Source of the DNA: a virus
Virus record (IMG/VR): IMGVR_UViG_3300032334_001128
Coordinates: 1-64,000 of that record
DNA: 64,000 nucleotides
Reading direction: 5' to 3' (one strand)
Shown here: positions 1-64,000 of the stretch, in pieces
Numbering within the stretch: position 1 is the stretch's first letter
How the letters are laid out: each line of letters starts with the position of its first letter
Translations under genes and position numbers: made by a program
The notes under the pieces: model-generated
The model's database searches: none
The model's input: only the letters and a program-made list of their open reading frames with translations
What the model was told of the DNA's origin: nothing

Positions 1-2
1 GT

Positions 3-749
3 GAAAAGTTACAAGCATTCTTGACTGAAGCGGCGAGCCATCTGGGCTATAGGAGCCATGCTGGACGTGTATCGTTCTACGGCGAGCGTAACGGGTATAG
101 CGGCCAGCCTTGGTCCGGGTCTTTTATTGATTATGTAGCGAAGGTAACCGACGTCGATATTCCCAGCTGCGTGTATCCTCCAGCTGCTGCAGCAAACTTC
201 TTACGAACGGGTCGCCTCTACGTTAATCCTAAGCCAGGTGACATCGTCTTCTTTAACTTTTCAACGGGTGGTCACTTTGAGATGCCACACGTGGGGATTG
301 TGATCGACGTAACCGGTGTAACTTTTAACGGAAGCTTCAAAACGATTGAAGCTAACATCGACACTGGACTCGCGAAGGGACCTCAGGATCGAAACGGGAT
401 CTTCGAACGAACCAGGTATCTGACGGACGTGATCGCCTTCGGCCGCCCCAACTTCTCACGAAGCCGATTAAAAGAGGGAGATCCGGATCCGAGCTTGCCT
501 CCGGTAAACTTAGCACGAGTGCTTTCGTTAAAACCTTGCCTGGATGTCGAGCTCATCCAACTCGCCTTGGCCGAAGAAGTCGGACTCAGAAATGCGAAGC
601 GGGGAACGTATGACGCTCAGACAAAGTCCGCCTTCGCAAACTTCCAACGAAAGATTGGATACGTTGGTGATGACGCGACTGGCATTCCGGATCGAAAGAG
701 TTTGGAAGCTCTTGCAATAAAAACAAAAAAGTTTGCGGTTTTGACTTGA
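3..749 (+). CDS. CHAP-type amidase/endolysin with C-terminal peptidoglycan-binding domain (5' end outside window)
   Basis: GQPW(S)GSF...HVGIV...TIEAN CHAP-like motifs; C-terminal DVELIQLAL...YDAQTKSAFANFQRKIG PG-binding pattern; frame is open from base 3. Confidence 0.75.
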   Translation, partial: EKLQAFLTEAASHLGYRSHAGRVSFYGERNGYSGQPWSGSFIDYVAKVTDVDIPSCVYPPAAAANFLRTGRLYVNPKPGDIVFFNFSTGGHFEMPHVGIVIDVTGVTFNGSFKTIEANIDTGLAKGPQDRNGIFERTRYLTDVIAFGRPNFSRSRLKEGDPDPSLPPVNLARVLSLKPCLDVELIQLALAEEVGLRNAKRGTYDAQTKSAFANFQRKIGYVGDDATGIPDRKSLEALAIKTKKFAVLT

Positions 750-774
750 CAATGTAGACGTCAAGAGTTATTAT
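746..774 (+). promoter_or_regulatory. sigmaA-type promoter, probably leaderless transcript
   Basis: TTGACA-17-TATTAT with the ATG 6 nt downstream and no RBS. Confidence 0.6.
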
Positions 775-780
775 CGAACT

Positions 781-1041
781 ATGAATACACCACATGACCC
801 ATATGAAAACCTAACCTTCATCAACGCACTAGTTCAGCAAGACCCGAGCTGGGAGCCCGAAGAAGTCGTTCTCGTTATTGGAGATGGCATTGCTGTCTTT
901 GACGAGGAATTCCCGTATGACGAACGCGTCTACTTCCACTTTGACAACGCTGAGCAGTACGAGACAGCAAAGACCACATTGCTGGAAAACGTTGGCTTCG
1001 TTGTACTACGTGAGCTTGAGGAAGAGGAGGGCGAGGAATGA
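781..1041 (+). CDS. acidic hypothetical protein
   Basis: 86-aa ORF behind a promoter, coupled to the next gene. Confidence 0.7.
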   Translation: MNTPHDPYENLTFINALVQQDPSWEPEEVVLVIGDGIAVFDEEFPYDERVYFHFDNAEQYETAKTTLLENVGFVVLRELEEEEGEE

Positions 1042-1196
1042 TCGAACCAAAAGATGAGTACGTATGTGATAACTGCTACGAGATGCAGGCAGACTATGGA
1101 GCTCCTGGAATTGATGGCACCATGGTTTGGATTTGCAGTGCGTGCAAAGAAGAAGGAACCTACGAGAACGTAGAGTTCGAAGGAGATGACGAATAA
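1038..1196 (+). CDS. small CxxC-containing protein (52 aa)
   Basis: ATGA overlap with upstream stop; GAGG RBS; two CxxC motifs; below ORF-track cutoff. Confidence 0.6.
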   Translation: MIEPKDEYVCDNCYEMQADYGAPGIDGTMVWICSACKEEGTYENVEFEGDDE

Positions 1197-1212
1197 ATGC
1201 TAGGATTAAAGA

Positions 1213-1479
1213 ATGAATGATGAAGAACTAACATTTGAAGATTGGATCAAGACCGGCCTGGAGAAGGGTTGGGTAGGACCGCCAGTCTGTGTACCACATG
1301 ACGGCGTGCCTATGTCCGCTGAAGAAGACGAAGCTTATGACAACGGCGAGGACCCTTGTTACCACGTAGTCCGGTTATATGATGATCTGGACGTCAAACG
1401 GAGCGTAGAAGAAAACCACTCACCATCTGTATGGCGTGCGACTTCGTACGGCGTGGATCTAGAAAGCAACGGCGAGTAG
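1213..1479 (+). CDS. hypothetical protein
   Basis: 88-aa ORF with AGGA RBS. Confidence 0.7.
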   Translation: MNDEELTFEDWIKTGLEKGWVGPPVCVPHDGVPMSAEEDEAYDNGEDPCYHVVRLYDDLDVKRSVEENHSPSVWRATSYGVDLESNGE

Positions 1480-1616
1480 CTCAGATCCGGTAAACTTCTA
1501 ACGAAGCACGGCGTGCCTTTGTTAGATGCTGCAGCACACTGAACCGCGGCGAGCGTATACGTACGTCCAAATAACATAACGGTGATGTGTATTAGTATTT
1601 CTATTGGAGGTACTAT

Positions 1617-1859
1617 ATGCAACAAGTTGAGCTGCACATAATTAACGATGAGACCGATGCCGGCCTGGCAGAAGAGTCTGGTCTGATCATATTTGAAACC
1701 GATGAGTTCTGCGAGAACTGCAACGAAGCTGTAGCCTACGCGGGTAACGGTAGATTCATCCCATGTGTCCTTGTGCTGGGAGATGTTGACGGGGACGACG
1801 TCGAGTACTTCATATGTAGCGACTGTGCTACACCAATCCTGGATCCTGGAAACTTCTAA
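1617..1859 (+). CDS. hypothetical CxxC...CxxC protein
   Basis: GGAGG RBS; two CxxC motifs. Confidence 0.65.
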   Translation: MQQVELHIINDETDAGLAEESGLIIFETDEFCENCNEAVAYAGNGRFIPCVLVLGDVDGDDVEYFICSDCATPILDPGNF

Positions 1860-2015
1860 CGAAGGAAGATCGCAGCTCAGCTGATGAGCGATCCGGATGT
1901 GTATAGAAACTTTTAACGAAAGCTCGTTCGAAGTTCCGGCCGGAGGAGATCACACTCAACGAAACTTGACATTCCACTGACTGGGACTGTAGACTTCTAT
2001 AAAAGAAGGAGTCAC

Positions 2016-2249
2016 ATGCCAAAGTACAAAATTTACTGGGAAGTCGAGATTGATGGGGAGCCTGCAACCTTGGAACTCAAGGGCTTGTGGGAATCAAAGG
2101 AGACAGACCCTGATGAGGTCTCGTTAGAAGTTGATGCAGATCCAGATCTGATTGGTGATGATTTCATTGGGTATCCAGACAACTATGACGAAGAGCATGA
2201 AGTGGTCTGGAATTCATTCCCGATTGCAATCAGAGTTGACGAAGACTAG
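2016..2249 (+). CDS. acidic hypothetical protein
   Basis: AAGGAG RBS; 77 aa. Confidence 0.7.
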   Translation: MPKYKIYWEVEIDGEPATLELKGLWESKETDPDEVSLEVDADPDLIGDDFIGYPDNYDEEHEVVWNSFPIAIRVDED

Positions 2250-2560
2250 TCGTCACTATTCATACGATCAATTAGCCTAGGTGATCTAGAAACATACCCG
2301 TTGTTTACTGGGGCATCAGTGAAGTCCCCCGCATTCAGTAGACGCCCGAGTCGAAGCTCAAGGCAACCAATGCATAGCATTCCCTTATCACCCGGTACCA
2401 CTGGCAACCACACGTGATCGTGTACCATGTAGTACTCGTCTAGGTGCAAAGTATTTCCATTGCAATCCATGCAGCTAAATCCATAGCACTCACCTTGACA
2501 TCCCGGAAATTGATCAGGACAAGGGTCTTCATATACATAATCATCACACGCGTAACACAT
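2246..2560 (-). CDS. Cys-rich conserved phage protein
   Basis: CMDC...EYYMVHDHVW...LCIGCLELRLGR pattern typical of phage hypothetical proteins. Confidence 0.65.
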   Translation of the reverse strand: MCYACDDYVYEDPCPDQFPGCQGECYGFSCMDCNGNTLHLDEYYMVHDHVWLPVVPGDKGMLCIGCLELRLGRLLNAGDFTDAPVNNGYVSRSPRLIDRMNSDD

Positions 2561-2651
2561 GTATCTATTGTATAAGAAACACAGCTTTCGCGCTATAGCT
2601 AGCTCCGAAAAAAGGATCAGAAAAAAAATTAATTATTTATAGCATTTCGAT

Positions 2652-2680
2652 TTGACTTCCAACGAAACTTCCTATAAGTT
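2652..2680 (+). promoter_or_regulatory. sigmaA-type promoter of the MoxR operon
   Basis: TTGACT-17-TAAGTT after an AT-rich tract. Confidence 0.55.
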
Positions 2681-2718
2681 AGTCCTATCAACATCCAAAC
2701 TAACGAAAGGTAATTCTT

Positions 2719-3198
2719 ATGGATGCTCAACAAACGCTGGCTGGTCAGGCTCTCTACTTAGAGATGTCTAATGGTGCCAAAGGCGATACTGCTCAAATCT
2801 TGCTCGTTCCAATGGGCATCATTGATGGCAAAGTGTCGCAACCTGTAATGCTAAGAAGAACAGTAAATCAATGGTCGCCAAGAGCACAATGGCAACTCGA
2901 CAAAATCCAAACAAACCCTGTTCCAACAATCCCGAGTGGAACTACTGCTACTTTCGGAACAATGTCTGATGAAGAAGCACAGCAACTTTCATTAGAAGTT
3001 CTTTCACCAATCAGAAATCAACTTGCTTATCTGATGGAAAAGGGTTGGACACTTAGAAATAATAAGCCCCTTGTTGTAGAAGTTTCACAGCAAGACTTGA
3101 TTGATGTAAGCAAGTGGTCAAGTCCACAAGGTCTGCTTCGCCGAGTTCTTAGAACTCGTAAAGAAGCAGGTTTCCCCGAAGAACTATTTACCAAGTAA
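2719..3198 (+). CDS. hypothetical protein, first gene of the MoxR/VWA cluster
   Basis: AACGAAAGG RBS; 159 aa. Confidence 0.75.
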   Translation: MDAQQTLAGQALYLEMSNGAKGDTAQILLVPMGIIDGKVSQPVMLRRTVNQWSPRAQWQLDKIQTNPVPTIPSGTTATFGTMSDEEAQQLSLEVLSPIRNQLAYLMEKGWTLRNNKPLVVEVSQQDLIDVSKWSSPQGLLRRVLRTRKEAGFPEELFTK

Positions 3199-3223
3199 GC
3201 CCGAGAGATAGGACATAAATAAA

Positions 3224-4249
3224 ATGGCTACATACCCCCCTACAAAAACAACAGTAGAAGATTTGGATGCTCTAAAAGCAATCTCGATCGATTTACCAAC
3301 TGCTCTAATCGCATACGCCGAACAAGCAGTATCATCAAAGAGCAAGTCAGTTCTTGATGGTCTAACAAACAAGGCTAGTGCCTTGACCAAAAGGGCTTCG
3401 GCTGGAACTATCCCTACAATGAAAAAGGTTCGTATCGTGGATGCCCCGAGTATTGATGGACAAGAGAGTTATGCTCGCCCTAATGGTGAGTTGTATTACT
3501 CTCGTAAATGGTCAGAGATGCCTGATGTCGAAGTCTTGCGTAAAGGTCGTGCCAATGGACACTATGCGTTGCTGTATGGTGCCCCTGGGTGTGGAAAGAC
3601 AGCATTGGTCGAAGCAAGTTTCGGGGATGAACTTTATACAATTCTCGGTTCTGGCGATACCGAACTTTCAGACTTCATTGGTGGCTATGTCCAAACTCCG
3701 AGTGGTGGCTTCGAGTGGGTTGATGGTGCTCTAATCAAGTCTGCCGAGCAAGGTAAAGTTCTGCTCATTGACGAGATTGGATTGATTGACCCGAAAGTTC
3801 TTTCTGCTCTCTATGGATTGATGGATGGTCGTAAAGAAATCACCATCACTCAAAATCCCGAGCGTGGAACTGTAAAGGCGAAAGATGGGTTCTATGTCGT
3901 TGGTGCGACAAACCCTAATGCCCCTGGGGTTCGCCTTTCAGAAGCCTTGCTATCTCGTTGCTTGCTACAAGTCGAACTGACTACTGATTGGTCGCTTGCT
4001 AAGAAGTTGGGCGTTCCAATGTTGGCAATCACAGCAAGTCAGAACTTGGCGAAGAAACAACTTTCAGGTGAAGTATCTTGGTCGCCACAGTTCCGAGAGT
4101 TGCTTGCGTTCCGAGAAATCGAAAGTGTCTATGGAACTGATTGGGCGATTGCGAACTTGCTTGCTTGCTCACCTGAAATGGACAGACCTGTTGTGGCTGA
4201 TGTCTTTACCCGAGTATTCGGAAAAGATTGTCGCCCTGCCAAAATCTAG
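3224..4249 (+). CDS. MoxR/CbbQ/NorQ-family AAA+ ATPase
   Basis: Walker A GAPGCGKT, Walker B LLIDE, GATNP sensor, LSEALLSR; adjacent VWA gene. Confidence 0.9.
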   Translation: MATYPPTKTTVEDLDALKAISIDLPTALIAYAEQAVSSKSKSVLDGLTNKASALTKRASAGTIPTMKKVRIVDAPSIDGQESYARPNGELYYSRKWSEMPDVEVLRKGRANGHYALLYGAPGCGKTALVEASFGDELYTILGSGDTELSDFIGGYVQTPSGGFEWVDGALIKSAEQGKVLLIDEIGLIDPKVLSALYGLMDGRKEITITQNPERGTVKAKDGFYVVGATNPNAPGVRLSEALLSRCLLQVELTTDWSLAKKLGVPMLAITASQNLAKKQLSGEVSWSPQFRELLAFREIESVYGTDWAIANLLACSPEMDRPVVADVFTRVFGKDCRPAKI

Positions 4250-4331
4250 GTAGTCCTATCCCTAGATCAGATTGGTAGTCGAGCTAGTGAAAATTAGCTC
4301 GGCTACTGATCCTGAAACTAGCTGATAGAAC

Positions 4332-4360
4332 TTGCTATAAAACTAAATCACCATTACAAT
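4332..4360 (+). promoter_or_regulatory. sigmaA-type promoter
   Basis: TTGCTA-17-TACAAT. Confidence 0.6.
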
Positions 4361-4387
4361 CGAAGTAAGTCAAACGAAAGGTAAAAA

Positions 4388-6232
4388 ATGGCTCACTATG
4401 GAAATGTAGAAATCACAGCAACAACTCCGAAAGAGTGGCTTGCTGTTGGTGCGAAACTCGGGCAGTTGGTCAATGAGTGGTCAGGTCGTAATGACCTTGC
4501 TGTTCTGATTGCTCACGAAATCGCTCACCCGAACCCTGCTCTATACAACCCGACAAGTTCGGAAATCGAAGTAAGTATTCCTATGGCATTTGGCATTGGA
4601 ACTACCCCTGCCAATCTTGGCGATTTATCAGACAAAGCAATTCAGTATGAGAACGCTAAGGCGATTGGCGTTATCTATCACGAGAGTTGCCACGCTAGGT
4701 TCTCTCGATACTCACTCGAAGATGCGAGCAAGGCTCTAACTGAAAACGAGTTCGGTGCTCTACACCTGCTCGAAGAAAGTCGTATCGAACATTGGGGCAT
4801 TACTGCTATTCCAAGTCATAGAGAGTTCCTAAGAAGTTCTGCTCTCGAAATTGTATTGGCAGAGATTGATACAGCAGTAGAGAAGATGTCTGCTATTCGT
4901 GCTGGTGCTTACCTATCAGGTCTGACCCTTGCTCGAATTGATGCTGGCGTTCTTGATGCTATGGATTTAGTTTCAGTATCAGAGTTCTTGGATGGATTAC
5001 TTGGTGCTGAAAATGTTGCTCGCTTGCGTGAAGTGTGGGTCGAGTTTCAGGCTCACGCTGACCACGCTAACGCCGAACCCCTTTACGCCTTAGCTCGAAA
5101 GTGGGAAAGTATCGTGAAAGAACTTTCCGAACAGGCAGGTCAAGAACCCGAAAATGGTCAGGATGGATGTAAGTTCCCTATTGGTGGCGAAGATGGTGAG
5201 AGTGGCGAAAAGGGCAAGGGTCGTGGAACAGGTCGATCGATTTCAGAGATGTTGGATGCTCTAACTGATGATGCTGATAACACTATGCTCTCGTCAAGAC
5301 AGAGTTTAGATAGACAGCAGACAGCCGAAGATTGGGATAAAGAAGTCAAGGCTCGTCAGAGTTCGGCAAAGAGAAATGCTGACCACCAAAAGGTAGCAAA
5401 GCAGATTATCGAACAGAACAAAAGGGGAAATGAACCTAGTTGCGATACCAACTCAAAGTTCTTGGGTGCGAGAAAACCAACTGCTATCGAAAGGTCGTCT
5501 GCTGTTCTCGTTGCGAAGTTGCTAGAAAAGGCAAAGTATCGTGAGAGAGATGTTGTCGTTCACAATCAAGTTCTTCCTGCTGGAAAACTTAGAACTCGAA
5601 CAATCGTTCAGGCACAGGCTCTCAAAGCAAAAGGTATTCACAATCCAATCGAGATGTGGAAGAACAAAACTCGCAAGCAAACTGACGAGCCAACTTTATC
5701 TATCGGCGTGATGGTGGACATTTCTGGCTCAATGGGTTCTGCTATGGAACCAATGGCAACGACAGCGTGGGTTCTATCCGAAGCAGGTCGGCGAGTTCAG
5801 GCGAGAACATCAATGGTCTATTTCGGCTCAGATGTATTCACCACACTCAAAGCAGGGCAACACTTGGAAGAAGTGCTGACCTACTCGGCTAATGACTACA
5901 CCGAGAAGTTCGACAAAGCGTTTCAGGCAACGGATGGGATGCTCAACTTACTAAACGGAAGTGGGGCGAGATTGCTCGTTGTTGTATCGGATGGACATTA
6001 CACTCCCGAAGAAACTAAAAAGGCGAGAGAGTGGATTGCCGAGTGTAAGCGTAGTGGCGTGGCTGTTCTATGGATTGGCTACGATAAATCCGTTGGTGGT
6101 GCCGAGTTCATTATCAAGGGAACGGATGCTGAATTAGTTTCTGTATCTAATGATGTTGCCGAAGCAAGTAGGGCTATCGGCGAGATGGCGAGTAGAGTTC
6201 TGTCCAAGATGGGCGAGCGCAACTCCTACTAG
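4388..6232 (+). CDS. VWA-domain protein (CobT/NorD-like) with N-terminal HExxH motif
   Basis: MIDAS DISGS and VVSDG; YHESCHARFS...LLEESRIE; MoxR neighbour. Confidence 0.85.
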   Translation: MAHYGNVEITATTPKEWLAVGAKLGQLVNEWSGRNDLAVLIAHEIAHPNPALYNPTSSEIEVSIPMAFGIGTTPANLGDLSDKAIQYENAKAIGVIYHESCHARFSRYSLEDASKALTENEFGALHLLEESRIEHWGITAIPSHREFLRSSALEIVLAEIDTAVEKMSAIRAGAYLSGLTLARIDAGVLDAMDLVSVSEFLDGLLGAENVARLREVWVEFQAHADHANAEPLYALARKWESIVKELSEQAGQEPENGQDGCKFPIGGEDGESGEKGKGRGTGRSISEMLDALTDDADNTMLSSRQSLDRQQTAEDWDKEVKARQSSAKRNADHQKVAKQIIEQNKRGNEPSCDTNSKFLGARKPTAIERSSAVLVAKLLEKAKYRERDVVVHNQVLPAGKLRTRTIVQAQALKAKGIHNPIEMWKNKTRKQTDEPTLSIGVMVDISGSMGSAMEPMATTAWVLSEAGRRVQARTSMVYFGSDVFTTLKAGQHLEEVLTYSANDYTEKFDKAFQATDGMLNLLNGSGARLLVVVSDGHYTPEETKKAREWIAECKRSGVAVLWIGYDKSVGGAEFIIKGTDAELVSVSNDVAEASRAIGEMASRVLSKMGERNSY

Positions 6233-6247
6233 CCGACAACAAGAGCT

Positions 6248-6310
6248 TCCCTATCGGGTGTCTGACTTCCCTTTCCTTTCGTTCATCAGACACTCGGTAG
6301 GGATTTCTTT
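6248..6310 (+). terminator. long-stem intrinsic terminator with anti-RBS loop
   Basis: 18-bp stem TCCCTATCGGGTGTCTGA/TCAGACACTCGGTAGGGA, loop CTTCCCTTTCCTTTCGTTCA, T-rich tail. Confidence 0.75.
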
Positions 6311-6645
6311 TATCGGCGAGCCTATGATCTCGGCGAGACGTAGCTGTAATAACGGCGAGCCCTACCCGGGTACTAAATTTATAACCGCGTGACCTAGGTG
6401 ATCCTGGGATCATAGCTGCATCAGTGTAACGGGGAATCTAACTTCTAACGGAGTGATGTTTGCAGCTGGTGAGATCTGTCCTTACATGTGCTTCGCGACT
6501 TCTAATGAACCGCTCGTGAAAAGATCTGATGAGAGATGAGAGGATCAGAGGATCAGAGGAGAGGATGGGAACTTCTAACGGAGAGCTCATCAGAAGATAT
6601 GCTGCCAGGTAGTACGTGGGAACCGGTGTGATAAGAAGCTGCCCT

Positions 6646-6683
6646 GCTCAGGGTGCTCAGGGTGCTCAGGGTCCTCAGGGTCC
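6646..6683. repeat. 9-bp tandem repeat (GCTCAGGGT)x3 plus CCTCAGGGT
   Basis: seen directly; would read AQG-AQG-AQG-PQG in one frame. Confidence 0.8.
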
Positions 6684-6916
6684 AACCGGTGGAACCGAAG
6701 TCTGACGAAGCTCATCGGAAGTTTACCTGGATCAGAAGCTGCCTGGTCGAACCTGGATCTGATCAGCTTCGTTCGAAGATTGCGGCCGGTGTATGTGGAT
6801 CTAATGCTGGCTGAGCTCCGAAAAATTAATTAAAAAATTTCGTGAAATGTGCTTGCTAATGTCGTGTCGTGTGTAATAATAGATACACCAAGCACACTTC
6901 TACGAAAGGAAACCCT

Positions 6917-7264
6917 ATGTGCGACAACCCTGAACACGACCACGAGAACTTTGACCCTATTGAACTAATCAGGAATACTGACGATGGGCAAGAGATTCTG
7001 GCTATCCTAGTGGCGAGCAACCTTGCCCTACTTGCTGACCACGCTGAAAAAGAATTTGTATCTCCACCAATGTCGCAAATGGCAGAAATCCTTGTTGCTG
7101 TTGCTGAACGAATTGGAAATCAAGAAGGCATTGACCTTGCCAAGTTCATCAAGATTACCATTGACGATGCTGTTGCTAACAATTGGGAAGTAGCCGAAGA
7201 TGATGGCGACACTACAACTTGGGTTCATAAAGCAGATAAAGATGATTTAGGCGAGGGTGCGTAA
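6917..7264 (+). CDS. hypothetical protein
   Basis: ACGAAAGGAAA RBS places the start at 6917. Confidence 0.75.
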   Translation: MCDNPEHDHENFDPIELIRNTDDGQEILAILVASNLALLADHAEKEFVSPPMSQMAEILVAVAERIGNQEGIDLAKFIKITIDDAVANNWEVAEDDGDTTTWVHKADKDDLGEGA

Positions 7265-7420
7265 ATGACCCTTGCTGAATTCTGCGATGAGAAGATTACC
7301 GAGCTGGAAGAGATGGCAATTGTTGCTATGGAAGAAGGCGATGATGACTTGGCGAGCTACTTGGAAGGATCTATTGATGCCTACTCCATTATCAAAAACA
7401 AGTTGGGCGAGTTGGCGTAG
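7265..7420 (+). CDS. small acidic protein (MTLAEFCDEK..., 51 aa)
   Basis: ATG directly after the upstream stop; not in ORF track. Confidence 0.65.
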   Translation: MTLAEFCDEKITELEEMAIVAMEEGDDDLASYLEGSIDAYSIIKNKLGELA

Positions 7421-7442
7421 CTCGGCGAGCACGATCTATGAC

Positions 7443-7471
7443 TTGCGACAAATCTAAATAACCACTAAACT
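7443..7471 (+). promoter_or_regulatory. sigmaA-type promoter
   Basis: TTGCGA-17-TAAACT. Confidence 0.65.
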
Positions 7472-7499
7472 CTTACTATGGCTAACGAAAGGAAATCAA

Positions 7500-8159
7500 A
7501 TGCCAAACTGGGTCTATAACTATGTTACTGTTACTGGCAAGACCGAAGAACTAAAATCGTTCATCACCAAATCAACTGAACCACGCCCCTATGAGAACGG
7601 CTTGTCGGAAAACCGAGACTTCTCGTTCTGGAACTTTGTGGCTCCACCCGAAGACAGACTGGATGAGTATTTCGGTATTCACGGATGGGTTGACGGCAAG
7701 CAACAAGGCGATACTGCTGTGAACTGGTATAACTGGAACAACGAAAACTGGAATACCAAGTGGGATGCTTGCGACCAGTATGTAGCCGAGATGGATGAAC
7801 TTGGTGATGGAACGGCGAGAATTAGTATTTCATACAATACGGCGTGGAGTATTCCTGAACCTGTGATGCGTGCGATGGTTGAGCAACATCCTGAACTTCG
7901 CTTTGAGTTCTCTTGCGAAGAAGAACAAGGATGGGGTGCTGACTTTGTTGGCGAGAACGGCGAGTTGGAAGAAACTAAATCTTGGGACATCCCGAACTCT
8001 CACGCTGACTATGTTGAGAGAGATAATGAAGACGGATGCCTTTGTAGTCACTTTGACGATGAAGACGAATGGTATAGTGACTGTCCTAAAGACACCGACC
8101 CTAACCGAGTTATCTCTATTGCCGAGATGGACAAAGACTTTAGGAACTTCGCCGAATAA
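7500..8159 (+). CDS. DUF1281/YubB ferredoxin-like domain protein
   Basis: MPNWVYN...WYNWNNENWNTKWD...YNTAWSIP signature. Confidence 0.75.
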   Translation: MPNWVYNYVTVTGKTEELKSFITKSTEPRPYENGLSENRDFSFWNFVAPPEDRLDEYFGIHGWVDGKQQGDTAVNWYNWNNENWNTKWDACDQYVAEMDELGDGTARISISYNTAWSIPEPVMRAMVEQHPELRFEFSCEEEQGWGADFVGENGELEETKSWDIPNSHADYVERDNEDGCLCSHFDDEDEWYSDCPKDTDPNRVISIAEMDKDFRNFAE

Positions 8160-8181
8160 ACTTGTGGTGAAAGCCACCTGA

Positions 8182-8226
8182 CTAGAACCCCCCTACACTT
8201 CCTTCCTTTCCTGTAGGGGGGTTTAG
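8182..8226 (+). terminator. terminator hairpin with anti-RBS loop
   Basis: AACCCCCCTACA/TGTAGGGGGGTT stem, loop CTTCCTTCCTTTCC. Confidence 0.65.
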
Positions 8227-8358
8227 TCTATCCATAGATCATTGACGGTTAGCCTGGGCGAGCTCAGCTCAGATTAGCTCCGGACGTGGCTTGCCGGTGA
8301 TCAGAATCTTAGCTGCGAAATTTGGATCTAAACACGCCATAAATAGTTTCGTTAGAAG

Positions 8359-8388
8359 TTGCGAAATGTCGTATCAAAGCATTATACT
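8359..8388 (+). promoter_or_regulatory. sigmaA-type promoter
   Basis: TTGCGA-18-TATACT, with ACACGCC upstream. Confidence 0.65.
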
Positions 8389-8416
8389 TTTAGTGTCTAA
8401 ACGAAAGGAAATCCAA

Positions 8417-8923
8417 ATGGGACTAGACATGTATCTATACGCTCGCAAGTATGTATCGGGCGTGGACTATTCACGAGCAAATGGTGAAGTAGTATCAACA
8501 CCAAATCCAATGTTCACTTCTGTAATCAACGCTATTGGACTTACTACTGACGAACTAAGTGAAGATTTTCCGTCTGCCACTATTTCGGTCAAAGTTGGTT
8601 ATTGGCGTAAGGATAATCAAATCCATAGTTGGTTTGTAAATAATGTTCAGGGTGGCGAAGATAACTGCGAAGAGTTTCATGTAAGCAGAGAGCAGTTGTT
8701 AGAGTTGCGAGATGTCTGCCGAAAGGTTGTTGCCGATAACTCACTTGCCGAAGAACTACTACCACCAGCCGAAGGATTTTTCTTCGGGTCATACGAGTAT
8801 GACGAGTGGTATTTTGAAGGTATCAAGGCGACTATCGCTATCTTGGATAGGATTTTGACTAACCCTAAGTTTGAAGATACGGGCATGTTCAGTTGGGACT
8901 TTTACTACCAGAGCAGTTGGTAG
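8417..8923 (+). CDS. conserved phage protein (MGLDMY...YWRK family)
   Basis: AACGAAAGGAAA RBS; GYWRKDNQIHSWF and GFFFGSYEYDEWY motifs. Confidence 0.8.
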   Translation: MGLDMYLYARKYVSGVDYSRANGEVVSTPNPMFTSVINAIGLTTDELSEDFPSATISVKVGYWRKDNQIHSWFVNNVQGGEDNCEEFHVSREQLLELRDVCRKVVADNSLAEELLPPAEGFFFGSYEYDEWYFEGIKATIAILDRILTNPKFEDTGMFSWDFYYQSSW

Positions 8924-9058
8924 AAAGTTGGCGTGGTGCCGGTGGAGAAATCTGCCGGCTCACCGGCCAGCAATCAGATCGATCGAAGACACGCGGCGAG
9001 CTGTTGCAATGAAATAATAAATCTTGTAAGATGGAGCTACGTTCGAGAAAGGAACAAA

Positions 9059-9241
9059 ATGAAACTAACCAAAGCTGAACACGATTTCCTAATGAAGCTC
9101 ATGGCTCAGACATGGGCATACGCCGACAGACACGAAGATGCTGTCGAACGTCAGGAGCTAGCTATGTCTATTATGGACAAGCTCGAAGAGAACCTAATCA
9201 GTAACGGATACGCTGACCAAATCGGCGAGCTAGGGGACTAG
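9059..9241 (+). CDS. hypothetical protein
   Basis: GAAAGGAA RBS before ATG 9059. Confidence 0.65.
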   Translation: MKLTKAEHDFLMKLMAQTWAYADRHEDAVERQELAMSIMDKLEENLISNGYADQIGELGD

Positions 9242-9328
9242 TGAAACGGATCGGGTTGTGGCGTGTTGTAGAAAATGTCACCCCGATTTGGTAGAGTTGT
9301 ATCATAACAACTAGTGAAAGGACTAGCC

Positions 9329-9550
9329 GTGAATAAAAAAGTTAGAAAGTTCTACTTAGAAAAAGTTGGTATGCCAAGAAGTTTGGTTTACCGACTAATG
9401 TTCTACAAAGTATTTCCAAAGGCAAGGGGCAAGGCTTTATTTGATGCCCTTGTAAACATCTTCCTTTACCGATACTACGAGAAGGTTGGCGAGCAACAAT
9501 TCTTACTAGAAACAAGTATTGTGAAGCACCCAGCAGGAAAGAGAAAGTAA
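9329..9550 (+). CDS. basic hypothetical protein
   Basis: GAAAGGA RBS before GTG 9329; coupled to the next gene. Confidence 0.6.
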   Translation: MNKKVRKFYLEKVGMPRSLVYRLMFYKVFPKARGKALFDALVNIFLYRYYEKVGEQQFLLETSIVKHPAGKRK

Positions 9551-9837
9551 TGAGTGGCGTGATTGACCCTTGCCACTATTGTGGCGAGAGCACGGCTTTC
9601 GGGTCTGGCAAGTTTGTGAACCGACTACCGGTAGAAGACGGCTGGGGTTGTGCCGAGTGTTCTGGCTTTGCTTGTGATAAGTGCTACAAGCAGATTTATT
9701 TAGACACCGATGTCCGTGATAAAGACGGATACTTTTATCACGCTACATGCTTACCGGTTGGCGAGCATGTTGGATTCAATGAAGACCTTTATGATGAGAG
9801 TTGTTGGTGCGAACTACATGAAACGGAGAGTGAGTAA
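9550..9837 (+). CDS. Cys-rich zinc-finger-like protein
   Basis: multiple CxxC motifs; TAATG overlap. Confidence 0.7.
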   Translation: MSGVIDPCHYCGESTAFGSGKFVNRLPVEDGWGCAECSGFACDKCYKQIYLDTDVRDKDGYFYHATCLPVGEHVGFNEDLYDESCWCELHETESE

Positions 9838-10031
9838 TGGCCGAGCTAATCCACTTTGTTCTTGCTGTTGATCTTGAAACCGGCGAGGTGATCCTAGATG
9901 ACGATACCCTGATCGCGCGATTCCATGATGGAGCTGTATGGGATACCGAAGCTAATGAGTGGCGAGCTGAGACGGAAGCTGAGTACGATAGATCAGTTGC
10001 GAAAATCAAACCGATACTTGACATTCGATAA
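9837..10031 (+). CDS. hypothetical protein
   Basis: TAATG coupling. Confidence 0.65.
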   Translation: MAELIHFVLAVDLETGEVILDDDTLIARFHDGAVWDTEANEWRAETEAEYDRSVAKIKPILDIR

Positions 10032-10072
10032 TAAATCACTAAACTGGTAATACGCTAACGAAAGGAAGAATC

Positions 10073-10261
10073 ATGGCGAGTTACACCGTAACACTAACAA
10101 CCAGCAACACCTCTTTTATCACGACCGTTGATTACGATGGCGAGATTGAAGCAGACGACTATCACCTTGCGATGATTGCTGTGTCCCGTATCTATGACAA
10201 TGAGGGACTAGACCTAACCCTTAGGCGTTGGGACTACACCGTGGAGCCTCTCGATGAGTGA
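10073..10261 (+). CDS. hypothetical protein
   Basis: TTGACA-16-TAAACT promoter at 10018-10045; AACGAAAGGAA RBS. Confidence 0.7.
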   Translation: MASYTVTLTTSNTSFITTVDYDGEIEADDYHLAMIAVSRIYDNEGLDLTLRRWDYTVEPLDE

Positions 10262-10374
10262 TTGGGAGTTTAGAGAAGACCAAGATATCTCTTGGTGGCA
10301 CTGTAACCAGCCTGGTTATTGGGAGGGCGAGGAAGTTTATTGCTCTAAGTGTCAAGCTAAATTGGAGGATACCG

Positions 10375-10515
10375 ATGAGTAAATTTACAGAGGAAGAATT
10401 GGACTTTGTATTTGGCCTGTTGTATGACGCTAGCAAACGTGCCGATGATCCTGAATGGGTTACGGATATTATGACTAAGCTGCATGAAACGATCTCCGAT
10501 AATACGGCGAGCTAA
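10375..10515 (+). CDS. small hypothetical protein
   Basis: GGAGG RBS before ATG 10375. Confidence 0.55.
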   Translation: MSKFTEEELDFVFGLLYDASKRADDPEWVTDIMTKLHETISDNTAS

Positions 10516-10603
10516 ACGGATCTGAATTGCGACACGCTAATAGAGTTGCACGGAACCACTAAACCTGTATAATGGACTTACGACCAAACGAAAGGAAAAA
10601 ATT

Positions 10604-11047
10604 ATGGTCAAGACTGAAATTGAATTACTGGACTATTGCACTTGCACTAAGTGGGATGAAGAAACCGAAGCCGAAGTTCTGGATGAACACGGCGACCCTG
10701 TGCCAGCCGAATGGTGTTCGGGTTGCTTTGATGACGACAAGTCAAACCTAGAGTATGAAATTGTTATGCCGTTCTTGAAGTCTAAGGGAATTGACGGCGA
10801 GCAGTTGCTCTACATCGGAGCAAGTGGAATTGGATGGCAGAGTAGAAGTGGATACGCCGTTGCTAAGGCGAACACGGATGCGATTATCAAGGCTCTCTCT
10901 ATCAACGGCGACTTTAGACTTGTCTTCACTTACGAAGACGGCGAGATGACTGCCGTTCGCTATTCTCACGATGAACCGATGGGGACTGGCAAGTTTGAGT
11001 TTAGACTTGCGACCGATGAAGAAATTGAAGCGTGGGACTACCGATAG
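10604..11047 (+). CDS. acidic hypothetical protein
   Basis: AACGAAAGGAAA RBS; 147 aa. Confidence 0.75.
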   Translation: MVKTEIELLDYCTCTKWDEETEAEVLDEHGDPVPAEWCSGCFDDDKSNLEYEIVMPFLKSKGIDGEQLLYIGASGIGWQSRSGYAVAKANTDAIIKALSINGDFRLVFTYEDGEMTAVRYSHDEPMGTGKFEFRLATDEEIEAWDYR

Positions 11048-11064
11048 CCTGAAGTCAAACGGCG

Positions 11065-11100
11065 AGGGGATATTGCTTAGGTGATATCCCCTTTAGCTTT
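11065..11100 (+). terminator. intrinsic terminator
   Basis: AGGGGATAT/ATATCCCCT stem. Confidence 0.6.
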
Positions 11101-11179
11101 ACCGGCCGGCGAGCTGATGGCGTGTAGAGATCTGTTGAACGGATCACTGAACGGCGAGCTAAGACTTACTGGCGTGTTG

Positions 11180-11208
11180 TTGCGTGAAGATACCTAAACC
11201 GATAGACT
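11180..11208 (+). promoter_or_regulatory. sigmaA-type promoter
   Basis: TTGCGT-17-TAGACT, with GGCGTGT upstream. Confidence 0.6.
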
Positions 11209-11236
11209 TTATACACGCCTAACGAAAGGAAACCTA

Positions 11237-11452
11237 ATGGCTAGTTATCAAGTTCTAACGGGCAAGAAGTATGATGTTGTTGCCGATACCCCCGAAGAAG
11301 CCGAGCAGAAGTATCACGCTTACCTTGCTGGTGAAGATTGCCCTTGTGGCTTTGCTCAATGGGGAGAAGAAGCAAGTGCCAATGGAGATGAACTTTGCTC
11401 TTGCGTAGAGTTTAGTGAGATTGATACTTGGGTGATTGGTGGTGATGAGTGA
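11237..11452 (+). CDS. hypothetical protein
   Basis: AACGAAAGGAAA RBS. Confidence 0.7.
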   Translation: MASYQVLTGKKYDVVADTPEEAEQKYHAYLAGEDCPCGFAQWGEEASANGDELCSCVEFSEIDTWVIGGDE

Positions 11453-11674
11453 ATGACTAAATACTATTTTGCCGAAGATGGAAACTTTGGAGATGCTAAC
11501 GACATCTTGCTAGTTGATGATGAGAACCTTGACGTTCACTTTTGGGAAGGTCTTGATTGGTCTGCCGATAGTGACAGATTGACTTTTGCTAAGTGGTTTG
11601 CTGGTAACAACCATAAGACAGATAGCAAGGGAACTCAAACTAGTTGCTCTCTTTGCGATAGCAAGATTAGTTAG
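11453..11674 (+). CDS. hypothetical protein
   Basis: abuts the upstream stop. Confidence 0.7.
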   Translation: MTKYYFAEDGNFGDANDILLVDDENLDVHFWEGLDWSADSDRLTFAKWFAGNNHKTDSKGTQTSCSLCDSKIS

Positions 11675-11774
11675 CAAGTAATCTCTACAAGAAGCTCCGG
11701 TGCCGATTGGTGCCGGATTTTCTTTTTCTAGCTTCACGCGGATCCAAATATTATGGCCGGTGCAGCAACGTTAG

Positions 11775-11933
11775 TTACTCGCCGTCATCAATAGGGAACG
11801 CTTGTCTAAACGCTTCATCTACCTCGGGGTCAAACAACCAACCTAGAAAGCCCTTGATACCCTCGGGGGTGTTCAGGTCAAACTTAGGGTTTAGTAGTGG
11901 ATTCTGGTCTGGGTCTGGAATTTGATTAGTCAT
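11775..11933 (-). CDS. 52-aa protein MTNQIPDPDQNPLL..., paralog of 25444-25605, apparently leaderless
   Basis: manual translation; shares the N-terminus and WLFDPEVD.AF.QAFP with the + strand copy; minus-strand GGAAT-N18-GTT lies just upstream. Confidence 0.75.
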   Translation of the reverse strand: MTNQIPDPDQNPLLNPKFDLNTPEGIKGFLGWLFDPEVDEAFRQAFPIDDGE

Positions 11934-12092
11934 ACTAAATAGAACTAAATTTGTTTAGGATTTATTCCCCGAATTAGAAATAAATTTTAATCGTGATCTG
12001 ATCTAGCTCCGGCCGGTGTCCGGTAATTTGGATCTAACTTGGATCTGATTCCGAGCTCTGCCGACACGCCGAAATTTATTTCCCGAATGGAC

Positions 12093-12122
12093 TTGCCAAA
12101 TGTCGTGGGGTTGCTATAAACT
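12093..12122 (+). promoter_or_regulatory. sigmaA-type promoter
   Basis: TTGCCA-18-TAAACT, with ACACGCC upstream. Confidence 0.65.
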
Positions 12123-12159
12123 GGCAAGGTAAATGATTCCCGACTGAAAGGAAACTAAA

Positions 12160-12678
12160 ATGGGAATGGATGTCTATGGTAAGAACCCTGCTAACGAAGT
12201 AGGGTCATACTTTCGTAGGAATGTTTGGGGCTGGCGACCACTCTGGGATTACTGCCTAAATGTTCATAACGAAATTGCTGGTGCTGTTGAGTATGGACAC
12301 TCTAACGATGGCGATGGACTGGATGGAACTGCTAGCGTAGAACTTGCTAACGCTATTCTCTCTGCTATTGCCGATGGAACTGCTCAGGATTACATTACTC
12401 AGCGAAACACTTATCTCGCTAATCTGCCGAGATTAGACTGCGACCTTTGTGCTGGAACTGGAATCAGGGCTGACGAAGTTGGCGTTGAGAATGGAATGCC
12501 TGAAAGGGAACTTTCTGCCGAGATGGCAATTCTCTTAGGCAGAACTAAGGGCTGGTGTAATTCTTGTAATGGCGAAGGCAAGAAAGAATCTTGGGATACT
12601 AACTACGATTTGGAACTTGACGACCTGAAAGAGTTTGCCGAGTTCTTGCTAAATTGTGGTGGCTTTGAGATTTGCTAA
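12160..12678 (+). CDS. conserved phage protein with DnaJ-like CxxCxGxG zinc motifs
   Basis: MGMDVYG...YFRRNVWGWRPLW; CDLCAGTG and CNSCNGEG. Confidence 0.75.
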   Translation: MGMDVYGKNPANEVGSYFRRNVWGWRPLWDYCLNVHNEIAGAVEYGHSNDGDGLDGTASVELANAILSAIADGTAQDYITQRNTYLANLPRLDCDLCAGTGIRADEVGVENGMPERELSAEMAILLGRTKGWCNSCNGEGKKESWDTNYDLELDDLKEFAEFLLNCGGFEIC

Positions 12679-12696
12679 TCTAATCGCCTAACGCTT

Positions 12697-12734
12697 ACAC
12701 GCCTGACCCGAAAGGGTTGGGCGTGTTTGCTTTT
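12697..12734 (+). terminator. intrinsic terminator
   Basis: ACACGCCTGACCC-GAAA-GGGTTGGGCGTGT plus T tract. Confidence 0.7.
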
Positions 12735-12922
12735 ACATGATCTAAACTGCCGAGCTCCGAATGCCGGCCGGCCAGGTGAATAGTTCCCGCGGTAAATAAA
12801 TTGGATCACTGCGGCTGAGATCTAGCTTGTGCCGAGAGATCTCTGAACACGCTCTAAATAAACTTGTGCGAATTATCTAATAGGACTAAACTGATTACAC
12901 GCCTAACGAAAGGAAATCAAAA

Positions 12923-13270
12923 ATGGCGATTACTAAAACTGAAACTACACTTATCGGCTGGTGTGCTGTTGATAGTGGACAAATCCTAATCACTGACCCT
13001 AGTTATCTTGCCGACTGGAGAGATAACGAAATGGGCGACACTGGCAAGGGCGACTATTCTTGGTCTGGTGCTTGTGCGACAACCTTGACTGACGAAAGGG
13101 CTGGGCAACTAAACTTTCTTGCTGGACACTCTGGGGCTGGTGTAGTTTCTAGCACGGGTCTTGGAGATGGTTTCTATCCTGTTATGGCTACTTATGTAGA
13201 TGACGACACTTGGGGTAAGCGTGTTTCTAAGTTGGAGATTATCTTTATTCAGGATGGAGAACTGGACTAA
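12923..13270 (+). CDS. DUF4241-like protein
   Basis: VDSGQILITDP...STGLGDGFYPV motif; promoter TTGTGC-17-TAAACT at 12864-12892. Confidence 0.6.
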   Translation: MAITKTETTLIGWCAVDSGQILITDPSYLADWRDNEMGDTGKGDYSWSGACATTLTDERAGQLNFLAGHSGAGVVSSTGLGDGFYPVMATYVDDDTWGKRVSKLEIIFIQDGELD

Positions 13271-13452
13271 TGGCGAAAGAGACTTACACGGTTGAACTTA
13301 GACAAATCTACGAGGTTACGGTTGAGGAGGGCCAAGACTGGACCGAAGCCTTAGATGAGAGTCTGCGGACTTACTACAAAACCGGTGTTGAGACTGATGA
13401 CGTGACTATGCTCCATAGTGCGTTTGAAGTGCTGGAAGTAACTGGAAGTTAA
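13270..13452 (+). CDS. hypothetical protein
   Basis: TAATG coupling. Confidence 0.65.
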   Translation: MAKETYTVELRQIYEVTVEEGQDWTEALDESLRTYYKTGVETDDVTMLHSAFEVLEVTGS

Positions 13453-13554
13453 TCGATAGGGCTAGGTTATCGCGATGCGATTGCCTAGCTCTTTCGGATC
13501 GATCTCTGAAACTTGCAGCTTATAAAAGTGGATCTAAACACGCCATAAATAAAG

Positions 13555-13584
13555 TTGCCAAATGTCTGCGGTGTCCTATAAACT
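13555..13584 (+). promoter_or_regulatory. sigmaA-type promoter
   Basis: TTGCCA-18-TAAACT, with ACACGCC upstream. Confidence 0.65.
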
Positions 13585-13610
13585 GGACTTATCTATCCCG
13601 AAAGGAAACT

Positions 13611-14093
13611 ATGTCTATCTTAGATATTGTTATTGTTCTACCGCTTGCCTATCTTGCGGTTGTTGCCATTCCCCTAATCGTTACTGACGCTAGGGTTCAT
13701 CGCCTACCTAACAAGTATGTGTTGCCGTTCATTCTTGTTTCATTCCTAACTACTATTGCGGTTGCGATTATTAGTGCCGATTGGATTAGGTTTGTAATCA
13801 CCTTTGGTGTTGCGGTTGCTACTTTGCTTATTGGTATCTATCTCAATGGTAGGGATATCTTGGGTATGGGCGATGTGAAACTATTTGTCGGTATCGTTCT
13901 TGCTCTAGGTTCATTCTCTCTGTGGTTTGCTCTTATTGCTATTGCGGTTGGCTTTGTAGTTTCAGTTGCGGTTACTCTAGTTAGAATGTTTGTAGTCAAG
14001 TCTGTAAGTATGTATGGGACTACAACTATTCCACTTGGCGTATTCACTATCTCAGCAACTTTGGTTACTGGGTTAGTTGCGGTTGTAATCTAA
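13611..14093 (+). CDS. A24-family prepilin peptidase-like membrane protein
   Basis: several TM helices; catalytic-type D in TDARVHRLPNK and GMGDVKL motif. Confidence 0.8.
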   Translation: MSILDIVIVLPLAYLAVVAIPLIVTDARVHRLPNKYVLPFILVSFLTTIAVAIISADWIRFVITFGVAVATLLIGIYLNGRDILGMGDVKLFVGIVLALGSFSLWFALIAIAVGFVVSVAVTLVRMFVVKSVSMYGTTTIPLGVFTISATLVTGLVAVVI

Positions 14094-14254
14094 CTCAGTA
14101 GAGTGTGACCCCTGAGCATAGCTCGGGGGTTTCACTTTATCCGGAGTGCCGGTTAGGATCAGCCACGTGAAAGATCTCTGGCGTGTTTGTAGCTTGGTAG
14201 TTGCGAACTCTGCCGATAAGTGCTAACTTTGTATTACCTAGAAAGGAAACTCAA

Positions 14255-14530
14255 ATGAAGTTTAGAGAAGCATTAGGTTCTGTTATTCAGGAATACCGAT
14301 ACAACAATAATCTAACCCTGCGTCAAATGTCGGGTGGTGGTTCTGGGCGTATCTCAACAACTTACCTTTGGGAGTTGGAGAACTCACGCAAGGAAGCAAG
14401 TAGCGAAATGCTTACGGAAGTTGCCGAGTGTATGAGCATTACAACTGCCGAATTGGTTATTCGTGTTGGGTTCTTTATGGGGGGTATCCCTGATTATGTG
14501 CCACAAGATTTGCTAGAACTCACCAGATAA
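14255..14530 (+). CDS. XRE-family HTH regulator, ClgR-like
   Basis: REALGSV...TLRQMS...YLWELENSRKEASSEML resembles actinobacterial ClgR; promoter TTGCGA-17-TAACTT at 14201-14229. Confidence 0.75.
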   Translation: MKFREALGSVIQEYRYNNNLTLRQMSGGGSGRISTTYLWELENSRKEASSEMLTEVAECMSITTAELVIRVGFFMGGIPDYVPQDLLELTR

Positions 14531-14629
14531 TTTGGGTGAGCTTCTAGATCTGTTCATGCCGGACTGATCTGGTTGCGGCCACCTGATTAATCCGGATCTA
14601 AAACACGCGGAAAATTATCTTGCCAATTG

Positions 14630-14655
14630 GGAATAATTTGTCGTAAGGTGCGGTT
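14630..14655 (+). promoter_or_regulatory. sigmaR/sigmaH-type promoter
   Basis: GGAAT-N18-GTT. Confidence 0.65.
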
Positions 14656-14686
14656 ATAATTTATGTAGACACGGAAAGGAAAACTA

Positions 14687-14878
14687 ATGTCTAATAAATC
14701 ATTCGAAACTCTATCTGAAACTGAAGTGCTAGAACTTATCCCTAGAACATTCTCGGCACTTGACCACGCTAGTGAAATTGGAAGTGTTCGGGACATTGTG
14801 ATTATGAAAATGGGTTTGGAGAAACTCATTGATAGACTGATTGAGTTGCTACTCACCACCGATGGAAAGGAAAACTAA
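14687..14878 (+). CDS. hypothetical protein
   Basis: GGAAAGGAAA RBS. Confidence 0.7.
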   Translation: MSNKSFETLSETEVLELIPRTFSALDHASEIGSVRDIVIMKMGLEKLIDRLIELLLTTDGKEN

Positions 14879-15018
14879 TGAACTGCGAAAACTGCGAAAC
14901 TGCACGTGGAACTATTCATTACCAAATTCGTAAAGATAAGTATCTCTATCTCTGCCTAACTTGCTATGAAGTGTTGGAAGAATACATCGCTTTGCGAAGA
15001 GCTCTACGCGGTAAATAA
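14878..15018 (+). CDS. small CxxC...CxxC protein (46 aa)
   Basis: GGAAAGGAAA RBS; TAATG overlap. Confidence 0.6.
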   Translation: MNCENCETARGTIHYQIRKDKYLYLCLTCYEVLEEYIALRRALRGK

Positions 15019-15096
15019 TTCTGACTGCGGCCACCCGGTGCAGCTGCATGGATCCGTCACCCGGTAACGATCAATGAAGCTAGGATCTGAAATCGG

Positions 15097-15122
15097 GGAA
15101 TAATTACGGTGAAATGTCGGTT
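15097..15122 (+). promoter_or_regulatory. sigmaR/sigmaH-type promoter
   Basis: GGAAT-N18-GTT upstream of the second ClgR-like gene. Confidence 0.65.
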
Positions 15123-15158
15123 CTATTTAGTATGATGGAAGTTATGGAAAGGACTGAA

Positions 15159-15404
15159 ATGATAACTGGTGAATTGTCTCAACTAATCGGGGAAGTTCTA
15201 CGGGAACTTAGATTAGAGAAGAATCTAAAACTTAGACAACTAAGTTCGGCTAGTGGTGTTGCTCTCGGCTACCTAAGTGAAGTGGAGCGTGCCGTCAAAG
15301 ACATCTCTTCTAAAATGCTGACCAAGATTCTAATCGCATTAGACATCTCTCTTTATGAATTTCTAATTCTTGTTGCCGAAAAAGAAAAAAATAAAACTCT
15401 CTAA
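15159..15404 (+). CDS. XRE-family HTH regulator, ClgR-like
   Basis: IGEVLRELR...LRQLSSASGVALGYLSEVER; GAAAGGA RBS. Confidence 0.75.
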   Translation: MITGELSQLIGEVLRELRLEKNLKLRQLSSASGVALGYLSEVERAVKDISSKMLTKILIALDISLYEFLILVAEKEKNKTL

Positions 15405-15465
15405 ATGTTGCTATTTGGAAGTCATAAGTAGTAAGCTATCTATACGCCAATGAAAGGAAAATAAA

Positions 15466-15735
15466 ATGGCACTCACAAAAGCTCACAAGGTAAGTATCGA
15501 AAGACAAGTTCGAGCAGAATACACCGAACAAATCAGCAAGCTAAATGACCACTCTCTATTCCACATGGTCAAGGGCTTAGACGCTAAGGGCAACAGCGTA
15601 GAGGGCAGACTAAAGACCTCTGCCATGAAGTACGGGTTCGAAGTTGGAATCCAAATTGCTACTGAAGTTCTGGAATCTCGTGGCCATGAAATGGTAGAGT
15701 TCCAAGCTATGTTCTTTATGTGTGAGCACCTATAA
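15466..15735 (+). CDS. hypothetical protein
   Basis: promoter TTGCTA-18-TAAGCT at 15408-15437; GAAAGGAAA RBS. Confidence 0.7.
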   Translation: MALTKAHKVSIERQVRAEYTEQISKLNDHSLFHMVKGLDAKGNSVEGRLKTSAMKYGFEVGIQIATEVLESRGHEMVEFQAMFFMCEHL

Positions 15736-15784
15736 ACTAGGTACCACTGATCTATAGGCACACCGGAAATTATTTGCAAAACGC

Positions 15785-15810
15785 GGAATAAATGTTGCGG
15801 TTTGTCGGTT
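15785..15810 (+). promoter_or_regulatory. sigmaR/sigmaH-type promoter
   Basis: GGAAT-N18-GTT. Confidence 0.6.
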
Positions 15811-15849
15811 GTAAATAGTAGGATTTAGTTAGTCAAGGAAAGGACTAAA

Positions 15850-16071
15850 ATGCTCACTCAACTACCGCTAAACGAAGACAAGACTCTATTTGCTTCTGTC
15901 GAAATGCCTGAACTACTATCTCAGTTTGTATCTGCTAACTCAGGGCGTAAGGGTAAAGTAATCTCTCTATCAACTAAACTAACCAAGTCTGGTTATGGCG
16001 TATTGGTTATTGAGTTTATCCCTAAGGGTCAAACTAAAAGTCAATGGGCAACTATTAGCCCTGTTGCCTAA
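15850..16071 (+). CDS. hypothetical protein, paralog of 17799-18038
   Basis: shared LPLN...GRxG...TKxGYG...QWAxxSPxA. Confidence 0.7.
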   Translation: MLTQLPLNEDKTLFASVEMPELLSQFVSANSGRKGKVISLSTKLTKSGYGVLVIEFIPKGQTKSQWATISPVA

Positions 16072-16336
16072 TCCCTAATCCCCGCCGAGTGTCGGACACA
16101 CTCACAAAATCCCTCGGGCGCGCACACAGCTCGGGGGATTTTTTTATGCGGAGAGATCTCTGCGGCCACGTTCCTGGAGCTGCACCGGATCTTGCTGCAC
16201 CTGGTGGATCCCGGAGCTTCGCCGGTGATGGATCTAAAACACGCCAAAAAATTATTTGCTATTTGGGAATAATTTAGGGTATTTTCGTGTAGTATTTATG
16301 TAGCAACATAAACCAACTAATAATGAAAGGTATCAA

Positions 16337-16555
16337 ATGAAGACATTTTTTCTTCGTGCTTTGGTTCTAGTCCCGATTACTGCTATTGCTTACCTATCTC
16401 AAAAAATCTCAGGTATGTATCTACAAAGTTGGGTTCTAAACAGCGTGGATGATGACCTAGTTATGTATTCCCGTTGGGAAGTAATTTCTTGGGTGTTCAT
16501 CGGGCTTACCCTAATTGGACTAATCTGGGCTATGGTTGCTCCCGATAAAGATTAG
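16337..16555 (+). CDS. two-TM membrane protein
   Basis: two hydrophobic segments; GAAAGG RBS. Confidence 0.7.
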   Translation: MKTFFLRALVLVPITAIAYLSQKISGMYLQSWVLNSVDDDLVMYSRWEVISWVFIGLTLIGLIWAMVAPDKD

Positions 16556-16570
16556 GTTTTCTCTCTAATG

Positions 16571-16603
16571 CTAAACCCCCGCGCTTGCGGGGGTTTAGTT
16601 TTT
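16571..16603. terminator. bidirectional terminator between convergent genes
   Basis: CTAAACCCCCGC-GCTT-GCGGGGGTTTAG plus T tract. Confidence 0.75.
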
Positions 16604-16627
16604 AGCTGAGAGATCTCTGGAATGAGT

Positions 16628-16831
16628 TTATAGTTTCATTCCATACTTACGGAGATACTGGCGAATGTATTTGATGGCACGGAAATCACTAGGCGAACTC
16701 GCTGAGTGAAAAAATCTGCCATCTGGCGAAGTCCAACGAATGTGACCTGACTTGGTTGCTTCTATTTGCCAACCTTGCTTAGTTGCTTTTTTGATTAGAG
16801 CCATAACATCTTTGTTTGTGGAGAGTGCCAT
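16628..16831 (-). CDS. HicA-like (dsRBD-fold) mRNA interferase/toxin
   Basis: MALSTNKDVMALIKKATKQGWQIEATKSGHIRW...SSPSDFRAIK; AGAAAGG RBS on the minus strand. Confidence 0.7.
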   Translation of the reverse strand: MALSTNKDVMALIKKATKQGWQIEATKSGHIRWTSPDGRFFHSASSPSDFRAIKYIRQYLRKYGMKL

Positions 16832-17005
16832 TTGGCAACCTTTCTTTTGTGGTAATACCACTTTACACCTCACCCGTGACATTTTGCCAAATTAGACACG
16901 CTGAAGCTTCTAGAGATCTCTGCGGCCACGTTCCTCCGGATCTTCGAGCTCCGGTCACGTGATTAATTTGGATCTAAAACACGCCAAAAAATTATTTGCA
17001 AATCG

Positions 17006-17031
17006 GGAATAATTTGTCGTAAGTTCGTGTT
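17006..17031 (+). promoter_or_regulatory. sigmaR/sigmaH-type promoter
   Basis: GGAAT-N18-GTT. Confidence 0.65.
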
Positions 17032-17076
17032 ATCTTATTTGTAGCAACAAAAAACAATCTCTAGGAAAGGTTCTAA

Positions 17077-17196
17077 ATGAGTGTTCACATCTGCGAAATC
17101 TGCGATAACCCTGTTGAGTTCCAATGGTGCGTTGAGTGTGGTGAAACTGTTTGCGTAATCTGCCACAACGCTTACGGCTGTCCAGAAAACTATTAG
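17077..17196 (+). CDS. 39-aa Cys-rich zinc-finger peptide
   Basis: GGAAAGG RBS; CEIC, CVEC and CVIC motifs. Confidence 0.65.
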   Translation: MSVHICEICDNPVEFQWCVECGETVCVICHNAYGCPENY

Positions 17197-17205
17197 GAGA
17201 AAATA

Positions 17206-17445
17206 ATGTCCAACACCACTAACTTTGCGTTTGAAGAAGTAATGCGTATGGCAGGGGGGCGAGATGTGTATTCATCTTCTACCCTTGCCATGATCTATGA
17301 AGAATGCGAGACCAACCGGCAAATCCAAGAACTTGCCGGTTGTCATCTTGTCGTAGCTTCTCCGGAGAAATCTCAGGAATACCTGACACGCTTGCGTTCT
17401 ACTCTGAAACTGGTATTCTTTACTCGTAGTGATTATACAAATTAG
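17206..17445 (+). CDS. hypothetical protein
   Basis: AGGAG RBS. Confidence 0.7.
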   Translation: MSNTTNFAFEEVMRMAGGRDVYSSSTLAMIYEECETNRQIQELAGCHLVVASPEKSQEYLTRLRSTLKLVFFTRSDYTN

Positions 17446-17458
17446 GAAAGGAACTAAA

Positions 17459-17587
17459 ATGTGCGAATGCGAAGATAGACCTTGCTGCGGTTGTCTTGCT
17501 GAGAGCGACATCTACGGAAGATACGAGCCAGACCCAATTGACGCTGAGCGTGCGCGTTTGGAAATGGATTACGACTACGAAGATTAG
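17459..17587 (+). CDS. 42-aa peptide with CEDxPCCG motif
   Basis: GGAAAGGAA RBS; MCECEDRPCCGC. Confidence 0.65.
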   Translation: MCECEDRPCCGCLAESDIYGRYEPDPIDAERARLEMDYDYED

Positions 17588-17604
17588 GCTGCCGGCCGGT
17601 CTAC

Positions 17605-17638
17605 CTAAACCCCTCGCATCGCGGGGGGTTTAGTTTTA
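17605..17638 (+). terminator. intrinsic terminator
   Basis: CTAAACCCCTCGC/GCGGGGGGTTTAG. Confidence 0.7.
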
Positions 17639-17730
17639 CCTGGTGCAGCTTCTCCGGTGATCTTAAATTACTTACCTAGGTAAATAAATAGAAGCTCGGA
17701 GATCTATGCGACACGCTGAAATAAATGTCG

Positions 17731-17770
17731 GGAATAAATGTTGCCAAATGTCGGTTCTATACTATAGACT
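17731..17770 (+). promoter_or_regulatory. overlapping sigmaR/H-type and sigmaA-type promoters
   Basis: GGAAT(17731)-N18-GTT overlapping TTGCCA(17741)-18-TAGACT. Confidence 0.7.
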
Positions 17771-17798
17771 GATAATGTCCAAACGAAAGGAAACCAAA

Positions 17799-18038
17799 AT
17801 GGCAGGACAAACCACACTACTACCACTAAACACCGAACGCTCTAAGTTTGCCGAAGTTGCTATGCCAACACTAGGCGACACTTACATTACCCCTAATGGT
17901 AGAACTGGCATCGTTGTTGAAATGGTGGTCAAGATGACTAAGGGTGGCTACGGAACTTTGAACATCTGCTTTGAAACCATTGATGCCGAAACTGGCGACA
18001 TTGATGTTCAATGGGCTTGCGTAAGTCCAATGGCTTAG
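17799..18038 (+). CDS. hypothetical protein, paralog of 15850-16071
   Basis: AACGAAAGGAAA RBS before ATG 17799. Confidence 0.7.
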   Translation: MAGQTTLLPLNTERSKFAEVAMPTLGDTYITPNGRTGIVVEMVVKMTKGGYGTLNICFETIDAETGDIDVQWACVSPMA

Positions 18039-18073
18039 GCTTCGCCTAGCCTACTCCAAGGGGCTAGCCGAAC

Positions 18074-18110
18074 GAACCCCCTAGCAGTTGGGCTAGGGGG
18101 TTCACCTTTA
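18074..18110 (+). terminator. intrinsic terminator
   Basis: GAACCCCCTAGC/GCTAGGGGGTTC. Confidence 0.7.
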
Positions 18111-18289
18111 CCCGAAATGGATCACCGGAGCTTTAGAGATCTCTAGAGCTTCTCCCGGTATTATAGCTGCAGCTTTGGATCATACACCATCCATCGATAA
18201 TAGCTAATAGATTCCAATAACAATATCTTTATAATAAATTTGCCCTAGATTTGACAAATATGCCGAACCTGTGCTTAGATAGTACTAAC

Positions 18290-18460
18290 AACTTCATACG
18301 GGTAAATGTAAACGGCTTATGGATTTCGATTCCCTGCTCATACTAGTTAAGCTGGAGAATCGAAAATACGAGTGTCAGGACTTCCCTGCCGTCTCTGTAG
18401 TTGGTACTTGCAAGTACAAAGGATTTCCCTCGGGTTCGCGACTCGGGGGATTTTCTTTTA
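18290..18460 (+). ncRNA. candidate structured sRNA (ORF-less cassette)
   Basis: TTGACA at 18251, then nested helices and a terminator at 18426-18460; no RBS or ORF. Confidence 0.5.
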
Positions 18461-18652
18461 TCGGGGGGCAAACTGATCCATAGACTGAGCTGGCCGGTGA
18501 GCTGAGCTAGCTGATCAGTTGCAGCTAAGATCACCAGGGATCTGATCAGGATCTATGAGCTGCCGGATGTTACAGACACTCCGGAATAGATTTGACTTTT
18601 CCGGTGTGTAGTGTATTCTTATAGTATTCCCGGAAAGGAAAGGAGGGGGCTT

Positions 18653-18709
18653 ATGTGTGAAGATTATCCATGTTGCGGACATGACAATGGCAACTGCCCT
18701 CGCAAGTAG
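18653..18709 (+). CDS. 18-aa micropeptide MCEDYPCCGHDNGNCPRK
   Basis: own promoter (TTGACT 18592), strong GGAAAGGAAAGGAGG RBS and terminator (18714-18740); motif shared with 17459. Confidence 0.6.
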   Translation: MCEDYPCCGHDNGNCPRK

Positions 18710-18790
18710 TTCTAGCCCCCGGTGCAAGCCGGGGGTTTTTACTTACCGGCCGGAGCTTCACAGATCTCTAGAAAATATTTTTATATTTCG

Positions 18791-18816
18791 GGAATAAATG
18801 GATTAGGCTAATGGTT
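18791..18816 (+). promoter_or_regulatory. sigmaR/sigmaH-type promoter
   Basis: GGAAT-N18-GTT. Confidence 0.65.
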
Positions 18817-18860
18817 ATTATTACTGTAAGGTAAATACAAATAACTCGAAAGGTTAGCCA

Positions 18861-19127
18861 ATGAACATCACGCCAGAGAAGTATGCCGAAATGGTAATCG
18901 CAAAGTTTTACAAGGTTGAGAACATCTACAACTTGACTAGGGCTATTGCCAGAGTTGCCGACAAGTATGCCAAGTGGGTTATGGAAGCCAGTAACAGACT
19001 TACTTGGGCAACTGACGGAACTGACGAACACGCTAAACAAAATGAACTTGCTCAAAAAGAAGCACTGGTCAAGTGTGAAGCGTATCGCCTAGCGTTATTT
19101 ATGCTCACCGATAAACTCCCTAAGTGA
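18861..19127 (+). CDS. hypothetical protein
   Basis: GAAAGG RBS. Confidence 0.7.
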   Translation: MNITPEKYAEMVIAKFYKVENIYNLTRAIARVADKYAKWVMEASNRLTWATDGTDEHAKQNELAQKEALVKCEAYRLALFMLTDKLPK

Positions 19128-19291
19128 TTAGGGAGTTTAGGGGAGCTCACCGGAGATCCTAAATCAGTTACCGCGGTAACTAAAAGAAGCTCACAGATCT
19201 CTAGAAGACACGCCAAAAAAAGTTTCAAATAAACTTGCACAAAAAACAAAAACTACGCTAAACTGAAATCACTCAGGAAAGGAGTTGCCAA

Positions 19292-19486
19292 ATGGCAATG
19301 TTCGATGTAAAAATCCAAGTCAATTACTCAGGTCAAATCGAAGCAAGTTCGGCAGAAGAAGCCGAGCAACTTGCTTGGTCTGCTTACTACGGAGATGACG
19401 CAACGCTAGAATACGATGGCGTTGAAAGTATCGAAGTTGAAGAAGCCGAAGAAGAAGAAGAAGAAGAAGAAGAAGAAGAAGAATAA
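19292..19486 (+). CDS. acidic protein with a poly-Glu tail encoded by (GAA)12
   Basis: promoter TTGCAC-18-TAAACT at 19235-19264; GGAAAGGAG RBS. Confidence 0.75.
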   Translation: MAMFDVKIQVNYSGQIEASSAEEAEQLAWSAYYGDDATLEYDGVESIEVEEAEEEEEEEEEEEE

Positions 19487-19644
19487 AAATCTTCTGAAGC
19501 GTGAAGCCCGTCAGGAATCTCTGGCGGGCATTCTTCTTCTATAGATCTGTTATTTACCTAGGTAACTATAACTAGATCTCTGCAGCTGAAATGTTGCGAA
19601 ATGCCGGCCGGCCCTGGTAGACTGGAATCAACGAAAGGAATCTT

Positions 19645-19869
19645 ATGACTCACGCTAAATCTCAAAAAACTTTATTCCTAACACCGGAGCAACTTGACGC
19701 CGGCGGTTATGAAAAGTGGGAGCTCGAAACTATTTATTGCTTGCCAGGTTGCGGCGTTCACTTTTACAGTCCGGACGGAATCGGCCGAATCTTTACCGGA
19801 GATGATTACGACCTGGCCGAAATGATTGGCGACCAGGGAGACCGGTTTGTGAGAATCCTGGAAGCGTGA
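19645..19869 (+). CDS. hypothetical protein
   Basis: promoter TTGCGA-18-TAGACT at 19594-19623; AACGAAAGGAA RBS. Confidence 0.7.
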   Translation: MTHAKSQKTLFLTPEQLDAGGYEKWELETIYCLPGCGVHFYSPDGIGRIFTGDDYDLAEMIGDQGDRFVRILEA

Positions 19870-19905
19870 GCTTCGAAAAGGATCTAAAAATAATTATTTA
19901 TTTCG

Positions 19906-19931
19906 GGAATAAATAACTTGTAATGTCAGTT
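19906..19931 (+). promoter_or_regulatory. sigmaR/sigmaH-type promoter
   Basis: GGAAT-N18-GTT. Confidence 0.65.
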
Positions 19932-19974
19932 GTTATTAGTAAGATGAACTTACCACTAGACAAAGGAAACTGAA

Positions 19975-20226
19975 ATGGAAGAACGCCTAAATAACTTACT
20001 TGCTAAGTTCGAAATTGCTCGCCTAGACCAAGTTGGTATTCTTGCTCGCATGGAAGGACTTGCTGTTGAAATCCGTAATGCCGAAGCAGATGAAGAATAC
20101 CTAACTAAGTTAGTAGCAGACTTGGACAACATGTTGACAAGATTGAAGAGCAACAAAAAACTTATGCTCGAAGTGATTGAAGGTATGGATTCAATCCAAA
20201 GAGAACTAAATCAGGAGGAAGAATAA
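19975..20226 (+). CDS. coiled-coil hypothetical protein
   Basis: AAAGGAAA RBS; heptad-like pattern. Confidence 0.7.
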   Translation: MEERLNNLLAKFEIARLDQVGILARMEGLAVEIRNAEADEEYLTKLVADLDNMLTRLKSNKKLMLEVIEGMDSIQRELNQEEE

Positions 20227-20462
20227 ATGGCTACTTATGAAGAAGCTCCGATTAGTAAATGTACCGAGTGTAATGACTTGCCACTGATCTGTCGAATGAA
20301 ACTACACTCACTAGATCGATGGTATTACGCTTGGTCATGGCCGGGTGTGTACTGGGTATTCAAGAAGCTTCACCGATCGGTGTGTAAAAACACGCCAAAA
20401 TAAATGTTGCCAAATGTCGCAACTGGGGTATAAACTGGACTTACTCGGGAAAGGAGTAAAAA

Positions 20463-20828
20463 ATGAGAGCAGTATTTACAGATGCCAAAAAGTGTGGTGC
20501 TAGTGAACTGGTGCTAACTGAAAACTGGTACGAGCAAATGAAGGAAGCAGTTGGGGGTTATGTCGAGATGGTTCGACTAACTGATTTCCTAACTATGTGG
20601 GTCAATGAAGAAGGTCTACTTCACGACTTGCCGATAAACGCAGTTGGCTCACTTGCTTACGGAGTTGCGTTTGATGCTATTGGAACACCAATCGCAGGGG
20701 ACATCGTATTCACTGGTGGACTAAACGGCGAAGGTGAGCCAACTGGAATTACTCAGGATGGTCTTGATTGGCTAGCGATGGTTGGTCAGTACGGGATTAT
20801 TATGAACGCCAACAAGCGCAAAGACTAA
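20463..20828 (+). CDS. DUF3846-like protein
   Basis: QMKEAVGGYVEMV...MWVNEEGLLHDLPIN...IAGDIVFTG; promoter TTGCCA-18-TAAACT at 20407-20436. Confidence 0.7.
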   Translation: MRAVFTDAKKCGASELVLTENWYEQMKEAVGGYVEMVRLTDFLTMWVNEEGLLHDLPINAVGSLAYGVAFDAIGTPIAGDIVFTGGLNGEGEPTGITQDGLDWLAMVGQYGIIMNANKRKD

Positions 20829-21023
20829 GTAATCTTTAGAGAGAAGCCAGACATCCGACAGGGTGTCTGGTTTTTCTTTTACGAGCTAGAGCAATTACGA
20901 TCCTAAACTAGCTGCAGATCATCCAGGGAGATCCTGGCCGGATCCTGGTTGCAGCTCAGCTCCGGATCTAGCTCAGCTCGCGATCCGGATCTAAAAAAAG
21001 TTTTAAAAATAGTGTGTTTGGAC

Positions 21024-21052
21024 TTGCGGAATAGTTTGGTTTCCTATACCAT
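21024..21052 (+). promoter_or_regulatory. sigmaA-type promoter of the candidate ncRNA
   Basis: TTGCGG-17-TACCAT. Confidence 0.6.
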
Positions 21053-21057
21053 AGAGA

Positions 21058-21281
21058 TAACAAGGTTCCGACGGGAACTTTGGAGTGTGGCTGAATAGTT
21101 CTGAAAGTCAAATAGGCAGAACAAAGCAACGCCTGAACTTAGCGGTTCACCTTAGCGGGTAAAGGGCGGGTGTGCTCAAAGCGGTACTTAGAGACCACAT
21201 TGACTAGGCACTTCTGGTAAAAGCAATCCAGACACTCACTATGAACACCACGAAGCCCCTTGCGGAAACGCAGGGGGTTTC
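21058..21281 (+). ncRNA. candidate ~220-nt highly structured ncRNA
   Basis: promoter, multi-branched helices with two identical TTAGCG loops, terminator at 21253-21281; no ORF or RBS. Confidence 0.65.
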
Positions 21282-21460
21282 GTGCTTCTGGCCAGCTTCA
21301 CGGATCCATGGCCGGCCGGATCAGATCAAGCTAAGATCAATGCTAGGATCTTAGTTAGACACGCCAAAAAATTATTTCCAAAATACTTGACAAAATGTCA
21401 TTCCCGTATGGTACTATTTAGGTATGGCAAAAAGCCACAGACAATTAGGAAAGGAACCAA

Positions 21461-21730
21461 ATGTCTCAATTAGTTAGCACAGTAGTTAGATTTGTCGCAC
21501 AGGAAAGAAATGTCAAGGAAGATTCTGTTACTGGAGTTCCTAGACTTATGGAAATTATCGGCTTCCTATGCGAAGATAAAATGGCAGACCTATCGGCTTC
21601 ATACGAAATGGCTGTTCTAGCCTTGCGTATGTATGACGCCGAACTTGCCGTAGTCAAGCAAGTTGAAAAGGAAAAGCAGGCTGAAATCAAAAAGTACTGG
21701 GACACAAAACTTGCTGAGTTCCCTGCCTAA
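21461..21730 (+). CDS. hypothetical protein
   Basis: GGAAAGGAA RBS; TTGACA at 21387. Confidence 0.7.
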   Translation: MSQLVSTVVRFVAQERNVKEDSVTGVPRLMEIIGFLCEDKMADLSASYEMAVLALRMYDAELAVVKQVEKEKQAEIKKYWDTKLAEFPA

Positions 21731-21893
21731 TAAGTTCTAAACTTACCCCCGAACGAAAGTTCGGGGGTTTAGTTTTATTCAAGGATCTCTAAGCTCACGC
21801 CGGCCGCCACGATCTAAACTCGCCAAACTAAATGTTGTAAAAATATTTGAAATGCGAGTAGAATGTAACTACGAACTACGAAAGGAAAACTAA

Positions 21894-21989
21894 ATGTTCG
21901 AAGACGCAATCAATGAAGAAGCCATCGAAGCACTTACCGAAGAGCAGGTGGATGAGGTTTTGGCAATTCTAATCAAGGCAGGTTACTAA
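21894..21989 (+). CDS. 31-aa acidic peptide
   Basis: ACGAAAGGAAA RBS; promoter TTGTAA-18-TAGAAT at 21835-21864. Confidence 0.6.
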   Translation: MFEDAINEEAIEALTEEQVDEVLAILIKAGY

Positions 21990-22213
21990 TGGGCTACTGG
22001 AAGATGAGAGGCTCATTCTCGGACTTGTTCGGACACGCAGAGCCAGAAGAGGTTACCGGTGTTTGGGGAGATTCACCGGCAGACATTATGGGCAACGCCA
22101 TTGACCAAATTGTAAATACATTCCAAGAAGACATTGGAAGAATGCCAACCAAAACAGAGTTGAAGAACGGGTTGCTATTCACAATTCAAGTTATGGATGA
22201 GTTGCCAGAATAG
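21989..22213 (+). CDS. hypothetical protein
   Basis: TAATG coupling; terminator at 22228-22255. Confidence 0.7.
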   Translation: MGYWKMRGSFSDLFGHAEPEEVTGVWGDSPADIMGNAIDQIVNTFQEDIGRMPTKTELKNGLLFTIQVMDELPE

Positions 22214-22374
22214 GTGATGACTCACCGAAAGCCCTAGCTTATGCTAGGGCTTTTACTTTATAGATCTGTTTCCGGATCACCGGATAGAAGCTCCGGAAAC
22301 ACGCGAAAAGAATAAGTTGCGAAATGTCAGGGCTAGGGTGTAATCTAGTTATACCCTAACGAAAGGAAATCAAA

Positions 22375-22713
22375 ATGGGCGACAGGTCAAGAATTATTGT
22401 AAAGAGTGAGAGTTTCCCTAACGCTATTCACCTTTACGGACATTGGGCAGGGACAGACAACCTAACTGCCGTAGTAAATGTTTTAGCCAAGACAGACAGA
22501 ATTGGCGACCCTAGTTATCTAACGGCTCAACTTTTTTATGAGTTCGCTAGTGATTACGATGGCAATTTAGGTTTTGGTATCAGCGTAGATGATGATGGAG
22601 TTTTTGACGACAACTCACCAATTACTATTTTTGCCGATAATGGTGATGTTGCTTATCAAGATTACTTTTATACCAAGCAAGAGTTTTTGGAAAAGTTTGG
22701 AGTTAGTGTCTAG
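22375..22713 (+). CDS. conserved phage protein (MGDR...LYGHW family)
   Basis: promoter TTGCGA-18-TAATCT at 22317-22346; AACGAAAGGAAA RBS. Confidence 0.75.
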   Translation: MGDRSRIIVKSESFPNAIHLYGHWAGTDNLTAVVNVLAKTDRIGDPSYLTAQLFYEFASDYDGNLGFGISVDDDGVFDDNSPITIFADNGDVAYQDYFYTKQEFLEKFGVSV

Positions 22714-22831
22714 GCGAAAGCCTAGGCACTACCAAGCTTCACTAAAACAGATCTAAACTCACCGGCCGGAATGTTGACATATGTCAGGGCTAGGGTGTAA
22801 TCTAGACTTATCAAGACGAAGGGAGTTCACT

Positions 22832-23047
22832 ATGGCAAAGCCAAGCGTGAAACTTGTAAAGGAATGGACAATCGCTTACGACAGCGACCTAGTTACAGTT
22901 AGTTACGGAACAGCAGTGTTTGAGCAGGACTATTGGAAATTAGTGAACAAGGTAACTAAAAAGACAACCTATTTTTACGGGGAGTCTGCGTGGTCAAACG
23001 CTAGGCGTATTGCTAGCGACACAGACTTTGGTGCGTGGAGTATCTAA
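22832..23047 (+). CDS. hypothetical protein
   Basis: promoter TTGACA-18-TAATCT at 22774-22803, sharing a 24-nt spacer/-10 sequence with the promoter at 22317. Confidence 0.7.
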   Translation: MAKPSVKLVKEWTIAYDSDLVTVSYGTAVFEQDYWKLVNKVTKKTTYFYGESAWSNARRIASDTDFGAWSI

Positions 23048-23238
23048 TGGAAACTTGCGTATTGTGTGTTGAGAAAAGACACAAAATCTATTGGGGCGAA
23101 ATGTCTGAAAAAGATATGGAACTATCCGGAGTCACTTATCACAAGTGTTCATTCTGTTCATACGAACCTCTAATTTGGAATACCGGTATTGGAGATGCTA
23201 GTTGCGAGAGTTGTGGCAAATGGCAGAACGAGAGTTAG
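23047..23238 (+). CDS. zinc-ribbon protein
   Basis: three CxxC motifs; TAATG coupling. Confidence 0.65.
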   Translation: METCVLCVEKRHKIYWGEMSEKDMELSGVTYHKCSFCSYEPLIWNTGIGDASCESCGKWQNES

Positions 23239-23251
23239 GGGAGAGACTCTA

Positions 23252-23368
23252 ATGGCCGATCAATGTGAACACGAGAACCTAAAACACGCTGATAGTTCGG
23301 CTCACTTAGCTTTCTGCCCGGACTGCGACCTAGAGTTTTTTTGTGAATGTGAAAATCCGGATTCGTAA
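23252..23368 (+). CDS. 38-aa Cys/His peptide
   Basis: GGGAG RBS; CEH...CPDC. Confidence 0.5.
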   Translation: MADQCEHENLKHADSSAHLAFCPDCDLEFFCECENPDS

Positions 23369-23453
23369 ACGGATCTAGTTTTATTCCAATATGTGCTTGC
23401 GTTTTTTGTTTTATGGTGTAGTCTAGTTATGTAGTTAGACGGAAGGAAATCAA

Positions 23454-23666
23454 ATGAACTTACTACAAGCTGAAATCCTAGTTATCAACCTTGAGCACGA
23501 AATCAAAGCAGACGGAAAAATGTCTTTCGGCGAACCGGCTATGAAATCTATTAGCCGGCTTTTAGGAATTGACGCCTACAAGACTTTCGGGCGTGGCGTA
23601 AAGGGCCGCCAAGCTGCGCTCGATTGGCTGCGAGAACAAATCGCCGAGAACACGCCGGCAGAGTAA
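23454..23666 (+). CDS. hypothetical protein
   Basis: GGAAGGAAA RBS; terminator at 23685-23712. Confidence 0.7.
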   Translation: MNLLQAEILVINLEHEIKADGKMSFGEPAMKSISRLLGIDAYKTFGRGVKGRQAALDWLREQIAENTPAE

Positions 23667-23742
23667 AAAAGCTCTATCAATGTGAAAACCCCTGGGAAAC
23701 CAGGGGTTTTTGCTATTTTTGCCGGAAAATAGATCTAAATTG

Positions 23743-23772
23743 TTGCTTATGATCATGATCACCCTTTATAAT
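23743..23772 (+). promoter_or_regulatory. sigmaA-type promoter with two GATC in its spacer
   Basis: TTGCTT-ATGATCATGATCACCCTT-TATAAT. Confidence 0.6.
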
Positions 23773-23855
23773 TTAGGAATACTGATCTTCGGATCAGTAG
23801 TTGGGAGACCCGACAATAAACGACCTGTACTAACGCAAGGAAAGGTGGTCGCTAA

Positions 23856-24416
23856 ATGAAGAGGTTCATCACAATAGCTAGTGTGCTCCTACTACTAGCT
23901 GGATGTTCATCAGCTGCAGCTGGATATGATCGAAAGCCGGTCGATCCTGTGCAGAAATTGAGTATTGTAAAAGCTAAGACTTTTACCCAAAAGGTAAAGT
24001 CTCAGCGTAATGCAATACGGATGAAGCAGGTTCTAAAGTACCTACGGACTAGAGTGGATCGGACATCGTATGTCTTTTCCGGATCTAGCCCTAGGGGATG
24101 GGACTGCTCGGGATTGGTACGCTGGACCTATGAACGGTTTGGCCTAGAAATCCCTCACTCTGCCAATAAGCAAGCGCATATTGGTAAGCGTGTATCTCAC
24201 CCCGTCCCTGGGGATATAGTTGTGTTCGCTTATAACGGCAGCACTAACTTTTATCACGCTGCGATCTATCTAGGGAACGGAAAGATCATTAACGCTCACT
24301 ACGGAGCTGGTACCACGATCATTCAACCATTGAGTGATTACAAAAGTGGCCAGATCCGGTTTGTTAGGGTTATTGATCAATTTGTCCCTAAAAAAGTTGG
24401 ATCGTATTTCAACTAA
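23856..24416 (+). CDS. NlpC/P60 (C40) peptidoglycan endopeptidase, putative lipoprotein
   Basis: GWDCSGLV catalytic Cys, HAAIYLGNG His; signal peptide with lipobox LAGC. Confidence 0.9.
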   Translation: MKRFITIASVLLLLAGCSSAAAGYDRKPVDPVQKLSIVKAKTFTQKVKSQRNAIRMKQVLKYLRTRVDRTSYVFSGSSPRGWDCSGLVRWTYERFGLEIPHSANKQAHIGKRVSHPVPGDIVVFAYNGSTNFYHAAIYLGNGKIINAHYGAGTTIIQPLSDYKSGQIRFVRVIDQFVPKKVGSYFN

Positions 24417-24499
24417 ATACGGAAAGAGCTACAGCTTACGCTGTAGCTCTTTTTCCGTTTTAGAGTTGCTTTTTGTTTTGTAATCTGCTACCATCATAA

Positions 24500-24642
24500 A
24501 GAGCCAATCAATAACGGTTTGTCATATTGTTTGGTTGGCTCGGCTTAGTAGTTTTTTGATTGTATTTCCCTACTAAGTCAGTTGTTTCCTTTCCATAAAG
24601 GCTCCCCGATAGTTTGTATTCCTATCGGGGAGTTTTATTTTT
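24500..24642 (+). ncRNA. candidate three-hairpin sRNA with an exposed anti-SD tract
   Basis: promoter TTGCTT-17-TACCAT (24466-24494), two 10-bp hairpins, single-stranded TTTCCTTTCC, terminator at 24602-24642. Confidence 0.6.
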
Positions 24643-24720
24643 ACGGAGGATCTAATTCTGGCGTGTTGTTGCGAATGTCGGTAGTAAGGTGTAATCTGGT
24701 TATGACGAAAGGAAGTCATA

Positions 24721-24903
24721 ATGATTGGTGAAATTATCGCTATCAAAGTTATTGCTAAAATCGCAACCAAGGTATTAGCCCCGATTGCTAACGAACACAA
24801 ATCTCTAGACATTGCTCACAAGGTAGTGTCTGGTCTTGATAGTGTTGGAATTGACGATGTAAAGGAACTTGTATCTCTTAGGCGTAAAAAGAGAGTAAGG
24901 TGA
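24721..24903 (+). CDS. hypothetical protein
   Basis: promoter TTGCGA-17-TAATCT at 24669-24697; ACGAAAGGAA RBS. Confidence 0.7.
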   Translation: MIGEIIAIKVIAKIATKVLAPIANEHKSLDIAHKVVSGLDSVGIDDVKELVSLRRKKRVR

Positions 24904-24907
24904 GACT

Positions 24908-25114
24908 ATGGAAAAGTGTTCGAGATGCGATAGAGATGTTGAGTTAGAACTTACTAGTTCGGAGTTCGGGGAGTGTCCGGAATGTAATGAAATCACGGAG
25001 CAAGAGATCTCTAAGAATGAAGCAATTATGGAGCAGGTATTCACTAGGCACGAAGCTGAGAGTGAAGCTGTAATCAAGGGGATCCAGGAAAGAATGGGAA
25101 GGTTCTACGACTAG
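24908..25114 (+). CDS. zinc-ribbon protein
   Basis: CSRC and CPEC motifs. Confidence 0.65.
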   Translation: MEKCSRCDRDVELELTSSEFGECPECNEITEQEISKNEAIMEQVFTRHEAESEAVIKGIQERMGRFYD

Positions 25115-25157
25115 CTGCTCCGGCCGGTAAAGGATCTAAAAATAATTATTTATTTCG

Positions 25158-25183
25158 GGAATAAATCTAAGAAGTAATCAGTT
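25158..25183 (+). promoter_or_regulatory. sigmaR/sigmaH-type promoter
   Basis: GGAAT-N18-GTT. Confidence 0.65.
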
Positions 25184-25205
25184 CTTATTCTTGGAAAGGA
25201 TACTT

Positions 25206-25409
25206 ATGTTTATAGAGCAACCCAGAGATGCCGAAATGGCAGAACTATTTGCGTTAGGTCTAATCAAAGAGCCTAAGGAAGAACCAAGACTAATCCTTGT
25301 TCCTTGTAAGCACCCGAAGTGGTGTAAGACACACGGGACTACACGGATTAGGTTTAGAATCCTGAAAAATAGAATCAAAAGAATTCTAAAATTTGGGAAT
25401 AAATCCTAA
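25206..25409 (+). CDS. basic hypothetical protein
   Basis: GGAAAGGA RBS before ATG 25206. Confidence 0.6.
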   Translation: MFIEQPRDAEMAELFALGLIKEPKEEPRLILVPCKHPKWCKTHGTTRIRFRILKNRIKRILKFGNKS

Positions 25410-25421
25410 ACAAATCTAGTT
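25396..25421 (+). promoter_or_regulatory. sigmaR/sigmaH-type promoter
   Basis: GGAAT-N18-GTT; nearly identical to the minus-strand promoter near 11943-11968. Confidence 0.7.
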
Positions 25422-25443
25422 CTATTTACTGAAAGGAAAATAA

Positions 25444-25605
25444 ATGACTAATCAAATCCCAGACCCAGACCAGAACCCGTTACTGAAATCACCACGCCTA
25501 AACCTAGAAACAGGTGAAGGGCGTAGAAGTTTCTTAGAGTGGTTATTTGACCCCGAAGTTGATAAAGCCTTTGAGCAGGCTTTCCCGTTAGAAGAAGGAG
25601 AGTGA
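25444..25605 (+). CDS. 53-aa protein, paralog of 11775-11933
   Basis: GAAAGGAAA RBS; MTNQIPDPDQNPLL...WLFDPEVD. Confidence 0.75.
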   Translation: MTNQIPDPDQNPLLKSPRLNLETGEGRRSFLEWLFDPEVDKAFEQAFPLEEGE

Positions 25606-25607
25606 GA

Positions 25608-25772
25608 GTGAGAGCAAGAGTGAAGCTAACACCTGAACAGATCACTGAGTTGGATAAGTTCCAGACACGGAAGCTCTATGAGTTTGTCTATCTAGGGATG
25701 GCCGCCGGTATTATCCCCTTTGTCCCTAACCTAAGACTTAGCCGGATGGTGAGGAAGCTAAAACAGATCTAA
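25608..25772 (+). CDS. small hypothetical protein
   Basis: GTG start after GGAG; 54 aa. Confidence 0.45.
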   Translation: MRARVKLTPEQITELDKFQTRKLYEFVYLGMAAGIIPFVPNLRLSRMVRKLKQI

Positions 25773-25848
25773 ACTCGCCTAAGTAAATGTTGCGAAATGT
25801 CTGTTGCTCAGTGTAAACTGAAACACCAACTAGGAAAAGGAGTGTCTT

Positions 25849-26085
25849 ATGACTCACGCTGTTTATCTAAGAGACGATGTATTTGGAGATGTAATCGAAG
25901 CTTTATGGTTCTGTTCGGATCCTTGTGCTAGAACTCACCCTGAGTATCAGGGCTGGAACGGTTGCCAAGAAAACTACTCGCAACCAAACTGCCAGAACGA
26001 AATGTGTAAAGAAGCCTTGAGTTGGTATTGCGAAGATGAGCAAATCTGGTATATTGGAGATACACCACAAGAGAAAGCGAACTAA
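25849..26085 (+). CDS. Cys-containing hypothetical protein
   Basis: promoter TTGCGA-18-TAAACT at 25790-25819; AAAGGAG RBS. Confidence 0.7.
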   Translation: MTHAVYLRDDVFGDVIEALWFCSDPCARTHPEYQGWNGCQENYSQPNCQNEMCKEALSWYCEDEQIWYIGDTPQEKAN

Positions 26086-26246
26086 TGGAAATCATTGACC
26101 AAATCCTAAAAAACTTAGTCAAGTCTGGCAGAGTTGATAAAGAAGATAACGCTTATGCGTATCTTGCTGGAATGGCTTTCGCTGTTCTTACAGAAGAACA
26201 GCAACAAGAAATCTTAGCGATTACTGAAAAGGAGTATGAGCATTGA
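26085..26246 (+). CDS. small hypothetical protein
   Basis: TAATG coupling; 53 aa. Confidence 0.6.
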   Translation: MEIIDQILKNLVKSGRVDKEDNAYAYLAGMAFAVLTEEQQQEILAITEKEYEH

Positions 26247-26428
26247 GCAAGTATGTAAAACACCTAACTAATGACGAACTGCTAGAACGCTTGGCAGATG
26301 AGTTAGCAACTATGCACAAGGAAACCTACATTGAGTTAGGTTCTTGGGAAACTGCCAGAGAGTTAGTAGAGCGTTTCTACGAAGTAAATACCGAAGTGAC
26401 TGTTGGCAGAAAAAAGGAACAGAGATGA
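26243..26428 (+). CDS. hypothetical protein
   Basis: TTG start overlapping the upstream stop; AAGGAG RBS. Confidence 0.6.
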   Translation: MSKYVKHLTNDELLERLADELATMHKETYIELGSWETARELVERFYEVNTEVTVGRKKEQR

Positions 26429-26574
26429 ATAAACTAAACCACATTCTATCTATGCTCTCCGGTGAAAGTCAGATCGATGTGTTTCTTCTTGCCGAAGATG
26501 AAGCTTTGGTTGAGATGATTACGAGTGGAACTGATTACGCTGAACTGCTAGACTATCTAAACGATAATTACTAG
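26425..26574 (+). CDS. hypothetical protein
   Basis: ATGA overlap; AAAGGAA RBS. Confidence 0.65.
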   Translation: MNKLNHILSMLSGESQIDVFLLAEDEALVEMITSGTDYAELLDYLNDNY

Positions 26575-26585
26575 GAAAGGAAATT

Positions 26586-26792
26586 ATGTTTAGGAAATAC
26601 TATGTCTATATTTTTGATTGCGTTCATTGTGCCAAGTTCTACGGAGAGCAATCTCTAACTAGAACTGGTGAATTGCTTTGTCCGTCTTGTGGAGCAGAGC
26701 AGTGGAAAGAAAGCGATTATGTTGAGAAGATGAGAGTGAAGCGTAAGCCTAAACCCTTTGACCCCTTGATTGCTTTTGCCGATTACATCTAA
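26586..26792 (+). CDS. zinc-ribbon protein
   Basis: CVHC and CPSC motifs; GGAAAGGAAA RBS. Confidence 0.7.
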   Translation: MFRKYYVYIFDCVHCAKFYGEQSLTRTGELLCPSCGAEQWKESDYVEKMRVKRKPKPFDPLIAFADYI

Positions 26793-27017
26793 TCATTCTT
26801 CACAAAGCTTCCCCGGTGATCACTAGATCGCCGGGGATCTTTATACCTGGATCAGATCAGATCCGGATCAGTTGATCAAGCCGGATCGGATCTTGCCTGG
26901 CCGGTGCAGCTAGATCCGGAATGATCTCTCCGGAAGGATCTCCCGAAACACCTTACGAAATCTTGACAAGACACGCCTAACTGATAAACTGGAACTACCA
27001 TTCGGGAAAGGAATGAA

Positions 27018-27185
27018 ATGAACAAGGCGAATAAGGCAAGGCGTAATGCCGAAGCGTTAGCGTTAGAGATTATCTTGCGTGAGCGTTCACGCTCTAACGC
27101 TTCTGGCGTTCACGCCAACAAGGCAGACAAGCGAGCAAGAACTCGCAAGGCTAGACTAAACAAGGCGATAAGAGAGTGGAACTAA
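27018..27185 (+). CDS. small Arg/Lys-rich basic protein
   Basis: GGAAAGGAA RBS; RSRSNASGVHANKADKRARTR. Confidence 0.6.
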   Translation: MNKANKARRNAEALALEIILRERSRSNASGVHANKADKRARTRKARLNKAIREWN

Positions 27186-27304
27186 TGACTAAAAGAGAAC
27201 TAACACCTGAGCAAGCTAAGGCCAAGCGTGCTGATGAGATTGCTTGCCGAGTATCTCTAAGCTTGTTTGTAATCTTTATGCTTATCCAAGTATTTACTAG
27301 ATAA
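27185..27304 (+). CDS. 39-aa membrane peptide
   Basis: TAATG coupling; C-terminal hydrophobic helix. Confidence 0.5.
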   Translation: MTKRELTPEQAKAKRADEIACRVSLSLFVIFMLIQVFTR

Positions 27305-27333
27305 AAACGGATCCAAATTTATTTCTAATTTCG

Positions 27334-27359
27334 GGAATAAATCTGTTAGAGTTTGAGTT
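27334..27359 (+). promoter_or_regulatory. sigmaR/sigmaH-type promoter
   Basis: GGAAT-N18-GTT. Confidence 0.65.
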
Positions 27360-27381
27360 GTTATTACTGAAAGGAATAAAA

Positions 27382-27906
27382 ATGACCAACTATGAAAAGT
27401 CTTATGACGAAGCCAAAACTAAGAAGTTCACCAAGCCTGAACTTTGGAGTGAAATCTTACCTAACCTATGGCTAGGTGGAACTGACGATAATGACCGAGT
27501 TGGTGATAAGCATTGCGAGTTTGATAGACAAGACATCTCTATCAAGCCACGACACTTTGATAGTGTCTATACCTTTTATGCTCACGCTAATCCTGTTGAT
27601 TGGCTAGTGAAAGAGTTTAGATACGGCTACTTTGATAGTGCTGATACTGACTTTGATAAGTCAGCGTTTATGCGTATCGCTTACAACATCTTTACTGATT
27701 GGAAGTCTGGCGATAAAGTGTTGGTGCGTTGCCAAGCAGGTCTAAATAGGTCTGGCTTACTTATGGCGATAGTGCTAATGCTTGACGGCTACGAAATCCA
27801 AGAAGCGATTGACCTTATGCGTGAGAAGCGACACGAACTAGTGCTGTTCAACCCTAACTTTGTTGAGTGGTTGAGAAACCTAGACATTACCAACCCTAGT
27901 TGGTAG
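27382..27906 (+). CDS. dual-specificity protein phosphatase (Cx5R)
   Basis: VLVRCQAGLNRSG P-loop; ILPNLWLGG. Confidence 0.85.
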   Translation: MTNYEKSYDEAKTKKFTKPELWSEILPNLWLGGTDDNDRVGDKHCEFDRQDISIKPRHFDSVYTFYAHANPVDWLVKEFRYGYFDSADTDFDKSAFMRIAYNIFTDWKSGDKVLVRCQAGLNRSGLLMAIVLMLDGYEIQEAIDLMREKRHELVLFNPNFVEWLRNLDITNPSW

Positions 27907-28067
27907 TGTCTAGGGTTGAGGCCGAAGCTTGGAGATCACTAGATAAGATCACACCGGGCCGGCCGGGGGATCCAATTGGATCTACAAACACGCTAATAAA
28001 TAGAGTTGCGAATTATTTGTTTGTGTGGTTAGATTGACTTATTCCCGATTAGAAAAGGAGAAATAAA

Positions 28068-28298
28068 ATGGGAAAGAAGAAACTAGATACTTGGGCGTGG
28101 TTTGTTGCTCAGTATGAAAGTCAGGGCTACAAGTCTCTAAATCAGTTCGCAATCGCAACGGGCTTACAGAAGTCTAGCCTGAGTAGGTATTTCCACAATC
28201 AGCGACACATTCCGTCAAACACACTTGCTACGCTCTGCCGAGAGTTGCGTGTCTCACCTTACGAGTTGCTAACTGCTATTGGTGAGAAAGTTTCATAA
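28068..28298 (+). CDS. XRE-family HTH protein
   Basis: SLNQFAIATGLQKSSLSRYF...PSxxTLxxLCxxL; promoter TTGCGA-18-TAGATT at 28006-28035. Confidence 0.75.
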   Translation: MGKKKLDTWAWFVAQYESQGYKSLNQFAIATGLQKSSLSRYFHNQRHIPSNTLATLCRELRVSPYELLTAIGEKVS

Positions 28299-28382
28299 GC
28301 CAATCTCATAGAAAGAGATAACACCTGAGCAAGTGTTCTAAACTGCTCACTTACCGATAGACTTACAACATAAGGAGTTCTA

Positions 28383-28487
28383 ATGAAAAAGAAGCTTGCT
28401 AAAAGTTTGCTAAGTCTTAGTGGTGCTCTAATGGGTATTGCTCATAGATTATCTTGGACTGCTCATAACCTAAACACTAAAAAATAA
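28383..28487 (+). CDS. 34-aa basic peptide
   Basis: AAGGAG RBS. Confidence 0.45.
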   Translation: MKKKLAKSLLSLSGALMGIAHRLSWTAHNLNTKK

Positions 28488-28500
28488 AGGAACAGATCTA

Positions 28501-28629
28501 ATGACTGATAAAAATAAATCTAAGCTAGCTAAAAAAGAAAGCTGGTCTTGTATGCTGTGTGGAGCTACTACAACGGATCCAACACAAGCTCTAATCACTT
28601 ATTTCCACTGGCCTTGCCCTAAAAGGTAA
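28501..28629 (+). CDS. 42-aa Cys/His peptide
   Basis: AAAGGAA RBS; CMLC...HWPC. Confidence 0.5.
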   Translation: MTDKNKSKLAKKESWSCMLCGATTTDPTQALITYFHWPCPKR

Positions 28630-28712
28630 TAAAAGAAACACCGAATAAATACTTGTGTATTTGTTCCCTTGTGGTATAAACTGGACTTATCTCTCGGAAA
28701 GGAGATTAGGAA

Positions 28713-28916
28713 ATGAAGTTCTTTGTTCGTAGATTACTTGCTGGTGTTGTTATCGTTCCACTTACGGCAGTTGCTTATGTTCTTGTCTGTGCTTTGCTTA
28801 TCGGTCTTGGTGCTGGGCAGAATGAATCGGTTGCTGGGTATTTCGGTATTGGTCTATGGTTTGGTGTAGGCTTGACCTTAGTGTTTGCTTTTGACGCTCT
28901 TAGGAAGGTGAAGTAA
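28713..28916 (+). CDS. two-TM membrane protein
   Basis: promoter TTGTGT-18-TAAACT at 28653-28682; hydrophobic helices. Confidence 0.7.
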   Translation: MKFFVRRLLAGVVIVPLTAVAYVLVCALLIGLGAGQNESVAGYFGIGLWFGVGLTLVFAFDALRKVK

Positions 28917-29101
28917 TGAAGTTCTTGTTGATGTTCTTGGCTGTCTGGTCTATTGTTGCTGGTATTTATTATGGTGAAGTAGAAGGACACTTTGTATCCT
29001 TGATGATTGGTCTATCTCTTGGTGCTTTACTGATGTTTGGTGCTTTGGTTCTTGCGATTAGTGAGTTGCCACGATTCATTAGGCGTAGGAATAGACGCTA
29101 A
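28916..29101 (+). CDS. two-TM membrane protein with basic tail
   Basis: TAATG coupling; terminator at 29114-29145. Confidence 0.7.
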   Translation: MKFLLMFLAVWSIVAGIYYGEVEGHFVSLMIGLSLGALLMFGALVLAISELPRFIRRRNRR

Positions 29102-29162
29102 CCTGTTTTACTAAACACCCCTAGGAAACTAGGGGTGTTTTTTATAGTGGTATCCTTGACTT

Positions 29163-29315
29163 ATGATCGAAATAATTATTTATATTCTTTTAGCTATAAC
29201 TGGGCTGTTTATTTTTTACATAGCTGCCCTGCTACCTATAGCTAAGCTCATCTACACATACGGAGAGTCTAAAGACGATTGGTATTCGCATTATGAGGAA
29301 GAAGCATTAGATTGA
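29163..29315 (+). CDS. small membrane protein
   Basis: 50 aa with an N-terminal TM helix. Confidence 0.5.
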   Translation: MIEIIIYILLAITGLFIFYIAALLPIAKLIYTYGESKDDWYSHYEEEALD

Positions 29316-29475
29316 TGGAGATTGCTGGTTTAGTATTGATCCTTGTATTCCTGGCCGGATTGACTGCCGGGATCTCATATTTGATCTTGTTCGTGTATGC
29401 TAATCGAGTGATCCGGAATAATGATCCGGATCCACAAACTCTACTCGGAGTAGTATCTCCGAAGAAAGAAGACTA

Positions 29476-29637
29476 ATGTCTAGTTGGCTTATTCGTTTGC
29501 GTGATCTAGTTTGGCCGGCGATCATCTCTGTGATCCTGGTATCTGCTTCTGTGATCGTTGCGTTCTTTGCTCCACCTATCGCCGTAGTTCTAGGACTCGG
29601 TGGTATCTCATTCGCTCTATTAGCTCAGCGTGCTTAG
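29476..29637 (+). CDS. two-TM membrane peptide (possible holin-like)
   Basis: 53 aa, two hydrophobic segments, upstream of a PG-binding protein. Confidence 0.55.
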   Translation: MSSWLIRLRDLVWPAIISVILVSASVIVAFFAPPIAVVLGLGGISFALLAQRA

Positions 29638-29658
29638 CTGAGAGATTGGTAATAAATT

Positions 29659-30225
29659 ATGTCAAGTAAGAAATCAAATGGATCTGATGATCTAGATCCG
29701 ATCGTAGATCAAGATCAGGATCTAGAAGTTGATCAGATTGTAGATCCGGAGCCGATCGTTGATCAGGATCCGATCGTAGATCCGGTTGTTGATCAGGATC
29801 CGGTTGTTGATCAGGTTGTAGATCCGATCGTAGATCCGGAGCCGATCGTTGTAGCCCCGATCATTGAGATCACTGATGGTGGAATGATCCCGATCCCTTC
29901 TCGCCCGATCGTTCCTCAGGAAGTAACTCCGGCTGGCCCGGCTGTTGTTGGGTTTGGAGTCTTTGATGAAGTGTTCCTGGACAAGTGTATCTACAAGAAT
30001 GTATACAATCGTAAGTCGCTAACGATCCACCACTTACAACGGAGATTGTATGAGCTAGGGTACATCGTAGCTCTAAAGGACAAGGATGGGTATTACGGGG
30101 ATCTAACTAGATCAGCTGTAGCTCAGTTCCAGGCAGATCGTAATCTAGCTGGGGATGGCCTTATGACTGCTGAAGCCTTTGAGCTCATCTTTGCTAACGA
30201 TCCGAATGTGAAAGTCGTTCTATAG
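29659..30225 (+). CDS. peptidoglycan-binding domain protein with a GATC-encoded D/P/V/Q low-complexity N-terminus
   Basis: IHHLQRRLYELGY...DGYYGDLTRSAVAQFQ...DGLM PG_binding_1 pattern. Confidence 0.75.
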   Translation: MSSKKSNGSDDLDPIVDQDQDLEVDQIVDPEPIVDQDPIVDPVVDQDPVVDQVVDPIVDPEPIVVAPIIEITDGGMIPIPSRPIVPQEVTPAGPAVVGFGVFDEVFLDKCIYKNVYNRKSLTIHHLQRRLYELGYIVALKDKDGYYGDLTRSAVAQFQADRNLAGDGLMTAEAFELIFANDPNVKVVL

Positions 30226-30324
30226 ATCGTTGTTCGCTGTTGAGAGATGCCAATCTGTTATACGGGTTGGCATTTCTCGTTATTATCCTGTAATGTTGGG
30301 AAAAGACAAGACAAAGGAGAAATT

Positions 30325-30903
30325 ATGTCTAATTATGTAAAGCAGAACCACGAACTACCTAGTGAAGTGCTAGATAGTGCCAAATCTATTCCATCTCGGG
30401 ATAAGCAGACTAGAAACGCTTATGTAAAGGCTCTAAGAGAGCAAGGGTGGACATTTGAGAGCATTAGCGTAGCATTTGGTATGACTAGGGAGAGAGTTCG
30501 TCAAATTGCCATTATGGAGAGCAATACGGACATTGTGAAGGACTATCCACTACCTTTACCACCATTGGCTCCCGAAGTAGTGAAAGTGAAGCGTGAGCTC
30601 ATCTTGCCTAGCGACAAGGTGCTTAGTCGCTTACTAGAACTACAACCACTAGCACAACAGGTGCGTTCCAATAGCAAGAAGTATCGTAGTGAAGCAGAAG
30701 AATACTCACACTTACTAAATCACGCTATCGAAGTAGAAGGTGTATCAACTTATCGGTTAGCCAAACTACTAGGTATCACTCACGGGGCTATTCGTTTCCG
30801 TCTTGCTAGATACGGCTATAAGCCTGAAACGGCAGGTAAGAGTTCTGTTTACTCTGCTATTCTGGATAAGAATAGAGTGGGTATCACTACCACCATTGAG
30901 TAA
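30325..30903 (+). CDS. double-HTH DNA-binding protein, possible terminase small subunit
   Basis: sigma70-r4-like WTFESISVAFGMTRERVRQI and a second HTH STYRLAKLLGITHGAIRFRL; immediately upstream of TerL. Confidence 0.6.
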   Translation: MSNYVKQNHELPSEVLDSAKSIPSRDKQTRNAYVKALREQGWTFESISVAFGMTRERVRQIAIMESNTDIVKDYPLPLPPLAPEVVKVKRELILPSDKVLSRLLELQPLAQQVRSNSKKYRSEAEEYSHLLNHAIEVEGVSTYRLAKLLGITHGAIRFRLARYGYKPETAGKSSVYSAILDKNRVGITTTIE

Positions 30904-30915
30904 TTAGGAGTGTAA

Positions 30916-32325
30916 GTGGCTAAATCACTTATGGAACAGATCGCTTTACTACCACCTGAAGAACAAGCAAGAGTATTAGCTGGAATGGATCCGGAGACTC
31001 TTATGTGGGACTGGTCTGCTTGGGGTAGACCTGAGCAACAAGCTCCCGTAGGTGATTGGAACATCTGGGCTTACATCGCTGGTCGTGGTGCTGGTAAGAC
31101 TAGGACTGCTGCTGAGTGGGTTCGTGAAGAAGCGAAATACACTACAACAGGACAACGACGCTTTGCTTTGGTAGCAAGAACAGCAGCCGATGTACGAGAT
31201 GTGATCGTAGAAGGTGAGTCAGGAATTATGAATGTGACTCCCCCTAGTGAAAGGCCACTATACGAACCATCTAAGCGTAGGTTGACCTGGCCTAACGGAA
31301 ATGTCGCTACTTGCTTTACAGCAGACGAACCAGACTCTCTCCGTGGACCTCAGTTCACTCACGCCTGGGGAGATGAGATTGCTGCCTGGCGACAGACACC
31401 AGACGCAGCTGGTATGACTGCTTTTGATAACTTGCGTGTTGGAACTCGTCTTGGTGCTACTCCTAAGATTATGGTCACTACCACACCGAAGCGTGTTCCA
31501 CTTTTGTATAAGTTGATCGAAGAAGCGAAGACAGGTCGAGTAGTGATCACTCGTGGATCTACTATGGATAACTCGGGGAACCTATCTGTTGCTTATCTAG
31601 ACGCTATTACTGGTGTTTATGCTGGAACTCGCCTAGCTCAGCAAGAAATCTATGGTGAGATGCTAGACAGCGTAGAAGGTGCTTTGTGGACAGAAGAACT
31701 GATTGAGCAACATAGACAAGGTGCTATGCCATTAGGGACTCCACTAAGAGTGATCGGTGTTGACCCTAGCGTTGCTGAGAACCCTAGAGATGAATGTGGG
31801 ATCGTTGTATGTGCTTCTACCTCTGAGCGTGATCTGTATAAGCGACACGCTTGGGTATTAGAAGACGCTAGCGTTCACGGATCTCCGGATGTTTGGGCTA
31901 ACAAGGTTGTTGAGATGGCTCGTAAGTGGGGATGTCCTGTAGTAGCTGAAGTAAACCAAGGTGGAGCATTGGTAAAGAATGCGATCCACACTATCGATCC
32001 AAACATTACTGTATTAGAAGTTCATTCTAAGTATGGTAAAGCTCTTAGAGCTGAACCTGTTACATTGGCTTATGAGCAGGGTAGAGTTCACCATTTAGGT
32101 TATCTCGGATCCTTAGAGAGCCAGATGTATTCCTGGATCCCTGGAGAAGGTAAATCTCCCGATCGTGTTGACGCATTAGTTCACGCTCTCACTGCTCTAA
32201 TGATCAAGCCTCCGTCTGGCTTTACTGGGGGAAAGATTACAGCTCGATCCGTGGCCGGAAGAAAGATCCCTAATGTTCGTGGTAATGACGCAACTGGATC
32301 TAGGGGAATCTTTAGAGTTAGATAA
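30916..32325 (+). CDS. terL: terminase large subunit
   Basis: AGRGAGKT Walker A, SLRGPQ, WGDE Walker B, GVDP RNase H-like nuclease, SPDRVDA. Confidence 0.93.
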   Translation: MAKSLMEQIALLPPEEQARVLAGMDPETLMWDWSAWGRPEQQAPVGDWNIWAYIAGRGAGKTRTAAEWVREEAKYTTTGQRRFALVARTAADVRDVIVEGESGIMNVTPPSERPLYEPSKRRLTWPNGNVATCFTADEPDSLRGPQFTHAWGDEIAAWRQTPDAAGMTAFDNLRVGTRLGATPKIMVTTTPKRVPLLYKLIEEAKTGRVVITRGSTMDNSGNLSVAYLDAITGVYAGTRLAQQEIYGEMLDSVEGALWTEELIEQHRQGAMPLGTPLRVIGVDPSVAENPRDECGIVVCASTSERDLYKRHAWVLEDASVHGSPDVWANKVVEMARKWGCPVVAEVNQGGALVKNAIHTIDPNITVLEVHSKYGKALRAEPVTLAYEQGRVHHLGYLGSLESQMYSWIPGEGKSPDRVDALVHALTALMIKPPSGFTGGKITARSVAGRKIPNVRGNDATGSRGIFRVR

Positions 32326-32332
32326 TTATTTG

Positions 32333-32358
32333 GGAATAAATCCCTTGCTTTGTCGGTT
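32333..32358 (+). promoter_or_regulatory. sigmaR/sigmaH-type promoter
   Basis: GGAAT-N18-GTT. Confidence 0.65.
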
Positions 32359-32401
32359 GTATGTAGTAGAGTGTAATCAACTACTACGAAAGGCTCTAAC
32401 T

Positions 32402-32527
32402 ATGGACGCTTCTAACCTTTACTATGGCGACGAAACCCTAGACGATTGTACCCGTGAAGAATACGACGCTTGGGTAAATCGTCCTGAAGTTTGGGACGAC
32501 AACTGGGACAAGAAGGAAACTGACTAA
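32402..32527 (+). CDS. 41-aa acidic peptide
   Basis: ACGAAAGG RBS before ATG 32402. Confidence 0.6.
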   Translation: MDASNLYYGDETLDDCTREEYDAWVNRPEVWDDNWDKKETD

Positions 32528-32751
32528 TGGCAACTACTAACCCTTACACCAACTACTCGGCCGAAGCTTTGGGCTATGCTCTGGAAGCAGCAAATCGCAA
32601 GGTATCACTTGGCGACACTAGCGAAGACTTGCTCACTATGATTGAGCAGATGGGCGAAGCTTTAGAACAGAAGCAGGGGACGGATAGGTGCCAACACGGC
32701 GTCTATCTTTATGGTGATGTGTCCCCGTCTTGTTGGGAATGTGAAGCCTAG
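32527..32751 (+). CDS. hypothetical protein
   Basis: TAATG coupling; terminator at 32762-32800. Confidence 0.7.
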   Translation: MATTNPYTNYSAEALGYALEAANRKVSLGDTSEDLLTMIEQMGEALEQKQGTDRCQHGVYLYGDVSPSCWECEA

Positions 32752-32868
32752 TAATCTCTTAATAAATAATCCCTTATCAAGCTGGTAAGGGATTATTTAT
32801 TATGCTGATCGGTTGCTTCTATGATCATTACCAGGCTAAAAATAGATCCAAAATAAATAAAAAATCTG

Positions 32869-32894
32869 GGAATAAATACCTTGCCTGATTGGTT
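32869..32894 (+). promoter_or_regulatory. sigmaR/sigmaH-type promoter
   Basis: GGAAT-N18-GTT. Confidence 0.65.
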
Positions 32895-32936
32895 ATTTAT
32901 AGTAAGATGAAATCACCACTCCGGAAAGGAACCCTA

Positions 32937-33284
32937 ATGAACCTAGAACACGCACAACTTTTTGAGTTTATTTGTGATGACGCTAGTTATGGTGGCATTG
33001 GCTACTGGGCTAGTTTGGCTGATAATAACCCTGAGAAGCAGACCTACTCTGTGGAAGTAAGACCTGAATACAGAGATGATGAAATCAAGGACAAGGTGCT
33101 AACTTACCAAGACCTTTATGACGCTTGCGAGAAGTTAGCCACTGGTAAGGTGTCTGTAAATAGCAACACCAAGAAAGTCTGCCAACAGATTATTCTTGAC
33201 CCTACTGATGATGTAGATTATGACGCAGAAGACGCAGACTGTATTGTCCAAGTTGCTATGTTCGGTGAAATCCTATTTGGCTAA
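32937..33284 (+). CDS. conserved phage hypothetical protein
   Basis: GGAAAGGAA RBS; GIGYWA...DAEDADCIVQVAMFGEILFG; terminator at 33300-33340. Confidence 0.75.
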   Translation: MNLEHAQLFEFICDDASYGGIGYWASLADNNPEKQTYSVEVRPEYRDDEIKDKVLTYQDLYDACEKLATGKVSVNSNTKKVCQQIILDPTDDVDYDAEDADCIVQVAMFGEILFG

Positions 33285-33346
33285 TCACTAATCTCTAATA
33301 AGTAATCCCTTGCTGAGCTAGCAGGGGATTATTTATTTATACGGAT

Positions 33347-33806
33347 GATCATTGCTACTGATCATTGATCATTGATCATACGGATCCGATCATTTGATCT
33401 GATCATTTGATCTGATCATTGATCATAGGCAGATCCGATCATATACGGTGATCCTGATCCATAGATCATTGCTGCTTAGATCCATTTGTGATCATTGATC
33501 TTGATCTGATCTTATACGGTGATCTGATCTGATCTGATCATAAGTTTTGATCTAGATCTGATCTGCCGATCTATTACGGCTATACGGTTGATCATTTGTC
33601 CCTGATCGTTGCTTTGATCATTGATCTTGATCTGATCATTATTAGATCAGCTGATCTAATTATTTTTTATTCGTTAGATCATTTGATCATTGCTTTTTTA
33701 TTTTTATTTGATCGTGATCAATAAGACGGAGCCTCTATCTAATGATCATTGCCTATCACTAATGATCAATACCCCCCTGTCCTTTATCAAGTGGAATACG
33801 GTGATC
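33347..33806. repeat. GATC-dense array (about 44 GATC, mostly TGATCA/TGATCT)
   Basis: hand count; non-coding. Confidence 0.9.
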
Positions 33807-33811
33807 ATTTA

Positions 33812-34198
33812 TAGCTCATAGCTCAGCTGGGTAGCTCAGCTCATAGCTCAGCTGGGTAGCTATCTAAGCTCATAGCTCAGCTCATAGCTCAGCTGGGTAG
33901 CTCAGCTCATAGCTCAGCTGGGTAGCTCATAGCTCAGCTCATAGCTCAGCTCGTATCTGGTAGCTCAGCTCATAGCTCGTAGCTCAGCTCATTAGCTAGC
34001 TCATAGCTCAGCTCAGCTCATAGCTCAGCTCGTTAGAAGTTTGTAGCTCAGCTCATAGCTCGTAGCTCAGCTCATCAGCTAGGTAGCTCAGCTCGTAGCT
34101 CAGCTCAGCTCGTAGCTCAGCTCATAGCTCATCAGCTAGGTAGCTCAGCTCGTAGCTCAGCTCATCAGCTAGGTCATCAGCTCAGCTCGTTAGAAGTT
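33812..34198. repeat. AGCT-dense array (about 56 AGCT; units such as TAGCTCAGCTCA)
   Basis: hand count; non-coding; no GATC in this block. Confidence 0.9.
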
Positions 34199-34472
34199 TG
34201 TGTGTTATTTGGTTAGGTTAGGCTTGCCTAACTTACTAGGTCTGGTCTGGTTCGTTAGAAGTTGGAGCGTTTGTCTGTCCAAATAGTTATGTAAAGTTAG
34301 GTAAGCCTTACCTAACTGACGGCATCTCAGGAAAAATTCAGGAAACGATTTAGAGTGCTCCGAAAAACATGCGTTGCCGTCTCGCAGGCCAAAGTCAAAA
34401 AACGTTAAGGTATCACTTTTACGTACAGTACAGTCTTTCAATCAATGTCTCATCTTCTGCTAAACTGTACAC

Positions 34473-34973
34473 ATGTCTAGACGTCCAGCTCGTAATCAAA
34501 AACTTCCGCCATCGGAGATCCAACTCTTCAAAACTCTCGACTACAATCACACCGTAGTCCGAGTCAAGGCTCTATTTGCAGCCGGTTGGACCCTGGCTTC
34601 CATTGGGGCGGCTTTCTACCCGTCTAAAGGACGTTCGTCTATCAAAGCTTGGGTGGATCGTCCTACGCCCCCGAACGTTGTCGTCGACGTCCCTATTCCC
34701 GATCCAAACTATAAAACCCCCAAAAACGGCTACGTCCGTAAGACTCCAGTTTCCCCGGGAATATCTACAGTCACAGAAGGTACTCTCAGACGTCTGGCAC
34801 CCATAGCTAAACGCTACAGATCGGGTATGGCATCGACGTCCCCAGAAGCTATCGCAAACGCTGAGATGGACAAACTCGTGAAGGGACTTAGAGAAGTCGA
34901 CGTCACTATTGCCGAGATTGCTCGTGCAGCCGGCGTAACACATCGAGCAATTTCCCGTAGACTGAGTAAATAA
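34473..34973 (+). CDS. double-HTH DNA-binding protein, paralog of 30325-30903
   Basis: GWTLASIGAAF and TIAEIARAAGVTHRAISRRL; TAAACT just upstream of the ATG (leaderless). Confidence 0.7.
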   Translation: MSRRPARNQKLPPSEIQLFKTLDYNHTVVRVKALFAAGWTLASIGAAFYPSKGRSSIKAWVDRPTPPNVVVDVPIPDPNYKTPKNGYVRKTPVSPGISTVTEGTLRRLAPIAKRYRSGMASTSPEAIANAEMDKLVKGLREVDVTIAEIARAAGVTHRAISRRLSK

Positions 34974-35341
34974 TGCAGATATTAGCCGACGTTTTTCCAG
35001 CACACTTTTCCGCTGCTTCAGCAGGCGTTCTTACGGACGTCTTTCAACTCAACCCGATCTCTCAAAGTTCAGGAACGTTCTACGTCGCCACGACAAGAGT
35101 TATCGTCTCGGAGACTCACATCACAGTAGCTTCAGACTCCCCTGAGGGACCCCAGATAGTCTTTCACGAGCCGTATCTCTCTTTCTTTAAGGCAGAGTCT
35201 CAGACAGGCGTATATCGCGTTTTAACGACGTCTGGGAAGATGCTTGCATTTCAAAAAGACACATCCTGCGGTTGTGGCTCACGTCTACGTGCGTGGAATC
35301 CATATCGCACCCTACAATCGATCATGGACCCAACGGAATGA
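34973..35341 (+). CDS. hypothetical protein
   Basis: TAATG coupling; C-terminal CGCGSRL motif. Confidence 0.7.
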   Translation: MQILADVFPAHFSAASAGVLTDVFQLNPISQSSGTFYVATTRVIVSETHITVASDSPEGPQIVFHEPYLSFFKAESQTGVYRVLTTSGKMLAFQKDTSCGCGSRLRAWNPYRTLQSIMDPTE

Positions 35342-35631
35342 CAGATATTCCCCTAATTCATTTCCTAGTTCTATCTCTCGCAACGTTTAGACTTGCACGT
35401 CTGTTTACCACCGACGTTATTTTTGACTGGCTACGTCAACGAGTTTGGAAGCGATTCCCACCGTCCACAACCCTAGGCTATTTCTTCACTTGCAACTGGT
35501 GCATGTCCATTTGGTTCGGATCACTAGTAACTATTTCCTATACAATATATCCATCAGTAACGTTTGTCTGCTTGCTGCCGCTAGCTCTTTCTGCAATTGC
35601 AGGGCTGGTATCTAACAAGCTTGATAACTAA
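35338..35631 (+). CDS. DUF1360-like membrane protein
   Basis: LATFRLARLFTTDVIFDWLR...FFTCNWCMSIW; ATGA overlap. Confidence 0.7.
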   Translation: MTDIPLIHFLVLSLATFRLARLFTTDVIFDWLRQRVWKRFPPSTTLGYFFTCNWCMSIWFGSLVTISYTIYPSVTFVCLLPLALSAIAGLVSNKLDN

Positions 35632-35657
35632 CTAGATAACTACAGGAGCCTCCCTCA

Positions 35658-37424
35658 ATGGCAGTTTTCAGACGTGAACAGAATCCAATTCGTGGATCAG
35701 TTCCACCTACCCGAACTCAGGTAACATCAACACCTACTCCGTTCGGCTACACCCAGCTATCCCCGGCTACATACAACGTTATGCGTCCTCTAACTGCTGC
35801 CGCTGCACAAATCAAACTTAATGATCGCAGCGAAGCAGACCAGTTCAGAAACCGACGTCTATCATCTTCTTCTGCATGGCAGTCAGAAGCTTGGGAGTAC
35901 TACGACGCAATTGGTGAAATCAAGTACGCATTCTCACTTGTTGCATCCGTTGTCTCACGTATCCGTCTTTACGCTGCAATCATTCTTGACCCAGCTGAAG
36001 CTCCGACTCCAATTCGTAATGCAGCTAGCATTGAAGAACGTCTAGCATCTGCCGCTGAGCGTGCTATCCAACGTCTAGACTCAGCCTACGGAGGCCAAGC
36101 AGGTCTCTTGCGTGACGCTGCTCTAAACCTCGCTGTTACCGGTGAATGTTACCTCGTACAGATTCCTGAACGTCAAGGATCAGGAATTCCTGAGTCCTGG
36201 GACATTCGCTCAGTTGATGAACTTCAGATTGACCAGAAAGGTCAGTACTCTGTTATCGCTAGACGAGAAATGCTTCAGGGAACTGCTAACGGAAAAGGCA
36301 TGGGAATCAAACTTCCTGCGAACGCTTTTGTTGGACGTATTTGGAGAGCCCACCCACGTTTCTCAGAAGAGGCAGACTCCTCTTTACGCGGTCTGCTAGA
36401 CCTCTGTGCTGAACTACTACTTCTAAACCGTACATTCCGTGCAACTGCACGTTCACGCCTAAACGCTGGTGCTCTCTATCTACCGGACGGCTTGAGCGTA
36501 GCTTCTAGTGCTGACCCTAACTATCCTTACGATGACGCTGACGGTCTATCTGCAGAACCTACTCCAGAAGAAATCGCAGACGAGTTCGAAGACCAGTTGA
36601 TCGACGCGATGACAACCCCGATTCGCGACGAAGACTCTGCCAGCGCAGTTGTTCCACTTATTATTCGTGGTCCTGCCGAACTTGGTGACAAGATTAAGCA
36701 GTTCAAGTTCGAGCGTTCATTCGATGCAACTCTTGTTCAGCGTGCTGACCGTGTGCTAGAGCGTATTCTGCAAGGTCTCGACGTCCCTAAGGACATCGTT
36801 ACCGGTCTTGCAAACGTAAAGTACTCAAACGCTGTTCAGATTGACGAGTCACTTTACAAGGCTCACATTGAACCGTTGATGCTTCTTATTGCTGACGCAA
36901 TCACAGTTGTTTATCTACGTCCTTATCTACTTGCCAACGGTTTCTCACAGACCGACGTTGACAGAGTTGTTGCTTGGTATGACCCATCTGCTGTTGCAAC
37001 TCGTAACGACCGTGCAATGGATGCTGACTCAGGTTTCGACAAGATGGCTGTCTCATACGACACATGGAGACGTGCTCACGGATTCTCAGACCAAGATGCA
37101 CCTAGCCCATCTGAAGTAGCTCTACGTATGATTATGGACAAGGGTATGATCACTCCAGAACTTACTGAAGCAATGCTTAATGCTGTTGCTCCAGAGGTCA
37201 TGGAAGCCACTCGTAAGGCCTCACAGGCTAGCTCAGTGGCTCCAATTCCACCAGGCTTAGAGCAGATGCTACAGGGTGCCCAACCAGGCGCTCCTGCCCC
37301 TGCTCCCGCTGCTCCGGCAGCTCCAACTCCAGAGGCAATTCCGCCTTCTGGAGCTCCAACACAAGAAGCTCCGGCTCAGGAAAACCCGGCAGCTCCCCCA
37401 ATTCCGCTAGCGGAACCACAGTAA
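35658..37424 (+). CDS. portal protein
   Basis: WQSEAWEYYDAIGEIKYA actinophage portal pattern; position before the head genes; Pro/Ala tail. Confidence 0.8.
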   Translation: MAVFRREQNPIRGSVPPTRTQVTSTPTPFGYTQLSPATYNVMRPLTAAAAQIKLNDRSEADQFRNRRLSSSSAWQSEAWEYYDAIGEIKYAFSLVASVVSRIRLYAAIILDPAEAPTPIRNAASIEERLASAAERAIQRLDSAYGGQAGLLRDAALNLAVTGECYLVQIPERQGSGIPESWDIRSVDELQIDQKGQYSVIARREMLQGTANGKGMGIKLPANAFVGRIWRAHPRFSEEADSSLRGLLDLCAELLLLNRTFRATARSRLNAGALYLPDGLSVASSADPNYPYDDADGLSAEPTPEEIADEFEDQLIDAMTTPIRDEDSASAVVPLIIRGPAELGDKIKQFKFERSFDATLVQRADRVLERILQGLDVPKDIVTGLANVKYSNAVQIDESLYKAHIEPLMLLIADAITVVYLRPYLLANGFSQTDVDRVVAWYDPSAVATRNDRAMDADSGFDKMAVSYDTWRRAHGFSDQDAPSPSEVALRMIMDKGMITPELTEAMLNAVAPEVMEATRKASQASSVAPIPPGLEQMLQGAQPGAPAPAPAAPAAPTPEAIPPSGAPTQEAPAQENPAAPPIPLAEPQ

Positions 37425-37435
37425 GGTAAACCAAG

Positions 37436-38551
37436 ATGACTCACTCAAAAACTACTCTAAAAGATCACTTAGCAGTGTCTCTAGCTAACGCTGTGGTTAT
37501 GTATCACACTAGCCACGGTTACCACTGGAACGTCAAGGGACTTGACTTCAGAGAGTTCCACGAATTCTTTGGCGAAATATATGAAGACGTCTTTGGTTCT
37601 ATAGACGAGTACGCCGAGAACATTCGTAAGATCGGATTTGACGCTCCTTTCACAATGCAGGAGTTCTTGGAGCTAGCTACCTGCGTTCCAGAGAAGGTCA
37701 CCGTTAGCGATCCGACTCGCTTGACCGCTTCTCTGCTAGACGTCAACCTAAAGCTTATTAGCAGCCTAAAGGCAACCTTTGACTGTGCTAACTCTCTAAA
37801 CGAGCAGGGCGTTGCTAACTTCCTAGCTGAGCGCATTGATGCACACCAGAAGTGGGATTGGCAGCTTGCTGCAACCCTTGGTAACCAGACTTACTCAACG
37901 TCATTCATTGTTGTAGAAGCTGATATGCAGCCACTACCTCAGACTCAGGAAGGCTGGGATGACGAACTTGCATTCCTAGATGGCTACGACAACGAAGGTA
38001 CTGCATTCTTTGCATCTGGCCGATCACGTGAACTAGTTCTTCCACAGAACGTTGAAGCAGAGCTAAAGTCTTTGGTTGACGCTCACAACGCTTCAGCAGG
38101 AGAAGGTCTGAAGACCACTTTTGCTAAGTGTAAGACCGTCTACCGCCGTGGAGCTCGTAAGTATGCTGGCGAACTAGCTGAAGGTACTACACGCCACCGC
38201 TTTGCAGTTGCTCGTGTTGAACAGTTCCTATCTCAGATTGGCAGCGAAAAGCTACTAGCTACATTTAGCACTGACGATGCAGATCTTCTACCAAACTCAC
38301 ACCCTAAGGCTCTAAGCATTGATCCTCTAGTAGCTTCTGCTGCTGTTAAGAAGGGTCTAACTGTGACTGTTAAGAAGCCTGGAGAATACAAGCGTAACGA
38401 GGACGCAGTCCTAGATATCGCTGAGTTCTCTGGTAAAGGCTACGACGCAGTGAGCCAGATCAAGGATGCTTGGATCTATGGACAGTCTAAAGGCAAGTCA
38501 GGCTACAATACAGCTCTGGCATTTGCACTAGGCTATTTCGTACACGGATAA
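37436..38551 (+). CDS. Dps/ferritin-like domain fused to a phage head-associated domain
   Basis: HGYHWNVKG...FHEFFGEIYEDVFGSIDEYAENIRKIG Dps motif; C-terminal KTVYRRGA...AVARVEQFL...DADLLP. Confidence 0.85.
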   Translation: MTHSKTTLKDHLAVSLANAVVMYHTSHGYHWNVKGLDFREFHEFFGEIYEDVFGSIDEYAENIRKIGFDAPFTMQEFLELATCVPEKVTVSDPTRLTASLLDVNLKLISSLKATFDCANSLNEQGVANFLAERIDAHQKWDWQLAATLGNQTYSTSFIVVEADMQPLPQTQEGWDDELAFLDGYDNEGTAFFASGRSRELVLPQNVEAELKSLVDAHNASAGEGLKTTFAKCKTVYRRGARKYAGELAEGTTRHRFAVARVEQFLSQIGSEKLLATFSTDDADLLPNSHPKALSIDPLVASAAVKKGLTVTVKKPGEYKRNEDAVLDIAEFSGKGYDAVSQIKDAWIYGQSKGKSGYNTALAFALGYFVHG

Positions 38552-38656
38552 TTAAATCCGATACTAATCAAAGTTTAGATAATAGGATAAACTTTTTCTA
38601 AGCTTGTTACAATATAAACAGTTAAGCCATACCTGTAAGTAGGAAGGTACTCTTCA

Positions 38657-41600
38657 GTGAGTCAAAATCTTAGTGCCCTTGTTGCCGCGTTAGAAACTAT
38701 CAACCAGAAAGATCTGGAGCTCAGCGTTGTTGAGACCGAACAGATATTCAAGAAGGGCGTTGTAACTCACGTTCTCCAGCAGAATGCTCTAGTTGCATCA
38801 ATCCGACAGGTGGCAATTAAAGACGTTCTAAAGTTCACCGACCGCTACATCGCTAGCAAGCTAGATAACGAAGACCCTCGTGATGTTTTCTTCAACGCTG
38901 CACGCGAGGTCACAAGTTTTGTTGAGTACGCTGTCAACGGTCCAGCTCTAGAAAGAGTGATGGCAGTTGAGCACAGGGACCTACTCCCAGCGGCTCACCC
39001 GTTCTCAACAAAAACCATTAGCCCAATTACCGCATCAGCACTTCGCGTACGCAATGCTGCCTGGGTAGCCTGGGACCCACGTATTACTGATGATGCAGCA
39101 CGTAAGGCTGTATTTGACGCATACGTACAGCAACCAAACACAACCAAGGGTTTGTATGCAGTTGCACGCCTTGAATCACTAACTGCTTCTGTTGTTCCAG
39201 CAGACATCAAGCTTGGTGCAGTTACAGCTGCATTTGGCGTTGGTAACCCATTTGCTGGTAACAACTCTTCAGCTGCTCGTTCTGCTCGTGCTAAGTTGCA
39301 GCGTCGTGACCGTAAGGGTCGATTTGCCGAGATGGGTGGAGGATCTCGTATCCTTGCAATGATCGGCAACATGATTAAGTCATTCACCGGTAAATTTGCT
39401 GGTATCCCTCAAGACAGCAACAACATTGAAGTTGAAATTGCTGGCAACTCAGATCTTCCTGGCGGTATTTACTCTGTACCAGCATCAAAGGTTGAAGGTC
39501 TTAAGGCTATTCTTCGTGGCAACATGGTATCTCCTGCAGTACCAGCCAACTCACGTAACTCACGTGCAGCTATCGACCTACAAGATCTACTTGCAAGCCG
39601 TAAGAGTGCTCCTACTGGTTGGACAGATAACGGTGATGGTAAATTCACATCTGCAGACGGTTATTCAGTTTCACAAATTGATATCCCTCAGGATGCAACT
39701 GGAATGAATGATAAAAATGGTAACTTTTTACCATTTGAACTTCAAGGCAAATTTATCGGTGCTGGTCCAAACGGATCATACGACCGATCTAAGCCTGTGT
39801 TCGAACTTAAAGATGCTAACGGCAACGTAGTTGGTCGCGCTCAGGAATGGGCAAACCTTCAGAAGCTTGCAGCAGACTCAGACGAGTCTAAGGGTGCAGC
39901 TCCTAAGACAAAGGCACGTCTAAGAACCCCACAGCCTGCTGGCTTCCGTCAAGAACCTGGCGACAACACAGAGCCTATTGACGTAGTTGGCGATTCTGAA
40001 GTAGAGCCGCTACCGGCACCTCCACGTAAAGAAGATGATAATTTTGAAGCTAACTACATAAACTATTTAGCCACTAAGGATTACAAAGCTAAGGACGTTA
40101 CAGATACCGATGGCAAGTACTTCCTATCTGAGCAAGAGCTAGCCGATGGCGGTAAACTTTGGCAAGTAGGCGACGATATGGACGACAACGGTCCTCAGTA
40201 TGTAGCCCAAAAAGCAGACGGTACTTTTGAAGTTAATGGTAAGACTTTCTACCCAAAGAACTACGGCGGGGATGTTATTTCTGCTGCAGATGATGCCTTT
40301 AGTACTGCTGATAAGAATAGATCTGCTGGCAAACGGGGCTTTGCACAGGAGGCTGGTAGCGAAGAAAAAGTTAACAGCGAAACACTGGACGGCTGGGCAA
40401 AAAAGTACGGTGCAGTAGAAACTACTACTCCAGATGACACTGCTAAAAACATGAGAAGATGGGCATTAGATGGCCATGATATTGTTATGGAGAACGCTAA
40501 TACTGATTCTATTAAGCCTTACAATTTTAAAATAAAGATTACTGAGGGCCCAGACGCTGGTAAGTTCTACTGGGGATCAAGCGTTGCAGATATCCCATCT
40601 AACTATCAGTACGGTCTATCTAGGGAAGAGGATTTAGAACAACTCTTTTCATTCCCTAAAAATATAAAACGTAAAAAAGATGGCTTAGAGCCACTAAAAA
40701 CAGATAAAAATCAGCAACGCGATAGCAAGATTGAAAGAATTAAAAACAATCGTGCTCAAAGAGCTAAAGTAACTAATGCTATAGCTACTGCAGACCCAAA
40801 AAAGATTCAAGAAGCCTTAGATGATGCAGCAATTCCAGAAAAATACCAGGATGTTCTAAAAGCTCAGCTCAAAAAAGCTCAGGATTTTGAAAATGGATTG
40901 AGCGAAGATCCGCACTGGACTAAAGACGAAATTGCTGCTATCGAACAGATGGCAAAAGATTACGGCTATGAAGGCGATATAGTTCCTAATGAAGAAGGCG
41001 TGTACTCATTTACGCTAGGAAGCGAGGATGACTATAGTTGGGCCGAGCTAACTATATTCCCTGGCAATAGAGCTGACTTAACTCAGTATACTACTGGTGC
41101 ATATAGTCCTGGTGGATGGGATGAGCCTCCTAGCCAGGATGTAGATTCAGAAACTAGATCAATCCCTGTAGGGTCTTCTATGGACGATCTCGAGAATATA
41201 TTTGCTGGTGGAGATAATAGCTCCGATGCGCCAGAACCACCAGAGCGTGACGAAGACGAGGGCTTCTACCAAAAGCCGGGCGAAGAACCAGAAATTAAAA
41301 CCGTTGATGACTACGTAAACTCAAAGTACGGTAGAGGTTTCAAGGAAACAACTACTGAAGCTGATAAAGCAGCTGGAAGACGCGTTTGGTTCTATGAAGA
41401 CACAGACACTGGCGGTGGCGGTGAGGTCACTCAGAATGCTGACGGCACTGTTGATATTTCAGGTACCACTTTCTCTCAGGGTATGTTTGGCGAGAGACAA
41501 TCAGAATTTGATGACAGCTTTGACCCTAACTTCTATGGCGAGGGTGAAGACGGTAGAGTCGGTGCAATTGACGACGCCTTTGGTACTATTAAGTACAAAA

Positions 41601-44600
41601 CAGGTGATCCTGGCGTACCTGACTCTGACGGCTTCGAGCAGGCTCCTGGCCTCCCTGGATTCAGACAGAAGTCCGGTAAGGGTAAATTTGAACTACCTGA
41701 AGACTTTGACAGTGTTAAGAACTGGAAAGATCTTGGCAATGGTAAGTACGAGTACACCTCTAAAGACGGACGTCTAAAGGTAAGGTACAACGAAGAATTT
41801 GACGCCGAGCCTGACGGTGAAGGCGGTATGCGTGGCTACGAAAACTCATACGCTGAGATTGAACTAGACGGTGAAGTAATTGAAGACAGTCTAGATGCTA
41901 ACGGTGCTTCTTTCCTTTTTGGTGAGGGTGAGAGAGAATTCGAACCAGCTGAGCTAGCTGACAGAGTAGTTAAGTCTCTTAAGGATGCCCAGAGCAAGGG
42001 CTTCAAGCAAGAAGCTGGGAAAGACTCAGAGGCCCAGGCCGAGTCATACTTAAATGAACTAGAGCAAGATGCTTCAGAGATTCTCGATAGAAACCCGATG
42101 GGCACCACTGAATGGACATCTAAAGATGGAAGAGTTAAGGCAGTTCACGGTGATGACGGCAGTGCTGGTGAATACGTCGAGGTATTCCTAGATGGTAAAT
42201 CCATTGGAGGTGTTGGTAAGTATTCCCCTGTGGAAGATCCAAAAACTGGAAATTATAGTGAACCATGGGATAGCCCTGATAAAGAGCCAGGTTGGGTAGC
42301 TGATGGGATCTACGAGCTTCTAAAGGAGAACCTAGCTACTGAAGGCTTCAAGCAAGAAGCTGGTAAAGAAAAATTTGAACTTTCAAAAGAGTTTTACAAC
42401 GACAAGAACTGGTCTAAGGAACCATTTAAAAATCCTGAATGGACTTCTGCAGACGGTAAGGTAAAAGTCAAGTACGTCTCTGATGGCGACGTAAATGATG
42501 AAGGACGTCCAGTTGACACTTCTTACCTAGAAGTATCCGTTGATGGCGAAGTCATTGGAGATATTTCCGCACCTAATGCCCTTCAGTACAACGCAGGTGA
42601 TCCTAACGACCCTGAATACATGAGGACCGGAATTCCAAGTTCTAAACTAGAACTAGACGAGTACGGCGACGATGTCCAGGCTATGGTTGACAATCACCTA
42701 AAGTCTAAGGGTGGCTTCAAGCAGTCTGCTGGTGAAGCAGGTGGAGTTCGCAAGTCTCACATTTCTGACCTAGACAACTGGTCTAGTGACCCATCAGATG
42801 GTGGAGAAGGTACATACACCTCTCCAGATGGACGTCTAACTCTCGAGGCTATGGCTGACGCTGACACCGACGGTGAAGGCGGAATGAAGGATCTATCTCG
42901 CATTGCTGTTTCTTATGACGGTGAAGAGATTGGAACTCTACCTAAACTTGGCGTAATGTACAACGAGGCAGATCTTGCTGACGACGTCGACAATCTAGTT
43001 AGCAAGTACCTAGAAAAGCAAACTGGTGGTTTCAACCAGCAGCCTGGTTCTGGCAGACGAAAAGTTGGAAACTTTAGAGTAATTCCTAGAGAAGAATTCA
43101 CCGACATTGTTGGTGCAGCTGATACTTCTGATGGCGGAATTGTACGTCTTGAGAAAACTAAGAACGGTACAATTACCCCTACCGCTTATAACAGATTTGG
43201 TCAGGTGATGGCTCAGAGCGAGCCTACAACTGATCTAGACGCTGCTCTAAAAGAGGGTGAGCGACTGCTATCTGGTCTTGAAGGCAAGGCCCAGGACAGC
43301 CCTGAAGTTTCTGGATTCTCTCAGAAGCCAGGCGAAGAGCCACCAGCCTGGACTAAGGATCCAGCTACTCCTTTGCAGTACAACAAGCTTCAGGGTATTC
43401 TTGACAACCAGGCTGACAGGCTTCCAACTGATGTCCGTGACATGGTTGAAGAAGCCGTTGCTAACAAGGCTCTAACCAAGGGCGAGATGGGCAAGCTCCT
43501 TGCTGAGGTTGGTAAGAGTGCTGATCTTTCAATTAGCTACACTCCTAAGGTTGATAAGGCTCATGCTTCTGATAGAGCTAACTGGAAGTATGATAAAAAA
43601 TCTAAGAGTTACTCATACACCTCTGCTGACGGAAGACTGTCTATTAATGCTGTGTCTCCAGAAGACGGTGCAACTACAGTAACTTATGACGGTAAGCCAG
43701 TTCAGATATCTAGACCTTACGGCAGTGAGATCTGGCAATCAGTCGATAACGGTGGAGTTCCTATTGGAGATTCTGTCGATACTGCTATCAAAGATCGACT
43801 AGATTTTGAAAATAAAACAGGCATCTATTCAGATAAGTCAGGCTTCGCTCAAGCTCCTGGATCTACTTCAAAAGCAATCCGTACTCCTCAGCCACAGGTT
43901 GACGAGGGTCGTGCGGCATCAGCTAAATTTGCCAAGGACGGTTTCCTAGAACAAACAACCAACTACGGCAGTGGTGACTCTGACTTGTCATGGGAAATTG
44001 ATGTTGATGACATGGAAAGTGCTGCAATAGTTGTTAAGTACTCTCCTAACCGTGGAACATGGTACGCATACGCTCAGTACAGAGATAAGAGAGGTAATCT
44101 CAGTACTGCTGAAAATGGCGACTTAGGAGACTTTAAGACTGCAGAAGAAGCTATGGCTGCAGCTAGTGCTTTTAATAACGATGAAGATCGTATGGATGAG
44201 TACAATGAAATCATTCGCGATGCTAGAAAAGCTCGTATGCAGGCAGTTGCAACTAAGTTTGAAGAGGCAGTTGCAAACAAAGACTACGATGCTCTAAAAG
44301 AGCTTTTAAATGATGAAGATGTTCTAACTTCAGAAGACTCCGATTTCTTAGAGAATGACATTCTAGAAGAGATGAACTCTATATCTCTTGAAGAAGAGCG
44401 CCAAAGCGATGTTGAGGATGCTCTCGCTTCGAATGATAAAGATAGATTAGAAGAGCTACTGGGTGATGACGACTACGAGGAGTATCACTCTAGGCTGGAA
44501 GACGCTATCAATGACTTCAAACATGGAGAAGAAGATCCAGACGGCTTCGAGCAAGCTCCAGGTAAAAAACTAACTCCTCGAAACAACCAAACTCTCAAAC

Positions 44601-47600
44601 CAAACAGTATTGGTGGCTACGATACAGGAACCGACGGGGATGGCTATATAGAAGTAAATCCTAACAAGGACGGAACATGGGAAGTAAGTCACGCATATAA
44701 CTACCTGATCGATGAAAATGGTCCTGAAGGTGTTATGGATGAGGGCTCACAGACTTTCAAGACTAAAGAAGAAGCTATGGCGTATGCTAACGATAAGCTT
44801 GAATATTACAATAGTCAGGAAGTCTATGATGATGCCTCTGATCACGCTATGGAAGCTGCATACCGTGGTGGAATGTACGATGAGGGCTTTGAGCAACGTC
44901 CTGGAAGACAAGTCAACATTGGTGATTTTGAGGTCTTTAAGGGTAACTATTCTCTAAGTGATAAATTTGAGGACTTCAATGTCAGAATTGAAAAGACTCC
45001 AGAAGGTAAATGGAAAGTAACTCCATCAGTCTTTGGATTCCCTGGAAACGATGTAAACCGCCGCGAGGACTGGTTTGATCAAACTCCTCAAACATTTGAC
45101 AACTTAGAAGATGCTAAGAAGTCAGCTGTTAAAGAAGCAAACTATCTAAGTAATGACACCAATAGATCCGGTGCCCTCGATGAGAGGGGACCAGGTTATG
45201 GTTTCGCTCAGAAGCCTGGAAAGAAAGTAAGTCCAGAAGTTTCTGCTAAGAACAAGGAACTAGCTAAGAGACTTATGGAAAAGGGTGCTTTTGATCCTGA
45301 TGGTGGTTTAGATGAAGATGACCCAGACTATGAAGCTCTTCAAGATATTAAGGATCGTAACGAGGCTTACCTAGATAACCTTGCTGCTACAGATCCAGCA
45401 GAGTATTTCTATACTATTGCTAAAGCTGGAGAGTTTATGGGCGCTGAACCATCTGACTTCAGACGTATGATTGAAAAGCCATACAACTACCATGCTGAAG
45501 TTCTTGAATCAGAGATGAACAGCTGGGTCGGAGACAACAACAGCGGCTACTGGTTAGATGAAATCGGTCACGGCTCTGAGGGCGAAGGCTTCGCTCAAAA
45601 AGCTGGAACTAAGAAAGTAAATCCAAAGGCAGCAATTCAAAAGATTATTGATGCAGCTCCTAAAGATCAGGGCTTTGCTCAGCGTGCTGGTAAAGAAGAC
45701 GGTTTAAAGAGCAACGGTACAATTGCTGGAGATATCTATGATCCAGAGACCTACGGCATGATGGACTGGGCATCTAAATGGACAGATTTCTCGGTTTCTG
45801 AAGGAGAAAATAGGCTTGGCGAGTGGTGGAAGTGGCAAGAAGAGTTTGGTCAGTGGGCAGTTAGCGAAGATCCAAAAGAAGCTGCGGGTCAGGGTCTAGT
45901 TGACGTCTACACTCTTCGTGATATTTTAGATGGAAACGTTGGCACGTTTAATCCTCTAAGCAAGAGAGATTCCGGTTGGCGTGATCGAGGAGATGGTAGT
46001 CACGAGTTTAAATCTGAGACTATAAATATATTCCCTACTAAAAATGATGACGGAACATTTGATTACACCATTACTAATGCGGCTACCGATGAGTTGATTG
46101 ACACAATCGAAAACGTAGGTGCGGCTGATAGTGTTGAAAATCTTATTTCTGGTGAATTTAGATCAGATTTGGAAGATATTGGCTATGAAGTCAGTGGTAG
46201 ATCTAGTAATGCTGTTAATCTATTCTCAGATCCATATGACAGAAGTAGAGGGTTTGCTCAAAAGTCTGGATCTGACTCCGGGCTATTAGAAGAAAATCCT
46301 GCAGCTATTAAACTCAGCGGTAAATTTAGTGATACCGGATCTGGTGGAATAAACTATCAGGATTCTGAAGGTAGATCCAAGGGTAGCGTACAAATGTTCT
46401 TTACTAAAGATAAGAATGGTAAAGAAAGCTACGGTTGGATGGTCGAGTACCTACCATCTAATGGAGAAGGTATTGTACGTAAGAGTTTTATGCAAAAATA
46501 TGACGGTGCCTACGAAGGAAAACCGTGGATTGCAGCTGAAAAACATCTAAGAAATCTAATTGCTAAAGACAATGCTAGCCAGAACAAACAAAAAACTGGT
46601 GGATTCTCTGCTAAGCAGATGGAACCTGCAACTCCTGCCCAGTATGCTCTTCTACAAGAGTACGCTGACGAGAGAGTACCAGCTGATGATCTAACTGCAC
46701 AGGCAATTCAAGACGCACTTGCTAACAGGAACCTAACTAAGGCACAGATGAGTGCTCTTATTGGTCCTATGAACGATGCTGAATTCAAGCCGGGCGTTGA
46801 CCCTAACAAGCCAAGCGACCGTGCTCTTAAGTCATTAAACAGCAAGCTTGTCACTAAAGATCTAACTCCAGAAGAAGTCAAGGACATCCTAGACAACCTA
46901 CCGAACATGAACCGTGCAGAAGTTGATGCTCTAAACGACAGGCTTCGCAGGAAGAAGGATCGTCCAGAGACCATTGGTTTCGCTCAAGAGCCAGGTGGTT
47001 CTGATGACGAGAACATGGAGCAGCTAATGGGCGACGACCTAGGCAACGACAGAAACGTTGAAACCCAGGGCGAAATGTCTGACTACTACAACTCTCTCAA
47101 AGGTGACCGTATTGCAGAACTTCAAAAGAAACTCGATGCTGCAAATGAAGAAATCAATATCTTCGGTCTAGATGACTTGCAAGAAATGCTAGACGAGGCT
47201 GACCCAGATAGCGAAGCTAACCTAAAGAGATATGGTAAAACTTGGCCTGCAGAGCAGTCTTACATTGCAGCTCAGGATCTTAGAGACGCTGCAGAGCAAA
47301 TTAGAAACAGCAATAACCCTAACGTTGACAAGAGTCTAGCTGATGATCTAGACAATGCCGCCAATCAGGTTATGAAGCGTATGGAAGATAGGATCAATCC
47401 ACTACTGTTCGCTTCAGTTGAAGATCCATATGGTACCAATTTTGATCTAGGTGATGTAGACACAGATCTAGACCAGATGCGTGAACTCTACTTTGAGACT
47501 GACACAGATGAGATCAAGAAATATCTAGATCAAACTGGAGTCTACGGTGACGTTAGATCTGGTGGAGCAGAAGCAGTAGTTTCTGATAAACCAGAAGAAG

Positions 47601-50600
47601 ATGGCGAAAACAAAGGCAAATACAGAGCTTCTGTAAGTTACGGTGGCGGAACTGCTGCTGATGATCAGGTAGAGTACTTTGATGACCCAGAAGATGCTAA
47701 AGACTGGGCAGCTAATGAAGTTTCTAACTTAAGTAGCTATCACCAAGTAGGTCTTACTCACCCAGACAAATCTTTCTCAGATCTTGATGCAGAAAGAGAT
47801 GCTGCAATTGCAAATGGCACTGAGCAGGAGTTCCTAAGTAGACTATCTGACGTAGCAAAAATAATGAGAGATCAGAGAGGCGATGAAAAGCTATCTCGTG
47901 AACTTGATGACTACGTTGAACGTGCCCAGGCAGCTCTTGACAAGAAGAAGGGCAACGCAGGAGGTCAAGGCTTCGCTCAAAGACCAGGATCTGATGAGAA
48001 CGAGCAAGATATAATCGACGACATCAAGTCTCGTGGACAAGATATCATTGATGGTCTTAGAGACAATGGCAAAATCGATGTTGAAACTGATGAAGAGTTC
48101 GAAGCTAGAATTGCTGACTATCAAAGGAACTTGGATGGTCTACTATTCCAACTAAACTTTGGCAATAGCGATACTTTAGAGCGTTTTGGGATGGATTTCG
48201 ATTCCACAGCATGGACAAGTTCTGGTAATGACGAACTTCTTGCTCAGCTAGAAGATCTAGTTCCAGAAGCTAGAAGACGTCGTAGTAGTGCTATTTATGG
48301 ATCCCGTGGCTTTGCTCAGGAACCAGGCTCCGGAACCCCTGTCAGAAATGACAAACTAAACCCAACCAGTGATGGTGGATTTGGTACTAATCCTTACTCT
48401 GATAGTCAAATTGAAGTCAATCCTACCAAAGATGGTAAGTGGGAAGTAAATCATGCTTATAACTACATGATTGACGAGAATGGTCCTACAGGTACCATTG
48501 ACGAGGGTTCTAAACTCTTTGATTCCAAAGAAGAGGCTCTTGCATTTGCTAATGAAAAACTTGACTACTACAACAGTTCTGATGTAGACAGAGATGCAGA
48601 AGATCACAATGCTGATCGTTATACTGGGTTTGATCAAAAGCCAGGCAACGCAGTTGTCTCTCCTAAGATGGGTGAACCAGCTTCAGATGCTCAGTACGAC
48701 TACCTCAAAGAACTTGGCGATACTCAGGATGGAATCAGTCCGGATCTAGCTACTGCAATCCAGGATGCTCTATCAAGTAAAAACTTGACAAAGGCTCAGG
48801 TGGGTGCATTGCTAGGACAACTTAGAGCTCTAAAGCCTAAGGCTGGTATTGATACAAGTAAGCCGACTCCTCGTCAAATTCAGAGAGTCAAAGATCTTGC
48901 GAACTCACTTGGCCTAAGCCCTGCTGAAAAGCGTAAGCTTGGTCTTAGCAAGGTGAGCAGCATGTCTTCTGATGAAGTTCAGAAGCTCATTGACAACCTA
49001 AAGCGTAGAGGCGGGGGAGACGAGGGGTCAGGTGGTGTCCGCCCAAAAGGTAGACCCGGCGATAAGCCGGGTGGTGGCGGATCAGTAGGTCAAGTACCCG
49101 GAAAATTAATTTCTTATACTCCTAGAAGTAAATTCTTAGAAAAAGATAGATCTGACGCTAAAGAAATTTATGACAGAGTAAATAAGAATCTTGACAAATA
49201 TGCTAGTCAGGATTCTGAATTTGCAAAAAAATTAGAAGAGTCTAAGAAGAAGTACCCTGAAGGCATCTACAGCATGATTGACATTGCTGCAGATCCTAAC
49301 TCTACTCAGCAGCAAATTGACGATGTTATAAAAGACGTCAATGATCTTAATAAAGCTCTGCAGAGTAGTAAAGCGGATGTATTTGCTGGAGACACTAATG
49401 TATTAGATGGTCTTGCTAAATATAAATTTGCCGAGCTAACCCCAGAAGTTAATAAACAAAAACTATCTGGAGGAAGCAAGAAGCACTCTGAAGGTGACAC
49501 TGTAGATTCTAGATTTAGTGCTATGTATAACCCTAACCTAGTTGAATACAAGAGCTCAGAAAATGGTAGGGGCTCCACTAATACAGCAATTGGTTATGTA
49601 ACTACCGATGCTTTAGAAGGCATGGCTGGAAATGAAATTCGTAATGCAAGTGTAGTTAACGATATTGCAAAAGATCTTAAAAATGGAGTTGGATTTAAAG
49701 AACCGATAATCATGATTTACGATCCAAAAACCGGTAAAGCATTTATTACTGAAGGTAACCATAGACTTGCTGCAGCAAAAAAGGCTGGAGTTAAATACGT
49801 TCCAGTAAGAATTGTAAATCTAGATGTAGCTCCAGGTGACCAGATTAAGATGGAGCGAGTTGGTAAGCCTCTAGGACGTAGAGCTGCCCCTATTGGCGGA
49901 GGTGAGTGGTCTTCAACAATTCAGCCTAGTCAAATATTTGATGACTCTCAGCTTCTCCAAGAAGATGCCGGAGGTTTTGCTCAAGCAGCCGGATCACCTA
50001 GAGCCAAGAGATTCAACGAAATGGCGGCTGACCGTAAGTTTGTAGACGCTACAACTGAAAAAGATGCTAAGAAAGATATTAGCCGTTGGAGTAGAGAAGA
50101 AAACGGTCTAAAAACTGAAATTACTGAACGTAATGGAAGATTCACTGCCAAGTTCAGCGATAAGCCTAAAGAAGAAGTAGACCTTGGTATCAATGAATCT
50201 GCAGCGTTTAAAGAGGCAGAACGCCAGATTATGCTCAGAACCGCTGAGTTTGACACTGTTGACCTAGATGGCTTTGCTCAAAAAGAAGGCGACAAGGGTC
50301 CTAAGCGTCAACGCGTTCTAGAAGCCATCGCTTCAGTAAGCAACGCCCTCGGTCTATTCGACGAGTGGAAGGGTAAGACTACCAAGGTTCGTGAAGATGT
50401 AAACAACGTTGGCGAATTTGTCAACAACATGCGTTACGTCAAGGCGGATCTTGAAAAAGCAATCAATAACCTAAAGAACTCTAAGGGTGTTGAAGAGAAG
50501 ATGGCTGCCATCTCTGAGCTGACTGCTGCAATCAAGAAAGCAAAACTTGCTGCAAGAATTGCTAAGGATCGTTGGAAGAGAAATCACCCTGAAGACCTGA

Positions 50601-53044
50601 AGCCTAAGGCTCCAAAGACTCCTAAAGCTATTGAAGCTCCTACAGTTGAAAAAGTTAGCAAGAAGTTTGAAGACGATTTAACTGCAGCTGAAGAAGCAAT
50701 CAGTCCTACCCCTGGACGACTTCCTAATCCTGAGCCTTACAACATTCCACGTGGTGGAGTGTACATGTATGACGAAAACGGTAACCGCCTACGTCAAGAT
50801 GGCACACCTTTTAGACCGATTGGTCCTTCAGATCTGGATGGCTTCGCTCAGTCCCTACCGACCGAGACAGTATCTCCTAAAGATTTCAAGGCTAGACAAG
50901 CTAAAGCTATAGCAGATAACAAGGCTGCTGCGGCTTCTATGATGGATATTTTCCGTAAGCGTATAAAGAACCCAGCTTGGCACAAATGGCAAGCTCCTTA
51001 CTCAGATTATCCTGCCGACGATCCAATGACTGCTCCGGTTAATCCGAGCAACATGCCATTTAACCCTTCATCTAATCATCAATATAGTGCGATAAACCAC
51101 CACGCTCTAGCTACTGCAGCTGCTGAACGTGGCTATACAGACCCTCGCTGGATGACTTCAGCACAGGCTAAAAAACTTGGTGCTACTGTTCGTGATGGCG
51201 AGCAGGGTGTGAAGATCATGACATTTATGACTATTGAAGATGAAGAATCTGGAGAGCGCTCAATAGTCCAAGTACCTAGATTTGTTTTTAACGCTCAGCA
51301 AATGGATGGTCTAGAGCCTTATAGTCCTAGCCAACAACCAAAGATGGATGCTGCACAGGCTATTGATTTCGTTCTTGGTAGATTTAGTGAAGCCGAGAAA
51401 AAGCGTGGCAAGAGTGGAAATATAAAGATCTGGGAGGATCTGTACGGTAGTGACACCCCTATGTGGAGTCCTGCAGGAGCTCGTAGGCCTGAAAATATTA
51501 GAATGCCTGATCGTAGCAAATACGACAGCCCTGAAGATTACCTATATAGTTTATTCCACGAACTAGCCCATGCAACTGGAACTCAGGATAGACAGGGTAG
51601 AGAAGCCCACCTAGCTCAAGCGCGTGGGGACATGACTATGGGTCAGCTAGCGGTTGAAGAAGCCACTGCCGAGATTGCTTCTCAGCTATTACTACAGCGT
51701 CTAGGTCTAAACTATAATCCAGACAGAACAGCCGAATACCTAAGATCTCACGATCTTAATGATGCTCAGCTAAATGAAGCAATGGCAAAAGCAGAGCTAG
51801 CAGTTGATTATGTACTAGGTAACGATGTTCTCCCTCCATGGCATAACAGCTCTAGCGACATGATGGAAGCTGCAGAAGTCCCTGGATATACTCCACCTGC
51901 TTCACGTAGCTGGAACCCTAATACTAACCTAGGTCCTCAGGACGCTCCTTCAGCATTCCCTGCTGGAACTCCAGGATCTGATGAAAACCCAGAAGTAACT
52001 GGTTTTGCTCAGAAGCCTGGAAAGTTTGACAGAACTGGTAAAAAGTCTGTAACTGATAGCAAGACTGCAACAGAAAAAGTTATGGCCGGTCTTCTTGAGA
52101 AGATCAAGCAGGGAGAGACTCCTTGGCGTAAGCCTTACAAAGAGGGCGAAAAGTACGCAGGTATAGCTCTACCTAGAAACCCATCGTCTAAGCACATCTA
52201 CTCGGGTGTAAACGCTATGGCTCTAAGATTTGCTCAAGAAGAGAATGGCTATAGCGATCCTCGATGGATGACCTATAACCAAGCTTCGGCAATGGGTGGT
52301 CAGGTACGTAAGGGTGAGAAGGGTACATTCATTCTTGTTCCTATGCGTATCACTCAGCAGGATGAGAAAGACCCAAACAAGAAGCGTTCATTCACCATGT
52401 TCAAAGCTACTGCAGTATTTAACGCTGAGCAGATTGATGGTCTGAATCTACCTGAACTATCTACAGAGAGCCTCCCTAAGATGACTCCTCTAGATGCACA
52501 GGAATTCATTGTTGAGCGTTACAAGAAGGCAATGGCAGCTCGTACCGGCAAGGCTCCAAACATCAAACATACTTATGTTGGAAGTGGTGGAGCACACCAG
52601 GCTCCAAACTGGGGAACCTTATCGGATGAAGTTACTCTACCTAACCTAGAGCAATTTAATTCTCCTGAAGATCTGTTTGACACAATCGCTCACGAACTTG
52701 TACACAGTACAGGCCACCCAGATCGTCTAGACAGATCGGATCTAACCAAGGACTATGCCAATGATTTAGAGTCTAGAGCTAGAGAAGAACTTATTGCTGA
52801 AATTGGAGGTGCTCTACTAGCTAATATGTTTGGTGTAGATGCAACATTTGATAACAGTGCAGCATATGTTCAAAGCTGGCTAAAGCACCTACAATCCAAC
52901 CCAGACGAGATTATCAATGCAACTAGCCAGGCCCAAAAAGCTGTAGACTATATTCTTGGTACAGATCTTGGAGACTGGAGCCCGATTGACGGATATAGCA
53001 TTGGAAATGCTGTCCAAAAACCTACAGAAGAAGAGGAGTCATAA
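38657..53044 (+). CDS. 4795-aa polyvalent head-module protein with 25 GFxQxxG linkers, a ParB-like domain and two ArdC-like (ssDNA-binding + zincin) units
   Basis: single open frame; ITEGNHRLAAA (ParB/Srx); PWRKPY...YSGVN...DPRWMTYNQ...VRKGEKG and AHELVH/FHELAH...EELIAE. Confidence 0.85.
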   Translation: MSQNLSALVAALETINQKDLELSVVETEQIFKKGVVTHVLQQNALVASIRQVAIKDVLKFTDRYIASKLDNEDPRDVFFNAAREVTSFVEYAVNGPALERVMAVEHRDLLPAAHPFSTKTISPITASALRVRNAAWVAWDPRITDDAARKAVFDAYVQQPNTTKGLYAVARLESLTASVVPADIKLGAVTAAFGVGNPFAGNNSSAARSARAKLQRRDRKGRFAEMGGGSRILAMIGNMIKSFTGKFAGIPQDSNNIEVEIAGNSDLPGGIYSVPASKVEGLKAILRGNMVSPAVPANSRNSRAAIDLQDLLASRKSAPTGWTDNGDGKFTSADGYSVSQIDIPQDATGMNDKNGNFLPFELQGKFIGAGPNGSYDRSKPVFELKDANGNVVGRAQEWANLQKLAADSDESKGAAPKTKARLRTPQPAGFRQEPGDNTEPIDVVGDSEVEPLPAPPRKEDDNFEANYINYLATKDYKAKDVTDTDGKYFLSEQELADGGKLWQVGDDMDDNGPQYVAQKADGTFEVNGKTFYPKNYGGDVISAADDAFSTADKNRSAGKRGFAQEAGSEEKVNSETLDGWAKKYGAVETTTPDDTAKNMRRWALDGHDIVMENANTDSIKPYNFKIKITEGPDAGKFYWGSSVADIPSNYQYGLSREEDLEQLFSFPKNIKRKKDGLEPLKTDKNQQRDSKIERIKNNRAQRAKVTNAIATADPKKIQEALDDAAIPEKYQDVLKAQLKKAQDFENGLSEDPHWTKDEIAAIEQMAKDYGYEGDIVPNEEGVYSFTLGSEDDYSWAELTIFPGNRADLTQYTTGAYSPGGWDEPPSQDVDSETRSIPVGSSMDDLENIFAGGDNSSDAPEPPERDEDEGFYQKPGEEPEIKTVDDYVNSKYGRGFKETTTEADKAAGRRVWFYEDTDTGGGGEVTQNADGTVDISGTTFSQGMFGERQSEFDDSFDPNFYGEGEDGRVGAIDDAFGTIKYKTGDPGVPDSDGFEQAPGLPGFRQKSGKGKFELPEDFDSVKNWKDLGNGKYEYTSKDGRLKVRYNEEFDAEPDGEGGMRGYENSYAEIELDGEVIEDSLDANGASFLFGEGEREFEPAELADRVVKSLKDAQSKGFKQEAGKDSEAQAESYLNELEQDASEILDRNPMGTTEWTSKDGRVKAVHGDDGSAGEYVEVFLDGKSIGGVGKYSPVEDPKTGNYSEPWDSPDKEPGWVADGIYELLKENLATEGFKQEAGKEKFELSKEFYNDKNWSKEPFKNPEWTSADGKVKVKYVSDGDVNDEGRPVDTSYLEVSVDGEVIGDISAPNALQYNAGDPNDPEYMRTGIPSSKLELDEYGDDVQAMVDNHLKSKGGFKQSAGEAGGVRKSHISDLDNWSSDPSDGGEGTYTSPDGRLTLEAMADADTDGEGGMKDLSRIAVSYDGEEIGTLPKLGVMYNEADLADDVDNLVSKYLEKQTGGFNQQPGSGRRKVGNFRVIPREEFTDIVGAADTSDGGIVRLEKTKNGTITPTAYNRFGQVMAQSEPTTDLDAALKEGERLLSGLEGKAQDSPEVSGFSQKPGEEPPAWTKDPATPLQYNKLQGILDNQADRLPTDVRDMVEEAVANKALTKGEMGKLLAEVGKSADLSISYTPKVDKAHASDRANWKYDKKSKSYSYTSADGRLSINAVSPEDGATTVTYDGKPVQISRPYGSEIWQSVDNGGVPIGDSVDTAIKDRLDFENKTGIYSDKSGFAQAPGSTSKAIRTPQPQVDEGRAASAKFAKDGFLEQTTNYGSGDSDLSWEIDVDDMESAAIVVKYSPNRGTWYAYAQYRDKRGNLSTAENGDLGDFKTAEEAMAAASAFNNDEDRMDEYNEIIRDARKARMQAVATKFEEAVANKDYDALKELLNDEDVLTSEDSDFLENDILEEMNSISLEEERQSDVEDALASNDKDRLEELLGDDDYEEYHSRLEDAINDFKHGEEDPDGFEQAPGKKLTPRNNQTLKPNSIGGYDTGTDGDGYIEVNPNKDGTWEVSHAYNYLIDENGPEGVMDEGSQTFKTKEEAMAYANDKLEYYNSQEVYDDASDHAMEAAYRGGMYDEGFEQRPGRQVNIGDFEVFKGNYSLSDKFEDFNVRIEKTPEGKWKVTPSVFGFPGNDVNRREDWFDQTPQTFDNLEDAKKSAVKEANYLSNDTNRSGALDERGPGYGFAQKPGKKVSPEVSAKNKELAKRLMEKGAFDPDGGLDEDDPDYEALQDIKDRNEAYLDNLAATDPAEYFYTIAKAGEFMGAEPSDFRRMIEKPYNYHAEVLESEMNSWVGDNNSGYWLDEIGHGSEGEGFAQKAGTKKVNPKAAIQKIIDAAPKDQGFAQRAGKEDGLKSNGTIAGDIYDPETYGMMDWASKWTDFSVSEGENRLGEWWKWQEEFGQWAVSEDPKEAAGQGLVDVYTLRDILDGNVGTFNPLSKRDSGWRDRGDGSHEFKSETINIFPTKNDDGTFDYTITNAATDELIDTIENVGAADSVENLISGEFRSDLEDIGYEVSGRSSNAVNLFSDPYDRSRGFAQKSGSDSGLLEENPAAIKLSGKFSDTGSGGINYQDSEGRSKGSVQMFFTKDKNGKESYGWMVEYLPSNGEGIVRKSFMQKYDGAYEGKPWIAAEKHLRNLIAKDNASQNKQKTGGFSAKQMEPATPAQYALLQEYADERVPADDLTAQAIQDALANRNLTKAQMSALIGPMNDAEFKPGVDPNKPSDRALKSLNSKLVTKDLTPEEVKDILDNLPNMNRAEVDALNDRLRRKKDRPETIGFAQEPGGSDDENMEQLMGDDLGNDRNVETQGEMSDYYNSLKGDRIAELQKKLDAANEEINIFGLDDLQEMLDEADPDSEANLKRYGKTWPAEQSYIAAQDLRDAAEQIRNSNNPNVDKSLADDLDNAANQVMKRMEDRINPLLFASVEDPYGTNFDLGDVDTDLDQMRELYFETDTDEIKKYLDQTGVYGDVRSGGAEAVVSDKPEEDGENKGKYRASVSYGGGTAADDQVEYFDDPEDAKDWAANEVSNLSSYHQVGLTHPDKSFSDLDAERDAAIANGTEQEFLSRLSDVAKIMRDQRGDEKLSRELDDYVERAQAALDKKKGNAGGQGFAQRPGSDENEQDIIDDIKSRGQDIIDGLRDNGKIDVETDEEFEARIADYQRNLDGLLFQLNFGNSDTLERFGMDFDSTAWTSSGNDELLAQLEDLVPEARRRRSSAIYGSRGFAQEPGSGTPVRNDKLNPTSDGGFGTNPYSDSQIEVNPTKDGKWEVNHAYNYMIDENGPTGTIDEGSKLFDSKEEALAFANEKLDYYNSSDVDRDAEDHNADRYTGFDQKPGNAVVSPKMGEPASDAQYDYLKELGDTQDGISPDLATAIQDALSSKNLTKAQVGALLGQLRALKPKAGIDTSKPTPRQIQRVKDLANSLGLSPAEKRKLGLSKVSSMSSDEVQKLIDNLKRRGGGDEGSGGVRPKGRPGDKPGGGGSVGQVPGKLISYTPRSKFLEKDRSDAKEIYDRVNKNLDKYASQDSEFAKKLEESKKKYPEGIYSMIDIAADPNSTQQQIDDVIKDVNDLNKALQSSKADVFAGDTNVLDGLAKYKFAELTPEVNKQKLSGGSKKHSEGDTVDSRFSAMYNPNLVEYKSSENGRGSTNTAIGYVTTDALEGMAGNEIRNASVVNDIAKDLKNGVGFKEPIIMIYDPKTGKAFITEGNHRLAAAKKAGVKYVPVRIVNLDVAPGDQIKMERVGKPLGRRAAPIGGGEWSSTIQPSQIFDDSQLLQEDAGGFAQAAGSPRAKRFNEMAADRKFVDATTEKDAKKDISRWSREENGLKTEITERNGRFTAKFSDKPKEEVDLGINESAAFKEAERQIMLRTAEFDTVDLDGFAQKEGDKGPKRQRVLEAIASVSNALGLFDEWKGKTTKVREDVNNVGEFVNNMRYVKADLEKAINNLKNSKGVEEKMAAISELTAAIKKAKLAARIAKDRWKRNHPEDLKPKAPKTPKAIEAPTVEKVSKKFEDDLTAAEEAISPTPGRLPNPEPYNIPRGGVYMYDENGNRLRQDGTPFRPIGPSDLDGFAQSLPTETVSPKDFKARQAKAIADNKAAAASMMDIFRKRIKNPAWHKWQAPYSDYPADDPMTAPVNPSNMPFNPSSNHQYSAINHHALATAAAERGYTDPRWMTSAQAKKLGATVRDGEQGVKIMTFMTIEDEESGERSIVQVPRFVFNAQQMDGLEPYSPSQQPKMDAAQAIDFVLGRFSEAEKKRGKSGNIKIWEDLYGSDTPMWSPAGARRPENIRMPDRSKYDSPEDYLYSLFHELAHATGTQDRQGREAHLAQARGDMTMGQLAVEEATAEIASQLLLQRLGLNYNPDRTAEYLRSHDLNDAQLNEAMAKAELAVDYVLGNDVLPPWHNSSSDMMEAAEVPGYTPPASRSWNPNTNLGPQDAPSAFPAGTPGSDENPEVTGFAQKPGKFDRTGKKSVTDSKTATEKVMAGLLEKIKQGETPWRKPYKEGEKYAGIALPRNPSSKHIYSGVNAMALRFAQEENGYSDPRWMTYNQASAMGGQVRKGEKGTFILVPMRITQQDEKDPNKKRSFTMFKATAVFNAEQIDGLNLPELSTESLPKMTPLDAQEFIVERYKKAMAARTGKAPNIKHTYVGSGGAHQAPNWGTLSDEVTLPNLEQFNSPEDLFDTIAHELVHSTGHPDRLDRSDLTKDYANDLESRAREELIAEIGGALLANMFGVDATFDNSAAYVQSWLKHLQSNPDEIINATSQAQKAVDYILGTDLGDWSPIDGYSIGNAVQKPTEEEES

Positions 53045-53214
53045 TGGCTAAAAAAGAAATGCCAGAAGATCCAATGGAGCCTAAACGTTACACAGAAGAT
53101 GACCCAGAGTACTGGGCTCTGATGGCAAGAATTATTGGCAACCCTGTTCCAGACTTTGAAGATGATTCTGATGAAGTCGATGAAAATGGCGTCTACCGCG
53201 GAAAATCGAAATAG
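53044..53214 (+). CDS. 56-aa acidic peptide
   Basis: TAATG coupling; AGGAG RBS. Confidence 0.55.
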   Translation: MAKKEMPEDPMEPKRYTEDDPEYWALMARIIGNPVPDFEDDSDEVDENGVYRGKSK

Positions 53215-53275
53215 TCACTTTTACAATAGAAGTGTACAATAAATATAAATACTACTCAACAACAGGACTTTTTAG

Positions 53276-56200
53276 ATGATCACATTTATCGGCCAATCTG
53301 GGTCGTTGCTCTTGTTTACAAGTGAGCACCATGGTGTAGTTGTCGACACCGATTTTAATATGGTTGTTGAGTCAGGCGTTCCTGAGACTCTATTTTCTAG
53401 CCGTAGCTGGGAAAAATCTGATACAGAGCCTGGTCAAGATCTAACTGCTTTAGCCTCCATCTCTTTACAGACTATGGATGCAAAAACTATTATTGCGTCT
53501 GCTGGACGTATGTATACCATTCCAAAATCTGCTCAAGCAGAAGCCAAGAAAGCTCTTGAATGGCACAAGGAGCACCACCGTGGCGGCACTCCTGTCGGCA
53601 TGAATACAGCAAGAATTCTTGCTAAGGGTGGGCAAATAAGCCTACAAAAAGTACGCCACATCGCAAAGTACTTCCCTCGTCACGAAGTTGACAAAAAGGG
53701 TAAAGGCTGGAAGCCAGGCCAAGATAACTTCCCAAGCAACGGCAGAATTGCGTGGGCCTTGTGGGGTGGTGATTCAGCTTGGCGTTGGGCTGTTGATATT
53801 GTAAAACACGCAGATCCAAAACCAATTAAAGCTGGTGGCGGTTATCTGGCTCAGCAACAGCCTCAAGACCCTTTCCACAATGCGTTCACTCTTGAAGAAA
53901 ACTATGGTCCAGAGTTTATGGCTCGTGTATGCCTTGATGGATCTGGACTAGATCGCCTATACAAAGTTGACATCGATGGTCAAGTTTACGTGTGGGATAA
54001 CGACTGCTGGGACGACATGGGAAATGTCGACAGCGATGTCTGGGACTATGACCAGGGGTTAGATTATGAAGATGATGGCATAGAAAAAAGTCACATTCTT
54101 ATTGATGCATCGTCTGCTGTAATGATTGCAGCTCGTTTGGCAAACAATCCTTTCGGCAAAGTTTCTGTTTTTGATCTTGATGAGGACGAAGCTAGACTAG
54201 CTGCCCGATCAATTCCTGAAGAAGACTGGGAGATGATTGACCTAGGTATGGTAGCTGCTGGTGAAGGTGGTATTGGCCCAGCGTCATATACTCCAAAGGA
54301 ACGTGCAGCAAACGTAGCTAAGCAACCTCGCTCTGCGGGTGGAAGATTTGGATCAAAGGGTAGTAAGGCTCAAGTTGGCCAGAAGACTACACCTGGAGCT
54401 AGCAACCCTGGTTCAGCTCCAAGTGCTGGAAAACCTGGGGGCATAAGCCTGGAAGATCAGAGAAAGAATGCTAACTCCGGTCTTCCTCCTCAAGAAATAC
54501 TTGAAGGTCCTCTAGATACTTCTGGAATCCTTGGAGAACCTCGTACTCCAATCGATAGACCTAACGCTCGAATATCTGGCACTCTTCCTGCAATGACAAA
54601 GGAAGATCTCCACCAGGTTCTTTATGACTTCCCTGCTTGGGTTCAGAGCCAGCGTGCTTCTTATAGTCCTGGTGATTACCACACTCCTATGACTAGTGCT
54701 GGTGATGAGAAAAAAGAATCAGAAGACCCAGAATCTTACGACCACCCTTTACTTAAAAAGTGGCGTGCCACTAAACTCCGCGAAGAGATCAAACCTTCTA
54801 CAGACACTAGCTGGGCAGCCCCGGTTGTTGCTGCTGCAGGAGTGGCTGAGGCTCAGAAGCCAGCCGTAGATCCTGAGAAGGAAGTTCAAAAAGATGAAGC
54901 CAAACCAGAAGGTGCTCCAAAGAGCAATCCAAAACCTAGCGATCCTGGTAAGCCGGTACAGCTTACTCCTGAAACTTCTGACGTACAGCCTCTGTATTTT
55001 GCTATTGTTGCTCCAGATGACCCTCAAGCAGTAACCGATCTAATTAGCATGGTCCCAGCCAGCTCAACGTCAACTGCTCCTATGATCTACAAGCGCTTAG
55101 ATAAGAAGTGGGTTCGTGATGAGAAGACACTTGCTGATCTAAAGTCTGCAACTCCTCCACCTGTTGTCCCTCTTGACTCTGCAACTCTGAACGATGTTCT
55201 AAAGCAGGTTGACGGTCTAGTTGCATCTGCTGGTTACCTACAACACCAGATGATAGTTCTATGGGGACCTAGAGAAGATATTCTTGTTGCTGCTGGTGGC
55301 CTTGATAAAAACAGAGGTAACGCAGAAGAACTTCGCCGTTACTGGACTGTTGGCAAGGGTGCAGCCAAGATTCGTTGGAACACTAAGGGTGACTGGACTC
55401 GTTGTGTTCGTCATTTAGAAAAGTATCTAGGCCCACGTGCTAAGGGATATTGTGCTCTACGCCACAAGGAAGTTACTGGTCTGTGGACTGGTGATAAGCG
55501 CCATCGTGAGCTATATGGACGTAAGGGTGTAAATAGTAACAAGGCATTCTTCAGTGATGAAGTCCTTAAGTCTTCAGAAATGGTCATCGACTCAGTAACC
55601 TTAGTTGCTCGTGCTAATGATGCTAAGCACCGTCTAGGTCTATTGGCAAGTGCACCTATTGCCACATCTACTAATGGAGGAATGTTCCGTATTCCTTTAG
55701 TAATCCCTGAGGGTAAGCAAACCGGAGATGGTCGTACTTTCCGCAAGGGATCAATCACAATGCGTGAACTACCACTGCCATTGCTATGGCAAGTTAGAAC
55801 TTCAGACGGACACAATGGGTCCGTTGTAATCGGTCGAATTGACCGAATGGAGCGTACTGAAGAAGGTATTGGAAATGCTGTTGGCATTTTTGATACTGGA
55901 GAGTATGGGCGTGAAGCCGAACGTTTGGTTCGCAACGGATTTATTCGTGGCGTATCAGCCGATATGGATCAGTTCGAGGCTGAAGAAGAAAAAGAAAAGA
56001 AAACTTCTAAGTCAAAGACTGAGAACGACATCGACATCGATGACGATAAAAAAGTTGGTGGGGACAAACTCACTATAAATAAAGCTCGGGTAATGGCAGT
56101 CACTATGGTGCCAAAGCCCGCGTTCCAAGAATGCAAAATCTTCCTCGTAGAGGAAGGTGAACCCCAGGAGGATAATATGATTCCACAAGATGGAATATAT

Positions 56201-57988
56201 GCCGAAGACGTGGATTCACCTGACAATGCTGCACTTGTTGCATGTGCAATTGTTGCTGGTGTAATTCCTGTCGTGCCACCTGCTGAATGGTTCAACAATC
56301 CTAAGCTAAGTAAGCCTACTCCTATCACCGTTACTGACGATGGTAAAGTATTCGGCCACATTGCAGCTTGGAACGTTGATCATATCGGTTTGGTAGCAGG
56401 CACCAAACCTCCTCGCAGCAAGAGTAACTACTCTTACTTCCACACTGGCGTGATTCGTACTGCCAATGGTAAGGATGTACCTGTAGGTCAACTTACGCTA
56501 GCGGGAGGACATGCTTCACTAGAGGCTAGTGCCCTAGACGCTGTAAAGCACTACGACGACACTGCATCAGCAATTGCTGACGTACATGCCGGCGAAGATG
56601 CTCACGGTATCTGGGTATCAGGAGGTCTACGCCCATCCGCAACCCCTGAGCAGATCCGTTCGCTTCGTGCATCGGCTCCATCAGGTGACTGGCGTCCAAT
56701 CCGTGGCTCACTTGAGCTAGTAGCTGTATGCCAGGTAAATGTTCCTGGTTTCCCGATCGCTCGTGCTCGTGTTGCTTCAGGTGCTGTTATGGCTCTTGTA
56801 GCGGCTGGTGCTCGTCCACTTGCTGAGCTAAAAGCTTCGCAGTTGTACGGCCCAGAAGCATTGGCTGCTGCTGCTAAGGCTAAGTTCGACCAGCTTCGTG
56901 CTGAGCGTGCTGCTGTTTTTGCAGTTAAGTCAGCTGAGCTATCAAACAAGATCCATGGTTACGTTGATGCTCTAGCAATTACTAAAGCAGAACGCGATAC
57001 CGCTGCCAAGAAGCGTCAGGCTCTACCGGACGGTTCATATCCGATTCGTAATGAAGACGATTTGAAGAATGCTATCCAGTCATTCGGCCGTGCTAAGGAA
57101 GAAGACCGTGGAAAGGTACGTCGCCACATTATGCGTCGTGCTAAGGCCCTTGGCAAAATAGATCTAATCCCAGAGAAGTGGAATAAGCAACATGTTGCAT
57201 CTACTTCAGAGTCAATCACAGCTTCAACTCAGCCGAATGAACTTCGTGCTCGTGTTGCAGCAGCTGCGGCGGCTCTGGGAAAATCTGATGCGGTTGAGCC
57301 TGTAAATCCTCTCCCTACAGTACCTGTTAAGGCTGAAGCACCTCTTGGTGTAGAACCTAAAGACAAGCCTGTAATGGAGAAGCAACCAGTCGATGAACGA
57401 CTTACTCAGGAACAAATTGAGCAGAAGGTTATCCAAGAAGTTAAAAAGGATGCCGACCCATATGCTCAAGCTGGAGGTAAGTACATCCCTGGTAAGACTC
57501 AACCGCGTGATGAGTATGGCAAGTTCCGTAAGGTTCTAGCCAGACTTAAGCTCAACCTAGGTGTTGCAGGTCTTGAAGATGTAGCCAGAAAAGTCTCAGC
57601 GGCAGAGGGGTACACCGAAATCGGTGACTACGGAACTGCTGCTAAGGCTGCTGGTGATCTGATTGACACTGTAGATCGTTTGGACACTGGTGCTTTGAAT
57701 GCAAAGTCACTAGAGAACATCCGTACTACAACGCAAGAACTAGGTAAAACTATTGCCAACCTACCACTGCCATTTAAGGATCCAAACGCGAAACTTAGAT
57801 ACAGTGACCTCCCACCTGTTCTGAAAGAGTTGCTTGACAACATGACAGATCGAGTGGAGCAGAAAATTGGTTCTAAGGATGCGGCCGTCGCTACCCAAGA
57901 CGTACGTTCCTTTAAGTCAGGATCTAAGCTTTATAGCCAGTCGGATATTTCGACTCAGTTTAATAAGCTTCTAAGACTCCTAACCTAA
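53276..57988 (+). CDS. multidomain capsid maturation (prohead) protease
   Basis: PEGKQTGDGRTF...GHNGSVVIGRI...GVSADMD protease-like domain; GRIAWALWGG domain; ALPDGSYPIRN domain; directly upstream of the MCP. Confidence 0.75.
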   Translation: MITFIGQSGSLLLFTSEHHGVVVDTDFNMVVESGVPETLFSSRSWEKSDTEPGQDLTALASISLQTMDAKTIIASAGRMYTIPKSAQAEAKKALEWHKEHHRGGTPVGMNTARILAKGGQISLQKVRHIAKYFPRHEVDKKGKGWKPGQDNFPSNGRIAWALWGGDSAWRWAVDIVKHADPKPIKAGGGYLAQQQPQDPFHNAFTLEENYGPEFMARVCLDGSGLDRLYKVDIDGQVYVWDNDCWDDMGNVDSDVWDYDQGLDYEDDGIEKSHILIDASSAVMIAARLANNPFGKVSVFDLDEDEARLAARSIPEEDWEMIDLGMVAAGEGGIGPASYTPKERAANVAKQPRSAGGRFGSKGSKAQVGQKTTPGASNPGSAPSAGKPGGISLEDQRKNANSGLPPQEILEGPLDTSGILGEPRTPIDRPNARISGTLPAMTKEDLHQVLYDFPAWVQSQRASYSPGDYHTPMTSAGDEKKESEDPESYDHPLLKKWRATKLREEIKPSTDTSWAAPVVAAAGVAEAQKPAVDPEKEVQKDEAKPEGAPKSNPKPSDPGKPVQLTPETSDVQPLYFAIVAPDDPQAVTDLISMVPASSTSTAPMIYKRLDKKWVRDEKTLADLKSATPPPVVPLDSATLNDVLKQVDGLVASAGYLQHQMIVLWGPREDILVAAGGLDKNRGNAEELRRYWTVGKGAAKIRWNTKGDWTRCVRHLEKYLGPRAKGYCALRHKEVTGLWTGDKRHRELYGRKGVNSNKAFFSDEVLKSSEMVIDSVTLVARANDAKHRLGLLASAPIATSTNGGMFRIPLVIPEGKQTGDGRTFRKGSITMRELPLPLLWQVRTSDGHNGSVVIGRIDRMERTEEGIGNAVGIFDTGEYGREAERLVRNGFIRGVSADMDQFEAEEEKEKKTSKSKTENDIDIDDDKKVGGDKLTINKARVMAVTMVPKPAFQECKIFLVEEGEPQEDNMIPQDGIYAEDVDSPDNAALVACAIVAGVIPVVPPAEWFNNPKLSKPTPITVTDDGKVFGHIAAWNVDHIGLVAGTKPPRSKSNYSYFHTGVIRTANGKDVPVGQLTLAGGHASLEASALDAVKHYDDTASAIADVHAGEDAHGIWVSGGLRPSATPEQIRSLRASAPSGDWRPIRGSLELVAVCQVNVPGFPIARARVASGAVMALVAAGARPLAELKASQLYGPEALAAAAKAKFDQLRAERAAVFAVKSAELSNKIHGYVDALAITKAERDTAAKKRQALPDGSYPIRNEDDLKNAIQSFGRAKEEDRGKVRRHIMRRAKALGKIDLIPEKWNKQHVASTSESITASTQPNELRARVAAAAAALGKSDAVEPVNPLPTVPVKAEAPLGVEPKDKPVMEKQPVDERLTQEQIEQKVIQEVKKDADPYAQAGGKYIPGKTQPRDEYGKFRKVLARLKLNLGVAGLEDVARKVSAAEGYTEIGDYGTAAKAAGDLIDTVDRLDTGALNAKSLENIRTTTQELGKTIANLPLPFKDPNAKLRYSDLPPVLKELLDNMTDRVEQKIGSKDAAVATQDVRSFKSGSKLYSQSDISTQFNKLLRLLT

Positions 57989-58125
57989 ATAATAAACAAC
58001 TCAAAAACAGGGTAAAATAAAGTCTGGGTAGAGTGCCTGCCGCATGGTGCGGTAAGTCCCTTTGCTTTGGACCGAACAGCAAGGTATGTGAAATACGCAT
58101 ATCTCTAACTATCCTAGGAGGATAA

Positions 58126-59958
58126 GTGGATCACATTAAATCGCAGGTAGATGGCCTAGCAGAACTAAGCGACGAGCAAGTCGCCGCTCTGCAAGAGTCA
58201 ATCGTACGTGAATTTGAATTGGTCGAGGGTAAAGACCCATCTCCTGAGGTTGTTGACGCTATGACGTCACTTGCCGACATGTTGGACACCGTACGCGGTG
58301 AAACCAGTCGTCGCGAGGCCGCTAAAGAAGAGCTTGCTGCTCGTGCTGCCGAAGCGACTATGCGTGTTACAGGTGAGGACGGGGAGAACCCAGTTGGCGA
58401 CATGCCAGTTGAGGAAGCTCCAGCTGAAGGTACTCCTGAAGAAGAGGCTACAGAAACCCCTGAAGAAGAGGCTGTAGAAACTCCTGAAGAAGAGGCCAAA
58501 GAAACTCCAGCTCAAGAGGACGAGGAAAAAAAGAAGGCTTACTCAGCTGAAACCTCTGACGCATCAATGACTCAGGTTGAAGGATCTGAACTATCAACCG
58601 AAGAAACCCAAACAACTACAACCGCTGACGCAGTTCAGCAGGAAGAGCAGGCCCCAGTGACCGCAGCAGCAGAAGAGAGCTTCCAGGCTCCAGCTGACCG
58701 TCAGCCTGTTATTCAGGTTTCAGAGCCAGCAAAGGTAGCAATTACCGCTGGTGCTGACATCCCTGGCTACAGTGCTGGATCATCCATCTCTGACATGACC
58801 GAAGTTGCATTAGCAATGGAGAAGAGAATTCATTCTCTACGTCGTGTTAACGGTGGAGATGGAGAGCAGCACATCGTTGCATCCATCACAACCGAATACC
58901 CAGAGGCTCGTACTCTAACAACTGACGCAGAGTCAAACGCTCTGAAGATTGCAGCCGTCGCAGGCCCAGAAGCACTTGTTGCTGCTGGTGGTCACGCAGC
59001 TCCATTCGAAGTCAAGTACGACATCTACTCAATCGGCTCAAGCAACGTTCGTCCTCTACGCGATGCATTGCCTCGCTTCCAGGCTGACCGTGGCGGTATC
59101 CGTTTCGTAACTCCTCCATCATTCGCAGCTGGTACTTATGACACAGCTGTTGGTGTATGGACTGCAGCTAACGACTCAGCTACCACTCCTAGCCCAGCAA
59201 GCAAGACTAGCTACACTGTTACAGCTGCTGCTGAAAACACAAAGGCTACTGACGCTGTAACCCTACAGCTACAGTTCGGTAACTTGATGACTCGTGCTTA
59301 CCCAGAGTTGATTGCTCGTCACAACGAGCTAGCTCTAGTTCAGCACGCTCGTGAAGCTGAGCAGAACCTACTAAGCGCACTAAGCAGCGGTTCAACTGCT
59401 GTTACAACTACTAACCTAATCGGTTTTGGTCGTGACTTCCTAGTTCAGATCCGTCGTGCAGCTGTTGCTTACCGTAACCGTCACCGTATCGCTCATGACA
59501 CTCAGCTTCAGGCTTTCATCCCTGAGTGGGTATACGACGCTATGGCAGCAGACCTAACCTTGGCAATGCCAGGTGACGGTACTCTGTCTGTATCTAAGTC
59601 AGAGATCGATGGTTACCTAGCACACAGCAACGTAACTCTAGTTGCTTCTCCAGACATGACTGTATTTGGTTCACAGAGTGCTGCTGCACTTCTTGAGTTC
59701 CCGGACAGCTTTGACTGGTACCTATTCGCTGAGGGAACATTCTTGTTCCTTGACGGTGGAACTTTGGACCTTGGAATTATTCGTGACTCCACCTTGGTTG
59801 GCACAAACGATTACAAGATGTTCATTGAAACATTCGAAGCTGTTGCAAAGGTTGGTATTGAGTCTCTCAAGGTCACCTCAACCATCAGCATCAACGGTGT
59901 TGCTGCTGCATTGCGCGACACCACAGGCGGTACTGCTGCCGCTACTATCGAGCTTTAA
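58126..59958 (+). CDS. major capsid protein with N-terminal scaffold/delta region
   Basis: acidic coiled N-terminus, then HK97-like body (RPLRDALPRFQADRGG, FLFLDGGTLDLGIIRDS); strongly biased codons. Confidence 0.85.
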   Translation: MDHIKSQVDGLAELSDEQVAALQESIVREFELVEGKDPSPEVVDAMTSLADMLDTVRGETSRREAAKEELAARAAEATMRVTGEDGENPVGDMPVEEAPAEGTPEEEATETPEEEAVETPEEEAKETPAQEDEEKKKAYSAETSDASMTQVEGSELSTEETQTTTTADAVQQEEQAPVTAAAEESFQAPADRQPVIQVSEPAKVAITAGADIPGYSAGSSISDMTEVALAMEKRIHSLRRVNGGDGEQHIVASITTEYPEARTLTTDAESNALKIAAVAGPEALVAAGGHAAPFEVKYDIYSIGSSNVRPLRDALPRFQADRGGIRFVTPPSFAAGTYDTAVGVWTAANDSATTPSPASKTSYTVTAAAENTKATDAVTLQLQFGNLMTRAYPELIARHNELALVQHAREAEQNLLSALSSGSTAVTTTNLIGFGRDFLVQIRRAAVAYRNRHRIAHDTQLQAFIPEWVYDAMAADLTLAMPGDGTLSVSKSEIDGYLAHSNVTLVASPDMTVFGSQSAAALLEFPDSFDWYLFAEGTFLFLDGGTLDLGIIRDSTLVGTNDYKMFIETFEAVAKVGIESLKVTSTISINGVAAALRDTTGGTAAATIEL

Positions 59959-59984
59959 GCCTTAGTAGTAAATCAGTAATCGTT

Positions 59985-60030
59985 GAGGGGGGCCCGGAAA
60001 CGGGTCCCCCAATACGAAAAAACTTTAAAC
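59985..60030 (+). terminator. terminator after the MCP gene
   Basis: GGGGGCCCG-GAAA-CGGGTCCCCC. Confidence 0.65.
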
Positions 60031-60050
60031 TTTTTTATTAAGGAATATAA

Positions 60051-61190
60051 ATGGCCACTTTTGACGGAGCGTTTCCAGCCCCGAAGATCGTACCTTCCGC
60101 ATTTGGATTGTTTTCTGTAGTTAAGCCGGAAAATCCAAATTCTGAAGATAAGTGGGTTCGTGGTTTTAACCAATGGTGGGAGACCAGACCTAACTATGTA
60201 CGTAACTGGGATGAAACTAGCACTACTTCTTATGTAGTTGATACTAATCCAGCTGCTCCTCGTTACAGCTACCACATTCCATTTTTTATCGAATCTGAAG
60301 ATTTTGCTTCGACTTTTGGTCTTAATGGTGAAGACAGATTTGCAAAAGTTCTTCGTCAACTTGAAGGTGTCTCTCAGAAAGCCTGTGAAGTAGAACTTTG
60401 GGATGGTGCAGTAGCACTCCAAGGAACTGGCACTGACTTAGTAAACCCATACCTATCTAAGGGATCTAGCGTCACGGTTCTTTCGGGACGTAAGTCTGAT
60501 GGCTCAATTGCAGATCCTACTTCTGATGGTGCAGCAATTTCTGTTAAGCATGGTGTAGCTGTGCTTGAGTATCAAATTGGTCAGTACTCTTCTGGTGGTG
60601 AGCAGGGCTGGATCCACATGACTCGTGATGCAGCTGCAGTTCTTAGTTCTTATAATCAAATGGTATTCCACCAACCCGGAGCTTTAAATACACAGCACCT
60701 ACAGACTTTTGGTGGTACCCCTCTAATAGTCGGATCTGGCTACTCAGGTAACGGTCCAGTAGTTAACGTAACTAATAAGGCTGCTGACGGAACTAACGCA
60801 ACTTTAACTACAGCTAACAACCACGGCCTTGCTGTTGGTGACACTGTAGTTGTTACTGGTGTTGACTCTACTTTCAATGGTACTTATGTGACTACCACTG
60901 GTACTACCGCAACTACGATTAAGTATGCTAAAGCATCTACTGTATCTTCTACTGCCGCTACTGGCACTGCTCAAATGCAGGCTAATAGCCGCTACAAATG
61001 GATTTACGCATCAGGTGAAGTACGAGTTTATCTCGGAAAAGCTGAAGTGGTAAATGACAGCTTAGCTCAAGGCTATGGTGTTACATCAAATCAAAATGAC
61101 ATGAAAATTAAAGCTACTCGTGCAGCCGCCGTGTACTTTGATACATCCATCCACCTAGGTGTCAAGGTTGACTTGACTCTAACAAACTAA
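60051..61190 (+). CDS. virion structural protein (minor capsid or connector) with a Thr-rich beta/Ig-like insert
   Basis: between MCP and MTP; ATLTTANNHGLAVGDTVVVTGVDSTFNGTY module. Confidence 0.6.
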   Translation: MATFDGAFPAPKIVPSAFGLFSVVKPENPNSEDKWVRGFNQWWETRPNYVRNWDETSTTSYVVDTNPAAPRYSYHIPFFIESEDFASTFGLNGEDRFAKVLRQLEGVSQKACEVELWDGAVALQGTGTDLVNPYLSKGSSVTVLSGRKSDGSIADPTSDGAAISVKHGVAVLEYQIGQYSSGGEQGWIHMTRDAAAVLSSYNQMVFHQPGALNTQHLQTFGGTPLIVGSGYSGNGPVVNVTNKAADGTNATLTTANNHGLAVGDTVVVTGVDSTFNGTYVTTTGTTATTIKYAKASTVSSTAATGTAQMQANSRYKWIYASGEVRVYLGKAEVVNDSLAQGYGVTSNQNDMKIKATRAAAVYFDTSIHLGVKVDLTLTN

Positions 61191-61209
61191 CAATTAAGGA
61201 GAATAGGTA

Positions 61210-62754
61210 ATGCCTACTCAAGACTATGCAGCCAGCATCCAAGGTGTGTCGATCCGTGTCACCCGCTTGGACGCATCTGGCAACTTGATGACAGGTCCCG
61301 GTGACAGCTACGCAACATCAGCTTTCATGCGCTTGTCATTCACCCCTGAATACGAAGAAGGTGACGAGATCACTGAGAAGTCAGCAAACGGTACAGTTTG
61401 TGTAACTTACAAGTCTCCAGACACTCTGAAGCGTATCACTATGGAACTAGCTATTTGTGAGCCAGATCCAGAACTAACTGCTCTATTATCTGGTGGTCTC
61501 TTGCTTCGCAAGAACCTAGGTACTTTTGCTTCAGCTAACAACCAGTCAATTGGTTGGGCAGCTCCAGGTGTTGGCGATGACCCAGCAGGTAACGGTGTTG
61601 CTATTGAAGCTTGGTCATGGGCTATTAAGAACGGTAAGAAGGCAGGAACTCTTCCTTACTTCCACTGGGTATTCCCATACGTTAAGGTTCGTCAGTCAGG
61701 TGACCGCGTTATTGAAAACGGTCTATTGGCTAACACATTCGAAGGCTACGGTCTAGGAAACCCTAACTTTGCATCTGGTATTGATGGTCGCTGGGAGTTC
61801 CCAACTGCAGCTGAGCGTCCTTACTCATACGCACGTTCTGCTTGGGCTCCAGTAGGTCTATCTGGTTTCTACACTTGGAACTACGCTGGTGAAGGTACTA
61901 CCGAACTTGGTACTCCTAACTACACAGCTGTTACTTCACTTGATGGTCTTAACTACAGCCTATCTACTGAAGCAATCACAACTGCTGGTGCGATCACTCT
62001 AGTTACTTCAGCTAGCCACACTTACAGCGTTGGCGACAGCATTACAGTCGGTAACGCAGATACTACTTACCTAGTAACTAACAAGGCTGCTACTACTTCT
62101 ACTGTAACTTTGACACTTGCGTCTGGTCACGGTGTTGTAGTTGGTGACAAGATCATTGTTTCAATTGGTGACAGTGCATTTGACGGTACTTATGGTGTAG
62201 CTACAGTGTCGACTAACGACATTACCTACGCTAAGACCAATGCGGTTGCTGTGACTAGCGTTGCTGTAAACAGTTCATCTGCTGTTGTTACTCGCAGCAT
62301 CTTCAATGGTACATTCACTGCTCTTGCAGGTACAACTGGAACTAGCGTTGCTGTTGCTCGTCGTGTTGCAATTTCAGCATGTACAGGCGCTACAACTACT
62401 GGTACATACACTGCTACAGCTCACGGTCTAGTTACTGGTCAGCTAGTGACAGTGACTGGTTTCTCGACTAACGCAGCATTCAACGTTACCGCTGCTGCTA
62501 TTACAGTAACTGGTGTAAACACCTTCACTGCAACTATCTCAAGCACAACCGCTACAGAAACTATTGCGGCCGTTGCTCAGGTAACTCGTGGTACTGCAAT
62601 CACTGCAACTGCGGTTCCTTACGGTGCTTCTGTTTCATCAGCTGTGGCTGGTACTGCAGGTACAACTGGATACAACGTTCCTGGTAACATCAACTACAAC
62701 CCTGATGTTGCAATTGACCGCGTTATCAAGTCTAACGAGGACCCAACCTCTTAA
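61210..62754 (+). CDS. major tail (tube) protein with C-terminal beta/Ig-like repeats
   Basis: IRVTRLDASG...EEGDEITEKSANGTVC...ELAICEPDPEL actinophage tail pattern; three H(G/T)xxVG(D/Q) modules. Confidence 0.75.
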   Translation: MPTQDYAASIQGVSIRVTRLDASGNLMTGPGDSYATSAFMRLSFTPEYEEGDEITEKSANGTVCVTYKSPDTLKRITMELAICEPDPELTALLSGGLLLRKNLGTFASANNQSIGWAAPGVGDDPAGNGVAIEAWSWAIKNGKKAGTLPYFHWVFPYVKVRQSGDRVIENGLLANTFEGYGLGNPNFASGIDGRWEFPTAAERPYSYARSAWAPVGLSGFYTWNYAGEGTTELGTPNYTAVTSLDGLNYSLSTEAITTAGAITLVTSASHTYSVGDSITVGNADTTYLVTNKAATTSTVTLTLASGHGVVVGDKIIVSIGDSAFDGTYGVATVSTNDITYAKTNAVAVTSVAVNSSSAVVTRSIFNGTFTALAGTTGTSVAVARRVAISACTGATTTGTYTATAHGLVTGQLVTVTGFSTNAAFNVTAAAITVTGVNTFTATISSTTATETIAAVAQVTRGTAITATAVPYGASVSSAVAGTAGTTGYNVPGNINYNPDVAIDRVIKSNEDPTS

Positions 62755-62766
62755 TAGACAAGTAAG

Positions 62767-62812
62767 AACGGGCGGCGCGTTAGAGTGTTTATCACAAAAC
62801 GCGTCGCCCGCT
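62767..62812 (+). terminator. hairpin after the MTP gene
   Basis: GGGCGGCGCGTT/AACGCGTCGCCC. Confidence 0.55.
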
Positions 62813-62831
62813 TCACTAAGGAGAAGATTAA

Positions 62832-63941
62832 ATGACAGCTCTATGGGTTACACCATCAGATCTAGGATCTTACGAAAACACAGAGTTTGCTCAGGAGGCC
62901 TGCGAAATGGCATCCTATCTAATGTGGACTATGTCTGGTAGAAAGTTCACTGGAGAAGTAACTGTAACTGAACGTTACGTTTGTGCTAAGCGTGCATACC
63001 GTATGGGCCCTTCTTCTAAAAACTACTATGCCACACTAATTTCTGGTGAGGTATACAATATTCCGATCACTGATTTCCAAGAATATGCTGAATTGGTATC
63101 GGACGGTCTCTCCCCTGAGTCACGTATTAAGTTACGTGGTAGACCGATAACAAAGATCCATTCAGTTCGTATTAGGACCGGAGCTATCCTTAGTGAGGAT
63201 AGTTATTACCTAGTGGATCACTCTACGTTACAGGCAGCAGCAGGTGTTCCATGGACTCCTTGTAACGTTGAAGTAACCTACACTTATGGCTCTCCTATTC
63301 CAACAGCTGGAAAAATGGCTGCTCGTACTCTTGCCATTGAGTTTGCAAAGCTCTGGGCTGGAGATGATGACTGTATGCTTCCACAGCGTATTACATCTAT
63401 TTCTCGCCAGGGTGTTTCATACACACTTCTAGACTCACAAGACTTTATTGAGGACGTTAGAACCGGTCTATATATAGTAGATCTATTTCTGAAGTCAATC
63501 AACCCAGACAAGGCTAGAGCTAGAGCTAAGGTGTTCTCTCCTGATGCTCCTAGAGGACGTCGCTATACTCGTAAGGAATTACCACTTGCAGTTAATGCTG
63601 CTACTGACATTACCTTAAACAGGGATACTACTGCAACTTGGACATCTGCTGGCAAAGCCGGTGTTGATGTAAGTCTATTTTTTGATGAACCTGGATGGAC
63701 CCCTAGCGTGACTCTAAGAAGTTATTCTGGATCTAAAACAGTAGAAATTACTGCAGCTGACATCACCCTTAACAGCGGTGCTGAGACTGTAACTTTTCCG
63801 GTCACATACAAGAATGCCTGGGGTGCTCTTGGAATGGTAGATCCTGGAACATGGACTCTATACGCAACTAAGACTGTTGCTGGTGTTACGACCGTATCAG
63901 AGATTGAGACTGGAAACCTCCAGATCAAGTTATATAACTAG
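62832..63941 (+). CDS. head-to-tail adaptor
   Basis: AQEACEMASYLMWTMSGRKF...VTYTYGSPIP...LPQRITSISRQGVSY pattern. Confidence 0.7.
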   Translation: MTALWVTPSDLGSYENTEFAQEACEMASYLMWTMSGRKFTGEVTVTERYVCAKRAYRMGPSSKNYYATLISGEVYNIPITDFQEYAELVSDGLSPESRIKLRGRPITKIHSVRIRTGAILSEDSYYLVDHSTLQAAAGVPWTPCNVEVTYTYGSPIPTAGKMAARTLAIEFAKLWAGDDDCMLPQRITSISRQGVSYTLLDSQDFIEDVRTGLYIVDLFLKSINPDKARARAKVFSPDAPRGRRYTRKELPLAVNAATDITLNRDTTATWTSAGKAGVDVSLFFDEPGWTPSVTLRSYSGSKTVEITAADITLNSGAETVTFPVTYKNAWGALGMVDPGTWTLYATKTVAGVTTVSEIETGNLQIKLYN

Positions 63942-63954
63942 AAAAGAGTAGAGA

Positions 63955-64000
63955 ATGTCAGTTCAGACAAACTTCCGTGCCGTCGACATGCTCGGTGGCG
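63955..64000 (+). CDS. start of the next structural gene (truncated by window end)
   Basis: ATG with an open frame to the end of the window. Confidence 0.45.
   Translation, partial: MSVQTNFRAVDMLGG

Follow-up and report, generated by a model that had tools for sequence, protein, structure and literature searches.

Why does the head-gene cluster of a phage contain a single protein of 4795 amino acids in which one short peptide recurs 25 times? The question is raised by an uncultured lake phage of actinobacteria, of which we analysed a window of 64,000 nucleotides, the whole stretch of DNA presented here. The protein (P0001; 38657..53044, on the + strand like all other features of the window described below) begins with a GTG start, is confirmed by translation as a single frame, and consists of 26 segments with several paralogous module families. 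It had been proposed from the sequence that the recurrent peptide, G-F-x-Q-x-(P/A/S)-G, marks where a virion-packaged polyprotein would be split into some 25 effectors.

A polyvalent protein in the head module

The giant protein belongs to the polyvalent proteins as Iyer et al. defined them in 2017 (PMC5512222): it combines many unrelated domains, among them an MPTase-PolyVal domain bearing the HExxH motif, and ArdC-N and ParB-like domains. Two Pfam units occur twice each, MPTase-PolyVal (PF18818; 137.8 bits for a cut-off of 27.5) and ArdcN (PF08401; 163.5 bits), and in the translation both MPTase copies retain HExxH, as HELAH in the first ArdC-N + MPTase unit (50840..52000, MPTase match at 51488-51748) and as HELVH in the second (52001..53041, ArdC-N at 52067-52420 and MPTase at 52616-52930). 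Upstream of them lies the ParB-like domain (residues ~3643-3723, 49583..49825; PHROG 8071 ParB-like, E 5.4e-5, and a weak SerK row of the ParB/Srx fold); relatives carry PF02195. The cargo had been expected to include anti-restriction and DNA-binding parts, and these are present as the ArdC-N and ParB-like domains, together with an anti-restriction match (PHROG 7245, E 8e-105) and a Tc-38 Pfam match. Searches of Pfam at E<=1 and of NCBIfam yielded no further module annotation, and the ESM Atlas gave no usable match for the module at residues 1963-2076. With a 991-residue model, Foldseek against the PDB had no match at E<=0.001 and, at E 0.02-0.1, just weak rows for PUR-alpha/MRP (Whirly-like), and VIA-align wide returned generic helical-hairpin matches only (Z<=8.2), which leaves the unknown modules without an assigned fold.

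The first 428 residues (38657..39940) form a conserved domain, without the junction motif, that is ~70% identical to P0002 and P0003, two related giant proteins. It contains the peptides RDRKGRF (39305) and DLLPAAHP, its residues 78-348 are 38% identical to the giant protein of the distant cultured relative DSL-LC01, and its sub-region 200-320 is also present in other head-module proteins. This domain is probably the part responsible for incorporation into the head.

The position of the giant gene between portal/Dps and prohead protease, as originally noted, is borne out by profile matches. Upstream are the 588-aa portal protein (35658..37424; PHROG 776, E 4e-103), whose gene has 65-70% nucleotide identity to portal genes of actinobacterial phages, and a ferritin/Dps-like protein (37436..38551; Pfam Ferritin, E 5.6e-17 over residues 11-150) that lacks GFxQ and carries a C-terminal extension of ~220 aa (VYRRG...ARVEQFL...DLLPNSHP). 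Downstream is a 1570-aa head protein (53276..57988; PHROG 859, 18402 and 29860), devoid of the junction motif, that contains the peptide RDEYGKF (57506) and a prohead (head-maturation) protease region (~55706-56914; PHROG 18402, E 4e-57). Peptidase_S78 scores 17.7 bits in this protein (55808-56146), under its 21-bit cut-off, and a PDB sequence search with the protease region gave no match. The following gene encodes a 610-aa probable major capsid protein (58126..59958), assigned from its position and conservation only, the gene annotated as major capsid protein in DSL-LC01 being syntenic; it has an acidic, delta/scaffold-like N-terminal region of ~200 aa, lacks the conserved junction motif and is 93% and 70% identical to its counterparts in relatives, far above the conservation of the cargo. 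The order portal, Dps-like protein, giant ORF, protease and capsid is common to relatives, and the location of the giant gene between portal and protease/capsid would fit a product that travels in the virion and enters the host, as expected of the polyvalent class.

The junction peptide and its conservation

A regular-expression scan recovered exactly the 25 in-frame GFxQ copies that had been listed, coordinate for coordinate, and Gly at position 7 in 24 of them, the single exception being GFAQSLPT at 50840. Residue shuffling of the giant protein produced a mean of 0.58 GFxQ and a maximum of 4, and GF.Q..G occurs 24 times where composition predicts 0.05. A six-frame scan of the 126,293-bp genome (ORFs >=80 aa) detected four other GFxQ and, outside the giant ORF, no full motif with x-[PAS]-G.

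The series opens with GFRQEPG at the end of the N-terminal domain (junction 1, 39941..39961) and continues with GFAQEAG (junction 2, 40337..40357) and GFYQKPG (junction 3, 41261..41281). GFEQAPG (junction 4, 41630..41650) and GFRQKSG (junction 5, 41657..41677) stand in tandem, 9 aa apart, an arrangement kept in P0002-P0004, and are followed by two copies of GFKQEAG (junctions 6 and 7, 41999..42019 and 42344..42364). The next eight are GFKQSAG (junction 8, 42713..42733), GFNQQPG (junction 9, 43028..43048), GFSQKPG (junction 10, 43313..43333), GFAQAPG (junction 11, 43841..43861), GFEQAPG (junction 12, 44543..44563), GFEQRPG (junction 13, 44885..44905), GFAQKPG (junction 14, 45200..45220) and GFAQKAG (junction 15, 45587..45607), the last separated by a 28-aa spacer from GFAQRAG (junction 16, 45671..45691), a pair also kept in P0002. 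GFAQKSG (junction 17, 46250..46270), GFAQEPG (junction 18, 46976..46996), GFAQRPG (junction 19, 47969..47989), a second GFAQEPG (junction 20, 48308..48328) and GFDQKPG (junction 21, 48626..48646) precede the ParB-like domain; GFAQAAG (junction 22, 49973..49993) and GFAQKEG (junction 23, 50270..50290) follow it. GFAQSLP (junction 24, 50840..50860), the copy without Gly at position 7, has GFAQTLPS or GFSQTLPS at the same place in relatives. A second GFAQKPG (junction 25, 52001..52021) lies between the two ArdC/MPTase units, and its equivalent retains [G/S/A]-[F/L]-x-Q in many lineages.

The peptides had been placed at module borders, and AlphaFold models agree for all ten copies that they cover: 8 of 8 motifs in residues 1340-2330 (junctions 8 to 15) and 2 of 2 in residues 4040-4795 (junctions 24 and 25, the latter at pLDDT 26-32) fall in coil of pLDDT<50 between folded modules of pLDDT 70-90, and none lies inside a folded domain. 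Hydrophobic content falls within 10 aa on either side of the motif. Of 51 internal breakpoints in BLAST alignments, 33 lie within 12 aa of a motif; the expected number is 6.7, and none of 5000 randomisations exceeded 16. The predicted gain and loss of modules at these points is also found in homologs, where entire modules, each bounded by motifs, occur in one protein and are missing from another: P0002 lacks the modules that follow junction 13 (residues 2077-2181) and junction 20 (residues 3218-3323), and the second ORF of a relative carries a 595-aa insert exactly at junction 23.

Related giant proteins keep the motif, as the original prediction required. In ortholog alignments, identity is 0.90-0.93 at G, F, Q and G+6, 0.42-0.6 in the flanks and 0.32 at the x positions. 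Eleven related giant proteins contain 140 G[FLY]xQ for ~13 expected, and the control G[FLY]xE (36 for ~30 expected) is not enriched. The residues downstream of the core are uniform inside one protein and lineage-specific (xPG, GER, xAG and DAP), as would be the case for sites that track one reader. A scan of IMG/VR with a DNA pattern for GFAQKPG gave 25 matches, of which 22 were single chance matches and arrays occurred in only three contigs, all of the clade to which the P0001 phage belongs. The giant proteins of DSL-LC01 and of Microbacterium phage Pumpernickel, both distant cultured relatives, have neither GFxQ nor a comparable repeated motif; we found no cultured relative with the motif, and no locus for P0005 among viral contigs.

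The variable codons of the motif had been taken to indicate selection on the peptide. The variation is real, but the codons are skewed, with GGC in 16/25 (background 24%), TTC in 16/25 (40%) and GCT in 12/13 (53%), and the core 21-mers are 65% identical in DNA as opposed to 29% for the flanks, so that this skew leaves room for a DNA-level contribution or common descent.

Relatives further differ from our phage in how the peptidase-bearing part is joined to the cargo. They encode a cargo ORF and an ArdC/MPTase ORF linked by a conserved -1 frameshift cassette, whereas in the P0001 phage the two are fused in frame and the cassette is absent, a Gly-rich in-frame connector (49052..49156) taking the place of their stop codon and cassette. 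As criteria we used an X_XXY_YYZ heptamer read in the zero frame, a stem-loop that follows it after a spacer of 5-9 nt, and a -1 frame that is open but lacks a start codon. L004 presents C_CCA_AAA at 20014-20020 with the hairpin CCCCCGAAAAGGGGG at 20027-20041, L042 presents its heptamer at 13845-13851 and hairpin at 13858-13872, and the -1 frame of the relatives contains no ATG, GTG or TTG upstream of the ParB core; these features, seen in the relatives only, point to a putative -1 frameshift of the Gag-Pol or phage G/GT type. RNA folding of the 71-nt frameshift stretch recovered the hairpin with a stability no greater than that of shuffles (z -0.56), so that the argument for frameshifting depends on the cassette being conserved in two lineages.

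Possible roles: processing sites, docking tags or recombination joints

Our preferred reading, which we hold to be about as likely as not, is that the junction peptides serve as processing sites, with the cut probably following Gln. The N-terminal domain conserved among related phages would probably anchor the giant protein in the prohead, followed by ~25 small, independently folding modules and, at the end, by the ParB-like domain and the two ArdC-N/MPTase units, all joined by short disordered linkers with G-F-x-Q-x-(P/A/S)-G. The scissile bond would most likely follow the invariant Gln, with Gly at P4, Phe, Leu or Tyr at P3 and Gln at P1, and the 530-kDa chain, presumably packaged, would be broken down into small fragments, either within the capsid or once injected.

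The only recognisable proteases in the genome are the HK97-type (S78-like) prohead protease and the two MPTase domains of the giant protein itself. Trypsin_2 had no match in the genome, with controls that did match; Peptidase_C3 had none either, but its controls matched nowhere and not every unannotated module was folded; and no proteasome/HslV was found. If the peptides are cut, we give roughly even chances to the neighbouring prohead protease and to the MPTase domains of the giant protein, and a lower one to a host protease. The junction motif is absent from the capsid, portal and protease-bearing proteins of the P0001 phage and of two further lineages (L042 included), which counts against the prohead protease; the SFQAP of the capsid protein is PFEAP in relatives. 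Against the MPTase counts the fact that presence of the motif does not track MPTase similarity, as double-ArdC proteins with an MPTase unit 50-61% identical lack it at the equivalent junction. An AlphaFold model of the two ArdC/MPTase units of P0001 shows the junction between them disordered, with no sign of docking in cis, an outcome that we do not hold against binding.

Peptides that are exposed, disordered and conserved are what one expects of linear binding motifs no less than of cut sites, and the copies could instead be docking tags that bind a host protein, a loading factor or the inside of the capsid, forming a tether of ~25 points or a multivalent display. The capsid-targeting sequences of T4 and the cargo-loading peptides that bind the HK97-fold shells of encapsulins are possible parallels, and a ferritin-like protein, typical encapsulin cargo, is encoded next door. 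Such a role would also agree with the retention of tandem copies 6-9 aa apart and with a capsid protein much better conserved than the cargo. Nevertheless, the Dps-like neighbour and other head proteins do not have the motif, which is thus not a general loading tag; the shared peptides RD..G[RK]F and DLLPxxHP are better candidates for an address, and a pure tether leaves the placement of a motif at every module border unexplained. We regard docking as unlikely.

An origin in module shuffling, where modules duplicate and recombine along with their linker and the motif is a joint kept by descent and occasional gene conversion, a neutral flexible hinge read by no factor, seems to us equally doubtful. 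Module exchange exactly at the motifs, the paralogous module families, the DNA identity of the cores and their codon skew to GGC-TTC-GCT all suit it, and concerted evolution gives variants that are uniform per protein and different per lineage. Yet there is still variation at synonymous sites, and conservation at the x positions falls below that of the flanks, whereas orthologs of 45-70% identity keep G, F, Q and G at 90% or more and G-[F/L]-x-Q persists across lineages whose modules can barely be aligned; a neutral hinge would not keep an invariant Gln in 140 copies.

The processing reading has a more ambitious form, in which the junction peptide would give polyvalent proteins their first concrete cleavage code: a Gag/Gag-Pol-like head cargo would be cut into ~25 effectors by a phage peptidase dedicated to this task, perhaps the MPTase of ArdC type, with codes co-evolved with their reader in related phages. 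In this full form we hold it to be tentative and somewhat unlikely. The junction peptide is of interest in any case. Polyvalent proteins occur widely among phages and conjugative elements and are thought to be the first proteins that the host cell meets at infection, and their cleavage, with its sites, has stayed at the stage of prediction since 2017. A junction peptide that is short, invariant and clear in its statistics makes that prediction simply testable, marks the borders of ~20 unknown cargo domains that can be expressed separately, and provides a candidate substrate for an ArdC-type metallopeptidase; motif-bounded modules also point to a mechanism for fast module swapping in anti-defence arsenals.

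Comparison with known processing systems

The T4 prohead protease gp21 recognises L/I-x-E, and T4-like and phiKZ-like phages mark every substrate with a single code. For gp245 of SPN3US the site is A-x-E, after which capsid, portal and ejection proteins are cleaved (PMC10052503). If cut after Gln, the GFxQ peptides would share with these a three-position code with P3 and P1 defined and P2 free, as well as a cargo encoded beside a protease in the head module. They differ in that the T4 and SPN3US codes are also found in capsid, portal and protease, most cuts removing N-terminal propeptides, whereas GFxQ is confined to one protein with 25 internal copies and has Gln instead of Glu at P1; among the marks of a prohead-protease substrate set, our locus has the protease encoded nearby but not the same code in capsid, portal and protease.

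Similar in layout are the polyproteins of RNA viruses and retroviruses, such as those cut by the potyvirus NIa/TEV protease at E-x-x-Y-x-Q|G/S and the retroviral Gag and Gag-Pol. As with NIa/TEV, a short site is repeated between functional units, and it would have an aromatic residue at P3 and Gln at P1; as in Gag-Pol, the peptidase-bearing part is added in the relatives by a putative -1 frameshift. P0001 nevertheless has no homology to those polyproteins, the genome gave no match to Trypsin_2 or, with controls that matched nowhere, to Peptidase_C3, the families tried for a chymotrypsin-like or 3C-like enzyme, and the fusion in P0001 is in frame.

The two C-terminal units resemble R388 ArdC in combining an ArdC-N ssDNA-binding domain with an HExxH metallopeptidase domain, but that protein stands alone (~297 aa, domain range 151-297), whereas here two units end a chain of 4795 aa with a junction peptide before each (PMC7213743). 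ArdC has no known protease substrate, and R388 conjugation into P. putida did not need its protease activity (PMC7213743); both points count against the MPTase as the enzyme that would cut the junctions.

The original prediction knew of no described phage system of this kind, but both the class and the prediction that its MPTase carries out proteolytic processing had been published by Iyer, Burroughs, Anand, de Souza and Aravind in 2017, for proteins of 2-15 domains each (PMC5512222). We found no junction or cleavage motif in that paper ('linker' gives 0 hits) or in the searchable literature, where 'GFxQ' returns nothing relevant. P0001 is like these polyvalent proteins in being a giant phage protein with MPTase-PolyVal, ArdC-N and ParB-like domains, many uncharacterised small domains and a virion gene neighbourhood, and unlike them in that a single conserved peptide, which varies by lineage among its relatives, separates its ~25 modules.

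A polyvalent protein among the head genes

The 126,293-bp genome of this uncultured phage, of which the window covers the first 64 kb, encodes a portal protein whose gene shares 65-70% DNA identity with its counterparts in Actinomycetia phage DSL-LC01 and in large phages of Microbacterium and Arthrobacter. The order of head genes is common to related phages: portal, ferritin/Dps-like protein, giant protein, a 1570-aa protein bearing an HK97-type (S78-like) prohead protease region, and capsid protein. The giant ORF (38657-53044, plus strand) is uninterrupted upon translation over 4795 codons. According to Pfam, its C-terminus contains two ArdC-N and two MPTase-PolyVal zincin domains, with HExxH retained in both MPTase copies, and PHROGs matched it to an anti-restriction family (E 8e-105) in addition to a ParB-like region. 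It fits the definition of polyvalent proteins by Iyer et al. 2017 (PMC5512222), whose prediction was that these proteins are processed by MPTase domains. This class is already known; the new part is the conserved punctuation between modules, which we found neither in the class-defining paper (PMC5512222) nor in the searchable literature. Because residues 1-428 lack this punctuating motif, form the best-conserved stretch of the protein and are similar to the N-terminal end of the giant protein of DSL-LC01, their sequence leads us to read them as a putative head-incorporation part and the remainder as cargo.

Several short peptides recur among the head proteins. Among the genome's ORFs of at least 100 aa, only two contain RD..G[RK]F, those of the giant protein (RDRKGRF, 39305) and of the 1570-aa protease-bearing protein (RDEYGKF, 57506), and the region around it is common to other head-module proteins of DSL-LC01 and of Microbacterium phage Pumpernickel; it may be a head-address tag. 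The Dps-like protein (37436-38551) has a C-terminal extension, VYRRG...RHRFAVARVEQFL...DLLPNSHP, and DLLPAAHP is present in the N-terminus of the giant protein (38657-39010). At the same place in L042, a relative's locus, a 338-aa ORF (L042:8358-9371) ends in VYRRGAGAF...WAMARVNAYL...DLLPKGHP. The probable capsid protein (58126-59958) starts with a long acidic region (~200 aa), near the end of which two conserved places, SF[Q/E]AP and PV[I/V][Q/E]V, show a Gln/Glu swap between lineages and are possible prohead-protease maturation sites.

Junction peptides at module borders

The giant protein contains exactly 25 copies of GFxQ, starting between 39941 and 52001, with Gly at position 7 in 24 of them; a motif scan of the translation recovered all the coordinates of the original prediction and none extra. 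Residue shuffles of the protein yielded a mean of 0.58 GFxQ and a maximum of 4, and GF.Q..G was observed 24 times versus 0.05 expected. Scanned in all six frames (ORFs of at least 80 aa), the complete genome shows four other GFxQ and no full-tail motif (x-[PAS]-G) outside the giant ORF. The motif array is thus real and well past chance expectation. A 1458-aa ORF outside the window (G000:C1, ~103139, minus strand) has GFAQLQGT inside a collagen-like GxQ-type repeat (GIQGVQGFGFAQLQGTQGTQGT), which looks like a chance match with no relation to the junction motif. Two motif pairs are closely spaced, at 41630-41677 (9 aa apart) and 45587-45691 (28 aa apart), and relatives retain both; cleavage at these motifs, if it occurs, would free small spacer peptides.

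The motifs delimit 26 segments, mostly of 95-330 aa, among which are several paralogous module families. In an AlphaFold2 model of residues 1340-2330, all eight motifs fall in coil (pLDDT <50) flanked by beta-plus-helix or helical modules (pLDDT 70-89), as do, also in coil with pLDDT <50, both motifs in a second model (residues 4040-4795, 33 sequences), and hydrophobic content drops within 10 residues on each side of the motifs. Since the modelled motifs occupy low-pLDDT coil and hydrophobicity dips around them, these linkers appear to lie outside folded domains, as originally proposed.

The closest homologs, P0002 (3220 aa) and P0003 (3341 aa), have 17 and 19 motif copies, respectively. Identity in orthologous alignments is 0.90-0.93 for G, F, Q and the Gly at +6, versus 0.42-0.6 for the flanks and 0.32 for the x positions. 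The expectation that homologs gain and lose modules at linkers was borne out: 33 of 51 internal BLAST breakpoints are at most 12 residues from a motif (6.7 expected, maximum 16 in 5000 randomisations), P0002 lacks modules 2077-2181 and 3218-3323, each gap running from motif to motif, and one relative has a 595-aa insert placed exactly at the motif of residue 3872. A phmmer search against 1.84 billion representatives matched only 11 proteins, the distant ones having their own motif versions: GF[NDA]QGER (16 copies), GF[DAG]Q[SAE]AG (17), G[FL]DQxxG, PG[LF]DQDAP and EGLGQxxP. The further lineage L042 has 10 GLDQxA[PKS]. Across 11 related giant proteins, G[FLY]xQ was counted 140 times versus ~13 expected, with no enrichment in G[FLY]xE. 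In many lineages of double-ArdC proteins, [G/S/A]-[F/L]-x-Q persists at the junction that precedes the second ArdC unit; others have lost it.

Possible processing sites and rival readings

Because an invariant four-residue core occupies exposed linkers at every module border, followed by residues that are lineage-specific but uniform within each protein, we give about even chances to the junction peptides being putative proteolytic processing sites of a polyprotein. That they serve as docking tags seems improbable, and we similarly doubt that they are recombination joints retained through descent, in favour of which speaks the codon usage in the first three codons of the motifs compared with the remainder of the gene (GGC in 16 of 25 versus a background of 24%, TTC in 16 of 25 versus 40%, GCT in 12 of 13 versus 53%). 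This skew and the DNA identity of the core 21-mers (65%, versus 29% for flanks) fit common descent or recombination at linkers, and the clear preference for GGC-TTC-GCT qualifies the original attribution of the motif to selection on the peptide only.

If the junctions are processing sites, the prohead protease is a candidate cutter, but three lineages lack the motif in their capsid, portal and protease proteins, and its closest capsid look-alike, SFQAP, reads PFEAP in relatives. The MPTase is also a candidate, although proteins with 50-61% identical MPTase units lack the motif, junction docking is absent in the AlphaFold model, and ArdC has no known substrate (PMC7213743). Profile searches of the genome gave no match for trypsin-like, 3C-like or HslV-like proteases, the controls of the 3C-like profile also giving no match.

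A predicted frameshift in relatives and likeness to known systems

In relatives, the last residues of the cargo ORF are ...NSPKA or ...NPKA; ParB and both ArdC/MPTase units are encoded in a second frame that comes next and has no start codon ahead of the ParB core. A -1 frameshift cassette, composed of the heptamer C_CCA_AAA, a six-base spacer in which the stop codon lies, and a CCCCC-loop-GGGGG hairpin, is located at L004:20014-20041 and L042:13845-13872 in relatives' loci, and is kept in two lineages whose proteins share only 43-48% identity. A junction motif follows ~14 codons downstream of the slip site. In the phage studied here, an in-frame Gly-rich connector (~49052-49156) replaces the cassette at the equivalent place. 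L042 also shows an in-frame TGA between two polyprotein ORFs (L042:12060-12180), with DLEGLDQ shortly before and again shortly after it, which could reflect readthrough, reinitiation at an ATG close by, or a nonsense change that arose recently.

With its hydrophobic P3, free P2 and fixed polar P1, the junction peptide bears a likeness, formal only, to prohead-protease codes, such as A-x-E, the mark carried by the capsid, portal and ejection proteins of SPN3US (PMC10052503). The predicted -1 frameshift of the relatives, adding the ParB/ArdC-MPTase frame to the cargo ORF, resembles the Gag/Gag-Pol arrangement.
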